A stretch of 64,000 bases of DNA from an uncultured Gammaproteobacteria bacterium. GTDB taxonomy: Bacteria > Pseudomonadota > Gammaproteobacteria > Eutrophobiales > Eutrophobiaceae. The notes beneath the pieces were generated by a model. That model saw nothing but the letters and a program-made list of their open reading frames with translations. It ran no database searches and was not told the DNA's origin. The stretch covers positions 2,812,042 through 2,876,041 of the forward strand of contig OY282354.1 in the NCBI GenBank assembly GCA_958295485.1, given 5' to 3'. Positions within the stretch are counted from its first letter, which is position 1, and the number at the start of each line of letters is the position of its first letter. Shown one piece after another: positions 1 through 64,000 of this stretch. The position numbers and the translations under genes are program-made.

Positions 1-865
1 CGGCGTGGCGCTGTCGGGTTGGACATTTCTCGCCCTCATCACCGGCACGCTTGCCGAGATCTGGGGCATCATGGTGGCGGCGCTCGTTCTGACAGTCATT
101 TCCTTTATCGATGATATAAGACATGTCCCGCTGTTGCTGCGGTTCGCCGGACATATCATTGCCGTTGCTTTCGGACTTACCCTTTTGCCTGATACGGCGC
201 TGCTTTTCGGAGGATTGCTGCCGTCCTGGGCGGATCGGCTGGTGACCGGCGTTGCCTGGGTGTGGTTCATTAACCTTTTCAACTTCATGGATGGAATCGA
301 CGGGATCACGGGTGTCGAAACCATCGCGGTGGCGGGTGGTCTCGCCACCGCGTTGTCGCTCATGGCTTTGAGCGGGGGCGGTGACTGGTCGATGACGCTG
401 CCGGCTGCCGTGCTGGCCGGCGCGGCCGCGGGTTTTCTTATGCTCAACTGGCATCCGGCGCGCCTGTTCCTGGGCGATGCAGGGAGTATTCCCCTCGGCT
501 ACCTGTTGGGCTGGCTGCTTGTCTGGACCGCCTGCGTAGCGGGCCTTTGGTGGCTCGCGTTGGCGTTGCCGTTGTACTATTGGGCCGACGCCACGACGAC
601 GCTGTTGGCCCGTGGGGCGCGGGGGGAGAAAATCTGGCGCGCCCATCGCCGGCACGCCTACCAGGTCGCAGTACAGGCGGGAGCGAGCCACGCCACCGTT
701 GCGGGATTCATTGCCCTGGTCAATGTCGCGCTAGTCCTCTTGGCGCTGCTGGCAGTGGCTGGGGTGATCCCCGTTTGGCCAATGATTGCCCTGGCCGTCG
801 CCCTGACCTCGATAGCGCTGTGGCGCCTTCGCCACTGGCCCGACAAACAAAGCGGTCTCAATTAA
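1..865 (+). CDS. polyprenyl-phosphate N-acetylhexosamine-1-phosphate transferase (WecA/WbpL/MraY family), 5'-truncated at window edge
   Basis: The ORF is open to the window start. NFMDGIDG and LFLGDAGSIPLGY motifs are characteristic of the MraY/WecA family. Many predicted TM helices. Confidence 0.8.
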   Translation, partial: GVALSGWTFLALITGTLAEIWGIMVAALVLTVISFIDDIRHVPLLLRFAGHIIAVAFGLTLLPDTALLFGGLLPSWADRLVTGVAWVWFINLFNFMDGIDGITGVETIAVAGGLATALSLMALSGGGDWSMTLPAAVLAGAAAGFLMLNWHPARLFLGDAGSIPLGYLLGWLLVWTACVAGLWWLALALPLYYWADATTTLLARGARGEKIWRAHRRHAYQVAVQAGASHATVAGFIALVNVALVLLALLAVAGVIPVWPMIALAVALTSIALWRLRHWPDKQSGLN

Positions 866-899
866 ATGCTTTATAAATCCAAGACATTGGTCGCTTGCG

Positions 900-2564
900 A
901 TGCCCTTGACTGACGATAAAGCCGCGCTCTTCATCCATATTCCCAAGTGCGCCGGCACAAGCGTGGAAATCGCCATGGGGTATGGCCATCGGTACCCGAC
1001 GTTGGGAGAATCAAGAACTGCCACGACACCGGACTACGATGATTTGTTCGGAGGCGGATTACAACACCTTTCCATGCGTGAAGTGAGTGAAAACTATTCG
1101 CATTGCCTGACCCCGGTCAACCTGCGATTTGCAATCATTCGGCATCCCATTGACAGGATTATTTCCGTATACGGTTGGCAAATATACCGGTTTGCCCGCG
1201 ATAACTTGCCCTCCACGCAGACCCTGTCCGGGGAATTTGAAGACTGGTTCGATGAAACCCTTCCCTTTCTGGAAGACAACTCGGTATTGGCGGATCCGCT
1301 TCAAGGTATATTGAGCGCCGAACACGCTTTCGATACACCGGTAATCAACGAAGAAAAAGGGCGCCACCTCATGCCGCAAACCGGCTTCATCTATAATCGC
1401 GGGAAGATAGACGTGGATTTGCTGATAAATTTCGACTCCGTCTCCGAGACTCGGGATATATTGAAAAGTTTCGGGATCAACGTCGGCAGCCTGCCTCACA
1501 GGATGAAGTCCATCAACGTCGCCGAGGTTAAAAGAAGTGTCTCGGAAAAATGTCGGAAACGAATCATGGACTTGTATCATTATGACCTTGAGCTATATGA
1601 AAATCTTCAGGGCCGGGCCTGTGTGGCGACTACGCCAATCGGCGCGGGCGCCGGGCCGGTGACTTCTTTCCCGCGCTCGTCAAAAGGACCGGGTTCCGAA
1701 AATAATATCCCCAAAAGACTATTCATGTATTGGCATCAGGGTTGGGACAACGCGCCGGACATCGTCAAACGCTGTGCCGCAACGTGGCAAAAGCACAACT
1801 CAACCTGGGACATCAACCTGTTGGATGCGACAAACATTGCCGGGAAAGTCGAACTTCCAGCCGCTGTAAAGACGTTGCAGCTGCCGCTCCCTGCGCTTTC
1901 GGACGTCATAAGGATATGCCTGCTCAAAAGGTACGGTGGGGTTTGGGCGGATGCCACGCTCTGGTGCACGCGACCGCTGGATGACTGGATCGAACCTGTT
2001 TGCGCTCGCAACGGTTTTTTCGCTTACGACAAACCGGGCCCCGATCGCCCCATCAGCAGCTGGTTTTTGGCCGCCGGCGCGAATTGTCGAATCATCGACC
2101 TTTGGCACTCCTCAATGCAGCATTTGTTGACAAAAACGCGAGCATACGCTCAATACGATAAGTGGTTCGACAATAAGCAGAAAGGTTGGCTGATTAATGC
2201 GGTTTCCAACCTGTGTATGAGCTACCTCCTGCTACGCTTCAAGTATGGAAAATTGTTGATGCCAACATCTGAAAATCCCGGAGGCAACAACTATTTTTGG
2301 TTTCACTACCTTTTCAGGGATTTGCTGGACCAGGATAGTGAATTTCGTCACCTCTGGACGTCCACTCCCAAGATAAGCGCCGACGGCCCTCACCTGTTGC
2401 AACATACCGGGCTCTTGAACCCGGCAACAGAACGAACCGATTTCGTTATCAGAAACAGATTTTCAAACGTGTTCAAGCTGACGCGTCGTGAAACTTTTCC
2501 TGAAGACATTGCCGGCGCGGTTCTGGATACCCTTTACCGCTCCGAAGATATTGTCAGGTACTGA
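900..2564 (+). CDS. two-domain fusion: carbohydrate sulfotransferase (N-terminal) + capsule-synthesis/OCH1-type glycosyltransferase-like domain (C-terminal)
   Basis: The N-terminus has the IHIPKCAGTS 5'-phosphosulfate-binding motif of Golgi-type/Sulfotransfer_2-like sulfotransferases. The C-terminal half (from about aa 260) has W..GWDNAP...W...N..WDINLLD and LKRYGGVWADATLWC blocks recalled from Caps_synth / DXD-sugar-binding GT families. Confidence 0.6.
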   Translation: MPLTDDKAALFIHIPKCAGTSVEIAMGYGHRYPTLGESRTATTPDYDDLFGGGLQHLSMREVSENYSHCLTPVNLRFAIIRHPIDRIISVYGWQIYRFARDNLPSTQTLSGEFEDWFDETLPFLEDNSVLADPLQGILSAEHAFDTPVINEEKGRHLMPQTGFIYNRGKIDVDLLINFDSVSETRDILKSFGINVGSLPHRMKSINVAEVKRSVSEKCRKRIMDLYHYDLELYENLQGRACVATTPIGAGAGPVTSFPRSSKGPGSENNIPKRLFMYWHQGWDNAPDIVKRCAATWQKHNSTWDINLLDATNIAGKVELPAAVKTLQLPLPALSDVIRICLLKRYGGVWADATLWCTRPLDDWIEPVCARNGFFAYDKPGPDRPISSWFLAAGANCRIIDLWHSSMQHLLTKTRAYAQYDKWFDNKQKGWLINAVSNLCMSYLLLRFKYGKLLMPTSENPGGNNYFWFHYLFRDLLDQDSEFRHLWTSTPKISADGPHLLQHTGLLNPATERTDFVIRNRFSNVFKLTRRETFPEDIAGAVLDTLYRSEDIVRY

Positions 2565-2632
2565 TTTGCCAGGCGCGAGACAGGCATGATTTTCAAACAA
2601 ATTCCGGGTTCCCACAGCGAACGTCGCTGACG

Positions 2633-4267
2633 ATGATGCGAATCCACGAACACTTGCTTGATTTCTTTATGGCGCTTTTTGCGCTGTCAAGCCTGACGCT
2701 ATGGGTAATTATCGTGGGCGGGGGGTCGTTCAGCGTCTACGCTGTCCTGGCGCTGGCAGCCCCGCTGGTTTCCGGTTACCTGGTCATGGTAAACGGTCGA
2801 AAGCATATCCCGGCGGCGCCCCCGGAACCTGTGGCCGAGGGCTACGGCAATCGCTTCAGGGCTGAGTCCGTTGCAATCTTTGTCCTGCTTCTTTTTATTT
2901 TCTTTTCGGAATCCAGCCTGATCATGATTTCCCTCCTGCTGATCGCGCTGTTTCTGCTCCTGCGGCAAACGGAGGTCTGTCCGCGGCCTTTTACCCCACC
3001 TTCAACCATGGAAAAATCACCATTCATGCTTATCGCCGCAGTGGTCATCGCCGTTTCCTATACGTTGATTTCACATCGGCCCACTCAAGACGACGCGCTC
3101 TACCTGTTTTTCGGACTGCTGCCTCTCGATCAGCCTCACTTGGCATTTAATCTCCTGCCAATCAAGACCTGGTATGACGATGGCTGGGTACTGGTCAGTT
3201 ACTCGACCATCGAAGCAGTCGTTTCATATTGGACCGGGGCTGATTTTCTAAAAATATACTACCTCGTTGTTCCTGCCTTGGCGGCCATGCTGTCCGCGCT
3301 CGCCTATTACGGGTTGTTTCAGAAGATCAGCAGTGACTATGCAGGCATGTTGACGCTTATGGCCATCATCATCCTGATATTGTGGGGCGATGGAAACCGG
3401 AGCCCCGGAAATTTCGCATTCGCTACCTTAGGCATTGGCAAGGCAATGTTTTATGCAGTGATCTGCCCTTATCTTTTCAGTTCGGCAATCGGTGTCTTTA
3501 CCGGTCTCCCAGGCAGCAACCTTCGTTTGGCGATGGCAAGCATTTGCGGCATCGGCTTGACCCAATCCGCTATCATCCTGCTCCCCCTGTTTTTTACAGG
3601 CATGATTTTGGCAGGGTGGCTGGTTTACAGGGAGCCACCGAAACGCGCGCGCTACCTGCCCTTTCTGGTGGGGTTGACTGTGTTCCTGACGCTGGGCGCC
3701 AGCGTGGTGATTTACCTGGGGAAAATTCCCATCGGCATTACCCGGGACTCCGGGCTCGTGGAGGCCCTTGATACCGCCTTCTACGACGGTCTGCGCGGAC
3801 CAATCGGCATCGCTTCCTTCGGCTTGTTGCCGCTGCTCGCGCACAACGCCACCAAACATAAAGCGGTTATCGCCGTGAGCGCGGGATTATTGTTGGTCGC
3901 GTTAAATCCTGTCACGGTCTTTCTCGCCGGACAAATCGCCTGGTCATTGACTTGGCGTCTGCAATGGTTGCTGCTGTTAGCCGGAGCGGCAGCCGCAGGC
4001 ATCTTCCTTACAGCCGATTTCATCTCCCGCGGCAAACCGTCTTTACGAGCGCTGCTTTGCGCTTTTGGTTTGATCGGATTCGCCATGCTGGGTCAGACAA
4101 CGTTTTCCATCTCGAACGGCAACCGTATCGGTATCCCCCAGATCAAGACGCCAGCCACCATAGATGGCGTTTTCGAACGTAACTATCGCAACCACTACAG
4201 GCTCCGGGACCACATGGAATATCGCCTGGAAAACGGGCGTATTTGCATGACGAATGGCTGCTACTGA
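2633..4267 (+). CDS. large polytopic inner-membrane protein (about 14 TM), function unknown; possibly Wzy/ArnT-like polysaccharide polymerase or glycosyltransferase
   Basis: 544-aa ORF made almost entirely of hydrophobic helices, with no soluble catalytic motif recognised. Its position is between a sulfotransferase-GT gene and ugd in a glycan locus. Confidence 0.35.
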   Translation: MMRIHEHLLDFFMALFALSSLTLWVIIVGGGSFSVYAVLALAAPLVSGYLVMVNGRKHIPAAPPEPVAEGYGNRFRAESVAIFVLLLFIFFSESSLIMISLLLIALFLLLRQTEVCPRPFTPPSTMEKSPFMLIAAVVIAVSYTLISHRPTQDDALYLFFGLLPLDQPHLAFNLLPIKTWYDDGWVLVSYSTIEAVVSYWTGADFLKIYYLVVPALAAMLSALAYYGLFQKISSDYAGMLTLMAIIILILWGDGNRSPGNFAFATLGIGKAMFYAVICPYLFSSAIGVFTGLPGSNLRLAMASICGIGLTQSAIILLPLFFTGMILAGWLVYREPPKRARYLPFLVGLTVFLTLGASVVIYLGKIPIGITRDSGLVEALDTAFYDGLRGPIGIASFGLLPLLAHNATKHKAVIAVSAGLLLVALNPVTVFLAGQIAWSLTWRLQWLLLLAGAAAAGIFLTADFISRGKPSLRALLCAFGLIGFAMLGQTTFSISNGNRIGIPQIKTPATIDGVFERNYRNHYRLRDHMEYRLENGRICMTNGCY

Positions 4268-4369
4268 ATGCGACGATAATCCGCAAGGGCGGGCCCCTAC
4301 GGGATTTAATGTCTCCTGCCCGTCTGAACCTGAACACCCCTTTTGCAGGAATTCCCGCTGCCAGGCAAA

Positions 4370-5674
4370 CTAACGGCCAACGCAAAAATAGTCAAATCCT
4401 GCCTCGCGCATCAGCTCGGGTTCATAAACATTGCGCAGGTCGATAAATACATTGCCGTGCATTTGCTTTTTGATTTCTTCCAGGTCCATGCCCCGATAAG
4501 CATTCCATTCCGTCATCAACACGACTGCATCCGCCCCGGCTAACGCTTCATGCATATCATTAAAAAATATGACGGTTTCGGGCAAAAGCGCTTTTGCCTC
4601 AGCCATGCCTTTTGGATCATGCGCATGTATCCTTGCGCCGTTTTCAATCAACTTTGGCAGGATGGACAGTGAAGGAGCGTCCCGCATGTCATCCGTCTCC
4701 GGTTTATAGGTCAGACCTAATACAGCTATAGTCTTGCCGATTTCGTTGCCCTCCAATGCTGTCCTGATCTTGCTGATCATTCTCGTCTTTTGCGCCTCGT
4801 TCACTTCGATAACCGATTCAACAATGCGGCTGGTCAAATTGTTTTCCTGCGCCATCCTTACCAGCGCCCTGGTATCTTTAGGGAAACAGGAACCGCCATA
4901 GCCGGGACCCGGGTGAAGGAATTTTCTACCTATCCGGCCATCCAGTCCCATACCTTTGGCAACGACGTGCACATCGGCATTCACAGCTTCGCACAGGACA
5001 GATATTTCATTGATAAAACTTATCTTTGTAGCCAAAAATGCATTGGAGGCATACTTGATTAACTCGGCGGTTTCCAGGTTTGTGATAAGAACGGGTGTTT
5101 CAATCAGGTTCAAGGGACGATACAAACGCTGTATTAATGTCTTTGCCCGCCCTGACTCTACTCCGACCACCACCCGGTCCGGATGCATGAAGTCAGATAT
5201 GGCAGCGCCCTCGCGGAGAAATTCAGGATTGGATGCAACGTCAAAATCAGCGCCTGAATTGACTTCCCTGATAATGCGCCAGACATTTCTTGCCGTGCCT
5301 ACGGGTACTGTGGACTTATTGACAATAACAGTATAGCCACTGAGATATGGGGCGAGGTCTTTTACGGCTTCATAGACGTAGCTTAAATCCGCATGACCAT
5401 CGCCCCTGCGACTGGGGGTGCCTACGGCAATAAAGACCAGGTCACTGTCAGGAATGGCGTCTTGATAACTATCGGTAAATTGCAATCTTGATTGCTTGAA
5501 ATTGCTTGCTACCAAATCATCAAGACCTGGCTCATAAATGAACATCTCACCCCTGTTGAGTTTGTTGATTTTTTCCGAATCGGTATCGATACAGGTGACG
5601 CTTGCGCCAAATTCAGCAAAACAAGCGCCTGAAACCAGGCCGACGTAGCCAGCCCCAACCATTGTGACATTCAT
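4370..5674 (-). CDS. ugd: UDP-glucose 6-dehydrogenase (nucleotide-sugar dehydrogenase family)
   Basis: N-terminal MNVTMVGAGYVGLVSGACFAEFG Rossmann motif. GGSCFPKD catalytic cysteine block. Length 434 aa is typical of Ugd. Confidence 0.8.
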   Translation of the reverse strand: MNVTMVGAGYVGLVSGACFAEFGASVTCIDTDSEKINKLNRGEMFIYEPGLDDLVASNFKQSRLQFTDSYQDAIPDSDLVFIAVGTPSRRGDGHADLSYVYEAVKDLAPYLSGYTVIVNKSTVPVGTARNVWRIIREVNSGADFDVASNPEFLREGAAISDFMHPDRVVVGVESGRAKTLIQRLYRPLNLIETPVLITNLETAELIKYASNAFLATKISFINEISVLCEAVNADVHVVAKGMGLDGRIGRKFLHPGPGYGGSCFPKDTRALVRMAQENNLTSRIVESVIEVNEAQKTRMISKIRTALEGNEIGKTIAVLGLTYKPETDDMRDAPSLSILPKLIENGARIHAHDPKGMAEAKALLPETVIFFNDMHEALAGADAVVLMTEWNAYRGMDLEEIKKQMHGNVFIDLRNVYEPELMREAGFDYFCVGR

Positions 5675-5709
5675 AGCAGTTACCCCTGTCTCCTATCACG
5701 CATTTCTTG

Positions 5710-6705
5710 TCATACCTTGTAATAATCTTTATACCAGTCGATGAATTTCTTTATGCCCTGTTGAAGTGAAACGCGTGTTTCAAATTTGAAATCTTTCAGC
5801 AACCTGGATGAGTCAGACAGGGTGTTGATAACGTCGCCCGGTTGTGCCCCCACAAATTGAATGGCAGCCTCCCTGCCGATTTCAGCCTCGAGAATTTTAA
5901 TGTAACCCATGAGATTCACCGCGTTTTGATTACCGATGTTATAAATCCTGTGTCTTGCCGGGCCGCTTGCAGGCTCAGGCCTGGTTGCATCCCTGGCCGG
6001 AATCTTATCCGTTATTCTTACCGTAGCCTCAACCGCGTCATCAATATAGGTAAAATCCCTTTGGTGCTTGCCCTGGTTGAAAACCCGGAGCGGTTCGCCG
6101 GCGTATATTTTTTTAGTGAAAAGCATGAGTGACATGTCCGGCCTGCCCCAGGGACCGTATACGGTAAAGTACCGCAGGGCGGTCATCGGTATGCCAAACA
6201 GGTGACTGTAGCTGTGCGCCATTAATTCATTTGCGCGTTTCGTGGCCCCATAGAGTGAAACCGGATGTGAAGCCGGGTCTGATTCTGAAAAAGGCATTTT
6301 CTCATTTGCGCCGTAAACCGAACTTGATGAGGCATACACCAGGTGTTCCACGCCTGTTGCGCGACAACCTTCCAGGATATTAAAAAAACCCGCGATGTTT
6401 GAATTAATACAGGTATGGGGGTGAGTAATCGAGTATCGGACACCGGCTTGCGCGGCCAGGTGGACTACGCGTTCAGGGTTAATCTCCTTGAACAGGTTTT
6501 CCACCTGGTTTGCATTCGTAATATCCAGTTTTTTGAAACTGAATTTTTCAAAGCCTGAAATGGCAGCCAACCGGTCCTGTTTGAGCTTGACGTCATAGTA
6601 GTCATTCAAATTATCGACCCCGATTATTTCATCTCCTCTCTCCAATAATAGTTTGGCCAATGCCGCGCCGATAAACCCGGCGCAACCGGTAACAAGAATC
6701 TTCAT
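5710..6705 (-). CDS. NAD-dependent nucleotide-sugar epimerase, UDP-glucuronate 4-epimerase-like
   Basis: MKILVTGCAGFIGAALAKLL Rossmann start and YASSSSVYG...YGATK catalytic motif of the extended SDR family (GalE/Cap1J/LpsL type). Adjacent to ugd. Confidence 0.8.
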   Translation of the reverse strand: MKILVTGCAGFIGAALAKLLLERGDEIIGVDNLNDYYDVKLKQDRLAAISGFEKFSFKKLDITNANQVENLFKEINPERVVHLAAQAGVRYSITHPHTCINSNIAGFFNILEGCRATGVEHLVYASSSSVYGANEKMPFSESDPASHPVSLYGATKRANELMAHSYSHLFGIPMTALRYFTVYGPWGRPDMSLMLFTKKIYAGEPLRVFNQGKHQRDFTYIDDAVEATVRITDKIPARDATRPEPASGPARHRIYNIGNQNAVNLMGYIKILEAEIGREAAIQFVGAQPGDVINTLSDSSRLLKDFKFETRVSLQQGIKKFIDWYKDYYKV

Positions 6706-6924
6706 TTACGCTTAAACCAGGAAAATATGATCCATGTTAAATACAGCTTGATATTTTGGCGTCCCCTGGGGAATTCGCGGAATCCCCAGATGGAATCGCC
6801 AGGCGCTCAGGATTATTGAATACCGGCCAACACACGGCTGCTCCGACAATAAATCTAAAGTCGAGTTGCAAGATCGAGTAAATATAGTAACAGATAAGGT
6901 CTGGACTATCTCACGCTCTCACAA

Positions 6925-8709
6925 CTAATGTGAATTCCTGGGCGTCCCATGGCGCTCAATAATCCGAACATATTCCTCATCTAACTCTAAACATGCTCCC
7001 CTGTCCAGCTGCCCTACTGTCTTTCGATAGAGCTCCTGCCAGGGTGTCGCATTCTCAAGCGCCTCTTTCTTCAATTTCGCTTTGCGGAGTTCCAATTCAG
7101 CAGATTCCACCAGCAGGTTTACACTGTTCGATACCAAGTCAATTTCCAGCATATCGCCATTCTCGAGTACAGCCAGACCGCCACCTGCGGCGGCCTCTGG
7201 AGACACGTTAAGGATCGACGGGCTTGCCGAAGTCCCGCTCTGACGTCCGTCGCCCATACAGGGCAGTTCGCGGATTCCCTGTTTAACCAGTATGGCGGGC
7301 GGCAACATATTGACCACCTCCGCAGAGCCAGGATAGCCCACCGGCCCACAGTTGCGGATAACCAGAATGCAGTGCTGATCAATATCCAATGAAGGATCAT
7401 CTATACGCTGGTGATAGTCTTCCGGCCCCTCAAAAATGACCGCTCTTGCCTGGAAACAATTTGGGTGTTGCGAATGGCTCAGATATTTTTCTCGGAACTC
7501 AGCGCTGATCCCGGACTTTTTCATTAGTGCGGAATCGAACAGGTTTCCGGACATAACGGCAAAGCCAGCGTTTTCCATCAAGGGAGCCGACACTGGTTTA
7601 ATCACTTTGTTATTGCCAGGGAAGCAGCCCGTTATGTTCTCGGCCAGTGTTTTGCCGGTTACGGTCAGGGTGTCACCTTCAATCAACCCTGCAGCAATCA
7701 GTTGGTTTAGAACAGCGGGCATGCCGCCGGCTCGGTAAAAGTCTTCGCCCAGGAATTCCCCTGTGGGCTGGCAGTTCACGATGAGAGGGATATGTTCTCC
7801 ATAGTTTTGCCAATCCGTGATATTTAAATCCTGTAATCCGAGCTGTTTGGCCATAGCCAGCCAATGCACAGGCGCATTGGACGACCCGCCGATGGCGCTG
7901 GTCACCACAATGGCATTATGGAATGCATCGGAGGTCATGATACGGCTGGGGCGAAGATCCTCATGTACCAGTGCAACGCTGCGAAAGCCGGTCTCATAGG
8001 CCATCTGCGCCCGCGCCTGGTAAGTTGCGGGAATCGCAGCACAGCCCGGCAACGACATGCCCAGCGCCTCAGCCATGCAGTTCATGGTCAGGGCAGTACC
8101 CATGGTATTGCAATGACCGACACTGGGACTGGAGTCGCGAACGTTGCGCATAAAGCCTTGATGATCGATTTCCCCGGCGGCGTATTGCTCGCGTGAACGC
8201 CAGATCACCGTACCGGAACCGATTCGCTCATCACCTTGCCAGCCGTTGTTCATGGGGCCGCCGGATAGCACGATAGCGGGGAGGTCAACAGCAGCAGCGG
8301 CCATCAAAGTGGCTGGTGTGGTTTTATCGCAGCCGGTAGTAAGCACCACACCATCAAGCGGATAGCCGTGCAGTATTTCCACCAATCCTAAAAATGCCAG
8401 ATTGCGATCCAGGGCGGCAGTGGGACGGCGACCCTGTTCATGAACAGGATGCACCGGAAACTCCAATGGAATACCGCCTGCGTCACGAATCCCGTCACGC
8501 ACCCGTTTTGCCAGTTCCAGGTGATGACGATTACAGGGCGCCAGATCGCTACCGGTCTGGGCGATGCCAATAATGGGTTTGCCGGACTGTAATTCCCCCG
8601 GGGTCAGGCCGTAGTTAAAATATCGCTCGACATAGAGCGCCGTCTGATCCGGCTGCCCGGGATTGTTAAACCAGTCTTCGCTACGAAGTCTTTTCTTACG
8701 TGAAGCCAT
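6925..8709 (-). CDS. IlvD/EDD-family sugar-acid dehydratase (L-arabinonate/D-xylonate/galactonate dehydratase type)
   Basis: 594 aa. N-terminal RSEDWF...PIIGIAQTGSDLAPCNRHH...TTGCDKTTPA...SGGPMNNGW blocks closely match recalled L-arabinonate dehydratase (AraC/XylD) sequences, including the Fe-S cluster cysteines. Confidence 0.85.
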   Translation of the reverse strand: MASRKKRLRSEDWFNNPGQPDQTALYVERYFNYGLTPGELQSGKPIIGIAQTGSDLAPCNRHHLELAKRVRDGIRDAGGIPLEFPVHPVHEQGRRPTAALDRNLAFLGLVEILHGYPLDGVVLTTGCDKTTPATLMAAAAVDLPAIVLSGGPMNNGWQGDERIGSGTVIWRSREQYAAGEIDHQGFMRNVRDSSPSVGHCNTMGTALTMNCMAEALGMSLPGCAAIPATYQARAQMAYETGFRSVALVHEDLRPSRIMTSDAFHNAIVVTSAIGGSSNAPVHWLAMAKQLGLQDLNITDWQNYGEHIPLIVNCQPTGEFLGEDFYRAGGMPAVLNQLIAAGLIEGDTLTVTGKTLAENITGCFPGNNKVIKPVSAPLMENAGFAVMSGNLFDSALMKKSGISAEFREKYLSHSQHPNCFQARAVIFEGPEDYHQRIDDPSLDIDQHCILVIRNCGPVGYPGSAEVVNMLPPAILVKQGIRELPCMGDGRQSGTSASPSILNVSPEAAAGGGLAVLENGDMLEIDLVSNSVNLLVESAELELRKAKLKKEALENATPWQELYRKTVGQLDRGACLELDEEYVRIIERHGTPRNSH

Positions 8710-8712
8710 GCA

Positions 8713-9606
8713 TCAGCTCTGTGAATTATCCAACCAGGACGCGGGAAAGCGCATATCCGGTATACCCTGAGTATTGGTTTTCAACGCGAATAGCGAACCG
8801 GCCAGAGGCTGCGCCTCTAATTCAGCGTCACTAAGGCCTTTTCTCGCGGTGGTAATGTACAAAGTGCGCAGATCGGAACCACCGAAACAGCAACTGGTGA
8901 CATTGGCTACCGGCATATCGACTACTTGATCCAGTGCGCCTCCAGGCGTATAGCGATGCAACCCCCATCCCGCAAACAACGCCACCCAAATATAACCCTG
9001 TTGATCGACAGTCATACCGTCGGGATATCCGAAATCTTCAGGAATAACAATGAAGGGGCGTTTGTTGGCAATCCCCCCTGCTTCATCAAGGTCAAAAGCG
9101 TAAATTGTCCTGTCCAGGGTTTCCGTGTGGTAAAGGATTTTTCCGTCCGAGCTCAGGGCTGGCCCATTGGTGATACCATAGCCCCTGTCCATGGCAACGA
9201 GTCCGCGATCGTCAAACCGGTAGAGCGTGCCGCAACGGGCGCTCTCCTTGTCATCCATGGTGCCAACCCAATATCGCCCGGATCGATCGAGCTTGCCGTC
9301 GTTGAAACGGTTGTTTTCGGGCTCTTGTTCAGGCCGATTCAGGAGTTTTATCCGGCTGATATCCAGGTCCAGCCTACCCAGTCCGTTTCTATGAGTGCAG
9401 AGATAACCGGCATCGCTACAAGGTACGATGCTGGTTACTTGCTCGGGGAAATACCAGCTTTCTTTCCGATCCATATCGGGTGAAAAACGATACACAAACT
9501 GTTGCTTGATATCGACAAAGAGCAGTTCCGCCTGGTCTTCAATCCAGACTGGCCCTTCACCAAGTTCGCAACCGCTCTGCCAGACGGCTTCTAGAAATCC
9601 ACCCAC
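8713..9606 (-). CDS. SMP-30/gluconolactonase/LRE-family sugar lactonase
   Basis: GEGPVWIEDQAELLFVDI, NDGKLDRSGRYWVGTM and GITNGPALS blocks of the six-bladed beta-propeller lactonases. Confidence 0.8.
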   Translation of the reverse strand: MGGFLEAVWQSGCELGEGPVWIEDQAELLFVDIKQQFVYRFSPDMDRKESWYFPEQVTSIVPCSDAGYLCTHRNGLGRLDLDISRIKLLNRPEQEPENNRFNDGKLDRSGRYWVGTMDDKESARCGTLYRFDDRGLVAMDRGYGITNGPALSSDGKILYHTETLDRTIYAFDLDEAGGIANKRPFIVIPEDFGYPDGMTVDQQGYIWVALFAGWGLHRYTPGGALDQVVDMPVANVTSCCFGGSDLRTLYITTARKGLSDAELEAQPLAGSLFALKTNTQGIPDMRFPASWLDNSQS

Positions 9607-10748
9607 TGACCGTCTGCTGCGGAAGATTTCAACACATTATCGATAAAACGTATGCCTTCCAATCCGTCTTCGACAGTGGGGACAAGCAGGCTACTCTGAT
9701 CCGGTTTACGGTTTTCAATATTAGCCCGAATTTGCTCGGCTGCATCCAGATAGATCTGTGCAAAACCTTCCAGGTAGCCCTCTGGATGGCCGGGAGGTGT
9801 ACGGGTTGCATGGGCAGCGGCCTCACCGGTACCCGCTCCGCCCCTGGTGATGATCTGAGCAGGTTCCCCCAGAGCGCTCCAATACAGACTATTGGGTTCT
9901 TCCTGCCGCCATTCCAGGCCTCCCTTTTCGCCATAAACCCGTATTTTCAGGGCATTAGCATTACCCGGCGCAACCTGGCTGGCCCAGATAGCGCCGCGCG
10001 CGCCATTGCTGTAGCGCAGCATGATTTGCACGTTATCGTCCAGTGCACGACCCTCGACAAAGGTATGCACGTCGGCTGACAATTGCCTTATCTTCAGACC
10101 GGTAATAAAGGCAGCCAGATTAAATGCATGAGTGCCTATATCGCCCAGACAGCCGGCCGGACCTGAGCGCGCCGGATCAGTGCGCCACTCCGCTTGTTTA
10201 ATGCCTTCATTTTCCAGGGGAGTGGAAAGCCAACCCTGAGGGTATTCAGCCTGTACTACGCGGATATTACCGAGCATGCCTTCGGCTACCATGTGCCGCG
10301 CATGTCTGACCAGCGGGTAAGCGGTATAGTTATGCGTCAGTGCAAATACACAGCCGGACTGCCGCACCGCCGTTTCCAGGGCTTCGGCATCGACCAGCGA
10401 TGAAGTCAAGGGCTTGTCGCAGATCACATGGATACCTTGCTCCAGGAAAGCTTTTGCTGCCGGGTAATGCAGATGGTTCGGAGTAACGATCCCTACCACA
10501 TCAATACCGTCTTCGCGCTTTGCCTCTGCCGCGGCCATTTCAGAAAAGTCGTCATAGATGCGGTCCGGGCTGATATTAATATCAGCGCCGGAGGCCTGGT
10601 TGTTTTCCGGGTCAGTTGAGAATACGCCGGCAACGAGCTCATATTGGTCGTCTATGCGTGCGGCAACCCTGTGAACGGCGCCTATAAAAGCCCCGATGCC
10701 GCCACCCACAAACCCAAGTCGTAACCTACGATTTCTTTTAGTCGTCAT
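9591..10748 (-). CDS. Gfo/Idh/MocA-family NAD(P)-dependent oxidoreductase (probable sugar 1-dehydrogenase)
   Basis: [18 protein letters not shown] Rossmann N-terminus and EKPL-type motif (ICDKPLTSS). Confidence 0.8.
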
Positions 10749-10755
10749 GATGCGC

Positions 10756-11814
10756 CTACCGGTCGAGTCCTAACAGCCGCGCATTACCTTTGACATCCGG
10801 GTCGCCATTGGCAAAATCGTCGAAAGCCCGGTCAGCGACATGAATGATATGGTCAGCAATGAATTTGGCGCCTTCCGCAGCGCCGTCGTCGGAATGTTTG
10901 AACACGCATTCCCATTCACAAATCGCCCAACCGTCGTAGTCGTACTTCGCCAACTTCGAGAACACGCTCTTGAAGTCCACCTGTCCGTCTCCGAGCGAGC
11001 GAAAGCGCCCGGCCCGATCTTCCCAGCGCGAATAGCCAGAATACACACCCTGACGGCCATCCGGCACAAATTCCCCATCCTTGGCCACAAACACCTTGAT
11101 ACGATCATGGTAGAGGTCAATGAAATGCAGATAATCCAACTGTTGTAAAACCAGATGACTGGTATCGTAAAGAATATTGCAACGCGGGTGCCCGTCCAGC
11201 AAACCCAGGAAGCGTTCAAAGCTTGCGCCATCAAACAGATCCTCGCCTGGATGGATTTCATAACAGACATCAACGCCCAACTCATCGAACCTGTCCAGTA
11301 TCGGTTTCCAGCGCTTTGCCAGTTCCGCGAATGCCGCTTCCACCAGACCAGCCGGTCGTGGCGGCCAGGGGTAGAGAAAAGGCCAGGCCAGGGCGCCGGA
11401 AAAGGTCGAGTGCCGATCCAGGCCAAGATTGGCGGACGCCTGCGCGGATAGCATAAGCTGTTGAACCGCCCATTCTTGACGGGCCACGTGGTTGCGATGT
11501 ACGCCCGGCGGGGCGAAACCGTCAAACACATCGTCATAGGCCGGATGTACAGCCACAAGCTGTCCCTGCAGATGAGATGTCAGGTCTGTTAATTCCAGAT
11601 TATTCTCAGCCAGTATGCCTTTGATGTCGTCACAGTAGTCTCTATTCTGCGCAGCTTTTTGCAAATCAAAAAACCGCGGATCCCAAGTAGGCAGTTGCAA
11701 ACCCTTGTAGCCCAGAGACGAAGCCCATGCGGCGATATCAGGAAGGTTATTAAAGGGCGGGTTATCCGTGGCAAATTGGGCGATAAAAATAGCCGGGCCT
11801 TTGATGGTTTTCAT
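10756..11814 (-). CDS. xylose-isomerase-like TIM-barrel sugar phosphate isomerase/epimerase
   Basis: 352-aa ORF with the general pattern of AP-endonuclease-2/xylose-isomerase-like barrels. It is the first gene of the minus-strand operon, directly downstream of the operator palindrome. Confidence 0.6.
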   Translation of the reverse strand: MKTIKGPAIFIAQFATDNPPFNNLPDIAAWASSLGYKGLQLPTWDPRFFDLQKAAQNRDYCDDIKGILAENNLELTDLTSHLQGQLVAVHPAYDDVFDGFAPPGVHRNHVARQEWAVQQLMLSAQASANLGLDRHSTFSGALAWPFLYPWPPRPAGLVEAAFAELAKRWKPILDRFDELGVDVCYEIHPGEDLFDGASFERFLGLLDGHPRCNILYDTSHLVLQQLDYLHFIDLYHDRIKVFVAKDGEFVPDGRQGVYSGYSRWEDRAGRFRSLGDGQVDFKSVFSKLAKYDYDGWAICEWECVFKHSDDGAAEGAKFIADHIIHVADRAFDDFANGDPDVKGNARLLGLDR

Positions 11815-11856
11815 TGATTTATCACCTTTCCAGGGTAATTAAGTGACAGAAAATTA

Positions 11857-11872
11857 ATGGTAACGTTACCAT
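11857..11872. promoter_or_regulatory. candidate LacI-family operator, perfect palindrome ATGGTAACGTTACCAT
   Basis: Seen directly in the sequence, 43 bp upstream of the start of the minus-strand dehydratase operon and next to the LacI gene. Has the TGnnAnCGnTnnCA architecture of LacI/GalR/CcpA-type operators. Confidence 0.45.
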
Positions 11873-11923
11873 AGTTTATCGAAATTTCAAAGTGTTCTGA
11901 ACCTGTTAGAGAGCAGCTTAGCT

Positions 11924-12934
11924 CTATCCCCGCAACGGCGCCGTTGAATCCCGAACGACCAGCTTGTGCGAGACAATTTCAAGTGGGTTTGTGATCTGCT
12001 GACCCTGAATCAGACTGCATAGCAGATAGAGTCCGTGCTCGCCGATTTCCTGGGCTGGCTGGGCAATGGTCGTTAAAGGCGGAGTCATCACTTCAGCATA
12101 GCGGGTGTTGTCATAACCCATGATGGAAATATCATCCGGTATCCTAAGGCCGGCAGCCGCTATTTCCGCATAGGCGCCCAAAGCCATTTCATCATTTGTA
12201 CAAAAGATTGCCGTTGGTTTGCCACCCATTTTAAGTATTCGCCGGGTAGCCTTGCGACCACCTTCGATGGAAAGACTGCCGGGCGCCACCCAAGCTTCAT
12301 TCACCTTTAAACCAGCCTCTTTCATGGCTTCGCGAAAACCCATCTCCCGCTCACGCGTCAAAATCGAGCCTTCCTGACCACCGATACAGGCAATCTTTTG
12401 ATGGCCCAATTGCAGCAGGTGTTTCGTCGCATCCTTGCCGGCCGCCAGGTTATCGATCCGCACGGCGGGCAAGGATTCCAATCCAGGTACGACCGCTTCA
12501 CAACAAATAACAATAGGGGGAATTACTCTCGAGTTTTTCAGCGAATCGGAAAATGGAGAGCGTGCGCCCAACAGAATAATGCCGTCGGACTGCTTGGAGA
12601 GAATAAAATTGGTAAGCTCGTCCTTTGCAACCGGGTGGGCATCAGCTTCCTTAATCAGAATCATGTAGCTGAGCTCGCTGGCAACACGGTTGATACCCTC
12701 CATTACATCGGTAAAGAAGGGATCGCCGATGCCAGATACTACTACCACGATAATTCCGGTACTGCCGGTACGGAAATTCCGTGCTATCCGGTTGGGCGCA
12801 AACCCCATTTCCTGAACCACTTCAGCGACCTTACTTCTGGTCGCCGACTTGACGCTGTCCGGATCGTTAAAATATCGCGAAACCGTGGTTACCGATACGC
12901 CTGCCACTTCGGCAACTTCTTTCATTGACGCCAT
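11924..12934 (-). CDS. LacI-family transcriptional regulator
   Basis: N-terminal HTH MASMKEVAEVAGVSVTTVSRYFN and a periplasmic-binding-protein-like sugar-binding core. 336 aa. Confidence 0.9.
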   Translation of the reverse strand: MASMKEVAEVAGVSVTTVSRYFNDPDSVKSATRSKVAEVVQEMGFAPNRIARNFRTGSTGIIVVVVSGIGDPFFTDVMEGINRVASELSYMILIKEADAHPVAKDELTNFILSKQSDGIILLGARSPFSDSLKNSRVIPPIVICCEAVVPGLESLPAVRIDNLAAGKDATKHLLQLGHQKIACIGGQEGSILTREREMGFREAMKEAGLKVNEAWVAPGSLSIEGGRKATRRILKMGGKPTAIFCTNDEMALGAYAEIAAAGLRIPDDISIMGYDNTRYAEVMTPPLTTIAQPAQEIGEHGLYLLCSLIQGQQITNPLEIVSHKLVVRDSTAPLRG

Positions 12935-13079
12935 AAGACAACTTTATCTATCTCCGCATAATTGACCGCATTATACAGCTTGATTTGAAGCCGTCGGGAA
13001 AATCTTTTTCGGATTGCGCTATCAAGCTGTTTGGTCCCGACTGAAAAATGGAACAGCATTCATTTTAACACATCAAAAA

Positions 13080-13095
13080 ATGGTAACGTTTGCAT
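13080..13095. promoter_or_regulatory. degenerate copy of the operator (ATGGTAACGTTTGCAT) plus a TTACCAT half-site at 13117-13123
   Basis: Seen in sequence about 57 bp upstream of the SDR/SDR/mutarotase operon, and divergent from the LacI gene. Confidence 0.3.
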
Positions 13096-13151
13096 TTTTT
13101 TTCATAAACCTGAATAATTACCATCAAATAAACCGAAACAACCCTGACTGA

Positions 13152-13892
13152 ATGGCCGCAAGACTTAAAAACAAAACCATCCTGGTAACGGGTTCTGCCC
13201 AAGGTATTGGGCTGGCCAGCGCCCAGGCGTTTTTGGCTGAAGGCGCCAAGGTGATTGCTACGGATATTAATCTTGGACCGTTAAAAAACTCTGGATTAAG
13301 TGGTAACGCCGAGATCATCCCACTGGACGTGACAGATGCTCAGGCGATTAAGCAACTTGCTATACAGAATCCCGAGGTTTCCGTTTTGATGAATTGCGCT
13401 GGCACGGTGTGCAACGGCGCCGTTTTGGACTGCACCATCGAAGATATGAAGAAAAGCTTTGCGCTGAACGTATTTTCCATCTATAGCACGATACAAGCCT
13501 TCCTCCCCGCTATGCTGGAACGCGCTCAGGGATCAATAATCAATATCGCCTCGGTGGTATCCACTGTTACAACAGCAACTAACCGCTTTGCCTACAGCGC
13601 CAGCAAAGGCGCGGTCATTGCCCTGACTCGTTCCGTTGCGCGCGATTACATTGAATCAGGTGTGCGCTGTAACGCTATCAGCCCGGGAACAGTATATACA
13701 CCTTCCCTGGAGGAGCGTATTTCCGCAACGGATAACCCGGACGCCACCCGCAAAATGTTTATTGACAGGCAGCCCATGAAACGGCTTGGCCGAGCGGAAG
13801 AGATTGCGTCCGCGGCCGTTTATCTGGCCTCTGATGAATCGGCCTTTACCAGCGGAGAGAACCTGGTGATCGACGGCGGTTTCAGCCTGTAA
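13152..13892 (+). CDS. SDR-family oxidoreductase
   Basis: TILVTGSAQGIGLASAQAF Rossmann motif and YSASKGAV catalytic YxxxK. Confidence 0.85.
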   Translation: MAARLKNKTILVTGSAQGIGLASAQAFLAEGAKVIATDINLGPLKNSGLSGNAEIIPLDVTDAQAIKQLAIQNPEVSVLMNCAGTVCNGAVLDCTIEDMKKSFALNVFSIYSTIQAFLPAMLERAQGSIINIASVVSTVTTATNRFAYSASKGAVIALTRSVARDYIESGVRCNAISPGTVYTPSLEERISATDNPDATRKMFIDRQPMKRLGRAEEIASAAVYLASDESAFTSGENLVIDGGFSL

Positions 13893-13911
13893 CCACAAGA
13901 AGAGGGTTTGA

Positions 13912-14718
13912 ATGAACAGACAAACTAACAAAGCGGAAGACAAACTCGCCATTGTCACAGGCGGCGGCGCGGGAATAGGCGTCGATATTGTTCTAAGTCT
14001 CGCCAAACAGGGCTGGGACACAGTGATTAACTATTGGCATTCCGCCGAGCAAGCGAACCAGGTGGCAGAAAAAGCAACGGATTTCGGAGTTCAGGCGTTA
14101 TGCGTGCAGGCCGATGTAGGTAATGCTCAGGATATCGGCAACCTGTTTGATCTGTGCATACAACATTTTGGCAAAACCCCAAACCTGCTGGTAAACAATG
14201 CAGCTGTGCAAACTTGGTCCAGCTTTCTGGATCTTGCCGAGGAAGACTGGGCCAGCACCATCCAAACCAACCTGACCGGCTGCTTCCTCACCTCACAAAA
14301 ATTTGCCAGAAATCTGGTCCGGGATGGTAAAAAAGGAGCGATTGTCAACATTGGCTCAGGCTGTAATAAGTTGGCTTTCCCCAACCTGGTTGACTACACC
14401 GCATCCAAAGGCGGTTTGGAGATGCTGACAAAATCTGTTGCCGTTGAACTGGCCCCCCACGGGATAAGGGTCAATTGCGTGGCGCCGGGTGCGATAGAAA
14501 CCGGGCGCACACAAGCCGAAGCCGATGGTTATGCGGAGATTTGGGGCGATTTCACCCCGATGGGAAGGGTGGGAACACCCGATGATGTCGCCAAGGCAGT
14601 ACTCTTTTTTGCAAACCAGGACTCCGACTATATAACAGGCCAAACACTGTGGGTGGACGGCGGTGTATTTACCAAGGCAAACTGGCCCTATCAAAATGAT
14701 CCGCCTGGAAAAAATTGA
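13912..14718 (+). CDS. SDR-family oxidoreductase
   Basis: LAIVTGGGAGIG Rossmann motif, NNAAV and YTASKGGL catalytic motif. Confidence 0.85.
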   Translation: MNRQTNKAEDKLAIVTGGGAGIGVDIVLSLAKQGWDTVINYWHSAEQANQVAEKATDFGVQALCVQADVGNAQDIGNLFDLCIQHFGKTPNLLVNNAAVQTWSSFLDLAEEDWASTIQTNLTGCFLTSQKFARNLVRDGKKGAIVNIGSGCNKLAFPNLVDYTASKGGLEMLTKSVAVELAPHGIRVNCVAPGAIETGRTQAEADGYAEIWGDFTPMGRVGTPDDVAKAVLFFANQDSDYITGQTLWVDGGVFTKANWPYQNDPPGKN

Positions 14719-15760
14719 TCAACAAAGGATTTCCTCCGGCGAAAAGGTCGGTCTGTACAGGCTATCGAACAGCCAGGGGGTGGAAATTGAGATAATCGAA
14801 CTCGGCGGTGCGATAAGATCGCTTAAAACACCCGACTGGCGGGGCGACCAGGGAGACATTGTCCTCGGTTACCAAGGCGCCCAGGACTATCTGCTTGACG
14901 ACTGCTATATGGGAACCCTGATTGGTCGCTATGCGAATCGCATCGCCGGGGGCCGATTCAGACTGGGTAACAAATCCTACCAATTAACTACCAATGAAGG
15001 CGGCAATCATCTGCACGGGGGTAGAGTCGGTTTCAATAAGCGCCTGTGGCAGGCATCCGAATACCAGGATTCGACCGGGCCGACGCTAAAATTGACCCTG
15101 CGCAGCCCTGATGGCGAAGAAGGTTTTCCCGGCACTCTGGATATCTCGGTGGTCTATTCGCTATCGGAAAACAATCGATTCAATATTTTCTACGAAGCCA
15201 CCACGGATGCCGACACCATCCTTAACCTTACTCAGCATAGCTATTTTAATCTCTCCGCCGGGCAGGTGGATACCATTCTTGAGCATGAGCTGCAGATTCA
15301 GGCATCACACTACTTGCCAATCACCGAAAATCTCATCCCTGACGGTAAATTTGAAAACGTTTCCAGATCACCCCTTAATTTTTTAACTTCGAAACCTATA
15401 GGAAAAGATATTCATTCCACACACCCGCAAATTAATCTGGCCAAAGGTTACGATCACACGCTGGCGCTTGATCCTGGCCACCAGTCTTTCCACAAAGCAA
15501 CGGTTAATGAACCCGTATCCCGACGCCAAATGTTACTTTATACAGATCGACCCGGAGTTCAGCTCTACACGGGAAACTCATTAATAAAACCTTTAAAAAC
15601 AAAGGTAAAATCGGATTTAAACTTTATAAAATGGGGCGCCTTTTGTCTGGAGGCGCAGTCTTTTCCGGATGCTCCCAATCACCCCCTGTTTCCCTCTGCA
15701 AATTTATCCGCAGGCGGGATATACCGCACCGCCAGTAGCTATGAATTTCAATGTATCTAG
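14696..15760 (+). CDS. aldose 1-epimerase (galactose mutarotase family)
   Basis: MIRLEK... N-terminus, with NEGGNHLHGG and FCLEAQSFPDAPNHP blocks typical of mutarotases. Start chosen at the internal Met of ORF 14663..15760, overlapping the upstream SDR stop by 23 bp. Confidence 0.75.
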   Translation: MIRLEKIDQQRISSGEKVGLYRLSNSQGVEIEIIELGGAIRSLKTPDWRGDQGDIVLGYQGAQDYLLDDCYMGTLIGRYANRIAGGRFRLGNKSYQLTTNEGGNHLHGGRVGFNKRLWQASEYQDSTGPTLKLTLRSPDGEEGFPGTLDISVVYSLSENNRFNIFYEATTDADTILNLTQHSYFNLSAGQVDTILEHELQIQASHYLPITENLIPDGKFENVSRSPLNFLTSKPIGKDIHSTHPQINLAKGYDHTLALDPGHQSFHKATVNEPVSRRQMLLYTDRPGVQLYTGNSLIKPLKTKVKSDLNFIKWGAFCLEAQSFPDAPNHPLFPSANLSAGGIYRTASSYEFQCI

Positions 15761-15846
15761 ATCCAATGAGCTCGTCGCGGGAATACTGTCATCTCGCAAA
15801 TATCAATGAACTATTCCGGGTTAAATGTTGTTTTTTGTTTTTAATT

Positions 15847-15862
15847 ATGGTAACGTTACCAT
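15847..15862. promoter_or_regulatory. candidate LacI-family operator ATGGTAACGTTACCAT (copy in duplication unit 1)
   Basis: Perfect 16-bp palindrome identical to the site at 11857. Confidence 0.45.
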
Positions 15863-15955
15863 AATGAATGAATATAAAGCGTAAAACAGTTTTCACATTT
15901 ACTAATACCTGCAAACAACCTGCACAAATACATTACAAAAAGGGGGATTTCCACC

Positions 15956-16090
15956 ATGTTAAATAAAAGCAATCCGTTTGGCTGGCTTAATCCGGCGTTT
16001 TACATAGCCCCACTTATCATATTTGCCGCATCTCCGGCAGTTTTTAATGAGCTCGTTACAAGAATACTGTCATCTCGCAAATATAAATGA
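15956..16090 (+). pseudogene. 44-codon orphan ORF: duplicated signal-peptide start of the TonB-dependent receptor (MLNKSNPFGWLNPAFYIAPLIIFAASPAVF) fused to 14 out-of-context codons
   Basis: Created by the tandem duplication. Has its own AAGGGGG Shine-Dalgarno sequence and the same first 30 residues as the receptor at 16238. Confidence 0.5.
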
Positions 16091-16127
16091 ACTATTCCGG
16101 GCTGAATGTTGTTTTTTGTTTTTCATA

Positions 16128-16143
16128 ATGGTAACGTTACCAT
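16128..16143. promoter_or_regulatory. candidate LacI-family operator ATGGTAACGTTACCAT (copy in duplication unit 2, proximal to the receptor gene)
   Basis: Perfect 16-bp palindrome 95 bp upstream of the receptor start codon. Confidence 0.45.
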
Positions 16144-16237
16144 TATGAATGAATATAAAGCGTAAAACAGTTTTCACATTTACTAATTACCTGCAAACAA
16201 CCTACACAAATGCATTACAAAAAGGGGGATTCCCACC

Positions 16238-18757
16238 ATGTTAAATAAAAGCAATCCGTTTAGCTGGATTAATCCGGCGTTTTACATAGCCCCACTTATC
16301 ATATTTGCCTCATCTCCGGCAGTTTTTATCGCTACCGCAACGATCAGCCCTTCCGTGCTTGCACAGGATGGCGCGTTGGAAGAAGTCGTAGTAAGCGCCC
16401 GTAGAAGGGAAGAAAACCTGCAGGATGTTCCGGATACGGTGGTAGCCTTCACGGCGGAAACCATAGAGCGCGCTAATATCGAGATGGTCAGGGATATAAC
16501 CGCTGCTATTCCAAACGTCTCTATTGAGGAATCTCTAAGCCCGAACTCGACGTTCATTGGAGTACGCGGAATCGTTTCCACCCGGAACGGCGAACCGGCG
16601 GTAGCCATGGTCGTGGATGGTGTGCAAATAGGTAGCGCCGCGGAAGTGTCCCAAGCGTTCAGTGACGTTGAACAAATTGAATTACTAAAAGGTCCTCAGG
16701 GCGCCTTATATGGACGTAACGCCATCGGCGGCGCCTTATTGGTTACCACCAAAAAACCCTCCCAGGAATCCGCGGCTAACTTCACCGCAGGCATTGGTGG
16801 CAACGGGTGGGTCGAGGCTTCAGGGTCCGTCAGCGGTCCGATAAGCGACAACCTGTTTTTCAGGGTTTCAGGAAACTTCAAGGACTTCGACGGCACTATT
16901 GAAAACGAATACCTGGCGGGCTTGCTCGACAACAATGTCGTAATACCCGGCTTCCAGAATGACCTCGATAGTGACGAAACCTACGTAGACTTTGAGAATA
17001 ACAAGGATTGGCGCGCACGGTTGCTTTGGGAGGCATCAGAAAATACCGAAGTTGATTTCAGATACTCCCACAATGAGCTTGAAGCAGGCTCCTTCTGGTA
17101 TCGACCATTGTTTCGACTCGAAACTCCGGGGGTTCTCTATGATTTCCCCATCGGTAACGATGTAAACACTGCCGCCATCAGGGAGCTTGATAATTTTACC
17201 GTCAAAATCGACCATCAGGCATCTTTCGCCACCATTACCTCGATTACCTCCTATACCAGTACCGAGGAGCGTTATGGCGTCGCTTTTGAGGGCCGTGGTT
17301 CGTTTCAAATCGGCGATGTGGATTTCATAAACGACCAGTTCGTCGCCGAATTCGGCACCACGCGCTTCCCCAACGCTTCTCAAGCAGATATTGACCTTCT
17401 GAATGCACAGTTTGGCCAGGACGTGGGTAGTGACCAATTTTACGACATCGAAAACTGGTCACAGGAAATACGTTTTACATCTCCGGATGAAGGGCGTTTC
17501 CGTTGGGTGGCAGGCGCCTACGCTTTATGGACCGATCGCAAAGATACTATCCGCGCGGATTACTATAACAATCAGGGGTTGCCGCTTGACGGTACCTTGA
17601 ATACCTCACCCGATGCGCAGGGGTTGGATGGCGCGCTTCCCAATGCACTTTTGTTTGAAACATCCAATGACCAGGACAATTTCGCCTGGGCCCTTTTCTT
17701 TAATGCTGACTACGATCTGACGGACAGACTAACCTTAACCGGTGCACTTCGCTACGATCGGGATGGCCGGGAACTTACCCGGATTTCCGGACCGACAGTT
17801 GATGACGGTGGCGCCACTGGAGCGCTGCTCCAGACCTGTGTCGCCGATGGCGGCGTGACCTGCACCGCGTCCGGCACGGTAGAAGATGCGACCTTTTCCG
17901 CCTTCCAGCCCAAATTCTCACTCGCCTACGCCTGGTCTGACGACGTCACCCTGTATGGTACTTACGCACGGGGCTTCCGCAGTGGAGGTTTTAACGGAAC
18001 TAACGCGCTGCTGACAGAAACCTACGACAAGGAAATCCTGGACAGTTACGAGCTTGGCTTCAAGTCAACCCTGGTGGGAGGCACGCTACGACTCAATGGC
18101 GCCTTTTTCTACCAGGATTGGGAAAACTCACAAGTATTTGAGTTTGACGGCCAAGTGTTCGTACAAAGCCTGTACAACATACCCGAGAGTGAGGTTTACG
18201 GCGGTGAGCTAAGCTTTGACTGGGCCGCTACCGATAATCTGACTGTAAGTGGTGGCTTCGGCATCATGGAATCCGAGATCAAGGAATTTAATCCGGATAT
18301 TCGCGACAGGCTGCAAGCTGAAATCAATGCCAGATTTAGCAACACCGTTGCCCTGACCCCGGATGTACAAGCCGAATTCGATAGCAATTTTGAAGGCAAC
18401 AAGCTGGTAAAATTCCCACACCAAACGGCTAACCTCTCGCTGGTACACGAACTTCCCCTGAATAGCTTTGGAGGAAGCGATTTAATCACCCGCATTGACT
18501 ACAACGTACGCTCCAAACGGTTCTGGTGGATCGATAATATCAACGAAGAGGACACCGAACAGTTCGTTAATGTCAGTGTTTCCCTGGGCTTTGGCGACAA
18601 CTGGGAATTGCAGGGCTGGTGTAAAAACTGTTTAGACAACCAATCATTATCTGCATATGAACCGGCCGAGATGGTTCTGTTCGGTGGGGCTGCATTAGAC
18701 GTCGCCTACGAGGCAAGGCGCAGAACCTATGGAATAAAAGTGAACTATAGTTTCTAA
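16238..18757 (+). CDS. TonB-dependent outer-membrane receptor
   Basis: Long signal peptide and an EEVVVSARRREENLQDVPDTV TonB-box/plug region. 839 aa with a C-terminal ...YGIKVNYSF ending in Phe. Confidence 0.9.
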   Translation: MLNKSNPFSWINPAFYIAPLIIFASSPAVFIATATISPSVLAQDGALEEVVVSARRREENLQDVPDTVVAFTAETIERANIEMVRDITAAIPNVSIEESLSPNSTFIGVRGIVSTRNGEPAVAMVVDGVQIGSAAEVSQAFSDVEQIELLKGPQGALYGRNAIGGALLVTTKKPSQESAANFTAGIGGNGWVEASGSVSGPISDNLFFRVSGNFKDFDGTIENEYLAGLLDNNVVIPGFQNDLDSDETYVDFENNKDWRARLLWEASENTEVDFRYSHNELEAGSFWYRPLFRLETPGVLYDFPIGNDVNTAAIRELDNFTVKIDHQASFATITSITSYTSTEERYGVAFEGRGSFQIGDVDFINDQFVAEFGTTRFPNASQADIDLLNAQFGQDVGSDQFYDIENWSQEIRFTSPDEGRFRWVAGAYALWTDRKDTIRADYYNNQGLPLDGTLNTSPDAQGLDGALPNALLFETSNDQDNFAWALFFNADYDLTDRLTLTGALRYDRDGRELTRISGPTVDDGGATGALLQTCVADGGVTCTASGTVEDATFSAFQPKFSLAYAWSDDVTLYGTYARGFRSGGFNGTNALLTETYDKEILDSYELGFKSTLVGGTLRLNGAFFYQDWENSQVFEFDGQVFVQSLYNIPESEVYGGELSFDWAATDNLTVSGGFGIMESEIKEFNPDIRDRLQAEINARFSNTVALTPDVQAEFDSNFEGNKLVKFPHQTANLSLVHELPLNSFGGSDLITRIDYNVRSKRFWWIDNINEEDTEQFVNVSVSLGFGDNWELQGWCKNCLDNQSLSAYEPAEMVLFGGAALDVAYEARRRTYGIKVNYSF

Positions 18758-18773
18758 CCCCCCTTCCTCCCCG

Positions 18774-18824
18774 GTTGAGTGCAGCCGTCCTGGCTCTCCC
18801 CACAGCTGCACTCAACTTTCTTTG
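18774..18824 (+). terminator. putative intrinsic terminator
   Basis: 12-bp perfect inverted repeat GTTGAGTGCAGC...GCTGCACTCAAC, followed by TTTCTTTG, 17 bp after the receptor stop. Confidence 0.45.
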
Positions 18825-18947
18825 AACATCGCCGGAAAATTAAGGAACTATAAGACGCTACCGTTAATATACCGGGATTGAACGGGTGGATACATTTTCG
18901 CGAACCACCGCAAACCAGCGCTACTACAACGGTCTTGAAGTAACAGG

Positions 18948-19421
18948 TTATCGCTGTAAGAAGAAATTTTCGCGTGGACAGTATTTCCGCTCCGGAGGAA
19001 CAGTCGGCGTATCACAATCTTCCGCGCTACCACGAAAGGTCAATTCGATCATGATGCCGCTTGGGTCGTATACGAATAGCTGCCAAAGGTCGATTTCCTC
19101 AAGAATATTTTCTCGCCAGGCAAGCCCATGTTGTTCAAATAACGCCCGAAACGATGTGAATCCATGCGCTTCAATGGAGATATGATCGATAACCCCAGAC
19201 CCCACAGCCATTGATCCATCTGGCTCGCGCGCGGTATCTCCGGCATAAAGATGAATAATGATATCGCCGCTGGCCGTACCGGTTCGAAACCAGGCGCCTT
19301 CGAATCCAACATCAGGGCGCGGCGCCGGTTCAAGCCCCATGACGTCAGAGTAAAAGCGTTTCGAAGCGTCAAGGTCCGGAGTCTTTATGGCGATGTGGAA
19401 TAATTTTGTTACCAGCCTCAT
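18948..19421 (-). CDS. VOC-family (glyoxalase/bleomycin-resistance/dioxygenase fold) protein
   Basis: HIAIKTPDLDASKRFYSDVMGL N-terminal paired beta-alpha-beta-beta-beta module. About 157 aa. Confidence 0.65.
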   Translation of the reverse strand: MRLVTKLFHIAIKTPDLDASKRFYSDVMGLEPAPRPDVGFEGAWFRTGTASGDIIIHLYAGDTAREPDGSMAVGSGVIDHISIEAHGFTSFRALFEQHGLAWRENILEEIDLWQLFVYDPSGIMIELTFRGSAEDCDTPTVPPERKYCPRENFFLQR

Positions 19422-19462
19422 GGTTTTTTCCTCATGGTTTTTTCCTCACAGTCGTTTCGTCA

Positions 19463-20446
19463 TTAGCCAGTCAGCAGCGCCCCGGGAAATCTAAGACGAT
19501 GGCGTTCAAGCGCATCCGGATTAATGAAATTGATCGGCGTTTCGCCTTGCAGTATGCGCAGCGTTTCCTCAACCGCTGCCACACCCAGACGCTCGAGACT
19601 ATCAGAGGTGACTCCGGCCATGTGAGGCGTCAGGATGACATTATCCATATGAAAAAGAGGATCCGTCGGGTCGAGCGGTTGATTCTCAAACACATCAAGA
19701 GCTGCACCCGCAATTTTTCCGGACTCCAAGGCTGCCAATAACGCGCTGCTATTGACGATCGGTCCGCGAGCGACATTGATCAGGAAGGCGTTATCTTTCA
19801 TCTTTGAAAATACGTCCATACTAAAAAGACCGCGGGTTTGCTCAGTGAGCGGGCATGTCAGGGCGACAATATCGCATGTTGAAATAACCTCTTCGAAATC
19901 CCGGCCTTGCACGGATGAATCGAAATTGTTGCAAGAAGGGTCGCACGCAAGGATGGTCATATCGAAAGCAGCCGCTCGCCTGGCAACGGCCCTGCCAACA
20001 TTGCCATAGCCGATGACCCCTAACTTTCGGCCAGCCAGGTCCTGGCCCTGCGTCGAATGAGCACGGCCGGCGAACCATCCATCTTTATGAAGATCACGTT
20101 GCACGACTGGAAAGCGGCGCAACAAGGCGATGGCGGCGAAAATGACATGTTCGGCAACAGTAGTGGCATTCAAGCCCGGCGCATTGGCGACTAAAACGCC
20201 GGCTTGGGTCGCCGCCTCAACCGGAATCATATCGAGCCCGGCGCCGTGGCGGATAGCAGCTCTCAGGCGTGGCGCATCAAATAGCTCTGGCGGCAAATGA
20301 GCGCGAACAATAATGACGTCAGCGTCCCGCACGCCTGCAACCAGCCCCGCAGCAGTATGGTCTTCCACAACGGAAATTTCTGCATGAGGCGCTAACAGCG
20401 CATGTGCCCTCGGATATAATGGATGCGTCGAGACAACCTGCGGCAT
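19463..20446 (-). CDS. D-isomer-specific 2-hydroxyacid dehydrogenase (glyoxylate/hydroxypyruvate-reductase type)
   Basis: LAGRKLGVIGYGNVGRAVARRA NAD-binding motif and catalytic R...E...H arrangement. 327 aa. Confidence 0.85.
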   Translation of the reverse strand: MPQVVSTHPLYPRAHALLAPHAEISVVEDHTAAGLVAGVRDADVIIVRAHLPPELFDAPRLRAAIRHGAGLDMIPVEAATQAGVLVANAPGLNATTVAEHVIFAAIALLRRFPVVQRDLHKDGWFAGRAHSTQGQDLAGRKLGVIGYGNVGRAVARRAAAFDMTILACDPSCNNFDSSVQGRDFEEVISTCDIVALTCPLTEQTRGLFSMDVFSKMKDNAFLINVARGPIVNSSALLAALESGKIAGAALDVFENQPLDPTDPLFHMDNVILTPHMAGVTSDSLERLGVAAVEETLRILQGETPINFINPDALERHRLRFPGALLTG

Positions 20447-20518
20447 GTTACTTTTCTTTCTTGTATCGTCGATGTTGAAGGAATGGCAATATATCAGCTA
20501 CGAGAGCGGGTTGACGAT

Positions 20519-21751
20519 TCACGATTGGTTCTCTCTTGATACAAAACGTTTCAGTGCATCCGTATTGATAGTAACACCCAATCCGACACGATCAGGAACG
20601 GGAATGCAACCTTCAACCGGTTGAATGCTTTCTTCAATGACATCATGTAGAACAGGGTTCGCGCCAAGCGAATACTCCACAATCCAGCCTGTAGGACTAG
20701 ACGCAAGAACGTGCAGGCCAGACATAAAACCAAGGGCGCCAGTCCACAGATGTGGCGCAAGCGGGACATCATAAGCAGCCGCCAAAGCGGCGATACGTAC
20801 ACCCTCGCTAATGCCGCCACAGACCGCCATATCCGGCTGAAGTATGTCGACGCACCGCAGATCAAGGAGATCTCGAAAATCGAAACGTGTAAATTCACTC
20901 TCGCCAGCGGCAATTGGAATATCGGTAAAACAGCGGACCTCCGCCATCCCGCGTTTATTGTCTCCGGTCACCGGCTCCTCCAGCCACCCTATATTTTCGG
21001 ATGTGACCATTCGGCAAAAACGCTTGGCTTCACTTACGGAAAATGTGCCGTGCGCATCACAAAAAATCTGAACGTCAGGTCCAAGCGCCGCGCGCGCCGC
21101 TTTTACTCGGCGCGCTGACAGTTCAGGCGAACCATCAAGCGCGCCAACACGCATCTTGACGGACGAAAAGCCGCCCTTTTCTATGTAGCCTGTCAATTCT
21201 TCACCTATGCCATCGACGTCGGCCCAACCACCGGAGGCATAGGCAGGAAAGCGCTCTTTGCGGCGTCCGCCAAGTAATTGCCAAACCGGCGCCTGCAATG
21301 ATTTACCAAGCAAATCCCAAAGCGCAATATCGACGGCTGACAAAGCCGCTATAGTCACACCGCGTCGTGAAAGTTCTGGAAAAACACGTCCGGCCCGATT
21401 GGCATGACCGGCCCGCACACCGTTATAAACGAGCTCCCAAATCGATTGAATGTCACGCGCAGACCGCCCAGGCAGTAACGGCACGATGTCTTCACGCAGA
21501 ATAGCGGCTAACCCCCCATATCGTCCCGTGCTGCCAGCCGCATTCTTTGCTTCGCCCCAACCTTCCAGACCACTTTCAGTGGTTATGCGCACAAAGACCG
21601 TATCGAATGTACTGACTTTCCCGAAATCGCTGACATGCTGCTTAGCCGGTGGGATGGGAGCGCTCAGCTGAAATACATCTACGCTCTCGATACGCGAATC
21701 TCGAAATGGCGCGCCCCCAAGCATCTTGGCCGGCGCCGTAGAACTCATCAT
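20519..21751 (-). CDS. enolase-superfamily (mandelate racemase/muconate-lactonizing enzyme-type) sugar-acid dehydratase or cycloisomerase
   Basis: KVSTFDTVFVRITTESGLEGWGEA capping domain and a barrel with metal-ligand Asp/Glu blocks (FCDAHG..., WLEEP...). 410 aa. Confidence 0.8.
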   Translation of the reverse strand: MMSSTAPAKMLGGAPFRDSRIESVDVFQLSAPIPPAKQHVSDFGKVSTFDTVFVRITTESGLEGWGEAKNAAGSTGRYGGLAAILREDIVPLLPGRSARDIQSIWELVYNGVRAGHANRAGRVFPELSRRGVTIAALSAVDIALWDLLGKSLQAPVWQLLGGRRKERFPAYASGGWADVDGIGEELTGYIEKGGFSSVKMRVGALDGSPELSARRVKAARAALGPDVQIFCDAHGTFSVSEAKRFCRMVTSENIGWLEEPVTGDNKRGMAEVRCFTDIPIAAGESEFTRFDFRDLLDLRCVDILQPDMAVCGGISEGVRIAALAAAYDVPLAPHLWTGALGFMSGLHVLASSPTGWIVEYSLGANPVLHDVIEESIQPVEGCIPVPDRVGLGVTINTDALKRFVSRENQS

Positions 21752-21791
21752 TTATTCCTTATTTGAAAAACCCGCAGGCCAGGAAAATCCC

Positions 21792-22703
21792 TTACGAGTG
21801 GACTTGCCGCCGACCTTTTCCGATAAGTGGCAGCAAAGTGTCTGCGGTCCTCTCGAAAAGCATTGTGTAGAACTCCTCGCTGAGCAAGCTTGAACCGTGA
21901 TCCTCAATGAACTTTAGTTGCTCGGGTGATATATCAACCGGATTGGTCTCGACTTGATTTGTCCAAGGGGAAGCTGGCGTACGATCAACCGACGCCACCA
22001 TCTCTGCGGTGAGCGCGCCCTCGTATCCAATTTCCTCCAATACACTGACGATCATGGGGAAATCAAGCGCCCCCATGCCAGCCGAAAGGCGATTATTGTC
22101 CGCTACGTGAAAATCGAATAGTTTTTTTCCAGCAAGTCGAATGGCTGCAGCAATATCTACCTCCTCAATATTCATATGAAAACAATCCAGGCATACGCCG
22201 CAATCGGGTCCAACTTCTTTCGCAAGCAGCAACGCCTGGTCAGCGCGATTGAGAAAATACGTCTCGAATCGGTTGAGCGGTTCGATCGCAAGACGAATAC
22301 CAAGCTGTTGAGACAAGTCGTAAACTTCACGTAGCGCGTCAACGACCCAACGCCATTCCTCTTCAGGCGTACCATCGGGGACGATTTTACTGACGGTTGC
22401 AGGCACAACAGTCACCTCCTCGCCGCCAAGGTCGTTTGAGAATTGAACAACGCTACGCATGTAATCGACGGTGGCCGCACGCTGCCCTTCATCCCGGGCT
22501 GCGAGATTGCGATCACCAAGTGTCAAGGTAACGCAACCCCAACAACGCATGCCATACTCTTTCAACGTCGCGCGTACTTCCGACGCGCGGTACTGAGCAG
22601 GTTCTCCACTGATTTCAATGCTTTCAAATCCTAAGCGTTTTATTCGCTTAATAGTAGTTTGGACGGGTTCTGCGCGCATCCAATTATGAGTTGAGAGGTG
22701 CAT
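21792..22703 (-). CDS. xylose-isomerase-like TIM-barrel sugar isomerase/epimerase (tagatose-3-epimerase-like)
   Basis: LGFESIEIS, LAIEPLNRFETYFLN and DCFHMNIEE metal-ligand blocks. Confidence 0.75.
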   Translation of the reverse strand: MHLSTHNWMRAEPVQTTIKRIKRLGFESIEISGEPAQYRASEVRATLKEYGMRCWGCVTLTLGDRNLAARDEGQRAATVDYMRSVVQFSNDLGGEEVTVVPATVSKIVPDGTPEEEWRWVVDALREVYDLSQQLGIRLAIEPLNRFETYFLNRADQALLLAKEVGPDCGVCLDCFHMNIEEVDIAAAIRLAGKKLFDFHVADNNRLSAGMGALDFPMIVSVLEEIGYEGALTAEMVASVDRTPASPWTNQVETNPVDISPEQLKFIEDHGSSLLSEEFYTMLFERTADTLLPLIGKGRRQVHS

Positions 22704-22725
22704 CGGGAAAATTCCTGAAATAGTT

Positions 22726-22741
22726 ATGGTGATACTACCAT
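22726..22741. promoter_or_regulatory. operator-like imperfect palindrome ATGGTGATACTACCAT (same ATGGT/ACCAT arms, different centre)
   Basis: Seen 23 bp upstream of the first gene of the minus-strand isomerase/enolase/hydroxyacid-DH/VOC operon. Confidence 0.2.
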
Positions 22742-22855
22742 TTTGGTACAGCCATTAGATTATTGTCAATAGCTACACAAAAACTCACGCCAAGTGACCC
22801 ACCACCCTGGACTGTTGTATTCATTACAATATCCGACTGGATGGTGGGGATAGTC

Positions 22856-22931
22856 TGGCGTCCCCTAGGGGATTCGAACCCCTGTCGCCGCCGTGAAAGG
22901 GCGGTGTCCTAGGCCTCTAGACGAAGGGGAC
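22856..22931 (-). tRNA. tRNA-Glu (anticodon UUC)
   Basis: The reverse complement reads GTCCCCTTCGTCTAGAGGCCTAGGACACCGCCCTTTCACGGCGGCGACAGGGGTTCGAATCCCCTAGGGGACGCCA. It is near-identical to E. coli tRNA-Glu, is 76 nt long and has an encoded CCA. Confidence 0.9.
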
Positions 22932-22946
22932 AGGTAGGGAAAATCC

Positions 22947-23022
<76 letters not shown>

Positions 23023-23223
23023 ACTGAAAACTTTCTCGGTCGCTCCTCCATGGCGACGCAATCGAAATATCGCCCGACGCCGGGCCCGCTCTCCCGGTTC
23101 GCCGCGCGACCGAATCATTCCTCATTGTCCAAAGCGGCGGCAAACTGTACGTCACGGCATGGAAGCTGTCAAGTCCGCGTTCGGGTTCAGCGGAGCAACT
23201 TCTCGCCTTGCCGGCATGTCAAC

Positions 23224-24711
23224 CTATACGGCCGACAGCCGCCGGCCTATGTATTCCAGGGCGAGAGCCAGGCGGGACAGAACTTTATCCCGTCCCAATA
23301 GCTGCAAGGTAATATCAATGGAGGGTGACACGGTATTGCCTGTTACGGCGACTCTCAGGGGCTGCGCAATTTTGCCAAACTTCATTGCATGTTTTTCAGC
23401 CGAAGAATTTATGACATCATGAATTGCCGGCTTTTCCCATTTTTCAAGCCGGGACAAAGATTCTTTAACATGCTGCATTGCTTCGAGCACAACCGGACGC
23501 AGGTGTTTTTTTGCGGCGGCTTCATCAAACGCGGCAAAGTTTATATAAAAGAGACGGCTTTGCTCGGCCATTTCCCTTATTGTCTTTACCCGCTCCTTCT
23601 GCACTTTGGCCAATTCGACAAGGCCGGGCGGCCCGACAACGTCAACCCCGAGTTCCTTTAACTTTGCTTCGAGCAGCCCGGCAATTTTTTCCGGCGCGCT
23701 TTCCCTGAGGTAATGCTGGTTCAACCAGGCCAGTTTTTCCGGGTTAAGGGCGGCGGCGGATTTGTTGACGCGTTCTATATCGAACAATTCAATCATCTCA
23801 TCAAGCGTGAAAATCTCCTGGTCTCCATGGGACCAGCCCAGGCGCACCAGGTAATTAAGCAGCGCCTCCGGCAAAAAACCCTGATTTTTATATTCCAACA
23901 CACTGGCGGCGCCCTGCCGTTTGGATAATTTCCCGCCATCGGGACCCAGGATGAGCGGCACGTGGGCGTACTTCGGCGGTGTCAGACCCAACGCCTTGAA
24001 GATATTAACCTGCCGCGGCGTATTATTGAGGTGATCATCTCCACGGATGACGTGGGTGATACCCATGTCGGCATCATCCGCAACCACGGTTAAATTATAG
24101 GTCGGGGAGTCATCAGAACGGGCAATGATCAAGTCATCGAGCTCCCTGTTGTCAATGACTACCCGGCCTTGAATAAGATCGTCGATGACGACTTCCCCGT
24201 CAGGGGGATTTTTGAACCTGACCACCGATTTCGGTTGGTCTTCAGGCACGTCAAGGAACTCCCTGGTCGCATGGGCCACGGACGACGCATCGTCCAGCGG
24301 CGGGAGTTGCGGCGGTTGGACTCCATCCCGACACTTGCCGTTATACCTGGGTTTTTCCCCTTTGCTCACGGCGTCCGCTCGCATGGCTTCCAATTCCTCC
24401 TTACTGCAATAACAATGATAAGCCTGACCTTCGTCCAACAGTCGTTGTATCGTGGTTTCATAAATTGCCGTGCGCCGCGACTGGTAAACCACGTCCCGGG
24501 CATGATCCAGCCCCAACCATGCCATGCCTTCCAGGATGACGTTTGTGGCCGCATCGGTTGTTCTCCGGCGATCCGTATCCTCGATTCTCAGCATGAATTC
24601 CCCCTGGTGACGCTTGGCGAACAACCAGGCAAACAAGGCCGTTCGTATGCCGCCTATATGCAGGTCGCCCGTAGGACTGGGGGCAAAGCGCGTTTTTACC
24701 TTATCAATCAT
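23224..24711 (-). CDS. gltX: glutamyl-tRNA synthetase
   Basis: RFAPSPTGDLHIGGIRTALFAW (HIGH motif) and GGKLSKRQGA (KMSKS-type motif). 495 aa. Confidence 0.9.
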   Translation of the reverse strand: MIDKVKTRFAPSPTGDLHIGGIRTALFAWLFAKRHQGEFMLRIEDTDRRRTTDAATNVILEGMAWLGLDHARDVVYQSRRTAIYETTIQRLLDEGQAYHCYCSKEELEAMRADAVSKGEKPRYNGKCRDGVQPPQLPPLDDASSVAHATREFLDVPEDQPKSVVRFKNPPDGEVVIDDLIQGRVVIDNRELDDLIIARSDDSPTYNLTVVADDADMGITHVIRGDDHLNNTPRQVNIFKALGLTPPKYAHVPLILGPDGGKLSKRQGAASVLEYKNQGFLPEALLNYLVRLGWSHGDQEIFTLDEMIELFDIERVNKSAAALNPEKLAWLNQHYLRESAPEKIAGLLEAKLKELGVDVVGPPGLVELAKVQKERVKTIREMAEQSRLFYINFAAFDEAAAKKHLRPVVLEAMQHVKESLSRLEKWEKPAIHDVINSSAEKHAMKFGKIAQPLRVAVTGNTVSPSIDITLQLLGRDKVLSRLALALEYIGRRLSAV

Positions 24712-24762
24712 TCGTGTCGGTTTTCAACGCTCCGTCCTCGAATATCTGCTCAAAACCAACAA

Positions 24763-25401
24763 CTAAACAGGTATGTATTTATTCGCCTCGAGATAACCGA
24801 TTACCTCCGCGACTGATTCTGCAACTGTTTTCTCGCCCGTCTTTATCCGCAACTCCGGGGCATCGGGCGCTTCGTAGGGGGCGGAAATGCCGGTAAATTC
24901 AGGTATTTCCCCGGCGCGGGCCTTCCGGTATAAACCTTTGACGTCCCGGCTTTCGCATACCTCCAGCGACGCGTCCACGTACACCTCTATAAACCCCCCC
25001 GCCGGGTGTCTTTCCCGAACCAAATTCCGGTCCGATTTATACGGTGAAATAAAAGCCGAAAAAACAATCAACCCGGCATCGGTGAACAACTTGCACACTT
25101 CGCCGATGCGACGGATGTTCTCGGTCCTGTCTTCGGGTGAAAACCCCAGGTTGGAATTAAGACCATGCCGTACATTGTCGCCATCAAGAATGAATGCCTT
25201 GACGCCCCGCTTGACCAGGGTGACTTCACAGGCCCTGGCTATGGTGGATTTGCCCGCGCCTGACAGGCCCGTAAACCAGACCGTAACCGGTTTATGGCCC
25301 ATGAGGCCGGCGCGTAGCTCCGCGGCGACCAAGCTGTCACTCCAGGCTATATTTTCACTCTTTGGTTGTTGCGCTGATATGGTTTCTTTATTTTTCATCA
25401 T
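24763..25401 (-). CDS. cysC: adenylylsulfate (APS) kinase
   Basis: VWFTGLSGAGKSTIA P-loop and DGDNVRHGLN, FISPY blocks of APS kinases. 212 aa. Its start overlaps the stop of the upstream gene. Confidence 0.9.
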   Translation of the reverse strand: MMKNKETISAQQPKSENIAWSDSLVAAELRAGLMGHKPVTVWFTGLSGAGKSTIARACEVTLVKRGVKAFILDGDNVRHGLNSNLGFSPEDRTENIRRIGEVCKLFTDAGLIVFSAFISPYKSDRNLVRERHPAGGFIEVYVDASLEVCESRDVKGLYRKARAGEIPEFTGISAPYEAPDAPELRIKTGEKTVAESVAEVIGYLEANKYIPV

Positions 25402-26945
25402 TATTTCCGCCTTGCCTCCGGGGTCAACAACGACGCGCCTGATTGCGCTCGTCTCCTCAGCCAGGAGCTTACCCGATAACGCGGGTCATTGGTAAGCCTG
25501 AACATATTATTTAATATTCCGACGATTTTGGCGCCGCCGACCTTGTCCCCCCAGGCTAAAGGCCCCAAAGGATAACCCAGGCCCAGGGTGACTGCATCTT
25601 CTATATCAGGCACGGTCGCAATGCCGCGTTGGGCGATATTGCCGGCGATATTCACGATTGTAGCCAGGATTCTCTGGCTGATAAAGCCGGGGCTGTCGTT
25701 GATCACGGTGACCGGAACCTTGTCCACCGATAACAAGCCGTGCATGCCGTTCCGCACCTCAACAGTGGTAACCGGCGACAGCATCAGGGTTCGTCTTGAT
25801 CTCAGGTCGGGCAAAGGATCAAGGGCAACCGCCCGGGTCGGGTCCAAATTCAACTCCGCGCAGGCATTGCTGACGTCATTGCCCCAGAATTGCAACATGA
25901 GCATCGTATCCTTGCCAGCGGCGGAATCCATTAGCCGCGCGCCATTGGCTTTCAATACCTGCGCCAGTTGTCGGGAATGATCGGTTCCATCCTGAGCCAG
26001 CCACACCTTGGTTAAACCGATTTTGGTTGGATCGATTTTCGGGGTCGGGCTGGCTTCCGGTTCGACTTTTTGATTATTTTCGTATCGGTAAAACCCCCTG
26101 CCGGTTTTTCGGCCAAATAATCCCGCCGCCATTCTCGGTGGCAGCAACGACGACGGGCGAAACAGGGGGTCTTGTTGAAACTGGTCATACACGGACTGCG
26201 CGACTTTCCCTGACACGTCCAGCCCGGTCAGGTCGAGCAACTCGAAGGGTCCCATTCGGAACCCCAGCGCCTCCCGCATGACCCGGTCGATGTCCGCGGG
26301 ACCTGCCACTCCCTCCTCTAAAATGCGCAAGGCCTCGGTGGTAAAGCCGCGGCCGGCATGATTGACCAGGAACCCGGGTTGGTCCGCGGCGACGACGGCG
26401 CGGTGTCCCGTCGAGGAGACCAGTGAGACCAGTTCATCGATAACAGCCTGTTCGGTTAAAACAGCCGGGATGATCTCGACCACCCGCATGAGCGGGGCCG
26501 GATTAAAAAAGTGCAAGCCGGCAACCCGGCCCGGATTGGCGCAGGCCGAGGCAATGTCTGCCACCAATAGTGAAGACGTATTGCTCGCCAGGATGGCCGA
26601 GGTGGGAACAAGCCGCTCCAATTCCGCAAACAGTTGTTTCTTTGCCTCTAAAATTTCAACGATTGCCTCAATCAGGACGTGACAACCGGATAATTCTTCC
26701 AGCTTGTTGCAGGCAATGAGGTTCGAGAGGATTTTTTCCCCTTCAGGCCTGGCGTATTTGCCTTTGTCCACTTGGCGGTTGACCATCTTGCGAATAAAGC
26801 CGACGGCATCGTTGACCGCGCCGGCATCCGCATCATAAAGGCACACCGGGTAACCGGATTGCGCAAATAACTGGGCAATCCCCCGCCCCATGACACCGGC
26901 CCCGACAATGCCAATCCGGCTTTTATCTTTTTCGCTGCCTGACAT
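25401..26945 (-). CDS. 3-hydroxyacyl-CoA dehydrogenase family protein (NAD-binding N-terminal domain plus duplicated C-terminal domains)
   Basis: IGIVGAGVMGRGIAQLFAQSG Rossmann motif. 514 aa, typical of the PaaH/FadB-like long form. Confidence 0.75.
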   Translation of the reverse strand: MSGSEKDKSRIGIVGAGVMGRGIAQLFAQSGYPVCLYDADAGAVNDAVGFIRKMVNRQVDKGKYARPEGEKILSNLIACNKLEELSGCHVLIEAIVEILEAKKQLFAELERLVPTSAILASNTSSLLVADIASACANPGRVAGLHFFNPAPLMRVVEIIPAVLTEQAVIDELVSLVSSTGHRAVVAADQPGFLVNHAGRGFTTEALRILEEGVAGPADIDRVMREALGFRMGPFELLDLTGLDVSGKVAQSVYDQFQQDPLFRPSSLLPPRMAAGLFGRKTGRGFYRYENNQKVEPEASPTPKIDPTKIGLTKVWLAQDGTDHSRQLAQVLKANGARLMDSAAGKDTMLMLQFWGNDVSNACAELNLDPTRAVALDPLPDLRSRRTLMLSPVTTVEVRNGMHGLLSVDKVPVTVINDSPGFISQRILATIVNIAGNIAQRGIATVPDIEDAVTLGLGYPLGPLAWGDKVGGAKIVGILNNMFRLTNDPRYRVSSWLRRRAQSGASLLTPEARRK

Positions 26946-26997
26946 GCTTTCCTGTTGAGAAATTAAGGTAATATGAGGGAAAAATTCTGATCGTCAG

Positions 26998-27819
26998 GTG
27001 GTTATTATACCGGCAACCATCGAATATAGAAGAATGAACAGAAAAAACCCAAACAAGAGAAACAGGGAGATACGGTTATTGCCCCTTAACGACATGCCGA
27101 TGGCGCTGCCCGGGGATAACCTGGCGGAATTGCTGCTGGCGCGTTTTCAGGAGACCCCTCCCAAAGACAACGATATTATTGTTATCGCGCAGAAGATTGT
27201 GTCAAAGGCGGAGAACCGCTACGTCAACCTGGCGGATATAAGGCCCTCGGACGATGCCATGCAACTGGCCGCGGAAACGGGCAAGGACCCGCGCCTGGTG
27301 GAATTGATACTGTCCCAGTCGAAACGGGTTGTCAGGCGACGGCGAGACGTCTTAATCGTGGAGCACGAATTGGGATTTGTGCATGCCAACGCCGGCATCG
27401 ATCATTCCAATATCCCACAAAATGATAACAGGGAAATGGTCTTGCTGTTGCCCGAAGACGCCAATGCCAGCGCGCGTGAAATCCATGCTGAAATCAAAAA
27501 CCGCCTGGGCATTCACCTTGCCGTCATTATCAATGACAGCCTGGGTCGAGCCTGGCGCAACGGGGTTACAGGTATCGCCATAGGCGCGGCCGGCCTGCCC
27601 TGCCTGTTGAATCTTTGTGGTGAGAAAGACCTTTACGGGAATACTCTCAGGGCGACCGAAGTCGGTATCGCCGATGAAATAGCCGCCGCTGCCTCGCTGG
27701 TCATGGGGCAGGCGGCGCAGGGAATACCCGCAGTGTTGGTCAGGGGGCTTGAATTCAGCGACCGAACCGGGGATGCCTCTGCCCTGATAAGAGCCCCGGA
27801 CAAGGACTTGTTCAGGTAA
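26998..27819 (+). CDS. cofE: coenzyme F420-0:L-glutamate ligase-like protein (CofE family)
   Basis: LPLNDMPMALPGDNLAELL, IIVIAQKIVSKAE and GFVHANAGID blocks recalled from CofE. The real start may be the internal Met at 27034. Confidence 0.65.
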   Translation: MVIIPATIEYRRMNRKNPNKRNREIRLLPLNDMPMALPGDNLAELLLARFQETPPKDNDIIVIAQKIVSKAENRYVNLADIRPSDDAMQLAAETGKDPRLVELILSQSKRVVRRRRDVLIVEHELGFVHANAGIDHSNIPQNDNREMVLLLPEDANASAREIHAEIKNRLGIHLAVIINDSLGRAWRNGVTGIAIGAAGLPCLLNLCGEKDLYGNTLRATEVGIADEIAAAASLVMGQAAQGIPAVLVRGLEFSDRTGDASALIRAPDKDLFR

Positions 27820-27828
27820 TAGTTAGCG

Positions 27829-28779
27829 ATGGGTAAATCAATTTTAGCCCTGTGTGGCGGGGTGGGGGGGGCAAAATTAGTTCAGGGACTCGGTAAAACG
27901 CTCCGGCCGGGAAACCTGTTTGTTTTCGTCAATACCGGCGATGACTTTCATCACCTGGGCCTGCCCGTCTCGCCTGATCTCGACACGGTTATGTACACGT
28001 TGGCGGGAGTGGCAGACCAGGCCAAGGGCTGGGGCATCGCCGGTGAAACCTGGCATTTTATGGAAATGATTTCCCGGTTTGATGATTTATCCTGGTTCAA
28101 TTCAGGTGATAAAGACCTTGCCACCCATTTATACAGGGCACGGGCGGCAAGGGAGGGCCTCAGGCTGGATGAGATAACCCGGTCACTCAGCCGTTCATTC
28201 GGCATCGAACACAACATTATCCCCATGAGCAATGATCCCGTGCGGACACTGGTGGTCACCGACCGGGGAACGCTCGCCTTCCAGGATTATTTTGTCCGGT
28301 TAAACTGCTCACCCAGGGTGAAAGCGATCAAATTCGCCGGTTGCGACAAGGCCCGCGTCCCTGGGAGCTTTACCGACCTGCTCAACGAAAACAAGCCGGA
28401 TGCAATCATCATCGCCCCTTCGAATCCGCTCCTGAGCATAGCCCCCATCCTGTCCCTGAAAGACGTGCGTTCGGCCCTGCAATCAGCTTCCGTTCCCATT
28501 GTCGCCGTCTCACCCATTATCAGCGGAAAGGCACTGAAAGGGCCGACGGCCAAAATCATGGAGCAAATGGACATGCCCGTAAATAACGTATCAATTGCCG
28601 AATTTTATCGTGATTTTTTAGATGGATTGGTCATCGATAACAAAGATGAACATGAAACCGGTGAAATCGAGAAACTGGGCATCAGGGTAAAAACCACCGG
28701 CACACTCATGAATTCGATACGGGACCGGATTGCTTTAGCTGAAACGACCATCCGGTTTGCCGACTCGCTAAGCGCCTAA
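27829..28779 (+). CDS. cofD: 2-phospho-L-lactate transferase-like protein (CofD / UPF0052 family)
   Basis: N-terminal ILALCGGVGGAKLVQGL glycine-rich motif of CofD/YvcK. 316 aa. Translationally adjacent to the cofE-like gene. Confidence 0.7.
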   Translation: MGKSILALCGGVGGAKLVQGLGKTLRPGNLFVFVNTGDDFHHLGLPVSPDLDTVMYTLAGVADQAKGWGIAGETWHFMEMISRFDDLSWFNSGDKDLATHLYRARAAREGLRLDEITRSLSRSFGIEHNIIPMSNDPVRTLVVTDRGTLAFQDYFVRLNCSPRVKAIKFAGCDKARVPGSFTDLLNENKPDAIIIAPSNPLLSIAPILSLKDVRSALQSASVPIVAVSPIISGKALKGPTAKIMEQMDMPVNNVSIAEFYRDFLDGLVIDNKDEHETGEIEKLGIRVKTTGTLMNSIRDRIALAETTIRFADSLSA

Positions 28780-29547
28780 ACGCTTTTCCCAGGCCACTTG
28801 ATTTCGACGGGCGTCCTGTATGAACGGCGACAGCCGGATCAGTTGGAGCACGAGCCGGTTGAGCAACGAGCCGGGAAATTTCAACGGGCGCAGCACGTCT
28901 AAAAACAGCACCACCCGCATGCCATCCGTATTGTTTTGCACGCGATGTTTATAAGTGTCATCAAAAACGATGCACCTGCCCTCTTCCCATGCAGTTGACT
29001 TATCACCGACCTCTATCCAACAATCCTCCCGCGGTTCAGGGACGATCAAGGCCAGGTGGCAGCGCAACAACCCCTTGTAGGGACCCCGGTGCCTTGGTAT
29101 GTGTTTGCCCGGCGCCAGAACGGAAAAAAAAGCCGTGAACATGCCGGGTATGTTTTCGATGATCCGCGTCGTTTCGGGACATTCATTACAGTTGCCGGCC
29201 ATTTTATAGCCATAGCCGTAGAGAAAATAAGATTTCCATTTATCGTCCCGGGTGATATTAGTTTGATCCCGTGAGATGTCCTGAAAGTTCGGGATGCGTT
29301 CAGGGGCTTTCAGCAACCGGTCCAGCTCCTTGCGAATCACCTTCCAGTCGGACTCCAGCAAGTCAACCCAGGCAAATTCCGCGGGGGACAGGAAGGGGGT
29401 ATCGCCAACCGGTGAGAATTTAACTAAAATCCGCTCTATCCGTTTGATTATCCACAATCCCAGGGCCACGCTGATACGGTGCTTTTTCTTCCCCTTGCCG
29501 GGCGGCGGGGCTGGCGGCGGGACAGCGGGATTCATCCGATCCATCAT
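28768..29547 (-). CDS. aspartyl/asparaginyl beta-hydroxylase-family Fe(II)/2-oxoglutarate oxygenase (LpxO-like)
   Basis: Central HIPRHRGPYKGLLRCHLALIVPE block resembles the AspH/LpxO cupin core. 259 aa. The 3' ends of this gene and the cofD-like gene overlap convergently by 12 bp. Confidence 0.55.
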   Translation of the reverse strand: MMDRMNPAVPPPAPPPGKGKKKHRISVALGLWIIKRIERILVKFSPVGDTPFLSPAEFAWVDLLESDWKVIRKELDRLLKAPERIPNFQDISRDQTNITRDDKWKSYFLYGYGYKMAGNCNECPETTRIIENIPGMFTAFFSVLAPGKHIPRHRGPYKGLLRCHLALIVPEPREDCWIEVGDKSTAWEEGRCIVFDDTYKHRVQNNTDGMRVVLFLDVLRPLKFPGSLLNRLVLQLIRLSPFIQDARRNQVAWEKRLGA

Positions 29548-29569
29548 CTAATAAACCTGTCCCCGCGGG

Positions 29570-30529
29570 CTAACGTAAAACATCCCGCTTGACCAGGCGC
29601 CGGAATACCCGCCAGCCGAATAACAAGGGATGGCGTCGGAGCTCAGGGGTGATTTCGACGGCCACGTCGGTATGCCGGCGGATCTTCCAGGCGGCGTAAT
29701 CAACGCCGCTCTCAAACGTCAAGGCGGCTTTCATCAGCCTCAGGACGGACAATATACGCCCCTGCCGGCTGCGCAGAGACCACAGGAACAAGGCCTTCTT
29801 CCGGGCGGCGTCATCACGACGGCGCAAGTAACCGGTTTCATCATGCCGGCGCAATAAACCATCCAGCCCGGGCAATGCCGCAGCCGTCAACCTGGCATAG
29901 TCGTCCAAACCGGATCGGGCCAATCGGCTGGCTCTTGACTTGGATTCAGGCCGGTATTCCGCGGCATAGGACAGGGATAAGGCCCTGGTCCAAATCGCTT
30001 CGATGCTGTTAAGCTCATCTTCCAGGGTCGGGGTCGTGGTTTTCAGGAGGGTCAGCGCCGCCTGCGCCAGGGTCGCGTGAAGCTCATGCCGCACTTTTTC
30101 ATCCCGCGCGTAAAGTATCCGCGCCGGCTGGGAAAACCGCCCCCACAGGTAGGAATGGAACCAATTCAAGACCCCATTGTTAAAATCCGCCAAACTGATT
30201 ACGGCCGACTTGATCCGTATTAACCCGTTGCTGCCTGGTATTTCCCGGTAAAAGACGTTGGGCGGCAACCAGGCATTCAAATACGCAAGGTATGGTTTTT
30301 GATATATCTTTTTGTAGTCATCGACAATAACGTAAATATCGGCAACGTTGTTTTCAAGGTCTTCGTCCTTCAAACAGGAACCATAGAACAAAATTCCGAG
30401 GAGCGCATCACCGTATGATTCTTGAATTTCCCGGGGTATGGCCTGGTATGCCCGGGGTACGGTGGCGGCGCACTGTCGCCCCACGACGGCAACCAGTTCC
30501 GTGGGTAATTCCGGGGGGGCGTTTTTCAT
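29570..30529 (-). CDS. hypothetical protein; nucleotidyltransferase-fold candidate (Tam41/Mmp37-like CDP-diacylglycerol synthase family?)
   Basis: GILFYGSCLKDEDLENNVADIYVIVDDY fits a minimal NTase G-S...D.D signature, and NAWLPPNVFY resembles a block recalled from Tam41. The assignment is tentative. Confidence 0.3.
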   Translation of the reverse strand: MKNAPPELPTELVAVVGRQCAATVPRAYQAIPREIQESYGDALLGILFYGSCLKDEDLENNVADIYVIVDDYKKIYQKPYLAYLNAWLPPNVFYREIPGSNGLIRIKSAVISLADFNNGVLNWFHSYLWGRFSQPARILYARDEKVRHELHATLAQAALTLLKTTTPTLEDELNSIEAIWTRALSLSYAAEYRPESKSRASRLARSGLDDYARLTAAALPGLDGLLRRHDETGYLRRRDDAARKKALFLWSLRSRQGRILSVLRLMKAALTFESGVDYAAWKIRRHTDVAVEITPELRRHPLLFGWRVFRRLVKRDVLR

Positions 30530-30635
30530 GGCGGATGAGTACTTTATAATGATAGTCTTGTTGCAGCGCCGATAATTTTAATACAGGAAACTTCAATGCG
30601 CCACGTCCCCGGTTCAATAAAGTGAGGCTGTCAGC

Positions 30636-31532
30636 TTGAAAATCGCACACATTTCCGACCCCCACATGACGTCATTAGACGACGTTAAATGGCATGAATT
30701 ATTGAACAAACGCATTTTAGGCTATTTTTCATGGCGATTAAATCGGCGTAATTCGCACAGCGTTGAAATACTGTCCCACACGCTCGATGACCTGGCCCGG
30801 CGGCAACCCGACCACGTGATCATCAGCGGTGATCTCACTCACCTGGGCACGATAAATGAATGCCTGGAGGCCAGCGCCTGGTTAAACCGCACAGGCGCGC
30901 CTGAGCATATCTCAATCGTGCCGGGAAATCATGATTGCTACGTGGCCGCCGATTTCGATGCGACAATTGGCCGGTGGCTTGCCTACATGCAAGGCGACCC
31001 GAATGAAACGGACGCCGTTAATCGCTTTCCATACCTGCGCATTCGCGACCCGGTGGCGGTCATCGGCCTTTCAACCGCAGTCCCCACTGCGCCTTTCTTT
31101 GCCACGGGCAGGTTAGGCGCCGAACAACTGCAACGGCTGCATCACCTTCTTGAAACAACTGCGAACCGGGGCCTGTACCGCATTATCGTGCTGCATCACG
31201 GCCCGCAGCCCGGCGCCTCGGGCCATCGGCGGAGATTGGTGGACGCAGGGGAGTTTCTGTCAACCCTGGAGGAGGCCGGCGCGGAGCTGATCATCCACGG
31301 TCATGGACACCGGCAGGTTCACCAGATGTTAGAGTCAGGCGGTCGCTCAATACCGGTCTTCGGTGTCCCGTCGGCATCGGCTCATTACAGCAAGCCGGAA
31401 AAAAAGGCTGGCTATAACATTTACGAAGTGAACAAAACCCCGAACGGATGGCTGACTCAGGTTGAATCCTTTGTTCTTGACGATGCTGATCAGAAATTTG
31501 TAAAAAACTTCTCCCGAGTCTTCAAAACCTGA
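30636..31532 (+). CDS. calcineurin-like metallophosphoesterase
   Basis: IAHISDPH, ISGDLTHLG and VPGNHDCY metal-ligand motifs. Confidence 0.8.
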   Translation: MKIAHISDPHMTSLDDVKWHELLNKRILGYFSWRLNRRNSHSVEILSHTLDDLARRQPDHVIISGDLTHLGTINECLEASAWLNRTGAPEHISIVPGNHDCYVAADFDATIGRWLAYMQGDPNETDAVNRFPYLRIRDPVAVIGLSTAVPTAPFFATGRLGAEQLQRLHHLLETTANRGLYRIIVLHHGPQPGASGHRRRLVDAGEFLSTLEEAGAELIIHGHGHRQVHQMLESGGRSIPVFGVPSASAHYSKPEKKAGYNIYEVNKTPNGWLTQVESFVLDDADQKFVKNFSRVFKT

Positions 31533-31612
31533 CCAGACGTCGCAAAAATCCAGCGCTCCCACGGCGATGGCCCGTAGAACCTGCCCCGGCGGTTGTGATG
31601 CCTGATGTCTGG

Positions 31613-32674
31613 CTAAGCGACCCGTTGCAGCCACAGGCGGGCCGTCAATATCAGGATAAATCCGGGCGCCAACGCAACCAACGCATAGTTCAAGTCAAGT
31701 AATAATCCTGCATTGGATAAAATTTGATCCAGCAGGTATACGCACATCCCGGTGATGCCTGCCAACACCAGGCGATTGCCAAGCCCCGTCCGTATCGAGC
31801 CGAAGACAAAGGGCACTGACAACAACAACATGGCGATCATGATAAAACCAGCGCCTAATTTTCTCCAAAAGACCAGCGAAATCTCATCGTGTTGTTGCCC
31901 TGTTTGCTTCAGGTAACGAATATGCTGGTATAAATCCAGCGGCGACAAACTTTCTGTCGGCTTGGTCAAGGTGGTAACCTGGTCAGGGCTTAAAAAGGGC
32001 TGCCAGCTCACTTGCTTCATATGTTTCGTGTTCGCCTGAGAAACGTAGAATTCCTTCTTTGTTACGTTATTCAAGTTCCATTTTTCATCGCTGATTATTT
32101 CTGCATTCTCTGCATGCATATATTCGGAGAGCAAACCCTTCTCATCCATTTTAAAAATTTCTATGTCTTTCATGTAGGAAGCATGTATCGACTCTCCTAT
32201 TCTCAAAACATGATTTTCATCGCGCGTCCATATGCCCAGGTCCTCTCCCAATTCCGCGCTCTTGTTCAGCGCCTCCGAACGATAGGCGATCGCTTTCTGT
32301 TGCAATAAGGGCGCGCCAAATTGCTCCAGCAGAACCAACAGCGCCAACAAGCCTATGCCGACCTTGAATGATGCAAGACTGAGTTTCGCGGGAGACAGCC
32401 CGGCGGCGCGCATGGAAATAATTTCCGAATGAATCGCCAAGCGCCCCAGCGCAATCACGTTGCCAATCAGCGCGATAAACGGAAGTAGTTGAATTAGCCT
32501 CCTGGGGAGCAATAACAAGACAAAGTAGAACGCATCCTGCGTGCGATAATATCCCTCGCCAACGTCATCCAACTGCTCAATCAGGTCCAAAAAGCTGAAA
32601 AGGGGTAGTAAAACAGCCGCCGCGATTAATAATCCCTGGCCAATCTGCCGCATCAGGTATTTTTCAATTATCAT
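31613..32674 (-). CDS. lptG: LPS export ABC transporter permease LptG
   Basis: YjgP/YjgQ-family permease. The start (MIIEKYLMRQ...) overlaps the lptF stop in an ATGA arrangement. Confidence 0.75.
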   Translation of the reverse strand: MIIEKYLMRQIGQGLLIAAAVLLPLFSFLDLIEQLDDVGEGYYRTQDAFYFVLLLLPRRLIQLLPFIALIGNVIALGRLAIHSEIISMRAAGLSPAKLSLASFKVGIGLLALLVLLEQFGAPLLQQKAIAYRSEALNKSAELGEDLGIWTRDENHVLRIGESIHASYMKDIEIFKMDEKGLLSEYMHAENAEIISDEKWNLNNVTKKEFYVSQANTKHMKQVSWQPFLSPDQVTTLTKPTESLSPLDLYQHIRYLKQTGQQHDEISLVFWRKLGAGFIMIAMLLLSVPFVFGSIRTGLGNRLVLAGITGMCVYLLDQILSNAGLLLDLNYALVALAPGFILILTARLWLQRVA

Positions 32675-33741
32675 CCAAAAACTTTTCTCTTGAACCCCGG
32701 GGAAAGAAATACAAGAACGACTGCCACCATCAAAAGATGCAACCACCAAATACCAGGAAATTCATCAACCGCGCCTTGTTCCACCCAGGTCCGGGCGACG
32801 CCACTGAGGTTATAGTAAACCGCGAATATCAAGGCAGCCATAAAGGCTTTTTCATTTTTCCCCTGCCTGGGTGATGAGCGACTCAGCGGAATGGCAATCA
32901 GCGCAAGCAATATGGTTACTATGGGCCTGGACAGCCTCCATTGGACTTCTGCAATATCCGACGGGATATCGGAATCGAGCAAGCTGGAAGTCGCTGCCGC
33001 TTTACGCTTATACCCGATACTGATCGCAAGATCTTCCTGGAACTTGACCAGCTTATCAAAATCAACCAGCTCATCGTCCGCCGAATTCCGCTTCAACTTG
33101 TACAGGCGACCATCCTTCAAATGCACTTGAAGTCCCTGGCCATCCTCCCCTTGGCGCTGGTTCGCGGTCACGGCCATGATGATTTCACTGTTGTTTCCAT
33201 TACGCGTGTAATGAAACACGTTGGATACCTCGCTGGTTGCTTCAGCCTTGTCATTAACGTAAACAACGGCGCCGGTTTCTTCGTTGCCATAAAACCGGCC
33301 CGGCTGAAACCGGTCGATGTTCAAATCGGCATTTGCCCTGGCATCAAGAATATAACTGCTCTCGTATGCCCAAGGCCGTCCTTGCAAAGAAAGCGCCCCT
33401 ACCACCATGCCGATTGGCACGGCAATGATAACTATTGAATGAATGATATGCTTGTCACCGCCGCCGGCCGCCTGCAAGGCGACTATCTCCTGGTCACGGT
33501 GCAACCTGCCTAATCCCATCACTATGGAAACATAAAGAGCGACAGGGATTAAAACTTCGAGGGCTATAAACGTCTTTAATAAAATCAATTTGAACATGAA
33601 ATAGATGCCCAGGGTCTCAGCAACCGCTTCCGCCAGGTATCTTGCGCTGCTAAAGCAGGCAAACAAGGCGACTAAAATGATTAATACGAAGCTGAAGGGC
33701 TTGAGTACTTCGAAGATGATATAACGTTCGATATTGGCCAT
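32671..33741 (-). CDS. lptF: LPS export ABC transporter permease LptF
   Basis: YjgP/YjgQ-family permease with an N-terminal MANIERYIIFEVLKPF and a periplasmic beta-jellyroll insert. Paired with lptG. Confidence 0.75.
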   Translation of the reverse strand: MANIERYIIFEVLKPFSFVLIILVALFACFSSARYLAEAVAETLGIYFMFKLILLKTFIALEVLIPVALYVSIVMGLGRLHRDQEIVALQAAGGGDKHIIHSIVIIAVPIGMVVGALSLQGRPWAYESSYILDARANADLNIDRFQPGRFYGNEETGAVVYVNDKAEATSEVSNVFHYTRNGNNSEIIMAVTANQRQGEDGQGLQVHLKDGRLYKLKRNSADDELVDFDKLVKFQEDLAISIGYKRKAAATSSLLDSDIPSDIAEVQWRLSRPIVTILLALIAIPLSRSSPRQGKNEKAFMAALIFAVYYNLSGVARTWVEQGAVDEFPGIWWLHLLMVAVVLVFLSPGFKRKVFG

Positions 33742-33845
33742 GCGCTGTCCGGCTGAATTTTACGGATGCCGATTTTATCCATATCCTGTAACATGCCGGA
33801 TTGTATTATAAATTCCGTTAAACTTCCCGAAAGAAACAAACATCC

Positions 33846-34592
33846 ATGGTTAACGCGATTATATTGAGCGCGGGACAGGGCAAAAGGCTGCTGCCCCTGA
33901 CGGAAACGCGCCCCAAGTGCATGCTTCCCGTCGCCGGAAAAACGATATTGGAATGGCAAATTCATTCATTACTGGAAGCGGACATCGACAAGCTGTTTAT
34001 CGTCACCGGGTTCAATACGGAGCTTGTTGAAGAGCATATCAACAAGCAATTCAGCGATGACCTGGCAAGGTTGAATATCATATTCAATCCCTTTTATAAC
34101 GTATCCGATAACCTGGCCAGTTGCTGGATGGCTGGTCATGCAATGGATGAAGATTTCATTTTATTAAACGGCGATACACTCTTCGAACCATTATTATTGG
34201 ACACCGTCCTTAATTCACCTTCCTGGCCGGTCACCTTGACTATCGACTATAAAGATGGTTACGACGATGACGATATGCGGGTCGAACTGCATGCTTCCAT
34301 GGTGAAATCTGTCAGTAAAGCATTAACGGACGAGCAAACCCATGCAGAATCCATCGGCCTGCTGTATTTTCGTGAAAACGGGCCAGCCTTGTTCCATGAC
34401 CATTTGAACCGGCAAATGAAAAAAAATGATGGCTTGAAGTTATGGTTTTTAAGCGTGGTCGATTTATTGGCCGGGCAATCCCTGGTGCGCCCCTGCAGCA
34501 TAAACGGTCATCGCTGGCGCGAAATCGATTTCAAAAAAGATCTGGACTCGGCAGAAAACATCGTTCTTCCCCGGATACAGCCAACTGCCTGA
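33846..34592 (+). CDS. sugar-phosphate/phospho-alcohol nucleotidyltransferase (LicC / CTP:phosphocholine cytidylyltransferase-like NTP-transferase)
   Basis: N-terminal NAIILSAGQGKRLLPLT motif and LNGDTLF block. 248 aa. Confidence 0.6.
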   Translation: MVNAIILSAGQGKRLLPLTETRPKCMLPVAGKTILEWQIHSLLEADIDKLFIVTGFNTELVEEHINKQFSDDLARLNIIFNPFYNVSDNLASCWMAGHAMDEDFILLNGDTLFEPLLLDTVLNSPSWPVTLTIDYKDGYDDDDMRVELHASMVKSVSKALTDEQTHAESIGLLYFRENGPALFHDHLNRQMKKNDGLKLWFLSVVDLLAGQSLVRPCSINGHRWREIDFKKDLDSAENIVLPRIQPTA

Positions 34593-34646
34593 ATCCCCCC
34601 TTGCCGGCCCCATCATCCATCGTAACAGGCATCGCCTGACACCGGG

Positions 34647-37460
34647 TCAGGAGAACAGGAAGTCTCCCGCGTCCAGGTCGGCAATATCGAAATTCTCAAG
34701 CCGGATCGTTCCCCCGCCATGGGCCACCAAGTCGATTGTAACACCGCCCGAGCCGGACGATACGACGAGTTCATCAAAGCCCGACAGACCAAAGGCGCTG
34801 AGGTCGATCAGGTTATCACCATCGGTAAAGTCGGCAATGACATCGTCGCCATGTCCAAAATCGAATATGAATACGTCGTCACCGCCCCTGCCCAAGAGCC
34901 TGTCATTGCCGCCACCACCGGACAGCCGGTTAGCGCCGTCGTCACCCCCCAGCACGTCCCCGTAGCCAGACCCCAGCACGTTCTCAAAGTTAACAATTAC
35001 ATCGCCTTCCGCATCGCCTCTCTTTACCGTGCCCTCTGACAGGTACACTATTACCCCCCGGTCCGACCCCGCATAGGACACCGTGTCCACGCCCGCGCCG
35101 CCGAACAGCTGGTCTGCGCCCGCGCCCCCTTCCAGCATATCGTCACCGGCCCCACCCAAGAGCCGGTCATTGCCGCCACCACCGGACAGCCGGTTGGCGC
35201 CGTCGTCACCCCCCAGCACGTCCCCGTGAACAGACCCCAGCACGTTCTCAAAGTTAACAATCACATCGCCCTGCGCATCGCCTCTCTTTACCGTGCCCTC
35301 CGACAGGTACACTGTTACCCCCCGGTCCGACCCCGCATAGGACACCGTGTCCACGCCCGCGCCGCCGAACAGCTGGTCTGCGCCCGCACCCCCTTCCAGC
35401 ATATCGTCACCGGCCGCGCCCAAGAGCCTGTCATTGCCGCCACCACCGGACAGCCGGTTGGCGCCGTCGTCACCCCCCAACACGTCCCTGTGAACAGACC
35501 CCAGCACGTTCTCAAAGTTAACAATCACATCGCCCTGCGCATCGCCTCGCTTTACCGTGCCCTCCGACAGGTACACGATTACCCCCAGGTCCGACCCCGC
35601 ATAGGACACCGTGTCCACGCCCGCGCCGCCAAGCAACCGGTCCGCGCCGGCGCCCCCGTCTAACATGTCATCACCATCGCCACCGGACAGCCGATTGGCG
35701 CTGCCATCACCCCCCAGTACATCCTCGTAACCAGATCCCAGCACGTTCTCAACGTCAACAATCACATCACCCTCGGCATGACCACCCTCTCCCGTGCCTG
35801 CCTCGAGATCCACCATCACCGCTCCGTCCGAACTACTATAGGACACCGTGTCTACGCCAGCGCCGCCAAGCAGCCGGTCCGCGCCCGCGCCCCCCTCCAG
35901 CACGTCGTCGCCACCCCTGCCCGAGAGATTGTCATTGCCACCACCACCGGACAGCCGGTTGGCGCCGTCGTCACCTTCCAAAACATCCTCATATCCAGAC
36001 CCCAGCACGTTCTCAACATCCACAATCACATCACCCTCGGCGTGACCACCCTCTCCCGTGCCCGTCTCGAGATCCACCGTCACTGCCTCGTCCGACCCAC
36101 TATAGGACACCGTGTCCATGCCCGCGCCGCCGTCCAGCTGGTCCGCGCCAACGCCCCCCTCCAACACGTCGGCGCCACCCCTGCCCGAGAGATTGTCATT
36201 GCCGCCACCACCGGACAGCCGATTGTCGTCGTCGTCACCCCCCAGCACGTCCCCGTAACCAGACCCCTGCACGTTCTCAACATCCACAATCACATCACCC
36301 TCCGCATGGCCTCCCGCCACTGTGCCCGTCTCAAGGTCCACTGTCACCGCTTCGTCCGACCCGCTATATAACACCGTGTCAGCGCCAAGACCACCCTCCA
36401 ACCGGTCGGCGCCGGCGCCCCCCTCCAACACGTCGTCACCGCCATTACCCCACAACTCATCATTGCCCGCGCCCCCCACCAGACGATTCACAACAGCATT
36501 GCCAATTATCCTGTCGTTGCCAGACCCGGCAATGACATTCTCAATCCAGGTATCACGCGCAATCACCACGTTGCCAACGAAGCCGTAAACATCCGAAATG
36601 CCCTCCGGACGCAAGTCAATCCGCTGGTCAAAGATATCCGTGCGCCCGTCCAGCGTGTCGCTGCCACCCGTGTCGTAGATCGTCAGCGTCACCGGCCAGT
36701 CAAGAGAAAAGTCCTCGGTCACCTGTGCAAAAAGCTGACCGAGGTAACCACCCACGTTGGATTCGTAACCATAGACGGTATCGCCGGCATTGATGTCAGT
36801 GGGCGCCCCATAGAGATTCTGGATCGCGATGATGTCCGCGATCATCGGTGTAACGACGTAAGCATAGCTCGCATTGATGTAGGTGTTCTCGGTCTGGCTG
36901 AAGTAGGACATGACCGTCGCTTGCCAGGAGTCGCCCGGGAATATGTTGTCGGCGCCGTAGGCGCCAGAACTGTTATAGGGCCCCGCGTGGCCCAGGCCGA
37001 GCGCGTGACCGATCTCGTGGATGTAGGTGGAGAAGCTGTAACTGTCAATTGTTGAGCCGTTGGCATCAAGCCAGTTCGTCGAGACATTGACGTGCGAGGA
37101 AATGATTTGGCTGCCCGACCAACTCGTGGATGCAAAGGCGCCTTCTTCTGCATCATCGAAGGTGATGTCGGCATCACCCCTCACGAACCGGAAGTCGATG
37201 TCGGTGACGTTAGTCCAGGCCTCCAGCGCCCAACGGGCAAGCTGCTGGCCTGCGGCGGTCAGACCGGTGATGTCGGCGTTCAGCGTACCGCCGGGCGCCA
37301 CGTCGAAGGCGTGACGGGAACCGCCATCCCACTCCCAATAACCGTCGGCCAGGTAGTCGGCAATTTGATCATAGTTGACTTTGGGGGGTTCGTTTCCCCC
37401 TGATGATTGGGTTTCAGCGCCCGTCACCGCCACGCCGTGATTGCTTTTCGGAATTGTCAT
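34647..37460 (-). CDS. secreted serralysin-family (M10B) zinc metalloprotease with an extended RTX calcium-binding repeat region and a C-terminal T1SS signal
   Basis: HEIGHALGLGH zinc motif plus ATVMSY Met-turn. Dozens of GGxGxDxL nonapeptides sit in about 7 tandem 88-aa modules. The acidic C-terminus is ...DLDAGDFLFS. Confidence 0.9.
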   Translation of the reverse strand: MTIPKSNHGVAVTGAETQSSGGNEPPKVNYDQIADYLADGYWEWDGGSRHAFDVAPGGTLNADITGLTAAGQQLARWALEAWTNVTDIDFRFVRGDADITFDDAEEGAFASTSWSGSQIISSHVNVSTNWLDANGSTIDSYSFSTYIHEIGHALGLGHAGPYNSSGAYGADNIFPGDSWQATVMSYFSQTENTYINASYAYVVTPMIADIIAIQNLYGAPTDINAGDTVYGYESNVGGYLGQLFAQVTEDFSLDWPVTLTIYDTGGSDTLDGRTDIFDQRIDLRPEGISDVYGFVGNVVIARDTWIENVIAGSGNDRIIGNAVVNRLVGGAGNDELWGNGGDDVLEGGAGADRLEGGLGADTVLYSGSDEAVTVDLETGTVAGGHAEGDVIVDVENVQGSGYGDVLGGDDDDNRLSGGGGNDNLSGRGGADVLEGGVGADQLDGGAGMDTVSYSGSDEAVTVDLETGTGEGGHAEGDVIVDVENVLGSGYEDVLEGDDGANRLSGGGGNDNLSGRGGDDVLEGGAGADRLLGGAGVDTVSYSSSDGAVMVDLEAGTGEGGHAEGDVIVDVENVLGSGYEDVLGGDGSANRLSGGDGDDMLDGGAGADRLLGGAGVDTVSYAGSDLGVIVYLSEGTVKRGDAQGDVIVNFENVLGSVHRDVLGGDDGANRLSGGGGNDRLLGAAGDDMLEGGAGADQLFGGAGVDTVSYAGSDRGVTVYLSEGTVKRGDAQGDVIVNFENVLGSVHGDVLGGDDGANRLSGGGGNDRLLGGAGDDMLEGGAGADQLFGGAGVDTVSYAGSDRGVIVYLSEGTVKRGDAEGDVIVNFENVLGSGYGDVLGGDDGANRLSGGGGNDRLLGRGGDDVFIFDFGHGDDVIADFTDGDNLIDLSAFGLSGFDELVVSSGSGGVTIDLVAHGGGTIRLENFDIADLDAGDFLFS
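34850..36420. repeat. about 7 tandem 264-bp near-identical repeats inside the RTX protease gene
   Basis: The nested reverse-frame ORFs MLTLRTCWGL... recur with ends at 34996, 35260 and 35524 (period 264). Protein modules DTVSY.GSD..V.V.L..GT...GDA.GDVIV..ENVLGS...DVLGGDDGANRLSGGGGND repeat almost verbatim. Confidence 0.8.
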
Positions 37461-37479
37461 GTCTCTTTCCTCTTTACCG

Positions 37480-37917
37480 TCAGAAGACGGGATAGCTCAC
37501 TTTCAAAAGACCCCGGACGAATTGCTGGTAAGCGCTCGGACCCAGCGGCGCATCCATGCCCCAGATCTCGACGGGTGGACCTGTCGTCCGGCCCGCGCCG
37601 CTTTTCTGCCCTGCCACCCCCCAGGTTAAACGCCCCTCCCAGCTATGGGGCTCAGTGCGTAGCACCTCGAGCACAATGTCTCGCGCCCCCGCAGGATAGG
37701 GTTCGGACTGAACGCGCCGCTGAACCACGCGGCCTGGCTCTCGCTCGCTGAGTTCTGCTTCGAGTACGGCGCAAAGCTCCGTAACAACCGCCTCGTCAGT
37801 ATTTGTCTCGCCATGGCAGGATAACACAATCGGCGTCGCATCCCCCCACGCCGCTAGCGCCATCCCCAAGACAAGGCCGGCGCCCAGAAACTGTGTCCGT
37901 GAGGGAAGCCTATTCAC
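37480..37917 (-). CDS. small secreted protein of unknown function; candidate cognate periplasmic protease inhibitor
   Basis: 145 aa with a signal peptide (LGAGLVLGMALAAWG) and two Cys. It ends 19 bp before the RTX protease start and is co-oriented with it. No confident similarity to AprI/Inh was recognised. Confidence 0.35.
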   Translation of the reverse strand: MNRLPSRTQFLGAGLVLGMALAAWGDATPIVLSCHGETNTDEAVVTELCAVLEAELSEREPGRVVQRRVQSEPYPAGARDIVLEVLRTEPHSWEGRLTWGVAGQKSGAGRTTGPPVEIWGMDAPLGPSAYQQFVRGLLKVSYPVF

Positions 37918-37928
37918 GACTGGTTCGG

Positions 37929-38774
37929 TCAGTCATGGTGAACACCCTGATCTTCAGGCCATTGTCCTTCGACTCCTGAAAGTATTCTCTCTACTAATTC
38001 CTTGTCAGCCGGGGTATCCACGTCGATGCTGGCGCGGGCAAACGGCAACTCGACGAAATTCACCCTGACTTCAGTGTTTTTAAAAACAGAACGCCTGGCT
38101 TGATCAATACTCAATAATCCGAAGAAATATTTTACCAGCGCGCTAAAACCAAACAGTCTGACAACTATTTGCCAGGGTTTTTTACGATTCGCTTCAACCC
38201 GGCGCCAGAATGAAATAATGCCTCTGCCTCTCCTGGTGGAAACAGCATATAAATTACAGCTACAGAATTCACCATCAGAAAACCGCAGGACAGTGCGCTG
38301 CGCGCCCGGATACGTCTCTTTAACCAGGCTGTAATTTACCAGCCCGATATTGAAGTCAACGCGACTTTCATCCACTCTGTCTAAAAAACAATCAAGCGCG
38401 TCTACGTCCAACAAAGCGTGGTCTGCCGTTGTTATTAAAACAAGTGAATCAGGATCAATCTTTTCCAGGCCTGCCCGTATGCTATTACTGAGGCTTTTTT
38501 CGCCGGAGGTCCAGGTGACATTATTTTGTTTAATGAATTGTTGCAATCGAGGACAGCCATCAACGGCCGATTGAGACGGACCACATAGCACATACGAATC
38601 AATGCGTTCACATGCTTCCAGCGCATTTATTACCCGGATGATCATCGGTGTTCCCAATATCGGCGCTAATGCCTTGCATTCAGAGTTGGAAACACGCGCA
38701 ACGGCATCGTTGTCCGTCCGGTCACCGGCCAGCAATAACGCTACGATTTCCCGCCCGTTTTCTTTTTTCACCAC
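37929..38774 (-). CDS. MobA-like NTP-transferase-fold protein (NTP_transf_3-type nucleotidyltransferase)
   Basis: IVALLLAGDRTDNDAV...KALAPILGTPMI N-terminus and LITTADHALLDVDAL block resemble MobA/CofC-type guanylyl/cytidylyl-transferases. 281 aa. Confidence 0.45.
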   Translation of the reverse strand: MVKKENGREIVALLLAGDRTDNDAVARVSNSECKALAPILGTPMIIRVINALEACERIDSYVLCGPSQSAVDGCPRLQQFIKQNNVTWTSGEKSLSNSIRAGLEKIDPDSLVLITTADHALLDVDALDCFLDRVDESRVDFNIGLVNYSLVKETYPGAQRTVLRFSDGEFCSCNLYAVSTRRGRGIISFWRRVEANRKKPWQIVVRLFGFSALVKYFFGLLSIDQARRSVFKNTEVRVNFVELPFARASIDVDTPADKELVERILSGVEGQWPEDQGVHHD

Positions 38775-38856
38775 AGTTTATCTATAAAATAAACATCGTC
38801 TTAACCACGAGACTACGGGGAATATGCTTCCTGTTGCCTGTTGCCTGTTGTCTGAT

Positions 38857-39996
38857 TCATAAGTATTTTTGGTATATCCGGTAAGTTTTGTACAAGCTGC
38901 TCCCTATCCTCTCGAGGATGCTGCGCATCCCCAGGTTGTCTTCCAGAATCCATGACATCTCCACCGCTTCGACCCCCCGGGCCATGAGCGCCTCCTTGAC
39001 GCAATTTATCACTAAAAAGGCTAATGCCATTCCCAGGGGCGTGTTTTGCAATACCTTCCTGACACCCATTAACGGCACTCTTCCCGTTTTGATTTCCTGT
39101 TTTTTCAAGGCCCGAATTAACCTGAATATGCCCAGTGGCAATAATCTGCCATCCAGGCCCTTCAAAACCTCATTCAAATTGGGCAACGCCACGATAAAAG
39201 CGACCGGCGTTCCTTCATACTCCGCAATATAGACGTAATCATCCGGGACGAATAATCGTAGACTCGCTCCCAGCTCGGCGAACTCCGCCTGCGTGATGGG
39301 GGTAAACCCCCAGTTATCAGACCAGGCGTCATTGAAAATATTCCTGATAAGCTCCAATTCCTGTTTGAATTTTTTTCGATTCAGTTCTCTCAAGGTGACG
39401 GATTTTCCATACCTGTCGACCAGGGCTCGCATGACGCGGGGCGCGGTAAAATCGGTTTTGACCCAATAGGCGTACAGGTCTTTTACCGCGCAGTACCCCT
39501 GTTGTTCCAGCAATTCGCCGTACCATTCACGGTTATGGGGCATCATCAATGCTGGGGGAGTGTCAAATCCATCCACCAGCAGACCGCATTCCTGGTTGAT
39601 GGAAAAATTGAAGGGGCCTGTAACGACTTCGGTCTGTTGTTGCAGCAGCCAACCCTCGCTCTTTGCCACGAGCGCGCTGGCTACGTCATGGTTATTTTCA
39701 TACTCCAATAATCCGAAGTGACCGGATTTCACGGAATAATGGCGGCGATGCAATTCATCAACCTGGGCGCTGACCCTGCCCACAGGCTGGTTGCCCCGAT
39801 AAGCAACCCACGCTTGCCACCGGCCATGGGCAAAATAAGGATTTAAAGAGGAAAAATGCAGTCTTCGCTCCAATTTCAGCGGAGGGACCCAATTGGGATC
39901 ATCTGCATATATCTGCCAGGGCACGCGGATAAATGCCGCCAGGCGACGCCGATCGCTGACAGGCAAGACCCGTATGCTGCCAGAAGTAGCCGCCAA
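38857..39996 (-). CDS. GNAT-fold acyltransferase-like protein (FemAB/BioF2-like); candidate bacterial ceramide synthase
   Basis: 379-aa soluble protein with an acetyltransferase-like C-terminal half (...VAFIVALPNLNEV...). It is divergently adjacent to the spt/acp/acyl-ACP-synthetase/reductase set. The function is inferred from context only. Confidence 0.4.
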   Translation of the reverse strand: MAATSGSIRVLPVSDRRRLAAFIRVPWQIYADDPNWVPPLKLERRLHFSSLNPYFAHGRWQAWVAYRGNQPVGRVSAQVDELHRRHYSVKSGHFGLLEYENNHDVASALVAKSEGWLLQQQTEVVTGPFNFSINQECGLLVDGFDTPPALMMPHNREWYGELLEQQGYCAVKDLYAYWVKTDFTAPRVMRALVDRYGKSVTLRELNRKKFKQELELIRNIFNDAWSDNWGFTPITQAEFAELGASLRLFVPDDYVYIAEYEGTPVAFIVALPNLNEVLKGLDGRLLPLGIFRLIRALKKQEIKTGRVPLMGVRKVLQNTPLGMALAFLVINCVKEALMARGVEAVEMSWILEDNLGMRSILERIGSSLYKTYRIYQKYL

Positions 39997-40166
39997 CGCT
40001 TCCCCCCTTTATAATCCTTGCCGCGCCATTACCGCGGGCTGATAGCCCGCTTCACTAAAGAAAAGCAAGAATTCTTCTCAACTTTGAAGCACAACTGATT
40101 AAATTAACTGGAAAAATCATTTTAGTAGTGTAAACTGCGCCTATTTTTACCATAATAATCAGCGGA

Positions 40167-40619
40167 ATGACAGAAGATATTAGCATCCCGAATAAGACGA
40201 TGCTGAAATTCGGGGCGCCGGAGACCAGTATTCACTCCTATTCCTCCTGGTTGGTGTTACTGCGTCCGGTCCAAGTAACGTTGGGCGCCCTTGTACTGGT
40301 CGCCCGTGAGCCAGTGACTGCATTTTCACAGCTCAGCCCGGCTGGTTTTACTGAACTTGCCAAAGTCACGCATGACGTTGAGACAGTATTATCTCATCTC
40401 TTTCACTATGATAAACTGAACTACCTGATGCTGATGATGATTGACCCTGACGTCCATTTTCATGTGATACCCCGTTACGCAAAAAATCAGCAGTATGCCG
40501 CCCGGGATTTTTTCGATTTTGCCTGGCCCGGGCCACCAGATCTGGGACAAAATAATAAGGTCGATGATGAAATTTTTAATCATCTGCGGGATGAATTGAA
40601 GGCCAACTGGCCGGCTTGA
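40167..40619 (+). CDS. HIT-family (histidine triad) nucleotide-binding protein
   Basis: HFHVIPR histidine-triad motif. 150 aa. Confidence 0.65.
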   Translation: MTEDISIPNKTMLKFGAPETSIHSYSSWLVLLRPVQVTLGALVLVAREPVTAFSQLSPAGFTELAKVTHDVETVLSHLFHYDKLNYLMLMMIDPDVHFHVIPRYAKNQQYAARDFFDFAWPGPPDLGQNNKVDDEIFNHLRDELKANWPA

Positions 40620-40860
40620 GTGTGATAAGTAATGGATATAAAAGGATGCACGTTTTTACAAGGTGGTGTAATATTCCGTGTTGTGCTTCTTGGGAGGAGG
40701 GGTATGATAAATGGTTTTTTTATAGCAACTATTCATTTCTTTAACAGAACAGCTTAAGAGTTTTTTGCTTTTGCATGGATATTTGATATATTGTGATATG
40801 ATAGAAAATAAATCTATCGCCGTTAACGGACGTAAAAAATAAGACAGAGGTTTATCAGCC

Positions 40861-42612
40861 GTGAACCGAAAAGCAACGACCACTGCTAATGTACTAGCGC
40901 AAAATTTAGCGGGTTTTCCCAGTTTGTCTGAGGCGTTGGACTACGCAGCCGCCGGTGTTACCGGATGTAATTTTTATGATGCAAGGGGAAAACTCTCTGT
41001 AGTTTTACCTTATAGTGAGCTACAGCAACAAGCGAAAATTACCGCCCGGCGTCTCTTACAACTCAATTTAAAACGCGGTGATCATGTTGCCCTGGTCGCC
41101 GATACCCATCCTGATTTCATTGTCCTGTTCTTTGCCTGCCAGTACATCGGTCTTGTGCCATTCGCAATGCCAATACCATTGAATTTGGGCAGCCACGCCG
41201 TTTATGTTCAACAACTCCGCGGCTTGCTGACCGGTGGCAATGCAAAGGTGGCTATAGCCCCCAAAGAATTCATCGGTTTTTTAGAAGAAGCGACGGTTGA
41301 TGATAAAACCCTCGAGTGGGTTGGAACACCGGAGCAATTAGCGACCATTCCCCCATTAGACCATCCCCTTAGTCCAAGCAAACCCAACGAACCTGCGTAC
41401 CTGCAATTTACCTCGGGCAGCACCAGGTTCCCTCAAGGAGTCGTTATTACCGGTAAAGCGGTAATGAGTAACCTGCAAGGAATAGTGAGAACCGGTTTAA
41501 AGGTCCACCATGGTGACCGTTGCGCGTCCTGGTTGCCGTTTTACCATGACATGGGGTTGGTCGGATTTGTCCTGGGTCCAATCGTATCCCAGTTATCAGT
41601 GGATTATTTACGTACCCGTGATTTTGCAATCCGTCCCCTGCAGTGGTTACACCTAATCAGCCGTAACCGCTGTACCATCGCATTTGCGCCACCCTTCGGC
41701 TATGAGCTTTGCACCCGCCGAATTCGTAAAGCGGATCTGCAAAAATTGAACCTGGCCAGTTGGCGCATTGCCGGCATCGGCGCCGAGATGCTTCGCTCCA
41801 GCACCTTTGATAATTTTGCGGCAAAGATGACTGAAACAGGTTTTGACTCCAAGGCTTTTTTACCTTGCTATGGACTTGCCGAAGCTTCGCTTGCAGCTAC
41901 GTTTTCGGAACTGGATCGCGGTCTGAACGTAATGTCTATCGACGCGCTGACCATGGCCGAGCGAGGCACTGCTGTGCGGGTTAAATCGGATCACAGAAAA
42001 GTGAATGAAATCGTAAATTGCGGCCGCGCCATTCCTGATCATGACATCAAGATCGTCGATAACAAAGGAAGCTCCCTGCCTGATCTGCGAGTCGGCAGGA
42101 TCCTGATAAAAGGGCCCAGCCTGATGAGCGGCTATTTAAACGATCAACAATCAACCGACCGGGTTTTATTGGATGACGACTGGCTGGACACTGGCGACCT
42201 GGGTTATTTATTCGAGCATAACCTTTATTTAACCGGGCGGCGTAAAGACATCATCATTGTAAACGGCAGAAATATTCGCGCCCAGGATCTCGAAGAGATC
42301 GCAGAAGACCTGGACGAGGTAAGAATGGGTGAGGCCTCCGCGTTCGACACTGAAGATACCGATGGAAGGCAAACTGTCGTATTAGTGGTTGAATGTCGTC
42401 TTACAGACAGCACGACCAGACAATCATTAATTAAACGCCTGCAAAGAAAAGTTTACGAAGGCTTTGGAATTTATTGCTATGTGGATTTGGTAGTGCCGCA
42501 TACGCTGCCACGCACCTCCTCAGGGAAACTATCCCGTGTCGCCGCGCGTAAAGGGTTCATGGAAAGAGTAGACCTGAAGCAGACCGATTCAGGGCAGCTG
42601 GAAACCGGATAA
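40861..42612 (+). CDS. fatty acyl-AMP ligase-type adenylating enzyme (acyl-ACP synthetase candidate)
   Basis: FTSGSTRFPQGV (AMP-binding core A3) and GDLGYL...GRRKDIIIVNGRNI, SSGKLSR (A8/A10) motifs. GTG start. 583 aa. An ACP gene lies two genes downstream. Confidence 0.8.
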   Translation: MNRKATTTANVLAQNLAGFPSLSEALDYAAAGVTGCNFYDARGKLSVVLPYSELQQQAKITARRLLQLNLKRGDHVALVADTHPDFIVLFFACQYIGLVPFAMPIPLNLGSHAVYVQQLRGLLTGGNAKVAIAPKEFIGFLEEATVDDKTLEWVGTPEQLATIPPLDHPLSPSKPNEPAYLQFTSGSTRFPQGVVITGKAVMSNLQGIVRTGLKVHHGDRCASWLPFYHDMGLVGFVLGPIVSQLSVDYLRTRDFAIRPLQWLHLISRNRCTIAFAPPFGYELCTRRIRKADLQKLNLASWRIAGIGAEMLRSSTFDNFAAKMTETGFDSKAFLPCYGLAEASLAATFSELDRGLNVMSIDALTMAERGTAVRVKSDHRKVNEIVNCGRAIPDHDIKIVDNKGSSLPDLRVGRILIKGPSLMSGYLNDQQSTDRVLLDDDWLDTGDLGYLFEHNLYLTGRRKDIIIVNGRNIRAQDLEEIAEDLDEVRMGEASAFDTEDTDGRQTVVLVVECRLTDSTTRQSLIKRLQRKVYEGFGIYCYVDLVVPHTLPRTSSGKLSRVAARKGFMERVDLKQTDSGQLETG

Positions 42613-42621
42613 CGGGTTAAA

Positions 42622-43542
42622 ATGTCGAAGCAGGTGGCGCTGACAGGAGCCACAGGCTTCATTGGAAGGAACCTGCTCACTTCACTGGTTAAATCAAGGG
42701 TCCCGACGCGGGCGTTAACGCGCCGGCAACAAACCGGGTCTGAATTGTCCGGGCTTGTTCATTGGATCAACGGCGATTTAAACAATCATTCCGCATTAAA
42801 TGAATTAGTCGAAGGCTGCGCTTCCGTAATACATTGCGCCGGCGTCGTCAGGGGAAATTCACTGGAAGATTTTTTGGAAGTCAACCTCAAGGGAACTGAA
42901 AATCTTCTTAATGAAATCTGCAAAAAGGCATATAAACCAAAATTCCTCCTGATCTCATCGCTCGCCGCGCGCTACCCTGATTATTCCTGGTATGCCCAGA
43001 GTAAATCACTGGCGGAAACATTGCTGCTGTCGGAGAAGCATTCCGGGTTGCCCCGGACGGTCTACCGCCCAACCGCGGTTTACGGTCCCGGCGATAAGGA
43101 AATGCGTCCCTTATTCAGCGCCATGCGTCATGGTTTCTTGTTGGCGCCGAAAGTAGCTGACTCAAGGATCAGCCTGCTCCACATTGATGACTTGGTGAAT
43201 GCCGTCTTAAAATGGTTAACGGCAAAAAATACCGGGGGCATATTTGAGTTGGACGACGGTACTGAAGATGGTTACCAATGGAAAGACATCGTGGCCATTG
43301 GACAGGACACCTGGAATAATTCGATAAAACAGGTCCGGGTTCCAATTCCATTATTAAACACTTTCGCCCATATTAATCTCCTGCTGGCCAGGATTTTTCG
43401 GTATCCGGCCATGCTGACTCCGGGTAAAATCAATGAGATTACCCATAAGGATTGGGTATGCGATAATGCTCCCTTGACAACCTGTCTGGGATGGGAACCA
43501 AAAATAAATTTAATCGATGCGATTAATGGGGCTTCAATTTAA
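42622..43542 (+). CDS. NAD(P)-dependent epimerase/dehydratase-family reductase (ceramide/3-ketosphinganine reductase candidate)
   Basis: ALTGATGFIGRNL Rossmann motif and YAQSK catalytic YxxxK. 306 aa. Confidence 0.7.
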   Translation: MSKQVALTGATGFIGRNLLTSLVKSRVPTRALTRRQQTGSELSGLVHWINGDLNNHSALNELVEGCASVIHCAGVVRGNSLEDFLEVNLKGTENLLNEICKKAYKPKFLLISSLAARYPDYSWYAQSKSLAETLLLSEKHSGLPRTVYRPTAVYGPGDKEMRPLFSAMRHGFLLAPKVADSRISLLHIDDLVNAVLKWLTAKNTGGIFELDDGTEDGYQWKDIVAIGQDTWNNSIKQVRVPIPLLNTFAHINLLLARIFRYPAMLTPGKINEITHKDWVCDNAPLTTCLGWEPKINLIDAINGASI

Positions 43543-43628
43543 TCCATTTAGAGGCAGCCCTCGCGCCGGCCCTGGACAGGGCCGGCGCATACCAAGGTCG
43601 GGGATGATTTAAATTCGGGGAATGACCT

Positions 43629-43883
43629 ATGCCTTCAAGTTATGAAGAAATATCGACAAAGATCACGAGTGAGCTATCCGGCCTCGTTCCGCCGGGCGTC
43701 AGATTAAGCGATGATTCCGAACTGGCTACGGAGCTCGGGCTGGATTCATTCAAGGTCCTGGACCTGTTGCTGGACATCGAAGATGAGTTCGACATAACCA
43801 TGCCCGTGAATCTCCTCGCAGACGTTCACACCGTTAAAGACCTGGTGGATAAGATCCACGAAGTAGTCAATTCTTCCCCATGA
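43629..43883 (+). CDS. acyl carrier protein
   Basis: 84 aa with an ELGLDSFKVLDLL phosphopantetheine-attachment-like DS motif and the acidic helix-II pattern. Confidence 0.8.
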   Translation: MPSSYEEISTKITSELSGLVPPGVRLSDDSELATELGLDSFKVLDLLLDIEDEFDITMPVNLLADVHTVKDLVDKIHEVVNSSP

Positions 43884-43890
43884 GCGCCCC

Positions 43891-45084
43891 ATGAGCCTGT
43901 TCGCCAAATTTCAACCCCTGGCGCAAGACCGGGAAGCCCTGCTTTCACAGGGCGTCGACCCCTTCGGGGCGCCCATCGAAGAAATCTACTCGCCCACGGA
44001 GGCCAGGATAAACGGGAAGAAGACGATTCTTGCCGGCACCAACAATTACCTGGGACTTACTTTCGATAAAAAGTGCCTCGATGCAGCCCATGCGGCGATT
44101 GATGAACAAGGCACGGGAACAACGGGCTCAAGGATGGCGAACGGCAGTTTCTCGGGGCACCGGGCGCTGGAAAAAGAAATAGCCACCTTTTATACCTGTG
44201 AAAAAGCCATTGTATTTACCACCGGTTACCAGGCAAACCTGGCCGTGATCTCCGGCTTGGCCAATAATGAAGATGTTATCCTTATCGACGCCGACAGCCA
44301 TGCCAGTATTTATGACGGCTGCCAGCTGAGCGGGGCAGACATAGTCCGGTTTCGCCACAATAATCCCGATGATTTACACAAACGACTGGAACGACTGGGG
44401 GAGCGCGCGGCAAACGCCCTGATCATCATCGAAGGTATTTACAGCATGTTGGGGGACAGGGCCCGGATCCGGGAAATCATCGAAGTCAAAAAATCCTTTG
44501 GCGCATTTTTATTAGTTGACGAAGCGCACTCACTGGGGGTGCTGGGGGAAAAAGGCAGGGGGCTGGTTGAAGAAGCCGGCGTTATCGGCGAGGCGGATTT
44601 CATTGTCGGCACCTTCAGTAAAAGCCTGGCAAGCACCGGGGGATACTGTGTCAGCAATCACCCGCAGCTTGATTTCATCCGCTATGCCAGCAGGCCCTAC
44701 GTTTTTACGGCGTCATCTCCTCCCTCAGTGATAGCGTCCACGCGGGAAGCCTTGAGGAGGATAGAGAAGGGCGGCGACCTTCGCGCAACGCTTTGGAAAC
44801 ATACCAATCGCCTGTACAAACACCTGCAGGATTCAGGCTATGAACTGGGTCCTGAACCCTGCCCGGTGATCGCGGCGCTCCTGCACACCCGCGAGCAGGC
44901 GCTGAGGTTATGGCGCGGCCTTTACGAACATGGAATATACGTGAATTTGATCTTCCCTCCTGCAACGCCGGGCGGCAAGTCGCTCGTGCGCATCAGCGTC
45001 AGCGCCGCGCACACCGCTGAGCAAATCGAAAAAATATGCCATGCCTTCACCACCTTAGCCGAAACGGCGTCAGCTTCTGATTGA
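43891..45084 (+). CDS. spt: serine palmitoyltransferase (alpha-oxoamine synthase family)
   Basis: Block-for-block similarity to recalled Sphingomonas paucimobilis SPT: GTNNYLGL, GSRMANGSF, DSHASIYDGCQ, DIVRFRHNN, EGIYSMLGD, LVDEAHSLG, VGTFSKS (PLP lysine), YVFTASSPPSV and GIYVNLIFPPATP. Confidence 0.85.
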   Translation: MSLFAKFQPLAQDREALLSQGVDPFGAPIEEIYSPTEARINGKKTILAGTNNYLGLTFDKKCLDAAHAAIDEQGTGTTGSRMANGSFSGHRALEKEIATFYTCEKAIVFTTGYQANLAVISGLANNEDVILIDADSHASIYDGCQLSGADIVRFRHNNPDDLHKRLERLGERAANALIIIEGIYSMLGDRARIREIIEVKKSFGAFLLVDEAHSLGVLGEKGRGLVEEAGVIGEADFIVGTFSKSLASTGGYCVSNHPQLDFIRYASRPYVFTASSPPSVIASTREALRRIEKGGDLRATLWKHTNRLYKHLQDSGYELGPEPCPVIAALLHTREQALRLWRGLYEHGIYVNLIFPPATPGGKSLVRISVSAAHTAEQIEKICHAFTTLAETASASD

Positions 45085-45135
45085 AAAGGGTTGGGTGAGA
45101 GCTGCGGGTTATAACCCGTCTTGAAATAAAGCGCC

Positions 45136-46476
45136 ATGCCGGTAACGCCTGAAAGTACAGACAGGTTCGAAGCAGCGGTGGATGACGGCCTGTTCCGTCG
45201 TGTTTTTAAAAATTCCGCCATGTTGACCGGTGGAAAAATATACACGGCCCTGGTGGGACTGATCTACCTGGCGCTGGCCACCCGGTCCCTGGGCGCGCAT
45301 GACTTCGGCGTGCTTATCCTCATCCATGCTTACGTCGTCGCAATCCGGGATTTTACGACGCTGAAAACGGCGCAGTGCGTCGTCAGATATGGCGCTATTT
45401 GCCTGGAAAGCAACGATAAGGCAGGTTTTCAAAAGCTGGTCAAATTCACCACGCTGCTGGATTTCGGCTTTTGTCTTGCGGGAACATTATTGGGCATGTT
45501 GGCCGTTGCCGTAGTCGGGCCGTGGTTCAGCATAACGCCGGAATTGATGCCCATGGCGACAATTTATTGCTGCGCCATCCTGTTCAGCTTCAAGTCAACC
45601 CCCCTGGGATTACTGCGTCTGTTCAACCGTTTCGACCTCGTCGCAATCATGCTCATGGTCGTTCCGTCAATCCGCCTGATCGGCGCCTGCGCGGCATTCA
45701 TGTTTTACCGGGACATCGTCTCATTTCTTTTCGTCTGGTTTATCGCCGGCGCCTGTAACTGTCTCGCCACCGTTTATTTCGGCTGGCGCGAATTCAGGCG
45801 GCAGGGCTTCGTTGAAGGAATGGATTATCGGCTCGATCAACTGACGCGCCCCCATGAAAACATATGGTCTTTTGTCTGGACCTCGAACATTCACAGGACG
45901 CTGGTTACTTCCCAGGTGCACTTCTCGACCCTCGCCGTCGGTTTTTTACTAGGCCCGGTCGGGGCCGGTCTTTTCAAGGTCGCCCAGGAGTCTGCGTCCA
46001 TATTAATCAAACCCGCGCAGTTATTTAATGAAACGATCTACCCGGAAATGGCCAAAATCGCCACCGGCGGGCGTGGCCGTCAACTCTGGAAAGTAATCAC
46101 CCACTCGGCCATGGTTGCCGGGGCTATAGCCGGCGTCATTTTTCTGGTCGTGTTCGTCTTCGGCAAACCTTTGTTGAACCTGATCTTCGGCGCCGAGTTC
46201 ATCGGTTCCTATAACGTATTGATCCTGCTCATGATCGCGGCGGTAATCACCATGGCCACGTTTGCCCTGGACCCGGCCATGTACGCCATAGGCAGGCCCG
46301 CCATAGCCATGAACATCAGGATACTCACGTCACTCCTCCATGTAGGGGTAATGATAATGCTACTGATGGAAATCGGATTGATCGGAGCGGGCATTGCCGG
46401 CATCATCAGCAGCTTTACAACGGCCTTCTTGTTGCTGTTTTATGCCAACCGCCTGATAAAAAACAAGTCCTCCTGA
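45136..46476 (+). CDS. MOP-superfamily (Wzx/polysaccharide-biosynthesis-protein-type) flippase
   Basis: 446 aa, about 12-14 TM, with an N-terminal ...MLTGGKIYTALVGLIYLALATRSLG typical of PST-family exporters. Confidence 0.6.
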   Translation: MPVTPESTDRFEAAVDDGLFRRVFKNSAMLTGGKIYTALVGLIYLALATRSLGAHDFGVLILIHAYVVAIRDFTTLKTAQCVVRYGAICLESNDKAGFQKLVKFTTLLDFGFCLAGTLLGMLAVAVVGPWFSITPELMPMATIYCCAILFSFKSTPLGLLRLFNRFDLVAIMLMVVPSIRLIGACAAFMFYRDIVSFLFVWFIAGACNCLATVYFGWREFRRQGFVEGMDYRLDQLTRPHENIWSFVWTSNIHRTLVTSQVHFSTLAVGFLLGPVGAGLFKVAQESASILIKPAQLFNETIYPEMAKIATGGRGRQLWKVITHSAMVAGAIAGVIFLVVFVFGKPLLNLIFGAEFIGSYNVLILLMIAAVITMATFALDPAMYAIGRPAIAMNIRILTSLLHVGVMIMLLMEIGLIGAGIAGIISSFTTAFLLLFYANRLIKNKSS

Positions 46477-46524
46477 CAAGGGGGATTCGCGCCGGGGTCG
46501 AGGGGGTTGTCGCGGCGCCCCCTT

Positions 46525-47562
46525 TTATCCTCCCTTGTCAGGGGAGAAATTGCGCAAGCTGTCCGTTATCTGGGCCATAACGGATATGGCTATTTCAGCT
46601 GGTGACTGGGCGCCGATATCGAGACCAATCGGCGCATCGAGGCGGGCGATCTCAGCCTGTTTGAATCCGGCCCGCTCCAATCGTTTTACCCTTGCGGCCT
46701 GGGTTTTCCTGCTGCCCAACGCGCCGATATAAAATGCCTGGGACCGCAGGGCAACGTTCAGGGCCGGGTCGTCCAATTTCGGATCATGGGTCAATGTAGT
46801 TATCGCCGTTCGGCTGTCTATGCCCAAATTCGTCAAAGCGACATCGGGCCAATCCCTGTTGATTGTCACGCCGGGAAAGCGCTCCTCACTGGCGAACGCC
46901 TGTCTCGGATCAACCATGATGACTTCATAGCCACAGGACAGGGCGCTGGCCGCCAGGTATTGACCTATATGCACGGCGCCGATGATGATCAACCTTAACG
47001 GCGGGTTAAACGGCTGTATGAAATAATCCTGTCCCTGAAATTGTCGATGGAAACACCGGTCATTCGTCAAGGCGTTCACGGCACAGTCATGCAGTTCGGC
47101 GTCCTGGGCGGTTACATGAAGGCCGGGATTCATCACGTAGCTATCATGGGTATCCAGATTTCTTATCAATACGCATGGTTTGTTTTCCCCAAGATAACCG
47201 TTTATTTGCTCCAATAACGCTCTTCGCGGGAGCTGGTCCGGCTCAATCGACTCAACGTAGACTTTGATCTGCCCGCCGCAGGCCAAGCCGACTTCCCAGG
47301 CCATATCGTTGGTGACGCCAAATTCCAGCATACGCGGTTGTCTGGTCTTTATCACGTCAAGCGCTTCACTGATGACCGCGGTTTCGACGCAACCCCCGGA
47401 AACGGAACCTTCAAAGTGGGACCCTGTGTCCACCACCAACTGACTCCCCCTTGGACACGGCGCCGACCCCCAGGTTTCGACCACGGTGGCAAGGGCGATA
47501 TTGCGGCCTTCTTCAAGCCAGCGATTCGCCGTCGTAATGATGTCTTCTGTTGCCATGCTCAC
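46525..47562 (-). CDS. XdhC/CoxI-family molybdoenzyme maturation protein
   Basis: The GSVSGGC...E block and the second Rossmann-like half (IIIGAVHIGQ) are typical of XdhC. Confidence 0.7.
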   Translation of the reverse strand: MSMATEDIITTANRWLEEGRNIALATVVETWGSAPCPRGSQLVVDTGSHFEGSVSGGCVETAVISEALDVIKTRQPRMLEFGVTNDMAWEVGLACGGQIKVYVESIEPDQLPRRALLEQINGYLGENKPCVLIRNLDTHDSYVMNPGLHVTAQDAELHDCAVNALTNDRCFHRQFQGQDYFIQPFNPPLRLIIIGAVHIGQYLAASALSCGYEVIMVDPRQAFASEERFPGVTINRDWPDVALTNLGIDSRTAITTLTHDPKLDDPALNVALRSQAFYIGALGSRKTQAARVKRLERAGFKQAEIARLDAPIGLDIGAQSPAEIAISVMAQITDSLRNFSPDKGG

Positions 47563-47785
47563 TTTTCCACTATAACGTTATTGCAGGGACTGGTTTCAAA
47601 CCCGTCCCTGCTGGAAGGAGGACGTCGTAAAAGCCCCGGCGGCGCCACCGACGCTGACCCACTGGGACAAGCTCCGTGGTTGCCCCTGCGGGATTAATGT
47701 CTCCGGTCATTTCGGAGACAGTTTACTTAATTCTTCGTAATTAAGTAAACTGTCCCCCCCAATTGGAATTATTCAAGGGTATAAC

Positions 47786-49078
47786 ATGTCCAAGCTGAAA
47801 TATCCTGGTTTTGATACTTTGAGCCTGCACGGCGGGCAACAGCCAGACCCCGTCACCGGCGCCCGCGCGGCGCCCATTTATCAAACAACGTCTTTTGTAT
47901 TCAAGGAAACAGATCACGCATCTTCAATGTTCGACCTGGCGAGATCCGGTCACGTGTACTCGCGCATCTCCAACCCGACCGTCGCCGTCCTGGAAGAACG
48001 CATTGCCGGGCTGGAAGGAGGAGTCGGGGCCGTGGCAACGGCAAGCGGCATGGCTGCAATCCACCTGGCTGTATGCACAATCATGGACGGCGGCAGCCAC
48101 ATCGTCTCATCACGCGCCTTGTACGGCGGCACCCATAACCTGTTTACCTATACCTTGCCCCGCTTCGGGATCCATGCCACTTTCGTGGACCCGGGAAATC
48201 CGGCGGAATTCAAACGCGCGATCACGCCTGAAACCAGGTTAATTTACGCCGAGACCATAGGCAATCCCCGTTGTGAAGTGTTGGACATCGAGACGGTCGC
48301 CAGGATAGCCCATGAGGCGGAAATTCCACTGATGTTGGACTCGACCCTGACCACGCCTTACCTGTTGAAGCCCTTCGACCACGGCGCCGACCTCGTCATC
48401 CATTCCCTCACCAAGTTTATCGGCGGCCACGGCGTCGCCATCGGCGGCATGGTGGTGGACTCCGGCAAGTTCAATTGGGACGACTCCGGCAAGTTCAAGA
48501 CACTGACGGAACCTTACGAGGGGATATTGAACATCGACTTTGCCGAAGATTTCGGCCCCGGCGCCTTCCTCCATCGGGCGCGGCGTGAAGGACTGAGAGA
48601 TTTCGGCGCCGCCTTGAGTCCCACCAATGCGTTTTATATCCTGCAAGGCGCTGAAACACTTTCAGTAAGGATGGATAAACATGTATCCAACACGAAAAAA
48701 ATCGTCGAGCGCCTTGACGGCAATGAAGCCGTCGAATACGTTACCTACCCGGAACTGCCCTCTCACCAGGATTACGATCTGGCGAAAAAACTGCTGCCGA
48801 AAGGCTGCGGTTCGGTATTCAGTTTTGAATTGAAAGGCGGACGTGAAGCGGGACGAAAATTCATTGAATCGCTGAAGGTCTTTTCTCATCTCGCCAACGT
48901 CGGCGATGCCAAATCCCTGGTGATACACCCGGCCTCAACTACCCATAGCCGCATGGATGACAAGGCATTAAAAGAGGCCGGCATTACCGAAGGCCTGGTC
49001 AGGCTGTCCGTCGGCATGGAAGACCCGGAAGACCTGATCAACGATTTGAACCGGGCGCTTTATCAATCCCAAAAATGA
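47786..49078 (+). CDS. metY: O-acetylhomoserine sulfhydrylase (aminocarboxypropyltransferase)
   Basis: GFDTLSLHGGQ start and IYQTTSFVF, HSLTKFIGGHG (PLP lysine) blocks. 430 aa. Confidence 0.9.
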   Translation: MSKLKYPGFDTLSLHGGQQPDPVTGARAAPIYQTTSFVFKETDHASSMFDLARSGHVYSRISNPTVAVLEERIAGLEGGVGAVATASGMAAIHLAVCTIMDGGSHIVSSRALYGGTHNLFTYTLPRFGIHATFVDPGNPAEFKRAITPETRLIYAETIGNPRCEVLDIETVARIAHEAEIPLMLDSTLTTPYLLKPFDHGADLVIHSLTKFIGGHGVAIGGMVVDSGKFNWDDSGKFKTLTEPYEGILNIDFAEDFGPGAFLHRARREGLRDFGAALSPTNAFYILQGAETLSVRMDKHVSNTKKIVERLDGNEAVEYVTYPELPSHQDYDLAKKLLPKGCGSVFSFELKGGREAGRKFIESLKVFSHLANVGDAKSLVIHPASTTHSRMDDKALKEAGITEGLVRLSVGMEDPEDLINDLNRALYQSQK

Positions 49079-49115
49079 GAATGCCGCAAAAGCGCATTAT
49101 ATTTCCCCCTCCCCT

Positions 49116-49919
49116 ATGGAAATCAAGATAAATAACGACGTGGCCTTTGCCGCCACCGGCACGAAAGCCTTTGACCCCGACCTGCCGAGCATCGTCTTCA
49201 TTCACGGGGCCGGCCTGGACCACACGGCTTGGACCTTGTTCAACCGTTACTATGCCAGACATGAATTCAATTCAATCGCTGTTGACCTGCCCGGCCACAA
49301 TCGCTCGGGCGGGAAACCATTGGCGTCCATCGAAGAAATTGCCCGGTGGCTAATCGAATACATAAAGACCCTGGAAATAGAAAAGACCGCATTGGTAGGC
49401 CACAGCATGGGCTCACTTGTCGCATTGGAAGCGGCTTATCAAGCCGGAGAAACTGTTGATAAACTTGTCTTGCTGGGCACGGCGGTACCGATGTTGGTAG
49501 GTGAACCCTTATTGAATGCCGCAAAAGAAAACGACCACAGCGCCGTTGACATGATCATGTTGTATTCGCATTCTTACGCATCTCAAACAGGCGGAAATCC
49601 TGTAGCGGGCATTAACATAGTAAACAGCAACATGCGATTATTGGAACGTTCACTGAAAAACGTTTTATATACCGACCTTAACGCCTGCCATGAATACAAG
49701 AATGGAATCGAGGCCGCGAGAAGTATTGCCATACCGGTGAACCTGATTTCAGGGGAAGAAGACAAGATGACGCCACCTGCAATGGCGGCTGATCTCATTA
49801 ATGCGCTGGTAAAGGCGGAGGTCGATATCCTGCCCCATTGCGGTCACATGATGTTGTCCGAACAACCGGAAGCCGTGCACCGGTCATTGGTGAAAATATT
49901 GAGGGGAAATAATGGTTAA
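49116..49919 (+). CDS. alpha/beta-hydrolase fold protein
   Basis: IVFIHGAG, GHSMGS nucleophile elbow and C-terminal HCGHMM. 267 aa, so too short for MetX. Confidence 0.75.
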   Translation: MEIKINNDVAFAATGTKAFDPDLPSIVFIHGAGLDHTAWTLFNRYYARHEFNSIAVDLPGHNRSGGKPLASIEEIARWLIEYIKTLEIEKTALVGHSMGSLVALEAAYQAGETVDKLVLLGTAVPMLVGEPLLNAAKENDHSAVDMIMLYSHSYASQTGGNPVAGINIVNSNMRLLERSLKNVLYTDLNACHEYKNGIEAARSIAIPVNLISGEEDKMTPPAMAADLINALVKAEVDILPHCGHMMLSEQPEAVHRSLVKILRGNNG

Positions 49920-50811
49920 GCGACTGAATCAATTAGAGAATTCCCTCAATTCAGGAAGATTTTGTTTCACTGCGGAATTGGTGCCGCCGTTATCGACCGA
50001 ACCGGACAGGATACTTGAACAGGTAGATTCGATTAAAGGTCGAGTTGAAGCGATCAACGTCACCGACGCCGCCGCTGCCAAGACCACCATGTCCAGTTGT
50101 GCCGCGGCCGCCCTGCTCGCCCTCAATAATATAGAACCGGTCCTTCAACTTACTTGCCGGGACCGCAATCGTATCGCTTTATGCGCGGATTTAATCGGCT
50201 CAGCCGCATTCGGCATATGCAACCTGTTGCTGTTAACCGGGGATGACCCGGCTAACGGCGACCAACCTGACGCCAAGGCAGTCCATGATATTAACAGCGC
50301 CAGCTTGACCGCCCTTGTCAGGGATATGGGGGAGAAAGGAATATTGCCGAATGGCCGCCAAATTGATTCGCCACCGCATTTTTATATCGGTTCGGCAGAC
50401 GTGCCGCAAAGGTTCGATAATAAAGGGGTCCCTCCTGCCATAATAAAAAAAATAGACGCGGGCGCGCGTTTTATACAGACTCAGTTGTGTTATGACATTG
50501 ACCTGATCGAAGCATACATTGCTGCATTGGGTGATTGGGGCATCCTGGACAAGGTGAAAGTGCTTATCGGCCTGGGGCCTGTGGCGTCCGTCCGGTCGGC
50601 CCTATGGATGAAAGATAATCTTTGGGGCGTGGCAATCCCTGATTCTGTCCTGCAACGTTTGCAAGACAGTACTGATCCGAAACAGGAGGGCAGACGGATT
50701 TGCATCGAATTGATTGAGAACATGCAAAAGATAGACGGCATAGCCGGGGCGCACCTGATGGCGCCGGGCCAATCTATTCCATCGATTGCGGCTTTATTAT
50801 CAGAACTTTGA
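49912..50811 (+). CDS. methylenetetrahydrofolate reductase family protein (MetF-like)
   Basis: FCFTAELVPP and LQLTCRDRN...LLLLTGDDP blocks parallel the FEFFPP / HLTC / ALRGDPP blocks of MetF. Confidence 0.65.
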   Translation: MVKRLNQLENSLNSGRFCFTAELVPPLSTEPDRILEQVDSIKGRVEAINVTDAAAAKTTMSSCAAAALLALNNIEPVLQLTCRDRNRIALCADLIGSAAFGICNLLLLTGDDPANGDQPDAKAVHDINSASLTALVRDMGEKGILPNGRQIDSPPHFYIGSADVPQRFDNKGVPPAIIKKIDAGARFIQTQLCYDIDLIEAYIAALGDWGILDKVKVLIGLGPVASVRSALWMKDNLWGVAIPDSVLQRLQDSTDPKQEGRRICIELIENMQKIDGIAGAHLMAPGQSIPSIAALLSEL

Positions 50812-51034
50812 CAACCCCCCCCTCCAGGCAGGAAAGACTGGCCCCTTTGGGACGGGATACTGACATGGACTTCGACTTTGACACCTCCTCCAGGCAAGAA
50901 GGGCTGGTCCTGTGGTTGTTCTGCCCCCGGTACGCGCCGGCGCGCTCAGGGCTGGCGCGGGGCCTGCCCCTGCCTGGTCGGGGGGCTTGCAAGGTTCTGT
51001 ACCCCATCCTGTTTTAGCTGTATAATCTCGCTCC

Positions 51035-51541
51035 ATGAAAAAACTCGGTGTAATTATAGTCGTGCTGTGCCTGTCAATCACACCGGCGCTCGCTGACTTT
51101 AACGATGGCGTTTATGCTTATTCGATTGGTGAATATCGCAGGGCGTATAACACCATGCGGTCACTGGCTGAAACTTCCGACCATGGCCTGGCTCAATACT
51201 ATTTGGCCATGATGTACTTCAGGGGAAATGGGGCAGAGCAAAGTTACGAAGAGGCGGCGAAATGGTTTCGAAAAGCGGCGGAACAACGAGTCAAACAGGC
51301 CCAATACCAGTTAGGGGAGTTTTATATGAACGGCAGGGGTCTGCCAAGAGATTATGAGTACGCCTATGCCTGGTATCGGGTGGGCGCTGAACACAAGCAT
51401 AAAAAATCAATAGACGCGTTAGATGCGGCAAAATCGAACCTTTCGGATGAGGAACTGAAAGAAGCAGAGAAACTCTCGCGGGAATTTATAAAGAAATTCG
51501 GCCCGTTGCCTGACCAACCTGAAAAAAACATCGGCCCTTAA
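51035..51541 (+). CDS. Sel1-repeat (TPR-like) secreted protein
   Basis: Signal peptide, then repeated A.YYLA.MYF.G.G...EA.KWFRKAAEQ Sel1 modules. Confidence 0.8.
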   Translation: MKKLGVIIVVLCLSITPALADFNDGVYAYSIGEYRRAYNTMRSLAETSDHGLAQYYLAMMYFRGNGAEQSYEEAAKWFRKAAEQRVKQAQYQLGEFYMNGRGLPRDYEYAYAWYRVGAEHKHKKSIDALDAAKSNLSDEELKEAEKLSREFIKKFGPLPDQPEKNIGP

Positions 51542-51855
51542 TCCGGGAGAAACGGAGAGTATCGTGCCGTCAACCGGGAGGATTTGGGGGCTGTTTTTCC
51601 GTTCCGCGCAAAGTCTCTCCAAAACAGCCCCCAAATCCTCTCTCAGCCCGGTGGCTTTACAAGCATGAGCTTGCCTTGGCAAACGCGGCCTTTTCCGGAA
51701 AGTGGGAAATCCGGGAGAAATAGAGAATATCGTGCCGTCAACCGGGGGGATTTGCGGGCTGTTTTTCCGTTCCGCGCAAAGTCTCTCCAAAACAGCCCGC
51801 AAATCCCCCCTCGGCCCGGTCGGCTTTACAAACGTGGTCTTGCCTTGGTCAAACT
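51541..51855. repeat. two tandem about 168-bp repeat units, each containing an 18-bp-stem hairpin (GGATTTGGGGGCTGTTTT...AAAACAGCCCCCAAATCC)
   Basis: Unit 1 is 51541-51708 and unit 2 is 51709 to about 51855. The hairpins are at 51580-51638 and about 51748-51806. Unit 2 carries a compensatory G/C to C/G change in the stem. Confidence 0.8.
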
Positions 51856-51870
51856 ATCAGGGTAAATGCA

Positions 51871-52497
51871 TCAAAAATCAAAGACCTGGCCCCTTGCGCT
51901 TTGAAGATCTTCAGGCCGATCAATATCACGCCGCCTGACTAATTCATACGACTTTAATTTCAATTGCGCAACCCTCTCCCGGGTTTTTTCCAAAACCCTG
52001 TCTGTTCCCCACTCGATATTGATGAATAGTTGTCGATATGATTTTGTCAGTCCAATTAAATAATATCCGCCGTCATAAGCCGGACCTAAAACGACATCAC
52101 AGCCGTTTATTAATTTTTCCAAGGCAAGTTCAAGGTCAAACTCGCTCAATTCAATGCAGTCACTCCCGATGAGCAATACACCGTTATAACTTCGCAAGGC
52201 CTGCTCAATGGCAAAACACATGCGTTCTCCTAAATCACCGCCGGCCTGGGTTTTAAGCGTAATCGAAAAATTTTCAGCATGGGCGGCCAATACTTGATGC
52301 TCAGTGGTAGGCGTACACCATAACTCTATATGCTTGATGGACGACCGTTTGGCGGTTTCAATCGTCTGTTTTAATAATTCAGTATGGATTTCAACCGCCC
52401 CGGCCTCACCTGTTATCGGTATAAGGCGGGTTTTTACCTTTCCCGGAATGGGTGTCCTGGTAAATATAAGCAATACCACCTCTTTTTTAACCCGCAT
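51871..52497 (-). CDS. DUF2064-type glycosyltransferase-A-fold protein (TIGR04282-like)
   Basis: VVLLIFTRTPIPGKVKTRL N-terminus recalled from the DUF2064 family. Paired with the downstream GT2. Confidence 0.55.
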   Translation of the reverse strand: MRVKKEVVLLIFTRTPIPGKVKTRLIPITGEAGAVEIHTELLKQTIETAKRSSIKHIELWCTPTTEHQVLAAHAENFSITLKTQAGGDLGERMCFAIEQALRSYNGVLLIGSDCIELSEFDLELALEKLINGCDVVLGPAYDGGYYLIGLTKSYRQLFINIEWGTDRVLEKTRERVAQLKLKSYELVRRRDIDRPEDLQSARGQVFDF

Positions 52498-52602
52498 ATA
52501 GGGTACGCCCCGGTTTTGCAGGGATTAAATTCGACGTGGAAAGAAGTCGGTTGCTGTCATATGTCCGGCCTCTGTGTGGGGTGTATTTGCGAGATATGCG
52601 GG

Positions 52603-53277
52603 TTAATCATACTGATCGGCCAAAACCCGCGGGTCAAACCCGATGGCATAGCATAATCTTAATTTCCACATCGTCAGGATTGTCCTGATTATTCCATGCT
52701 TTTCCCATCGGCGGGATGAGCTGGTGACCGTTTTATCAACGCAAACAGGCGGAGAAATTCTTTTAAGCCTTGACGTCAAGTCTATGTCTTCCATTAATGG
52801 AATATCTGCATATCCATCGACTTCCCGAAAAATACGCTGGCCGACAAAAACAGCCTGGTCGCCCGTGGCGATGCCGGTGATGCGGGAACGGATGTTCATG
52901 AGCCTTTCGATACACCTGTACATCGGGTGTTCACCTGACAACTTGATATTAAACCGTCCCCAGGCGTCTCCTGAGATAGGCGGATTATCCAGTATCTTAT
53001 CAAAATCACTATCTAACAAAGTATCGGCATGAAGAAAAACATAAACGTCTCCGGTAGCGATTTCCGCGCCATAATTCATCTGCCTGGCCCGGCCCGGCCC
53101 GCATTTTAAAACATGATCTACATGGTCTGCCGCTATCCCGCGCGTATCGTCAATACTGCCGCCATCCACAAGGATGACCTCATGGCCCCTGCCGCGCGCG
53201 GCCTGAAGGCGCTCCAGGGTTTTGCTTATGTAACCCGCTTCATTCAGGGCGGGTATTATGACCGAGTACTTTTGCAT
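52603..53277 (-). CDS. GT2-family glycosyltransferase
   Basis: YSVIIPALNEAGYISKTLERL, ILVDGGSIDDT and DAD (DxD) motifs. Confidence 0.75.
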   Translation of the reverse strand: MQKYSVIIPALNEAGYISKTLERLQAARGRGHEVILVDGGSIDDTRGIAADHVDHVLKCGPGRARQMNYGAEIATGDVYVFLHADTLLDSDFDKILDNPPISGDAWGRFNIKLSGEHPMYRCIERLMNIRSRITGIATGDQAVFVGQRIFREVDGYADIPLMEDIDLTSRLKRISPPVCVDKTVTSSSRRWEKHGIIRTILTMWKLRLCYAIGFDPRVLADQYD

Positions 53278-53439
53278 AAGGATAATGAACGGCTGGTTTA
53301 ATATGACATATAGTCAAGCCGCCTCGAAAGTTTACCTGCTTGATGCGATTTTGTCCCATGGCTGAGGGCTGCTATCCCACGGGCAGCGTTCCGGTTTAGC
53401 GCATTATAAGACAAACCCGGGGTCAAGACCCATGAGGCA

Positions 53440-53580
53440 AGGACAGCGGTTCCCGCTAACAGTGGGTTTGGGGGCTGTTTTGGAGTGACTAACGTCAGGG
53501 ATGAGCATGGGATGGGCTATGGAACGGAAAAGCAGCCACCAAACCCGCTTTCGACGAACAGCGGGAACTCTTGGGGTAAG
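53440..53580. repeat. third, diverged copy of the hairpin element (GGGTTTGGGGGCTGTTTT...AAAAGCAGCCACCAAACCC) within a long imperfect palindrome
   Basis: Seen in sequence. The flanking arms CAGCGGTTCCCGCT / AGCGGGAACTC are also partly complementary. About 150 bp upstream of tRNA-Arg. Confidence 0.6.
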
Positions 53581-53731
53581 GACAGATATTCCCTATCGGC
53601 CAAGTCCGCAGGGGCAATGAAGCAATCTCCTGCCTTTCCGGCTTCGCCGATAAGGTATTGATGCCAACGATATATCCCTGTATTGTTGGATGATGTTTTC
53701 AAGATTGTCTACAGATAGCCTTTATAGCTAC

Positions 53732-53808
53732 GCCCTGATAGCTCAGATGGATAGAGCGTCCGCCTCCTAAGCGGAAGGTCAGAGGTTCGAATCCTCTTCA
53801 GGGCGCCA
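53732..53808 (+). tRNA. tRNA-Arg (anticodon CCU)
   Basis: GCCCTGATAGCTCAGATGGATAGAGCGTCCGCCTCCTAAGCGGAAGGTCAGAGGTTCGAATCCTCTTCAGGGCGCCA folds as a cloverleaf with anticodon loop CUCCUAA. Confidence 0.9.
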
Positions 53809-53969
53809 TTTACCACCCCTTTACACTCCCATCCTCTCGTGATAAACTCTTGTAAGTGGTTATTTTGACTGATATTATGTCTCTCATACGCTATTATTCA
53901 TTTCTAATCGTTATCAGACACTCTCATTTTTAGCGTGGGGAAAAACGTGGGAAAAATGAGAGTTGAGCC

Positions 53970-54107
53970 ATGAAAAAAGCCATCACCGCCGCCGAAGCGA
54001 AATCCATCACGAATCCCAGCTCTTATTATGCCGGCGAGACCCTGTACCTGTCTATTGCGCCCGGCGGCTCGAAATCCTGGGTGCAGCGCCTCACTATTTG
54101 TTCTTAA
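53970..54107 (+). pseudogene. N-terminal 45-codon remnant of a P4-type tyrosine integrase (arm-binding DUF4102-like domain)
   Basis: It translates to MKKAITAAEAKSITNPSSYYAGETLYLSIAPGGSKSWVQRLTICS*. The pattern (K..Y.L.DG.GLYL.V.P.GSK.W..R) is the start of tRNA-associated integrases. It lies 160 bp 3' of tRNA-Arg in an AT-rich stretch. Confidence 0.55.
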
Positions 54108-54203
54108 TGTATTTAATATCATCTCCTTGCTTTTATTCCCACGATTTCCCCAACAAGATTTGGATTGATAAAGACGAGTGATTCCAGGGCCTGTACTGAT
54201 ATC

Positions 54204-54983
54204 TTATTCGGTGAACCGTTGCCGCAAATCTTCCAGCATAGCGGCTGAAATTGAAAATCTTTCCTCCAGATAGCGCTCAATTGTTCCGTGATTGTCTTCC
54301 ATATAGTTCAGGGCGCCCAATATATATTCCGCTTTCACGCCCAGCATGGCAAGGACAGAGGCCCTGTCCATCCCGGTATCCTCCCAGCCGTACCTGGCCG
54401 AAGCCTGGGCAACCTGCTGTTCAGGCACAAAACATTTGCCGGAAAGCAGGTAATCTTCAACAACAATTTCCCTGGGTACGCCCAGGGCCGATAGCAGAAG
54501 AGTTGAGCCAAAACCCGTGCGGTCCTTGCCGGCCGAGCAATGAATGAGCATCGCCCCATGCTCAAGCTCCGACAGGTACCGGAACATGCCGCTGAATTCA
54601 TCAACATGGCTTGAAGCAAACTCAACATATATACCACGCATCATGTCGTCTATACACTGTATGGAGATTCTCTTTCCCGGTCCTGGTTTCACATAGGATT
54701 CCATTTGTCCCGGATCGATCGCCAGCTGCATAACCTGAGCGTTATCCGGCAATCGGCTGGGGTCTTTTCGTCTTTCATTTTGCCCCCGGAAATCACAGCA
54801 ATAGACAATATCAAGACCGGAAAGATATTCGATGTCCCTGTCTGTCAGGTCACTCAATTGGCCTGACCGGAATAACCGGTTCCACTTGACCTGCCGCCCG
54901 TCGGTGGTTGGATAACCCCCAAGGTCGCGAAAGTTGACCCCGCCCTCCAGCGGTAATAATCGTTCCGGCATTCGGCTATTCAA
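54204..54983 (-). CDS. protein-tyrosine/dual-specificity phosphatase-like protein (Y_phosphatase3-type)
   Basis: HCSAGKDRTG CX5R P-loop. 259 aa. Confidence 0.75.
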   Translation of the reverse strand: MNSRMPERLLPLEGGVNFRDLGGYPTTDGRQVKWNRLFRSGQLSDLTDRDIEYLSGLDIVYCCDFRGQNERRKDPSRLPDNAQVMQLAIDPGQMESYVKPGPGKRISIQCIDDMMRGIYVEFASSHVDEFSGMFRYLSELEHGAMLIHCSAGKDRTGFGSTLLLSALGVPREIVVEDYLLSGKCFVPEQQVAQASARYGWEDTGMDRASVLAMLGVKAEYILGALNYMEDNHGTIERYLEERFSISAAMLEDLRQRFTE

Positions 54984-55258
54984 CAGATTGCGACCACAAT
55001 TTCCCTGACCACAGATTTCATATCAGGCTCCTGAAATTTAAAACGGCAATCATGGTCTTGCCCCGGGAATATTATCTGAATGTTGGTTTAAAGTGTTTCG
55101 TTGTCGATTCCTTCGGCGCCACCTCCGAGACAACCGCCAGGCGCAGGGGCAGTGGCAATTGCCTGAGACCGTTAATCTGCAGGCGCACTCCTTCAGCGAG
55201 TGTGTAGTATGAATGTTATCCATATTCGTGTCCATGCCACTGGTCATTTGCTCTATTT

Positions 55259-55272
55259 CGTAAACAGGTTTA
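55259..55272. promoter_or_regulatory. candidate TetR operator, palindrome GTAAAC-AG-GTTTAC
   Basis: 14-bp inverted repeat 33 bp upstream of the TetR start. Confidence 0.3.
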
Positions 55273-55304
55273 CACTTAACGAACATTCAGTCAGAAGACT
55301 CTTC

Positions 55305-55886
55305 ATGAACACAACCGCTTCACATTTGATCTCGGTCGCTGCAAAACAGTTTGCCGAAAAGGGTTATTCAGGCGCTTCCATGCGCAGTATTGCCAACGCC
55401 GCCGGGACGACTCAGGCAGCGATATACCACCATTTTTCGAACAAGAACGCTCTCTACCTGGCCGTGCTGGCCAGACATTTTGATGCTAAATCCAGTGACA
55501 TGGCTGATGATCTGGCCCAGGTCAGTGATCCGGAAAAGCGTTTGAAAATCCTGGTTCACCGTTTGCTTGAACTGGTGGAGGAAGATGAACAGTTTCGCCA
55601 GCTCTATTTTCGCGAACTGCTGGAGACTGACGAAGAGCGTTTGCGCGTACTGGCAGACAACGTGTTTGGCGAATTGGCTGTCACCCTGACCGAACTTCTG
55701 AAGGAGCTGGCGCCGCGAATGGACTCTCACCTTATGCTGCTCTCACTCGGCGGCCTGGTTTGCCACCACCTTGAGGCGCGCAAGCTCAGTCCCTTCCTGC
55801 CGGGAGGCAAACGTAAACACCAACAGCTGGATGTGCTGGCTGAACACATTACGGAACTCCTCCTTCACGGAGTACAGCGGTCATGA
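55305..55886 (+). CDS. TetR-family transcriptional regulator
   Basis: LISVAAKQFAEKGYSGASMRSIANAAGTTQAAIYHHF HTH. Start taken at the internal Met of ORF 55200..55886. The stop overlaps the start of the MMPL gene. Confidence 0.85.
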   Translation: MNTTASHLISVAAKQFAEKGYSGASMRSIANAAGTTQAAIYHHFSNKNALYLAVLARHFDAKSSDMADDLAQVSDPEKRLKILVHRLLELVEEDEQFRQLYFRELLETDEERLRVLADNVFGELAVTLTELLKELAPRMDSHLMLLSLGGLVCHHLEARKLSPFLPGGKRKHQQLDVLAEHITELLLHGVQRS

Positions 55887-58324
55887 GGCAGGGAAAAAGC
55901 GACTATCTGCACAAGGCCGATGAGATGTTCGGTCACCTGGGCCTTTGGATGTACGGCCACAAACTCATCGTCCTGCTGTGCGCACTGGGATTACTGAGCA
56001 CCGGTCTTTACTTCGCCGGCAAGACTCGTGCCGACAACGGTCTGGATAGTTTTTTTGATGCGACAGACACTGCCTATAACGCCTATGTAATCTACCAGGA
56101 TGAGTTCGGTTCAGACGAGGTGGCTTATATCCTTTACACGGTTCCCAACAGTCCCTACGGCCCCTTTGACCTGGACGCCATGCAGCGCATAGCGCAACTG
56201 ACCGAGGCCCTGGAATACGAGGTGCCTTTCGTAAGGGACGTAACCAGCCTGAGTAACGTGGAGTTCATCACTGCCGATGGCGATTTCCTTGAGATCCACG
56301 AGTTGGCGCTGGATATGCCGGAGGACCAGGCCGGCCTGCTGGAGCGCGGCCTGGCGATGATGCAAAAGCCCAGTTACCGTGGCGCCATCGTCAACAACGA
56401 GGCCACCCATGGCGCTATCATCCTGGAAATGACTATTTCCATCAACGATCCGCTGGACGAAATAAGACTGGACCCGGAAGGTGGCGACGGGCTGCCCAAC
56501 CTGTATCCGCAGGCGGCCAAACACAAGATCGACGAGATCCTGTCCCGGCCGGAATACACCGGTATTGACTTTTACCTGGGCGGCGATGTCCAGATGAGCA
56601 CGGCCTATAACGAGACCATCACACGTGACACGGCACGGCAAACCCTGTTGACACTGGCCCTGGTCAGTATCATTGCCATGATATGCTTCCGCATGCAGCT
56701 TCTGGGGCTGGCCGGGCCGCTTTCAGTTGTGATTCTCGCCCTGATCCTGACCATAGGCTTCATGGGCCTTGTCGGCTACGAGATGGGGATTCTGTTCCTC
56801 ATTGTGCCCACCTTCCTGACCGCCATCGGTGTTGCGCAGTCGGTACACCTGATCACCGAATTCAACCTGATGCGCGCCCGGGGCCTGGACCGGCGAGAGG
56901 CAGTAAAACAGGCCATGGAACACGTGGCCATGCCCTGCCTCCTGGCGGCATTTACCACGGCGGCAGGGTTCCTGGTCATGGCGACCTCTAAACTGCGCCC
57001 CTTGTCGGAAATAGCCGTGTACCAGAGCGTTGGTGTGATGCTTGCCTTCCTTGCCAGCATCACCGTCATGGTCTGTTACATGTCCATGGGCAAAGACAGA
57101 CCACACAAATCACTCGATCCGTCGGAGAGGAAATCCGGCCTGTTGTATTATTTCCTCCACCGCGTTGCAGCATTGAACCTTAAGCGTCCCTTCGCCATCA
57201 TGGCGGTGTTCGGTGTAATTCTGACAGGTTCCATGATCGGGATCGGCAAACTGCACGTAGGCTTCAACTTCCTGGAGGAATTCAAGCCACATACCCGGTT
57301 CCGGCTGGATACCGACTACATACAAAACGTGATGGGCGGCATGCTTAACGTGGTTTTCATCTACGACAGCGGTAAGGCCGATGGCATCAAGAGCAGCGAG
57401 ATGCTTGCCCACCTTGAAGGGCTCCAGGCCTATGCTGAGCGGTCGACCATTGTCGAAAAGAGCTACTCTGTGGTCGATATTCTCAAGGATATAAACCAGA
57501 GTTTTCACAGTGATGACCCGGCCTACTACCGACTGCCGGAAAGCGGCGAGTTAATCGCACAGTACCTGTTGTTGTATGAGATCTCCGGCGGCGAAGAACT
57601 CAGTGATTTCGTAAGTGGCGACTACCGCCGGACTGCCCTGGAACTGCGAGTGGATATTACCGATTCGAGACATATCAAGGCCTTGATCGACGACCTGGAG
57701 CGCTATATGGCGGCGCACCCTGTATCCGGCGCAGAGATCCGGACCACAGGCATGGGTTTATTATGGGTCAGGTTAGCCAGTTATATCGCCGAGAGCCAGA
57801 TGTGGTGCTACGGGCTTGCCTTCATCATAATCGCCCTGGTAATGTGCCTGGCTTTCCGTTCAGTGAAAGTTGGTCTGCTTGTCATGATTCCCAACCTGTT
57901 TCCTGCTGTTCTGGTTCTGGGCTTTATGGGCTTGAACGGCATGCAACTGGACTATTTCAAGCTGATGCTGGCGACGGTAGCCATCGGTATCGCGGTTGAC
58001 GACACGGTGCACATTTCCACCCGCATACGAAAAGAGTTCCACCGTTCCGGCAACTACGAGGAAGCCATTCGGACCAGCCTGTTGAGCACGGGCCGGGCTC
58101 TTGTCATTACCACTATCATCCTTTCACTGTCCTTCCTTGTATACACGGTTTCCGATATGGCAATACTGGCAGATTTCGGGATACTGCTATCTGCCACCAT
58201 GGTTTCGGCATTGGTCGCCGACCTGTTCCTGTTACCTTGCCTGGTGCTGGTGCTGAAGCCCTTTGGGTCGGAATACGAACCGGCCACTGTCAGTGATCCA
58301 GCGCCCGCAGCCCACACATTATGA
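55883..58324 (+). CDS. RND-superfamily exporter of the MMPL/HpnN-like type
   Basis: 813 aa with two 6-TM bundles, each followed by a sterol-sensing-domain-like region, and two large periplasmic loops. Confidence 0.8.
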   Translation: MRQGKSDYLHKADEMFGHLGLWMYGHKLIVLLCALGLLSTGLYFAGKTRADNGLDSFFDATDTAYNAYVIYQDEFGSDEVAYILYTVPNSPYGPFDLDAMQRIAQLTEALEYEVPFVRDVTSLSNVEFITADGDFLEIHELALDMPEDQAGLLERGLAMMQKPSYRGAIVNNEATHGAIILEMTISINDPLDEIRLDPEGGDGLPNLYPQAAKHKIDEILSRPEYTGIDFYLGGDVQMSTAYNETITRDTARQTLLTLALVSIIAMICFRMQLLGLAGPLSVVILALILTIGFMGLVGYEMGILFLIVPTFLTAIGVAQSVHLITEFNLMRARGLDRREAVKQAMEHVAMPCLLAAFTTAAGFLVMATSKLRPLSEIAVYQSVGVMLAFLASITVMVCYMSMGKDRPHKSLDPSERKSGLLYYFLHRVAALNLKRPFAIMAVFGVILTGSMIGIGKLHVGFNFLEEFKPHTRFRLDTDYIQNVMGGMLNVVFIYDSGKADGIKSSEMLAHLEGLQAYAERSTIVEKSYSVVDILKDINQSFHSDDPAYYRLPESGELIAQYLLLYEISGGEELSDFVSGDYRRTALELRVDITDSRHIKALIDDLERYMAAHPVSGAEIRTTGMGLLWVRLASYIAESQMWCYGLAFIIIALVMCLAFRSVKVGLLVMIPNLFPAVLVLGFMGLNGMQLDYFKLMLATVAIGIAVDDTVHISTRIRKEFHRSGNYEEAIRTSLLSTGRALVITTIILSLSFLVYTVSDMAILADFGILLSATMVSALVADLFLLPCLVLVLKPFGSEYEPATVSDPAPAAHTL

Positions 58325-58333
58325 GAGATCGTC

Positions 58334-59131
58334 ATGTTTGCAAAGAAATACATGTATTTGATTACCCTGGCCATGAGCTCCCCGGCGCTTGCGCAGGCGG
58401 TCCATGATCGGGACGCCGTGGAAAAAGGCATCGCCATCGCCGCCGAAGCAGATCGCCGCGACAGCGGTTACGTGGACAGCGAGGAGTCCTTCACCATGGT
58501 GCTGCGGGACAGCAAGGGGCGCGAGCGTTTTCGTACCCTGCGCACGAAAACCCTGGAACGCACTGATGACGGCGACTGGAGCCTGACCATCTTCGACGAA
58601 CCGGCGGACGTTAAAGGCACCGCCATGCTCACCTACAGCCACGGCCTGGAGCCTGACGACCAGTGGCTTTACCTGCCGGCCTTAAAACGCGTGAAACGTA
58701 TTTCCTCCAAAAATCGCTCCGGGCCGTTCATGGGCAGCGAGTTTGCCTTTGAGGATTTGAGCGACTTCGAGTTGGAAAAATACAGCTATCGATACCTGCG
58801 TGATGAGCCGTGTGGCGAGCACAGCTGTTTTGTCTCCGAGTGGGTGCCCGCCTATGAGCACTCCGGTTACACCCGGATCGAAGTCTGGCACGACCGGGAG
58901 GAATACCGTGAGCAAAAAATAGAGTTCTACGATAAAGTCGGCAAGCACCTGAAAACACTGGTGCTTAACGACTACTCACTTTACCGGGAACGCTTCTGGC
59001 GCCCCCTGAAGATGGAGATGACCAACCACAAGACAGGCAAGGCCACCCTGCTCCACTTCAACAATATTGAGTTGGGAGCAGGTCTGACCGAGCGTGAGTT
59101 CGACCAGAACTCCCTCAGGCGTGCCAAGTAA
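58334..59131 (+). CDS. LolA-like outer-membrane lipoprotein-sorting-fold protein (DUF1329-type)
   Basis: Signal peptide. The size and the blocks ...LYLPALKRVKRISS...GSEFAFEDL... are recalled from DUF1329 proteins that partner MMPL exporters. Confidence 0.6.
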   Translation: MFAKKYMYLITLAMSSPALAQAVHDRDAVEKGIAIAAEADRRDSGYVDSEESFTMVLRDSKGRERFRTLRTKTLERTDDGDWSLTIFDEPADVKGTAMLTYSHGLEPDDQWLYLPALKRVKRISSKNRSGPFMGSEFAFEDLSDFELEKYSYRYLRDEPCGEHSCFVSEWVPAYEHSGYTRIEVWHDREEYREQKIEFYDKVGKHLKTLVLNDYSLYRERFWRPLKMEMTNHKTGKATLLHFNNIELGAGLTEREFDQNSLRRAK

Positions 59132-60350
59132 CCGTTTCGGTACCGGCGCCAGGCTATCCGGCGCTATCCTGGCCGGTATCCTGGCTACACCCGCCGCCAT
59201 TGCAATGGATCCGGAGAAAATGCAGTGGTCCGGCCACGTGGGCGGGGAGTACCGGTATTTCACGGATGCCGGCGCCGGCGGGGCACGCTACCAGCACAAT
59301 TTTTCCCTTGTCGCCGAACCGGAGCTTTACTATCCCGTCCGCGCCTCCGGCGACAGCCTGCGTCTCACGGCGTTCCTGCGCCTGGACGAGCACGATGATG
59401 AGCGCTCCCATGGTGACATACGCGAAATGAAGTGGCACAAGGTGGCGGACCGCTGGGAATTGACCCTGGGAGTCGACCGGATATTCTGGGGTGTCACCGA
59501 GACCATTCACCTGGTAAATATCATAAACCAGCAGGACTTTGTGGAGAACCCGGATGGCGAGGACCTGCTCGGGCAACCCATGATACGCCTCGAGCTTGTG
59601 CGGGACTGGGGAACACTGGGTTTATTTGTCCTGCCCTACTTCCGTGAACGTTCCTATCCCGGCACAGAAGGACGCCCGGGATCCGCCCTCGTGGTGAACA
59701 CCGACAATCCCGTTTATGAGTCCGGCACGGAACAATGGCACACGGACTTTGCCCTGCGCTGGAGCCACTATATCGGCAACTGGGACCTGGGCGCTTCCTA
59801 TTTCTACGGCACCAGCCGCGAGCCGCGCTTCGACCCGATGTTCTCAAGTATAACGAAGCAAGGCGTAACAACCCTGCGGCCTGTCTACGATATCATTCAC
59901 CAGGCGGGTGTTGACGTGCAGGGCACCTTCGATGCGTGGTTGTGGAAGCTGGAGGCCATCTACCGGGATGGGCAGGACGATGCGTTTTTCGCCGGCGCCG
60001 TCGGACTGGAATACACCTTCTTCGATATCTCCGGCCACGGTATCGATATCGGCCTGGTCACCGAGTATCTCTACGATGAGCGGACATTTTTCATCAGTAC
60101 CGATAATGATCTCAGCCTGGGCATGAGACTGACATTGAACGATATCGATTCGACCGAATTTCTGGCCGCCGTGGTGCAGGACCTGGACAATCAGTCACGC
60201 TATTTCTTTGTGGAGGCCAGCCGGCGTATCGGGGATTCCTTCAAACTCTCCGTGGAAGCCCGCGGCATTAACAACGTCGCTGAGGGTGACCCCCTGCAAT
60301 TCTATGACGGCGACAATTTTATCCAGGTGGAGCTGGCGTACTACTTCTGA
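59094..60350 (+). CDS. outer-membrane beta-barrel protein (DUF1302-like) partnering the MMPL exporter
   Basis: Signal peptide (AILAGILATPAAIA) and alternating-hydrophobic beta-strand pattern. The C-terminal ...IQVELAYYF ends in an aromatic residue. Confidence 0.5.
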   Translation: MSSTRTPSGVPSNRFGTGARLSGAILAGILATPAAIAMDPEKMQWSGHVGGEYRYFTDAGAGGARYQHNFSLVAEPELYYPVRASGDSLRLTAFLRLDEHDDERSHGDIREMKWHKVADRWELTLGVDRIFWGVTETIHLVNIINQQDFVENPDGEDLLGQPMIRLELVRDWGTLGLFVLPYFRERSYPGTEGRPGSALVVNTDNPVYESGTEQWHTDFALRWSHYIGNWDLGASYFYGTSREPRFDPMFSSITKQGVTTLRPVYDIIHQAGVDVQGTFDAWLWKLEAIYRDGQDDAFFAGAVGLEYTFFDISGHGIDIGLVTEYLYDERTFFISTDNDLSLGMRLTLNDIDSTEFLAAVVQDLDNQSRYFFVEASRRIGDSFKLSVEARGINNVAEGDPLQFYDGDNFIQVELAYYF

Positions 60351-60351
60351 A

Positions 60352-60564
60352 ATTATGCCTCCGGTTGGCTCTCAGTGTTCTTACAATGTCGTCAACGCCG
60401 AAATTTCTCTAAGTAGTGCCGACGAAAGGTGGAAATTTAAAATTTGGGCAAAAAATCTGTTTGAAGAAGACTATTCCATATTTACCAACACAGGTCAGTT
60501 TGGTGATCTGGTGGCATTTGCACCACCACGCGTTGCGGGTGCCAGAGTAGAATTTAATTTCTAA
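60352..60564 (+). pseudogene. C-terminal about 70-aa remnant of a TonB-dependent receptor
   Basis: It translates to MPPVGSQCSYNVVNAEISLSSADERWKFKIWAKNLFEEDYSIFTNTGQFGDLVAFAPPRVAGARVEFNF*. This is the canonical last beta-strands and terminal Phe of TBDRs, with no upstream barrel or plug. Confidence 0.55.
60354..60376. repeat. 23-bp direct repeat, left copy (TATGCCTCCGGTTGGCTCTCAGT)
   Basis: 22/23 identical to 63080-63102. Confidence 0.7.
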
Positions 60565-60584
60565 TATTCTTACGACATCTTCAT

Positions 60585-61679
60585 CTATTCATCCATTTTT
60601 AATATAGGTTTGATTGTTTTACCGGAATGGGTGTCGGCAACCGCTTCGTTGATCTGCTCCAACGAATAAAAACCCGCGAGCTTGTCCATAGGGAATGAAC
60701 CGTCAAGATACATTTCTATCAATTGCGGAATAATTGCAACTGGATCGCAATCACCATTTACCACACCACGAATGACTTTACCGCTTATCAGTGGTAGCAC
60801 ATTTAGTGTAACCTGCGGTTCCTTCGAGGCACCAAGCAAGGTCAATGTTCCACGTGTTTTTAAAGCGTCAGCCGCAGTAGAGATAAGCGCCGGTACACCG
60901 CTGGTATCAACACCTTGATCAATCCCGCCCAGTTCTGCCAGTTCGCCGGCAAGATCCTGGTCCGCAGTATTAATAGAATCACTGGCTCCAAGCTCACGTG
61001 CCAAAGCAAGACGGCTCTCAACTCGGTCCACTGCAATAATTTTGCCTGCATTCATGGCTTTCGCAGCCATCAAGGCCGCCATACCGACGGCACCGGCGCC
61101 AAATACAGCAAGTGTCGTGTCCGGCCCTGGTCTTAATACATTCATCACTGTACCGGCACCTGTTAAATAACCACAGCCTAGTGGCCCCATGAGCTCCAGT
61201 GGTACGTCCTTACGGATCTTGATGGCATTCCGCGCCTGCGCTAGAGAGTAAGTTGCAAAGGAAGACTGGGAAAAAAAACCACCGCCAATGGCTTCTCCAC
61301 TTTCGGCATGCAATGTGGGTGAACCATCCAGACGACGCCCCATGAAATTTAAAGGCATGTACTGCTCACAATAGGCTGGGTGTGAATCGCTACAGGGAGC
61401 ACAGGCCCCGCAGGTATTGAATGTAAGAACGACGTGATCACCCGGCTCATAGCCGCTGACATTGGCCCCCACTTTTTCGACTACACCTGCACCTTCATGT
61501 CCAAGTACAAAGGGAAGCGGCAAAGGCATGATCTGGTCGACGATTGACAAATCCGTATGACAAATTCCAGTGGCGACGATCTGCACCAATAATTCATCGT
61601 CATTTGGGTCTGCCAGATCTATTCCTTCTACACTAAATTGACCTCCTGCCTCCCGTGCAACAGCAGCTTTTATTTTCAT
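60585..61679 (-). CDS. zinc-dependent alcohol dehydrogenase (aryl/benzyl-alcohol dehydrogenase-like MDR)
   Basis: GICHTDLS and GHEGAGVVEKVG zinc-site motifs. Structural zinc cysteines CGACAPC. GAGAVG Rossmann motif. Confidence 0.85.
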   Translation of the reverse strand: MKIKAAVAREAGGQFSVEGIDLADPNDDELLVQIVATGICHTDLSIVDQIMPLPLPFVLGHEGAGVVEKVGANVSGYEPGDHVVLTFNTCGACAPCSDSHPAYCEQYMPLNFMGRRLDGSPTLHAESGEAIGGGFFSQSSFATYSLAQARNAIKIRKDVPLELMGPLGCGYLTGAGTVMNVLRPGPDTTLAVFGAGAVGMAALMAAKAMNAGKIIAVDRVESRLALARELGASDSINTADQDLAGELAELGGIDQGVDTSGVPALISTAADALKTRGTLTLLGASKEPQVTLNVLPLISGKVIRGVVNGDCDPVAIIPQLIEMYLDGSFPMDKLAGFYSLEQINEAVADTHSGKTIKPILKMDE

Positions 61680-61705
61680 ATTACTTCCCCCTGAGTCCGT
61701 CTTGC

Positions 61706-62953
61706 TTAATTACGTTCGCTTATTATCATTGGTAGTGTTTCAAGACCCCGGAAGGCCATGGGCGGTGAAAAATCCAACTCATCATTTACCAAACTAAATT
61801 CAAAACGCTCGATAAAGGCAGGAAAAAATTCACTCAATACCATCTTTGCAAGGCGAAGACCAATACAGTGATGCATGCCCGGTGCAAATACCAGGTTTTG
61901 GCCCTGATCCCGTTCAAAATTAAATTCATGAGGCTCAGCAAACACAGACGGATCCTGGTTTGCTGCACTTTGAAAAAGCAACACAAATTGTCCTTTCTTT
62001 ATTATATTTCCATCCCACTCAAAATCTTCCGCGACAACCCGAGACATGAAGGTCGACATCTGTGCGCGCCGTTGAATCTCCATTATCGCATCTATGTCAA
62101 TATCGTCGGATTGTCGTAACTTGTCGATAGATTCAGGCTGACGAGCCAGTTCAGCCACACCCAATGCCATGGTATTCACAGTCGTGTCATGACCGGCAAT
62201 CAACACAATATGGCAAACGCCAAGCATCTCTTCCTCTGTTAACTTATCTCCCGCATCAACCGCCAATACCAATTCGGAAATAAAATCGCCGGTGGGATTT
62301 TTGCGTTTTTCCTCAAACTTGGGTTTGAATAATTCGTTCAACTCATTGATGACGCCGTCAACCTTGAATAATTGCTCAAGCGGTACATTGATGTTACCGA
62401 TGGTATTCAAGTCGATTGACCAGCGTTGCATCTCGTTAATCAATGTATCGTCAAAGTCACAGACCTTCAGGATCATGCGAGCCGGAATGATGCGTGCCAC
62501 GTTTTCAACAAATTCAACCGGGCCATCTATTTCTGCAACCGCATCCAGCGCCTCCTTAATATAGCGCTGCACATCAGGACGAATCGCTTCTACCACTGCG
62601 CGCCCAAATGCCCTTTGAATCAAGCGACGTATTCTCTGGTGCTCGTCACCGTCCATGTTCAGCAGCCAGGTCTTCGGCGTCTGCATCACAGCAGGAATCT
62701 GCGTCCTCTCTTCATCGCTCAGGTGTGCGGTGGCAAAAAACGGCAACCTCTCATTGGATAGTGGGAGTTTTCCCGAATAACCCATGAGAACTTCGCAATG
62801 ACCCGTCACCATCCAGGCCTGGTTGATCTCACTCCAGTATATCGGGCTGGTCTTTCGTAAATCGTCCAGGCGTTCTGTCAGGGAACTACCCAGGCTCTGT
62901 ATGTCCAGTGGGAAATCCAGCTCGCTGGCAACACTTTGACTAGGACCGGTCAT
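61706..62953 (-). CDS. cytochrome P450 monooxygenase
   Basis: I-helix AGHDTT, EXXR, and heme-ligand loop FAPGMHHCIGLRLA. 415 aa. Confidence 0.9.
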   Translation of the reverse strand: MTGPSQSVASELDFPLDIQSLGSSLTERLDDLRKTSPIYWSEINQAWMVTGHCEVLMGYSGKLPLSNERLPFFATAHLSDEERTQIPAVMQTPKTWLLNMDGDEHQRIRRLIQRAFGRAVVEAIRPDVQRYIKEALDAVAEIDGPVEFVENVARIIPARMILKVCDFDDTLINEMQRWSIDLNTIGNINVPLEQLFKVDGVINELNELFKPKFEEKRKNPTGDFISELVLAVDAGDKLTEEEMLGVCHIVLIAGHDTTVNTMALGVAELARQPESIDKLRQSDDIDIDAIMEIQRRAQMSTFMSRVVAEDFEWDGNIIKKGQFVLLFQSAANQDPSVFAEPHEFNFERDQGQNLVFAPGMHHCIGLRLAKMVLSEFFPAFIERFEFSLVNDELDFSPPMAFRGLETLPMIISERN

Positions 62954-63079
62954 GTCTAAAACTCCTTGCGGGATGTTTAGGAACGAATAATTTTAACCCA
63001 TATTATAACAAACGCTATACAAAAAAGTTATCACCAGCCCGGATGTTGTGCAAGTAACTTATAAGGCGCAGTAATTGGG

Positions 63080-63102
63080 TATGCCTCCGGTTGGCTCCCA
63101 GT
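63080..63102. repeat. 23-bp direct repeat, right copy (TATGCCTCCGGTTGGCTCCCAGT)
   Basis: Matches 60354-60376. Here it is followed by only 8 further sense codons before a stop. Confidence 0.7.
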
Positions 63103-63194
63103 ACGTTCGTTGAGTTTAACGGGCAGGCGTTCAAGGCCGCGCAACGACATGGCAGGAGAGAATACAAAGTCCAGACTATCCCGTATCCGGTCAG

Positions 63195-63965
63195 TCAAAG
63201 CTGCCAACCCCCATCGACGGCCAGGTTCACACCCGATATGTACCTGCCTTTTTCTGATGCCAGGAAGACTACCGCATTGGCGATGTCTTCAGGTGTACCC
63301 AGGTTACCCAGGGGGACTTGCGCGGTAATCGCCTTGATGGCCTTCTCGTCCATCTGGCCGTCCATACCTCTTGCCAGTTTTCCTCCTGCCAACCAGCCCG
63401 AACGGATGCTGTTTGCCCGGATGCCATAGCGACCATTTTCCCTGGCCACCACCTCCAGCAGGTTCTCAATGGCTGCCTTGGGCGCGCTGGAGAGCACACT
63501 CTTCGGCAGGTGTCGTGTCGCCTGGGTGGTGGTCACTGCGGTAATACTGCCGCCGCCGGTATCCTTCAATACGGGAAGCGCAGCCTGGATCAGGTTGAAA
63601 CAGGCATGGGTGTCCTGCGTAAAGATGTTTTTCCAGGCTTCCAGACTTGTGGAACCGACAAAATCTATGGGTATTGCCGGACCTGCTGCATACACAACGC
63701 TATGGACGGCGACGTACTTTTCCTTGACCTGCTGCATAAATGAATGGGTGGCAGCCTCATCATGCAAAGCCAGTTGATAGTAGTCCACTGCAATGTCTGA
63801 AGATATACAGGATTGCATTACCTGTCGCGCCCCCTGCTCGTTCAGGTGATAGGTGAACGCCACCGGCGATCCCGACCTCGCAAACGCCTCTACGATTGCC
63901 GCGCCGATCCCCCCGCTACCGCCGGCCACAACCGCAACCCCCTCTTTAAACTCCTTTACACCCAT
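63195..63965 (-). CDS. SDR-family oxidoreductase
   Basis: VAVVAGGSGGIGAAIV Rossmann motif and YAAGPA... catalytic region. 256 aa. Confidence 0.8.
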   Translation of the reverse strand: MGVKEFKEGVAVVAGGSGGIGAAIVEAFARSGSPVAFTYHLNEQGARQVMQSCISSDIAVDYYQLALHDEAATHSFMQQVKEKYVAVHSVVYAAGPAIPIDFVGSTSLEAWKNIFTQDTHACFNLIQAALPVLKDTGGGSITAVTTTQATRHLPKSVLSSAPKAAIENLLEVVARENGRYGIRANSIRSGWLAGGKLARGMDGQMDEKAIKAITAQVPLGNLGTPEDIANAVVFLASEKGRYISGVNLAVDGGWQL

Positions 63966-64000
63966 TATTCATTCAGCGCCAGATACGGCGATCAATCAGC

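What the first reader, a model, noticed from the sequence alone, without database searches (positions are those of the whole stretch)
53732..54107. tRNA-Arg(CCU) followed by a 45-codon integrase N-terminal remnant in an AT-rich patch: decayed genomic-island insertion site
- **Seen directly:** 160 bp after the tRNA 3' end, a short ORF encodes the typical arm-binding start of P4-like tyrosine integrases (KSITNPSSYYAGETLYLSIAPGGSKSW) and then stops. The intervening DNA is conspicuously AT-rich relative to the surroundings.
- **Established:** tRNA 3' ends are integration hot spots, and truncated integrases mark degraded islands.
- **Inference:** the downstream genes look like accessory cargo. They are a PTP-like phosphatase, the TetR/MMPL/LolA-like/outer-membrane-barrel operon, a receptor remnant and an ADH-P450-SDR set. 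The island's right end is probably beyond the window.
Basis: partly seen in the sequence, partly recalled or inferred. Interest (0 to 1): 0.55.

Follow-up and report, generated by a model that had tools for sequence, protein, structure and literature searches.

The report
Dead integrase stub beside tRNA-Arg
An intact tRNA-Arg(CCU) gene is followed by the first 43 codons of a broken P4/IntS-type integrase, an ordinary scar of a mobile element at a recurrent insertion site, now fused to the end of a large gene block that spreads horizontally among related uncultured bacteria.

Summary
tRNA-Arg(CCU) lies at 53732-53808. After a 161-bp spacer, a 45-codon ORF (53970-54107) encodes the N-terminal arm-binding start of a P4/IntS-type tyrosine integrase and nothing more. 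Full-length relatives (382-464 aa) match it only over their residues 3-58. E. coli argW-intS has the same geometry, including a 161-bp spacer.

In nine related species, synteny runs up to this tRNA and breaks at its 3' end. The ancestral neighbour there is pgi. Two relatives carry small inserts bounded by 14-23-nt repeats of the tRNA end, so the site is a genuine hot spot.

The downstream genes are horizontally mobile. They belong to a block longer than 42 kb that is 95-99.9% identical in genomes whose core is only 65-80% identical. In three of those genomes the block is not next to their GT2-tRNA-Arg-pgi locus.

The stub-block junction (54094-98) is a secondary deletion. A sister strain has an IS3-family element there. 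The block also ends in its own att-like structure, which points the wrong way for cargo of this integrase. No tRNA repeat occurs within 42 kb.

Verdict: an ordinary decayed attL. The cargo link is unproven.

The parts
52603..53277 (-). GT2 glycosyltransferase, the last conserved core gene before the tRNA
   Evidence: Pfam Glycos_transf_2. It is adjacent to tRNA-Arg(CCT) in nine related species, with conserved upstream synteny.
53732..53808 (+). Intact tRNA-Arg(CCU) gene, the argW equivalent
   Evidence: ARAGORN. Rfam RF00005, 71.3 bits. The sequence is nearly invariant across relatives.
53786..53808 (+). Presumed att core: the last 23 nt of the tRNA
   Evidence: These exact 23 nt, and the last 16 nt, recur as direct repeats 1.8 and 3.2 kb from the tRNA in L001. 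A 14/16 copy lies 1.4 kb from the tRNA in L089. There is a single copy in the window. That this stretch is the core here is an inference by analogy.
53809..53969 (+). 161-bp AT-rich spacer, interpreted as the attL P' arm with the integrase promoter
   Evidence: - GC 0.385.
- Three promoter-like sites on the + strand.
- 77.5% identical, without gaps, to the spacer of L088.
- Same length as E. coli argW-intS, where attL overlaps the intS promoter (PMC2951348).
53934..53956 (+). Tandem repeat CGTGGGGAAAAA / CGTGGGAAAAA just upstream of the ATG; candidate arm-type integrase-binding sites
   Evidence: Conserved in L087 and L088, and a similar pair precedes the L094 stub. Function is inferred.
53970..54107 (+). 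Integrase stub: 43 integrase-derived codons (to 54098), then Cys-Ser-stop read from unrelated DNA
   Evidence: The Phage_int_M and catalytic Phage_integrase domains are absent.
54094..54098 (.). Deletion junction between the integrase stub and the truncated end of the mobile block
   Evidence: Integrase homology to L088 and P0030 ends at 54098. Homology to the block of L087, L090 and L094-L096 begins at 54094-54098.
54094..54203 (-). Phosphatase 3' flank, which is the truncated terminus of the block. It contains inverted tandem repeats (54134-54155) and only about 8 nt of the roughly 40-nt terminal motif.
   Evidence: Five other genomes share ...AACAATAGGTTATTAGTGTATTTCTATTCCCCCTTCCGGCACC and then diverge. 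The window keeps only ...AACAAATAGTG. Repeats.
54204..54983 (-). Y_phosphatase3-family phosphatase, the first gene of the block
   Evidence: Pfam PF13350, E 1.6e-63. Cluster members at 90% identity or more occur in at least seven genomes.
55200..55886 (+). TetR-family regulator (likely start at 55305)
   Evidence: Pfam TetR_N. Called as 193 aa in sister genomes.
55883..58324 (+). MMPL/RND-type transporter
   Evidence: Pfam MMPL.
58334..59131 (+). LolA-like protein
   Evidence: Pfam LolA_like, E 7.5e-58.
59094..60350 (+). 418-aa protein with no Pfam match
   Evidence: Conserved within the block in all genomes examined.
60370..60564 (+). C-terminal remnant of a TonB-dependent receptor
   Evidence: tblastn against residues 765-829 of the 829-aa receptor: 29% identity, E 0.003. 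The remnant ends ...RVEFNF*.
60585..61679 (-). Zinc-type alcohol dehydrogenase
   Evidence: Pfam ADH_N and ADH_zinc_N.
61706..62953 (-). Cytochrome P450
   Evidence: Pfam p450.
63195..63965 (-). Short-chain dehydrogenase. The block continues past the end of the window.
   Evidence: Pfam adh_short_C2. An exact protein look-up gave L081-L086.

Best explanation
**What it is.** The locus is the fossil left junction (attL) of an integrative element of the P4/IntS tyrosine-recombinase type. The element used the 3' end of the tRNA-Arg(CCU) gene as its attachment site.

**How it worked.** Integration rebuilt an intact tRNA. It placed the AT-rich arm, which carries the integrase promoter and probable arm-type sites, and then the int gene directly downstream on the same strand.

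**Its present state.** The int gene is now cut after codon 43, so the core-binding and catalytic domains are gone. The stub cannot recombine anything and the junction is frozen.

**The site.** The tRNA site is a recurrent hot spot in this gammaproteobacterial lineage.

**The neighbouring DNA.**
- The DNA fused to the stub is the truncated end of a block longer than 42 kb.
- The block encodes catabolic and transport functions: a phosphatase, TetR-MMPL-LolA-like genes, ADH-P450-SDR, TonB receptors, CoA-transferases and beta-oxidation-like enzymes.
- The block is itself horizontally mobile and carries its own att-like end, inverted relative to the tRNA attL.
- The fusion is a secondary deletion or rearrangement associated with an IS3-family element.
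- The block therefore most likely reached or was joined to this site by a separate event, rather than as canonical cargo of the dead integrase.

**Shown:** the tRNA, the stub's identity, the hot spot, the block's mobility and the secondary junction.
**Inferred:** the arm-site function, the att nature of the block end and the order of events.
For: **tRNA and stub**
- tRNA.
- Stub identity.
- E. coli argW-intS has the same tRNA, strand and 161-bp spacing. There attL overlaps the intS promoter (PMC2951348). The stub is 37% identical to IntS residues 5-43.

**Hot spot**
- Nine relatives keep XdhC...GT2-tRNA-Arg but none of the window's downstream genes.
- pgi is the direct neighbour of the tRNA in L002, L003, L006 and L008.
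- L001 has 23/23-nt and 16/16-nt repeats of the tRNA end around a HipA/HTH islet.
- L089 has a 14/16 repeat after a nucleotidyltransferase pair.

**Block mobility**
- Record ctg49694c has a core only 65-75% identical to the window. It carries the block at 95.7-99.1% identity, 2.5 Mb from its own tRNA-Arg-pgi locus.
- The L008 genome has an empty tRNA site (GT2-tRNA-pgi) but carries the block at 94.8-97.8% identity. Taking ctg49682c and OZ220714.1 as the same chromosome, which rests only on their identical length, the block lies about 0.9 Mb from that site.
- The block continues at 98-99.5% identity to at least 33 kb in three genomes.

**Secondary junction**
- Five genomes share a roughly 40-nt terminus that the window has lost.
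- Sister strain L087 has a 1.2-kb IS3-family element there with no target duplication, and its stub ends at codon 25.
- Divergence between the window and L087 is 1-5.7% in the core, 0.8% over the tRNA and stub, and 0.06% over the block.

**The block's own att-like end**
- In L094 a copy of the motif is followed after 159 bp by a second integrase stub, 51% identical to the window's.
- L095 has two direct copies of the motif flanking a 2.7-kb islet.
- Tandem arm-like repeats flank the window stub in inverted orientation.

**History of the stub**
- The stub differs from L088's by 16 synonymous and 3 non-synonymous codons.
- The breakpoints differ: codon 43 in the window, 25 in L087 and about 54 in L088.
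- This points to a gene that worked until recently and then decayed independently in each lineage.
Against: - No attR copy of the tRNA end was found, and the right end of the block was not reached at 41.8 kb. A single very large island cannot be excluded.
- The position of pgi in the window's own species is unknown. No pgi cluster could be tied to the sister strain's chromosome.
- The arm-type and att-core roles are inferred from geometry and conservation only. The loose repeat pattern is not enriched over the whole window: 22 hits against 15 +/- 4 expected.
- Bulk GC does not distinguish the block.
- The IS ends in L087 were assigned by eye from imperfect inverted repeats. The repeat finder did not report them.
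Confidence: 0.7

Rival explanations
1. One large island. The integrase whose stub remains delivered the whole downstream block into tRNA-Arg. The integrase and nearby island DNA were later deleted, and attR lies more than 42 kb away.
For: - The stub is adjacent to a block that is clearly horizontally acquired.
- pgi, the ancestral neighbour, is missing from the window and from 42 kb of the sister strain. This fits a very large insert between the tRNA and pgi.
- A related integrase stub also accompanies the block in L094.
Against: - In three other genomes the block is not at the GT2-tRNA-Arg-pgi locus.
- No tRNA-end repeat lies within 42 kb.
- The block end facing the stub has an arm-plus-core structure inverted relative to the tRNA attL.
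- The stub and the block show different divergence from the sister strain, 0.8% against 0.06%.
Confidence: 0.22
2. The block is native to this species, which acted as the donor to other genomes. A chromosomal inversion or recombination between IS3 copies simply placed it beside an unrelated small island scar.
For: - The sister strain has an IS3-family element at the junction with no target duplication.
- Bulk GC of the block equals that of the core.
Against: - The block shows gene-level mosaicism in GC3: 0.70-0.74 for MMPL, LolA-like and the 418-aa gene, and 0.43 for ADH, against a core of 0.58 +/- 0.07.
- The block has a discrete terminus shared by five genomes.
- The block is 0.06% divergent from the sister strain while the core is 1-5.7% divergent. 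That indicates recent exchange, not vertical descent.
Confidence: 0.06
3. The 45-codon ORF is a retained, functional mini-protein: a domesticated arm-binding peptide, for example one that represses the attL promoter.
For: The ATG and reading frame are conserved in three lineages, with 16 synonymous against 3 non-synonymous codon changes.
Against: - The C-terminal end differs in every lineage: codon 43, codon 25 followed by IS sequence, and codon 54 followed by an inverted-repeat insert.
- Only 38 of the 83 domain positions are present.
- The synonymous bias is explained equally well by a recently intact full-length gene.
Confidence: 0.02

Closest known systems
E. coli K-12 argW::CPS-53 (KplE1) cryptic prophage with integrase IntS
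   Same: - The same target tRNA, tRNA-Arg(CCU).
- int lies on the same strand and starts exactly 161 bp after the tRNA 3' end.
- IntS has Arm-DNA-bind_3 + Phage_int_M + Phage_integrase.
- The stub aligns to IntS residues 5-43 at 37% identity.
- attL overlaps the int promoter (PMC2951348).
   Different: - IntS is full length and active. Here only 43 codons remain.
- CPS-53 is a 10-kb phage remnant with a defined attR. Here no attR was found, and the neighbouring DNA is a non-phage catabolic block.
- The tRNA sequences are unrelated in detail.
P4-family ('DUF4102'/Arm-DNA-bind_3) integrase genomic islands at tRNA genes, such as the pathogenicity islands at pheV, selC, leuX and asnT in Enterobacteria (from general knowledge)
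   Same: - tRNA 3'-end att core of about 15-25 nt, with int immediately downstream.
- Tandem accretion and decay of islands.
- Truncated int genes that fix the island in place.
   Different: - The host is an uncultured gammaproteobacterium.
- The putative cargo is catabolic, not virulence-related.
- The cargo is not shown to belong to this integrase.
IS3-family (IS407-like ends, recalled from memory) adjacent deletions
   Same: The sister strain L087 has an orfA/orfB IS3-family element (HTH_Tnp_1 + rve) exactly at the junction, without a target duplication.
   Different: The window itself contains no IS at this point. Its junction is a plain deletion with a few nucleotides of microhomology.

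Membership tests
P4/IntS-type tyrosine integrase (Arm-DNA-bind_3 + Phage_int_M + Phage_integrase) | N-terminal arm-type DNA-binding domain (PF13356) | tested here: met
   Present as a fragment only. Profile positions 5-38 of 83 score 18.4 bits, below the gathering score of 27. The sister stub scores 23.2 bits. There are 1298 phmmer hits aligned at N-termini, and 62% identity to P0030.
P4/IntS-type tyrosine integrase (Arm-DNA-bind_3 + Phage_int_M + Phage_integrase) | Central core-binding domain (PF22022) | tested here: not met
   The ORF stops at codon 45. tblastn with seven full-length integrases finds nothing else in the window.
P4/IntS-type tyrosine integrase (Arm-DNA-bind_3 + Phage_int_M + Phage_integrase) | C-terminal catalytic domain (PF00589) with the active-site Tyr | tested here: not met
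   Absent. The ORF is a pseudogene fragment of the family, not a functional member.
tRNA-integrated genomic island | Intact tRNA gene at one boundary, with int next to its 3' end | tested here: met
   The 161-bp spacing and shared strand match argW-intS.
tRNA-integrated genomic island | Synteny break at the tRNA, with empty sites in relatives | tested here: met
   The core is syntenic up to the tRNA in nine species. pgi is directly adjacent in four of them.
tRNA-integrated genomic island | Direct repeat of the tRNA 3' end (attR) at the distal boundary | tested here: not met
   No repeat in the window at up to 3 mismatches, and none up to 41.8 kb from the tRNA in sister strain loci. Untested beyond that. 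Such repeats do exist in L001 and L089.
tRNA-integrated genomic island | Cargo of foreign origin | tested here: met
   The block is 95-99.9% identical in genomes whose core is 65-80% identical. Bulk GC is not atypical, and gene-level GC3 is mosaic.
tRNA-integrated genomic island | Cargo physically belongs to the element of this integrase (canonical attL-int-cargo-attR orientation) | tested here: inconclusive
   The junction is a secondary deletion. The block end has an inverted att-like structure. The block occurs away from the tRNA-Arg-pgi locus in three genomes.

The most novel reading that the evidence does not exclude
The block of more than 42 kb may itself be an integrative element that has recently swept through several genus-level-distinct uncultured Gammaproteobacteria living in the same habitat. 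Its phosphatase end would be an attR-type junction: arm-type repeats plus a roughly 40-nt core ending ...TTCCGGCACC(A). A sister clade of P4/IntS-like integrases would re-use that core to add small defence and toxin-antitoxin islets in tandem. On this reading the window captures a head-to-head fusion of two different att junctions, tRNA-Arg attL and the block's attR.
Probability: 0.3. Interest if true: 0.5.

Novelty: new member of a known kind. Interest (0 to 1): 0.3.

Why it matters
- It marks where the conserved chromosome ends and recently exchanged DNA begins in an uncultured gammaproteobacterial lineage.
- It shows that the argW-type tRNA is used as an integration hot spot well outside the enterics, with the same 161-bp attL geometry.
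- The more useful by-product is the neighbouring catabolic and transport block of more than 42 kb. It is nearly identical in genomes of different genera, so it is a candidate for tracking recent gene flow and its vehicle in that community.
- The stub itself is an ordinary pseudogene.

Tried and rejected
- **Exact protein look-ups.** The window's GT2 and MTHFR proteins are not on record, so the source genome is not in the collection.
- **Word-indexed homologue search with the 45-aa stub.** It returned only two other stubs. The exhaustive phmmer search was needed.
- **PHROGs.** No useful match.
- **Searches for the tRNA-end repeat.** Nothing in the window or in any locus covering the block.
- **Walking along the sister chromosome.** It reached 41.8 kb from the tRNA without finding the right end of the block.
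- **Search for this species' pgi.** No cluster could be tied to the 3,773,739-bp chromosome.
- **Viral contig scan with the full-length integrase P0030.** No result.
- **Plasmid search with the block.** No match. A plasmid search with the tRNA region returned only tRNA hits.
- **Rfam at permissive thresholds.** Around the stub and around the 40-nt motif, nothing beyond the tRNA.
- **tRNA origin of the motif.** No tRNA ending ...CCGGCACCA occurs among the 52 tRNAs in the fetched loci, so this idea stays a lead only.
- **Encoded CCA.** Its presence or absence in the tRNA does not track occupied versus empty sites.
- **Bulk GC and dinucleotide signature.** Neither separates the block from the core.
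- **Inverted-repeat finder on the L087 IS.** It did not report the terminal repeats.

Full report
**1. The observation**

ARAGORN finds tRNA-Arg(CCT) at 53732-53808 on the + strand. Rfam's tRNA model scores 71.3 bits there. A 45-codon ORF follows 161 bp later at 53970-54107 on the same strand. It reads MKKAITAAEAKSITNPSSYYAGETLYLSIAPGGSKSWVQRLTICS.

The spacer has GC 0.385 and the 110 bp after the ORF has GC 0.364, against 0.526 for the whole window. Other intergenic spacers in the window range from 0.336 to 0.637. The AT-richness is therefore real but ordinary for non-coding DNA.

**2. The ORF is an integrase N-terminus**

- Pfam Arm-DNA-bind_3 matches profile positions 5-38 of 83 at 18.4 bits. 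This is below the gathering score, as expected for less than half a domain.
- The word-indexed protein search found only two other stubs.
  - P0002 (36 aa) comes from a sister strain.
  - P0001 (65 aa, 93% identical) comes from a more distant relative. It extends the match to profile position 55 and scores 23.2 bits.
- An exhaustive phmmer search with P0001 against 1.84 billion representatives gave 1298 hits at E<=1e-3, best 3.8e-15 at 53-65% identity. All align query residues 4-58 to their own residues about 3-58.
- Seven full-length hits (382-464 aa) all carry Arm-DNA-bind_3 + Phage_int_M + Phage_integrase.
- The window peptide is 62% identical over 39 residues to the 395-aa P0030, E 6e-13.
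- tblastn with these integrases finds no other integrase fragment in the window.

The gene is therefore cut after codon 43 and lacks the core-binding and catalytic domains.

**3. Closest characterised analogue**

In E. coli K-12, argW (tRNA-Arg CCU) ends at 2466383. intS of the cryptic prophage CPS-53/KplE1 starts at 2466545 on the same strand, which is also a 161-bp spacer. The annotated prophage begins inside the last 15 nt of the tRNA. IntS has the same three-domain architecture, and its residues 5-43 align with the stub at 37% identity. In that system the attL region overlaps the intS promoter (PMC2951348).

By analogy, I read the 161-bp spacer here as the attL arm. Three observations fit this:
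- It holds three promoter-like sites on the + strand.
- It holds a tandem repeat CGTGGGGAAAAA/CGTGGGAAAAA at 53934-53956, just before the ATG.
- It is conserved in length and 77.5% identical in L088.

The binding-site role is an inference.

**4. The tRNA is a hot spot**

A genome scan with the upstream glycosyltransferase returned nine closest species, L001-L009, at 62-75% aa identity.
- All nine have tRNA-Arg(CCT) next to that gene.
- They share the upstream order, or the part of it their loci cover: XdhC, Cys/Met-PLP enzyme, hydrolase, MTHFR, Sel1, DUF2064, GT2.
- None of the window's downstream genes occurs in any of the 80 loci fetched.

On the 3' side of the tRNA, a roughly 540-aa protein identified as phosphoglucose isomerase is directly adjacent in L002, L003, L006 and L008. 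The other relatives differ:
- L001 has 7.6 kb inserted.
- L005 has 1.4 kb inserted.
- L007 and L009 have other genes there.

In L001 the last 23 nt of the tRNA recur exactly 1.8 kb away, flanking a HipA/HTH pair. The last 16 nt recur again 3.2 kb away. In L089 a 14/16 copy lies 1.4 kb from the tRNA, beyond a nucleotidyltransferase pair. Sequence downstream of the tRNA is unrelated among genomes, except in the window, L087 and L088, which share the spacer and stub.

**5. The downstream genes are horizontally mobile**

An exact look-up of the SDR protein at the window's end found near-identical DNA in several complete chromosomes. One of these, the sister strain s13.ptg000014c (L083/L087), has the window's arrangement.

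The pgi search led to record ctg49694c. Its GT2-tRNA-Arg-pgi locus (L089) is only 65-75% identical in DNA to the window's core. The same record nevertheless carries the TetR...SDR block at 95.7-99.1% identity, 2.5 Mb away.

The phosphatase cluster has members in at least seven genomes. One is the L008 genome. Its tRNA site is empty, and it carries the block at 94.8-97.8% identity. I equate ctg49682c with OZ220714.1 because both are 3,813,174 bp long; on that assumption the block lies about 0.9 Mb from the tRNA site. This identity of records was not checked directly.

The block continues well past the window:
- It runs through a TonB receptor, acyl-CoA dehydrogenase, a second P450, three CoA-transferases, aldehyde dehydrogenase, ferredoxin reductase, a luciferase-like oxygenase and enoyl-CoA hydratases.
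- It remains 98-99.5% identical among three genomes to at least 33 kb.
- Similar catabolic genes continue to 41.8 kb from the tRNA in the sister strain, with no tRNA, pgi or tRNA-end repeat.

Bulk GC does not differ across the tRNA (0.530 against 0.526). Gene-level GC3 is mosaic.

**6. The junction is secondary**

After the phosphatase stop codon, L087, L090, L094, L095 and L096 all share about 150 nt. This stretch ends ...AACAATAGGTTATTAGTGTATTTCTATTCCCCCTTCCGGCACC, and the genomes then diverge. The window keeps only ...AACAAATAGTG and then runs into integrase codon 43, so about 35 nt of the block terminus are missing.

In L087 a 1.2-kb IS3-family element (HTH_Tnp_1 + rve) lies between integrase codon 25 and a 26-nt stretch that L094 also has after the motif. 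The flanks, ACCC and GAAA, do not form a target duplication. The IS ends were assigned by eye. Neither allele can be derived from the other, so each lost different DNA from a common ancestor.

Divergence between the window and L087 falls into three zones:
- 1-5.7% per 500 bp across the core.
- 4 differences in about 500 bp over the tRNA and stub.
- 6 differences in 9.9 kb over the block.

**7. The block end looks like an att junction of its own**

- In L094 a diverged copy of the 40-nt motif is followed, after 159 bp, by another integrase stub of 57 codons. That stub is 51% identical to the window's.
- Sequence homologous to the L094 spacer follows the motif in L095 and L096.
- L095 has two direct copies of the motif flanking a 2.7-kb islet.
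- A tandem pair of the same 11-12-nt repeat type lies in the phosphatase flank at 54134-54155, on the opposite strand to the pair at 53934-53956. These are the only tandem pairs of that loose pattern in 64 kb. The pattern itself is not enriched overall: 22 hits against 15 +/- 4 expected.

Read this way, the block end is 'arm + core' and points towards the tRNA attL. That is not the orientation expected if the block were canonical cargo of the tRNA-Arg integrase. This step is inference.

**8. History of the stub**

Against L088 the stub differs at 21 of 129 nt, comprising 16 synonymous and 3 non-synonymous codon changes. The gene is broken at different codons in the three lineages:
- Codon 43 in the window.
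- Codon 25 plus the IS in L087.
- About codon 54 in L088, followed by a piece of about 150 bp bounded by a 17-nt inverted repeat.

This fits an integrase under selection until recently, followed by independent decay. It does not fit a conserved mini-protein.

**9. Verdict**

The finding is a correct reading of an ordinary feature: a dead P4/IntS-type integrase at an argW-type tRNA hot spot.

The 'accessory cargo' inference holds in the sense that the genes are horizontally acquired. It is not shown that this integrase brought them. Several lines point to a separate element joined by an IS-associated deletion or rearrangement:
- The block sits at other locations in other genomes.
- No attR repeat was found within 42 kb.
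- The block's att-like end is inverted.
- The junction is secondary.

One very large island remains possible, at a probability of about 0.2.

Noticed in passing
L094 6690-7064 (record ERZ24894576 ctg49694c): A diverged copy of the block's roughly 40-nt terminal motif is followed after 159 bp by a second P4/IntS-type integrase stub of 57 codons. The stub is 51% identical to the window's. The geometry matches tRNA-Arg, then 161 bp, then int. This suggests the motif is an att core for a sister integrase.
   Followed up: partly
window 53934-53956 (+) and 54134-54155 (-): Two tandem pairs of an 11-12-nt repeat (YGTKGGGRAWA) flank the integrase stub in inverted orientation. They are conserved in L087, L088 and L094. 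They are candidate arm-type integrase-binding sites.
   Followed up: partly
L087 about 10940-12160 (sister strain, ERZ19489113 s13.ptg000014c): An IS3-family element (orfA with HTH_Tnp_1, orfB with rve) sits exactly where the window has integrase codons 26-43. It has no target-site duplication.
   Followed up: partly
window 45000-64000 against L087: Divergence from the sister strain steps sharply. It is 1-5.7% across the core, about 0.8% over the tRNA and stub, and 0.06% over the 9.9-kb block. This indicates a recent exchange or sweep of the block.
   Followed up: yes
L001 4978-8253: Exact 23-nt and 16-nt direct repeats of the tRNA-Arg 3' end bound two small tandem islets. One of them carries a HipA/HTH toxin-antitoxin pair.
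   Followed up: yes
L088 10160-10310: In this relative the integrase stub reaches about codon 54. It is then interrupted by a piece of about 150 bp bounded by a 17-nt perfect inverted repeat, GGTATTGACAAGTTAAC, which looks MITE-like. The contig ends 315 bp later.
   Followed up: no
window 60370-60564 (+): This stretch encodes the C-terminal 65 residues of a TonB-dependent receptor, ending ...RVEFNF*, with no upstream part. It is a gene remnant inside the block.
   Followed up: partly
window 60354-60376 and 63080-63102: A 23-nt direct repeat, TATGCCTCCGGTTGGCTCYCAGT, occurs in two intergenic spacers of the block. One copy follows the 418-aa gene and the other lies between SDR and P450. Its role is unknown.
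   Followed up: no
window 54985-55269: The window and sister strain L083 lack a 660-aa DUF3604 gene that L081, L084 and L094-L096 carry between TetR and the phosphatase. No remnant is detectable.
   Followed up: partly
L082 and L094 (ctg49694c): The block copy in this genome is peppered with strain-specific mobile DNA. A DDE_Tnp_1 IS splits the LolA-like gene and an IS21 element interrupts a P450. A 6.6-kb AbiE/Gp49 toxin-antitoxin islet sits between DUF3604 and the phosphatase, with a 99-nt duplication.
   Followed up: no
L011 about 219-561: In a more distant relative the same glycosyltransferase neighbourhood has tRNA-Ala(CGC) followed by an integrase N-terminus. This looks like another tRNA-integrase pairing beside this gene.
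   Followed up: no

Follow-up and report, generated by a model that had tools for sequence, protein, structure and literature searches.

A 2.7-kb oxidative gene block between 23-bp direct repeats: a rearrangement scar behind a conserved operon module in an uncultured gammaproteobacterium

In a stretch of 64,000 nucleotides from an uncultured Gammaproteobacteria bacterium (contig OY282354.1 of assembly GCA_958295485.1; hereafter the window), a block of 2,703 bp carrying a receptor tail, a benzyl-alcohol-type alcohol dehydrogenase (ADH) gene and a cytochrome P450 gene lies between two direct copies of a 23-bp sequence, immediately behind a conserved operon module. Overall, the locus counts as an ordinary scar of rearrangement; its one odd feature is a breakpoint that was used more than once. 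The scar is tentatively explained here by the merger of two arrangements through one-sided homologous plus illegitimate recombination, which would have duplicated the end of the operon module. Read in this way, it allows the order of assembly of a mosaic catabolic island to be followed directly: a hydrophobic-substrate uptake operon would have gained a foreign ADH/P450 pair before an older P450, which was later discarded. The features concerned, in window positions, are the following.

53732..54098, plus strand: tRNA-Arg(CCT) and a 43-codon integrase stub (context only)
55234..60353, plus strand: TetR–MMPL–LolA-like–418-aa operon module plus AAT (Pfam matches; homology to L008)
55200-55886, plus strand: TetR gene (Pfam)
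55234..55244, plus strand: ATGCCACTGGT at the module's left edge, agreeing with the beginning of the 23-mer at 9/11 positions
55883-58324, plus strand: MMPL/RND-like transporter gene (Pfam)
58334-59131, plus strand: gene for a LolA-like protein (Pfam)
59094-60350, plus strand: gene for a 418-aa outer-membrane-type protein, without Pfam match
60318..60377, plus strand: 60-nt segment (33 final nt of the 418-aa gene, then AAT, 23-mer and G), found again elsewhere in some strains
60354..60376, plus strand: left 23-mer copy (23L), beginning 3 nt past the TGA that ends the 418-aa gene
60377..60564, plus strand: TonB-dependent receptor gene, 3' remnant of roughly 62 final codons and the stop
60585..61679, minus strand: intact Zn-dependent benzyl/aryl-alcohol dehydrogenase gene (Pfam ADH_N and ADH_zinc_N; PDB 1f8f, E=5.5e-100)
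61706..62953, minus strand: intact cytochrome P450 gene, P450a (Pfam p450; PDB matches)
62954..63079, no strand: AT-rich region upstream of P450a, GC 0.38, right end of the inserted block
63080..63102, plus strand: right 23-mer copy (23R)
63103..63207, minus strand: C-terminal remnant of an older P450 gene (P450'), about 35 codons
63195..63965, minus strand: short-chain dehydrogenase (SDR) gene, first gene of the right-hand cluster

The repeat, TATGCCTCCGGTTGGCTC(T/C)CAGT on the plus strand, was correctly located by the sequence-only reading of this DNA, which had noticed two same-orientation copies at 60354 and 63080. The copies are identical at 22 of 23 positions (T/C at position 19), the chance expectation over 100 shuffles is 0 matches, and the pair is the sole near-perfect dispersed repeat of such length within the 64 kb. 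In L004, L016 and L024 the right copy reads TCTCAGT, and L004 carries G11A in the left one; since both copies agree at 23/23 in L016 and L024, the pair was probably perfect originally. Complete chromosomes hold two copies each, and one strain (L032) holds three; viral contigs scanned hold none. The 23-mer alone has no dyad symmetry and is not palindromic, and with so few copies per genome it does not behave as a REP/BIME-type genomic repeat. Rfam, promoter and terminator scans gave nothing relevant, with no Rfam match for the 23-mer itself. A longer original duplication, sought as extended similarity of the flanks, was rejected, as the sequence around the two copies shows no similarity above the shuffled null beyond 23 bp. 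Polymorphism counts in nine strains show no special conservation of the repeats and remnants.

The left copy belongs with the operon. In the relative L008 (90% identity), the homology block covers exactly 55234-60365, spanning the operon stop codon and nucleotides 1-12 of the 23-mer before it diverges, and the receptor fragment is absent; the 5' half of the 23-mer is therefore native operon flank. The module is conserved at 90-99.9% among relatives and variable DNA starts right behind it, being different in every ortholog sampled. Orthologs of the 418-aa gene at 92%, 75%, 70% and 69% identity are followed by other DNA without the 23-mer, except for the 12 nt in L008. The 23-mer may thus be viewed, as tentatively as the explanation of which this forms part, as the terminal sequence of the module, starting 3 nt past its last stop codon. 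The two edges of the module are ATGCCACTGGT and ATGCCTCCGGT, and the L008 block begins and ends exactly at these motifs, with the ATGCCACTGGT match at its first base. The pattern ATGCCNCNGGT has 6 matches against 0.76 expected, and L002/L024-type strains and other module boundaries lack the ATGCCACTGGT motif; the left-edge motif is possibly an old degenerate copy of the 23-mer, for which these data are suggestive. Further upstream, the integrase stub lies about 6 kb from the block, and the locus sits within a decayed tRNA-linked island. An att site derived from the tRNA was considered for the 23-mer and rejected, because the tRNA sequence is unrelated to the repeat.

On the right, 23R adjoins the P450' remnant, which is read in frame through 23R on the minus strand and matches the C-terminus of P450a (BLASTP E=5e-7). 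In the plus frame, only three further codons follow 23R (MPPVGSQ-YVR-stop), not the eight unrelated codons that had been reported. Deletion of 60377-63102 yields a reconstructed site reading ...LPVKLNERTESQPEA and then a stop, in which P450' ends ...NERTESQPEA-TAA at 2 nt from the operon TGA; removal of the block and one repeat thereby restores a tidy convergent gene pair. The ...TESQPEA end may be the natural tail of P450' or a fusion. An exhaustive search of 1.84 billion representatives for a full-length relative of P450' returned one spurious adhesin-like match. Beyond the SDR gene, the right-hand cluster continues with TBDR829, an acyl-CoA dehydrogenase and a second P450 (P450b) and runs past the window. 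All contigs with an identical SDR already carry the insert.

The block itself differs from its surroundings in base composition (GC 0.558 in the left flank, 0.473 in the interval and 0.56 in the right flank), and the receptor remnant lies at 0.41. This remnant forms an open reading frame of 69 codons, which uses an ATG at 60355 inside 23L, in frame, and ends in RVEFNF (stop at 60562-60564); as had been recognized before, about 700 preceding residues are lacking. It matches the last ~63 residues of TBDR829 (E=1e-5), residues 700-762 of a 762-aa receptor and also sphingomonad receptors, and it is called as a protein in other assemblies. No Pfam domain matches it, plug and full beta-barrel domains are absent, and it is a receptor remnant rather than a receptor. 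The N-terminal half of the receptor is absent from the window, and a word-indexed search for an intact parent of the remnant returned the same 69-aa remnant only. Plasmid tblastn with the remnant gave matches below 40% identity only, and the search for a donor arrangement yielded no plasmid relative. The ADH and P450 genes were rightly placed between the copies on the opposite strand. Outside the clade, the nearest relatives of ADH are at most 75% identical, several of them alphaproteobacterial, and those at 75% and 72% occupy other gene contexts; for both ADH and the receptor remnant, the nearest named relatives are among sphingomonads and other alphaproteobacteria. P450a and P450b are 33% identical. 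A putative operator shared between the region upstream of P450a and the repeat upstream of P450b/TBDR829 was discarded, the similarity being not significant. The block begins within a truncated gene, contains no recombinase, transposase or terminal inverted repeats, and has only 23 bp common to its flanks, which are hallmarks of illegitimate joining.

Besides 23L and 23R, a third context of the 23-mer is found in some strains, about 60 kb from the locus. There, the 60-nt segment recurs with 100% identity (L032, 10788-10729) between an E2 gene truncated at its 3' end and a Gp49/HigB-type toxin gene truncated at its 5' end, and it ends at the same nucleotide as the duplicated flank. Three truncated genes (receptor, P450' and E2) consequently abut one nucleotide, and this single phosphodiester bond behind the operon flank is the sole feature that goes beyond the ordinary. 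Under the merger model set out below, the module end would have to have come beside all three at this nucleotide; this calls for a module with a defined end, and a mobilising enzyme is not visible, which counts against the model. Next to E2, the 23-mer takes part in a hairpin (TGCCTCC-N15-GGAGGCA) whose loop/stem boundary coincides with the joint, and this hairpin is absent from the other two of the three contexts. The E2 gene was rejected as native owner of the 23-mer because it lacks the conserved C-terminal residues. The short contig L017 was downgraded as an independent third arrangement, since the 60-nt repeat of L032 can explain it: it may be a recombinant or an assembler chimera across this repeat. 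A recombinant between 60-nt repeats would have the junction form operon+23-mer+GGGAGGCA. The ABC ATPase fusion in P0046 is uninformative, as its contig has low coverage and runs only 6 nt past the stop codon.

Ancestral, donor and excised forms were also sought. Neither the empty site (TGAAAT-23-mer-ACGTTCG) nor the circle junction (AATTGGG-23-mer-GTTCTTAC) occurs in the assembled genome, metagenome and viral contigs scanned, in which all real matches to the 23-mer stand in the 23L, 23R or E2 context only. The suggestion that relatives would reveal the empty site was likewise not borne out among orthologs of the 418-aa gene or contigs bearing the SDR. The collections scanned contain neither of the conceivable states before the merger (module, 23-mer and full-length P450', or module, 23-mer and receptor fragment without a right copy), nor the donor arrangement, nor the undisplaced recipient allele, which speaks against the merger model.

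From these observations we infer a donor arrangement, a direction and order of events and a recombination mechanism as follows. In the ancestor of the clade, the operon module would have been convergent with the older P450' gene, the last seven codons of which were the 23-mer, with a TAA supplied by the operon flank. In a second arrangement, the same module end would have adjoined foreign DNA of lower GC, comprising the ~62 last codons of a TonB-dependent receptor gene, the benzyl-alcohol-type ADH gene, P450a and its upstream region. The two would have merged by homology-facilitated illegitimate recombination (HFIR), or 'displacement', with the left crossover inside the shared operon and the right end of the incoming DNA attached by an illegitimate joint 23 nt short of the resident module's end. 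The resident downstream DNA would thereby have been displaced 2.7 kb rightward, retaining a 23-nt stub of the module end, and most of P450' would later have been deleted up to the SDR stop codon. Each stub would then need just one arbitrary illegitimate joint inside the module, and the shared end would simply be the module end; the model as a whole is given a little less than an even chance. The locus has the conserved anchor on one side that displacement calls for, namely the operon module, and illegitimate joints with truncated genes between unrelated flanks at 23L|receptor fragment and P450a-upstream|23R. Sister strains show further illegitimate junctions at this locus. If correct, the model makes the locus a small but clean case of oxidative modules accumulating and supplanting each other in marine or environmental Gammaproteobacteria.

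The clean reconstructed site and the steps in base composition at both repeats would also follow from a simple insertion, in which a random 2.7-kb foreign fragment was captured between operon and P450'. Two illegitimate joints offset by 23 bp, arising either from double illegitimate recombination or from end-joining where a break was staggered, would have duplicated the 23 bp, without any operon-bearing donor. Such a capture also accommodates a block that starts in a truncated gene without recombinase or inverted repeats, at a locus where illegitimate junctions are common. Nevertheless, it is considered unlikely: it leaves the same-nucleotide end of the independent 60-nt copy in L032 unexplained, the illegitimate junctions of sister strains retain one microhomology copy and not both, and 23 bp far exceeds the target duplications of known transposition events, which are much shorter. 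The original proposal, in which a receptor gene underwent duplication and truncation through an oxidative cassette, holds insofar as the locus is a rearrangement footprint and the block between the copies is an oxidative module with a receptor 3' remnant; the idea of a duplicated and truncated receptor gene is not supported, as there is a single receptor fragment. A receptor gene bearing the 23-mer, duplicated and truncated by the ADH/P450 cassette so that both copies are receptor sequence, would account for the ATG that 23L provides in frame with the remnant and for the few receptor alignments that extend to residue 1-4. It is nonetheless highly improbable, since 23R is followed by the antisense P450 C-terminal remnant, in frame on the opposite strand and with no receptor sequence around it, the first 12 nt of the 23-mer are operon flank in the receptor-less L008, the 23-mer travels with 33 nt of the 418-aa gene beside E2 in L032, and no N-terminal receptor half is found in the window. 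The chance that the pair stems from faulty assembly, or is a common genomic repeat with no link to this locus, is practically negligible, even if L017 may be chimeric across the 60-nt repeat. The two checks proposed against this, on long reads and on the rest of the genome, both speak for a genuine local repeat: the two-copy arrangement is present in at least eight independent assemblies (98.0-99.9% identity), circular or complete long-read chromosomes included, and also in short-read contigs from other samples, which argues against misassembly as well as a genome-wide repeat; in three complete chromosomes the 23-mer, searched also as a 21-mer, is confined to this locus.

A further explanation is site-specific or one-ended recombination, with the 23-mer or its ATGCCNCNGGT start as the recombination site, either an att-like core used in trans or the nick site of a rolling-circle/relaxase-type enzyme. 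Joining of modules would then take place at one fixed phosphodiester bond that follows ...CTCAGT, with the 23- and 60-nt copies as site copies or abortive products. Some integrative elements target gene ends, and here the direct repeats coincide with the 3' ends of convergent genes, one nucleotide is the meeting point for three different truncated genes, ATGCCACTGGT and ATGCCTCCGGT bound the module in coincidence with the ends of the L008 block, and the hairpin in the E2 context places the joint at its loop/stem boundary. Against this stand the lack of a recombinase, relaxase or Rep gene in or beside the modules (the sole integrase being the 43-codon stub by the unrelated tRNA), the lack of dyad symmetry, attC-like structure or Rfam match in the 23-mer, the lack of empty-site or circle junctions in any assembly, a number of only two to three copies per genome with none in viral contigs, the missing hairpin in two of three contexts, and a left-edge motif that is weak (9/11) and absent in several strains. 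Taken together, this explanation is as improbable as simple insertion. The narrower proposal, in which ...CTCAGT marks where a non-autonomous mobile module has its fixed end, or serves in trans as a nick or recombination site, is more doubtful still. If it were true, an unrecognised one-ended joining mechanism would set an uptake operon beside different catabolic genes, fusing its last 23 nt to their 3' ends as a common ...T(E/G)SQPEA tail and leaving 23- and 60-nt terminal stubs. A breakpoint that reflects a specific enzyme or DNA structure, instead of shared descent of the module end, would suggest an undescribed movement of non-autonomous operon modules.

Among known systems, the merger model finds its closest counterpart in the displacement arrays of T6SS, Rhs and CDI loci, where orphan effector/immunity or toxin 3' modules have been attributed to HFIR (PMC5361080), a process for which that paper cites de Vries and Wackernagel (2002) and Prudhomme et al. 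(2002). Displacement in T6SS and Rhs loci results in orphaned 3' pieces on the downstream side of a conserved anchor (PMC5361080). Shared with the present locus are a conserved left anchor followed by variable DNA, an incomer beside the anchor that displaces resident DNA downstream, decapitated 3' gene remnants, direct short anchor repeats and no dedicated recombinase. In contrast, the cargo here is catabolic (ADH, P450) instead of toxin/immunity, a 23-nt non-coding flank takes the place of a coding motif as the anchor piece, and the displaced remnant is on the opposite strand, with one step visible and the donor arrangement unobserved. SPDIR (short-patch double illegitimate recombination), as far as its description in bioRxiv 10.1101/2023.11.22.568220 extends, yields microindels in otherwise collinear DNA; the short ectopic copies of same-genome sequence between unrelated sequences (23 nt, 60 nt) resemble its templated filler, whereas the patches here sit at kilobase-scale rearrangement junctions and have one end in common, a coincidence that SPDIR does not predict.

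Mobile elements share the repeat and little else. Some integrative islands insert into the final ~18-25 bp of a gene, as SGI1 does in the 3' end of trmE, and carry direct repeats of this core on both sides. Similarly, ~20 bp direct repeats (22/23 to 23/23 identical, as in tyrosine-recombinase att cores) surround the insert here, and the site overlaps the last codons and stop of P450' and E2; unlike such islands, the 2.7-kb block starts in a truncated gene, has no integrase or excisionase, occurs in no other context, and has no attB/attP, empty site or circular form in the assembled genome, metagenome and viral scans. Integron cassette arrays are likewise tandem modules split by copies of a short sequence, with the repeat at the 3' end of minus-strand genes. 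Nevertheless, the present modules contain several genes each, truncated ones among them, IntI/attI is absent (no integrase near the array in the window, L001, L024 or L026), and no attC architecture is seen (R''/L''/L'/R' boxes, GTTRRRY core, imperfect palindrome), as the RYYYAAC/GTTRRRY pair is absent and a local hairpin exists in the E2 context only. A transposon or IS also leaves a direct target repeat around its insert, but at 23 bp the duplication is far longer than usual, both ends of the insert lie inside genes, and the block has neither transposase nor inverted repeats at its ends.

In addition, receptor alignments begin at residue 4-7 of the 69-aa frame, very near the junction, with few reaching residue 1-4, so that the 3' half of the 23-mer (the VGSQ codons) may be receptor-derived, judging by these alignments. 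If GTTGGCTCTCAGT stood natively in a full-length receptor about 70 codons from its end, the 23-mer would be a hybrid junction and the order of events would change.

The 23-mer TATGCCTCCGGTTGGCTC(T/C)CAGT occurs twice in the window, in the same orientation as the sequence-only reading had described, and a search of the window returned no further match with up to three mismatches, none being expected by chance. The pair is the sole near-perfect dispersed repeat of its length in the 64 kb. The features at the locus are as follows.

60354-60376, plus strand: left copy of the 23-mer
63080-63102, plus strand: right copy of the 23-mer
Between the copies, minus strand: intact benzyl-alcohol-type zinc alcohol dehydrogenase (ADH) gene (PDB 1f8f, E=5.5e-100)
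Between the copies, minus strand: intact cytochrome P450 gene (P450a)

Both copies are present in every assembly of the clade that spans the locus, in total at least eight independent assemblies at 98.0-99.9% identity, including a 3.77-Mb long-read contig (L001; 99.93% identity to window 54094-64000). When the 21-nt core was scanned against 185,579 species-representative genomes, matches were limited to three gammaproteobacterial MAG chromosomes (3.8-4.5 Mb), in each of which they were confined to the repeat locus; the L004 chromosome gives a single exact match because its left copy carries one substitution. The 23-mer is therefore neither a common genomic repeat nor a product of mis-assembly, and the two-copy feature is real and old. 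Since the right copy reads TCTCAGT in three assemblies, as the usual left copy does, the two copies probably started out identical (23/23).

The content of the block largely agrees with the earlier description. An open reading frame from the ATG at 60355, inside the left copy, runs for 69 codons to ...RVEFNF, its product aligning to the very C-terminal end of TonB-dependent receptors, and the ADH and P450a genes lie on the opposite strand as claimed. GC content is 0.558 in the operon to the left, 0.473 in the 2,703-bp block and 0.56 on the right side, a step that supports insertion. The closest named relatives of the ADH are from Hirschia, Novosphingobium and Sphingobium (identity at most 75%), and the best plasmid hits of the receptor remnant are from Sphingobium and Novosphingobium, which together point to a foreign, possibly alphaproteobacterial source. 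Outside the clade, the ADH gene nearest in sequence (75% identity; L010 1595-6381) also lies beside a LolA-like/406-aa outer-membrane pair, together with aldehyde dehydrogenase and Rieske dioxygenase genes; this neighbourhood suggests a recurrent functional link between the uptake system and aromatic/alcohol oxidation.

To the right of the right copy, the plus frame has three further codons before its stop, not eight. The minus strand there encodes ...LDFVFSPAMSLRGLERLPVKLNER, homologous to the intact P450 C-terminus ...LDFSPPMAFRGLETLPMIISERN (BLASTP E=5e-7), and this DNA is thus what remains of an older P450 gene, here P450', namely its final ~35 codons; the body of the gene has been deleted up to the SDR stop codon at 63195. 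Across the right copy the P450' frame reads T-G-S-Q-P-E-A, and it stays open for 16 more codons in the P450a upstream region. Upon removal of 60377-63102 (the block plus one repeat), P450' ends ...LPVKLNERTESQPEA-TAA, the TAA being the reverse complement of a TTA which spans the left boundary of the repeat and is separated by 2 nt from the operon TGA; the site so reconstructed would be a tidy convergent gene pair.

The left copy begins 3 nt past the TGA of a 418-aa protein gene, the last of a TetR–MMPL–LolA-like operon. In the genome L008, which encodes an ortholog of this protein at 92% identity, the DNA is homologous to the window from 55234 onwards; the homology takes in the stop codon and 12 nt at the start of the repeat (TATGTATCCGGT) and ends there, an aldehyde dehydrogenase gene following. 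The 5' half of the repeat is therefore operon flank by origin and does not come from a receptor. Immediately past the stop codons of more distant orthologs (69-75% identity) the DNA is unrelated, indicating that the operon end is a conserved/variable boundary in many lineages.

A third copy was encountered beside a gene for an AceF-like 2-oxoacid dehydrogenase E2, which lacks the last ~6 conserved positions of its catalytic domain and is thus 3'-truncated. An identical 250-aa E2 is found on long contigs, including a chromosome that also bears the two-copy locus. About 60 kb separate the E2 locus (L032) from the two-copy locus, and the repeat is oriented alike at both. Window 60318-60377 recurs at the E2 locus with 100% identity: these 60 nt, made up of the final 33 nt of the 418-aa gene followed by AAT, the 23-mer and G, separate the truncated E2 gene from a Gp49/HigB-type toxin gene that has lost its 5' part (it covers Pfam positions 48-89 of 90). 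The core scan found no third copy in the three GTDB chromosomes, indicating that it is strain-specific. A 1.4-kb metagenome contig, L017, joins the operon end, the 23-mer and the E2 gene ending ...VPPTESQPEA-TAA. It was dropped as an independent third arrangement, as it can be explained by recombination between two 60-nt repeats or by an assembler chimera; a ~300-nt frameshifting deletion in its 418-aa gene (L017 60-80), whose junction keeps both copies of the TGGAAG hexamer, adds doubt on its reliability.

In all three contexts the operon flank ends at ...CTCAGT and abuts a different truncated gene:

Receptor fragment, reading GTTCTTAC... from the joint
P450', reading ACGTTCG... from the joint
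E2, reading GGGAGGCA... from the joint

Inward from this end the copies differ in length: the sequence is native at the operon, the right copy has 23 nt and the one beside E2 has 60 nt. No flank similarity beyond the repeat was found among the contexts compared.

The feature is thus a rearrangement scar, as had been proposed, and not a duplicated receptor gene. Duplication and truncation of a receptor by an incoming cassette is very improbable, given that the 5' half of the repeat is operon flank in L008 and the right copy abuts P450'; an artefact is practically negligible, both copies recurring across independent assemblies. Tentatively favoured, at somewhat below even chances, is a displacement-type event, in which the operon module would terminate with the 23-mer. 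The incoming DNA would have borne this module too, with the receptor-fragment/ADH/P450 block behind it; homologous recombination would have taken place within the operon, while the far end of the incoming DNA would have been joined illegitimately to the resident module at a point 23 nt short of its end. As a result, P450' and the SDR cluster would have been shifted 2.7 kb to the right, retaining a 23-nt module stub, and the 60-nt copy beside E2 would be the same kind of stub from another arrangement. The shared right end would simply be the end of the module, with one arbitrary joint per stub. The same mechanism, one-sided homologous plus one-sided illegitimate recombination, has been put forward to explain the orphan arrays of T6SS and Rhs loci (PMC5361080), and ordinary illegitimate junctions are documented at the repeat locus in sister strains. 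Displacement has two weak points: neither parental arrangement was found in the collections scanned, and the end of the module must be supposed to have come to adjoin three genes, all different, at a single nucleotide.

That a foreign fragment was simply captured, with staggered duplication of 23 bp, is rather unlikely, and a site-specific or one-ended mechanism acting at ...CTCAGT is given the same low standing. The latter would account for the end common to the three contexts. Weaker pointers to a fixed breakpoint are the left edge of the operon module, which starts ATGCCACTGGT (9/11 identical to the 23-mer start) at the first base of the L008 homology block, and a hairpin TGCCTCC-N15-GGAGGCA, which includes the 23-mer in the E2 context only and places the joint at the loop/stem boundary. 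However, the left-edge motif is absent in several strains and at other module boundaries; no recombinase, relaxase or transposase lies in or beside the modules, the sole integrase being a 43-codon stub beside a tRNA-Arg unrelated in sequence to the repeat. The 23-mer has no dyad symmetry, attC-like architecture or Rfam match and no copies in viral contigs, and no empty-site or circle junction was found in the genome and metagenome assemblies scanned. These negatives count against a dedicated recombination system. Overall the scar is ordinary in kind, foreign catabolic genes having been spliced into a plastic island, and the recurrent breakpoint is the one aspect that goes beyond this.

The locus lies in a decayed tRNA-Arg-linked island that is structurally very plastic among close strains. 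The tRNA-Arg(CCT) is followed by the P4-type integrase stub (window 53732-54098; L001 3720-5002), exactly at which identity between the window and L001 rises from 94-97% to 99.9%; in L001 an IS3-type element is inserted in the stub, and no tRNA-derived attR was found in the sequence at hand. The OZ220696 chromosome (L025 2400-4719, 15456-17267) carries an IS21-type element in P450b, the P450 gene of the right-hand cluster, and its LolA-like operon gene contains an inserted IS4-type transposase. A deletion of exactly 2,400 nt in one strain (L024 ~7142 versus L026 4742-7141), with 1-nt microhomology at the junction, fuses 18 codons from the start of P450b to 18 from the end of the acyl-CoA dehydrogenase. 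A gene for a 660-aa DUF3604 protein separates the tyrosine phosphatase from TetR in several strains (L002 2896-4915); at this position the window has 285 nt (54985-55269) with only a 45-nt trace of the gene. A short-read scaffold (L003 1-110) joins window 54898 to 59189, that is, the phosphatase gene to codon ~30 of the 418-aa gene, through 9-10-nt microhomology (CCYGCCGCC); the resulting 4.3-kb loss, which takes out the TetR, MMPL and LolA-like genes, may be a genuine variant or reflect a chimeric scaffold. Two SNPs lie to the left of the 23-mer, at 60322 (A/G; 32 nt away) and 60351 (A/C; 3 nt away). All four allele combinations are represented among strains, and the L032 60-nt copy has window-type alleles, unlike the operon copy of its own genome, indicating frequent recombination in the population.

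Several other repeats were observed. Past the right end of the window, a conserved ~90-nt repeat (L026 4550-4639 and 7275-7361) containing CCTTATAGCAT(A/C)TGCTA(G/C)TATAGCAA precedes P450b and likewise the gene for the 829-aa TonB-dependent receptor, and is probably a common operator of the two; it is absent from the P450a upstream region. Within the window, the gene for a 936-aa serralysin-like RTX metalloprotease (34647-37460, minus strand) contains six tandem ~264-nt repeats (34901-36493), with GC up to 0.65 and strong negative GC skew. A 281-nt tandem duplication (15765-16328) includes the perfect palindrome TAATGGTAACGTTACCAT, also found at two intergenic sites (11855 and 13078), which looks like an operator. 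A ~113-nt repeat (51540-51820 and 53455-53490) with 20-22-bp perfect hairpins (GGATTTGGGGGCTGTTTT / AAAACAGCCCCCAAATCC) resembles a REP or MITE element, and a related arm occurs near the tRNA.
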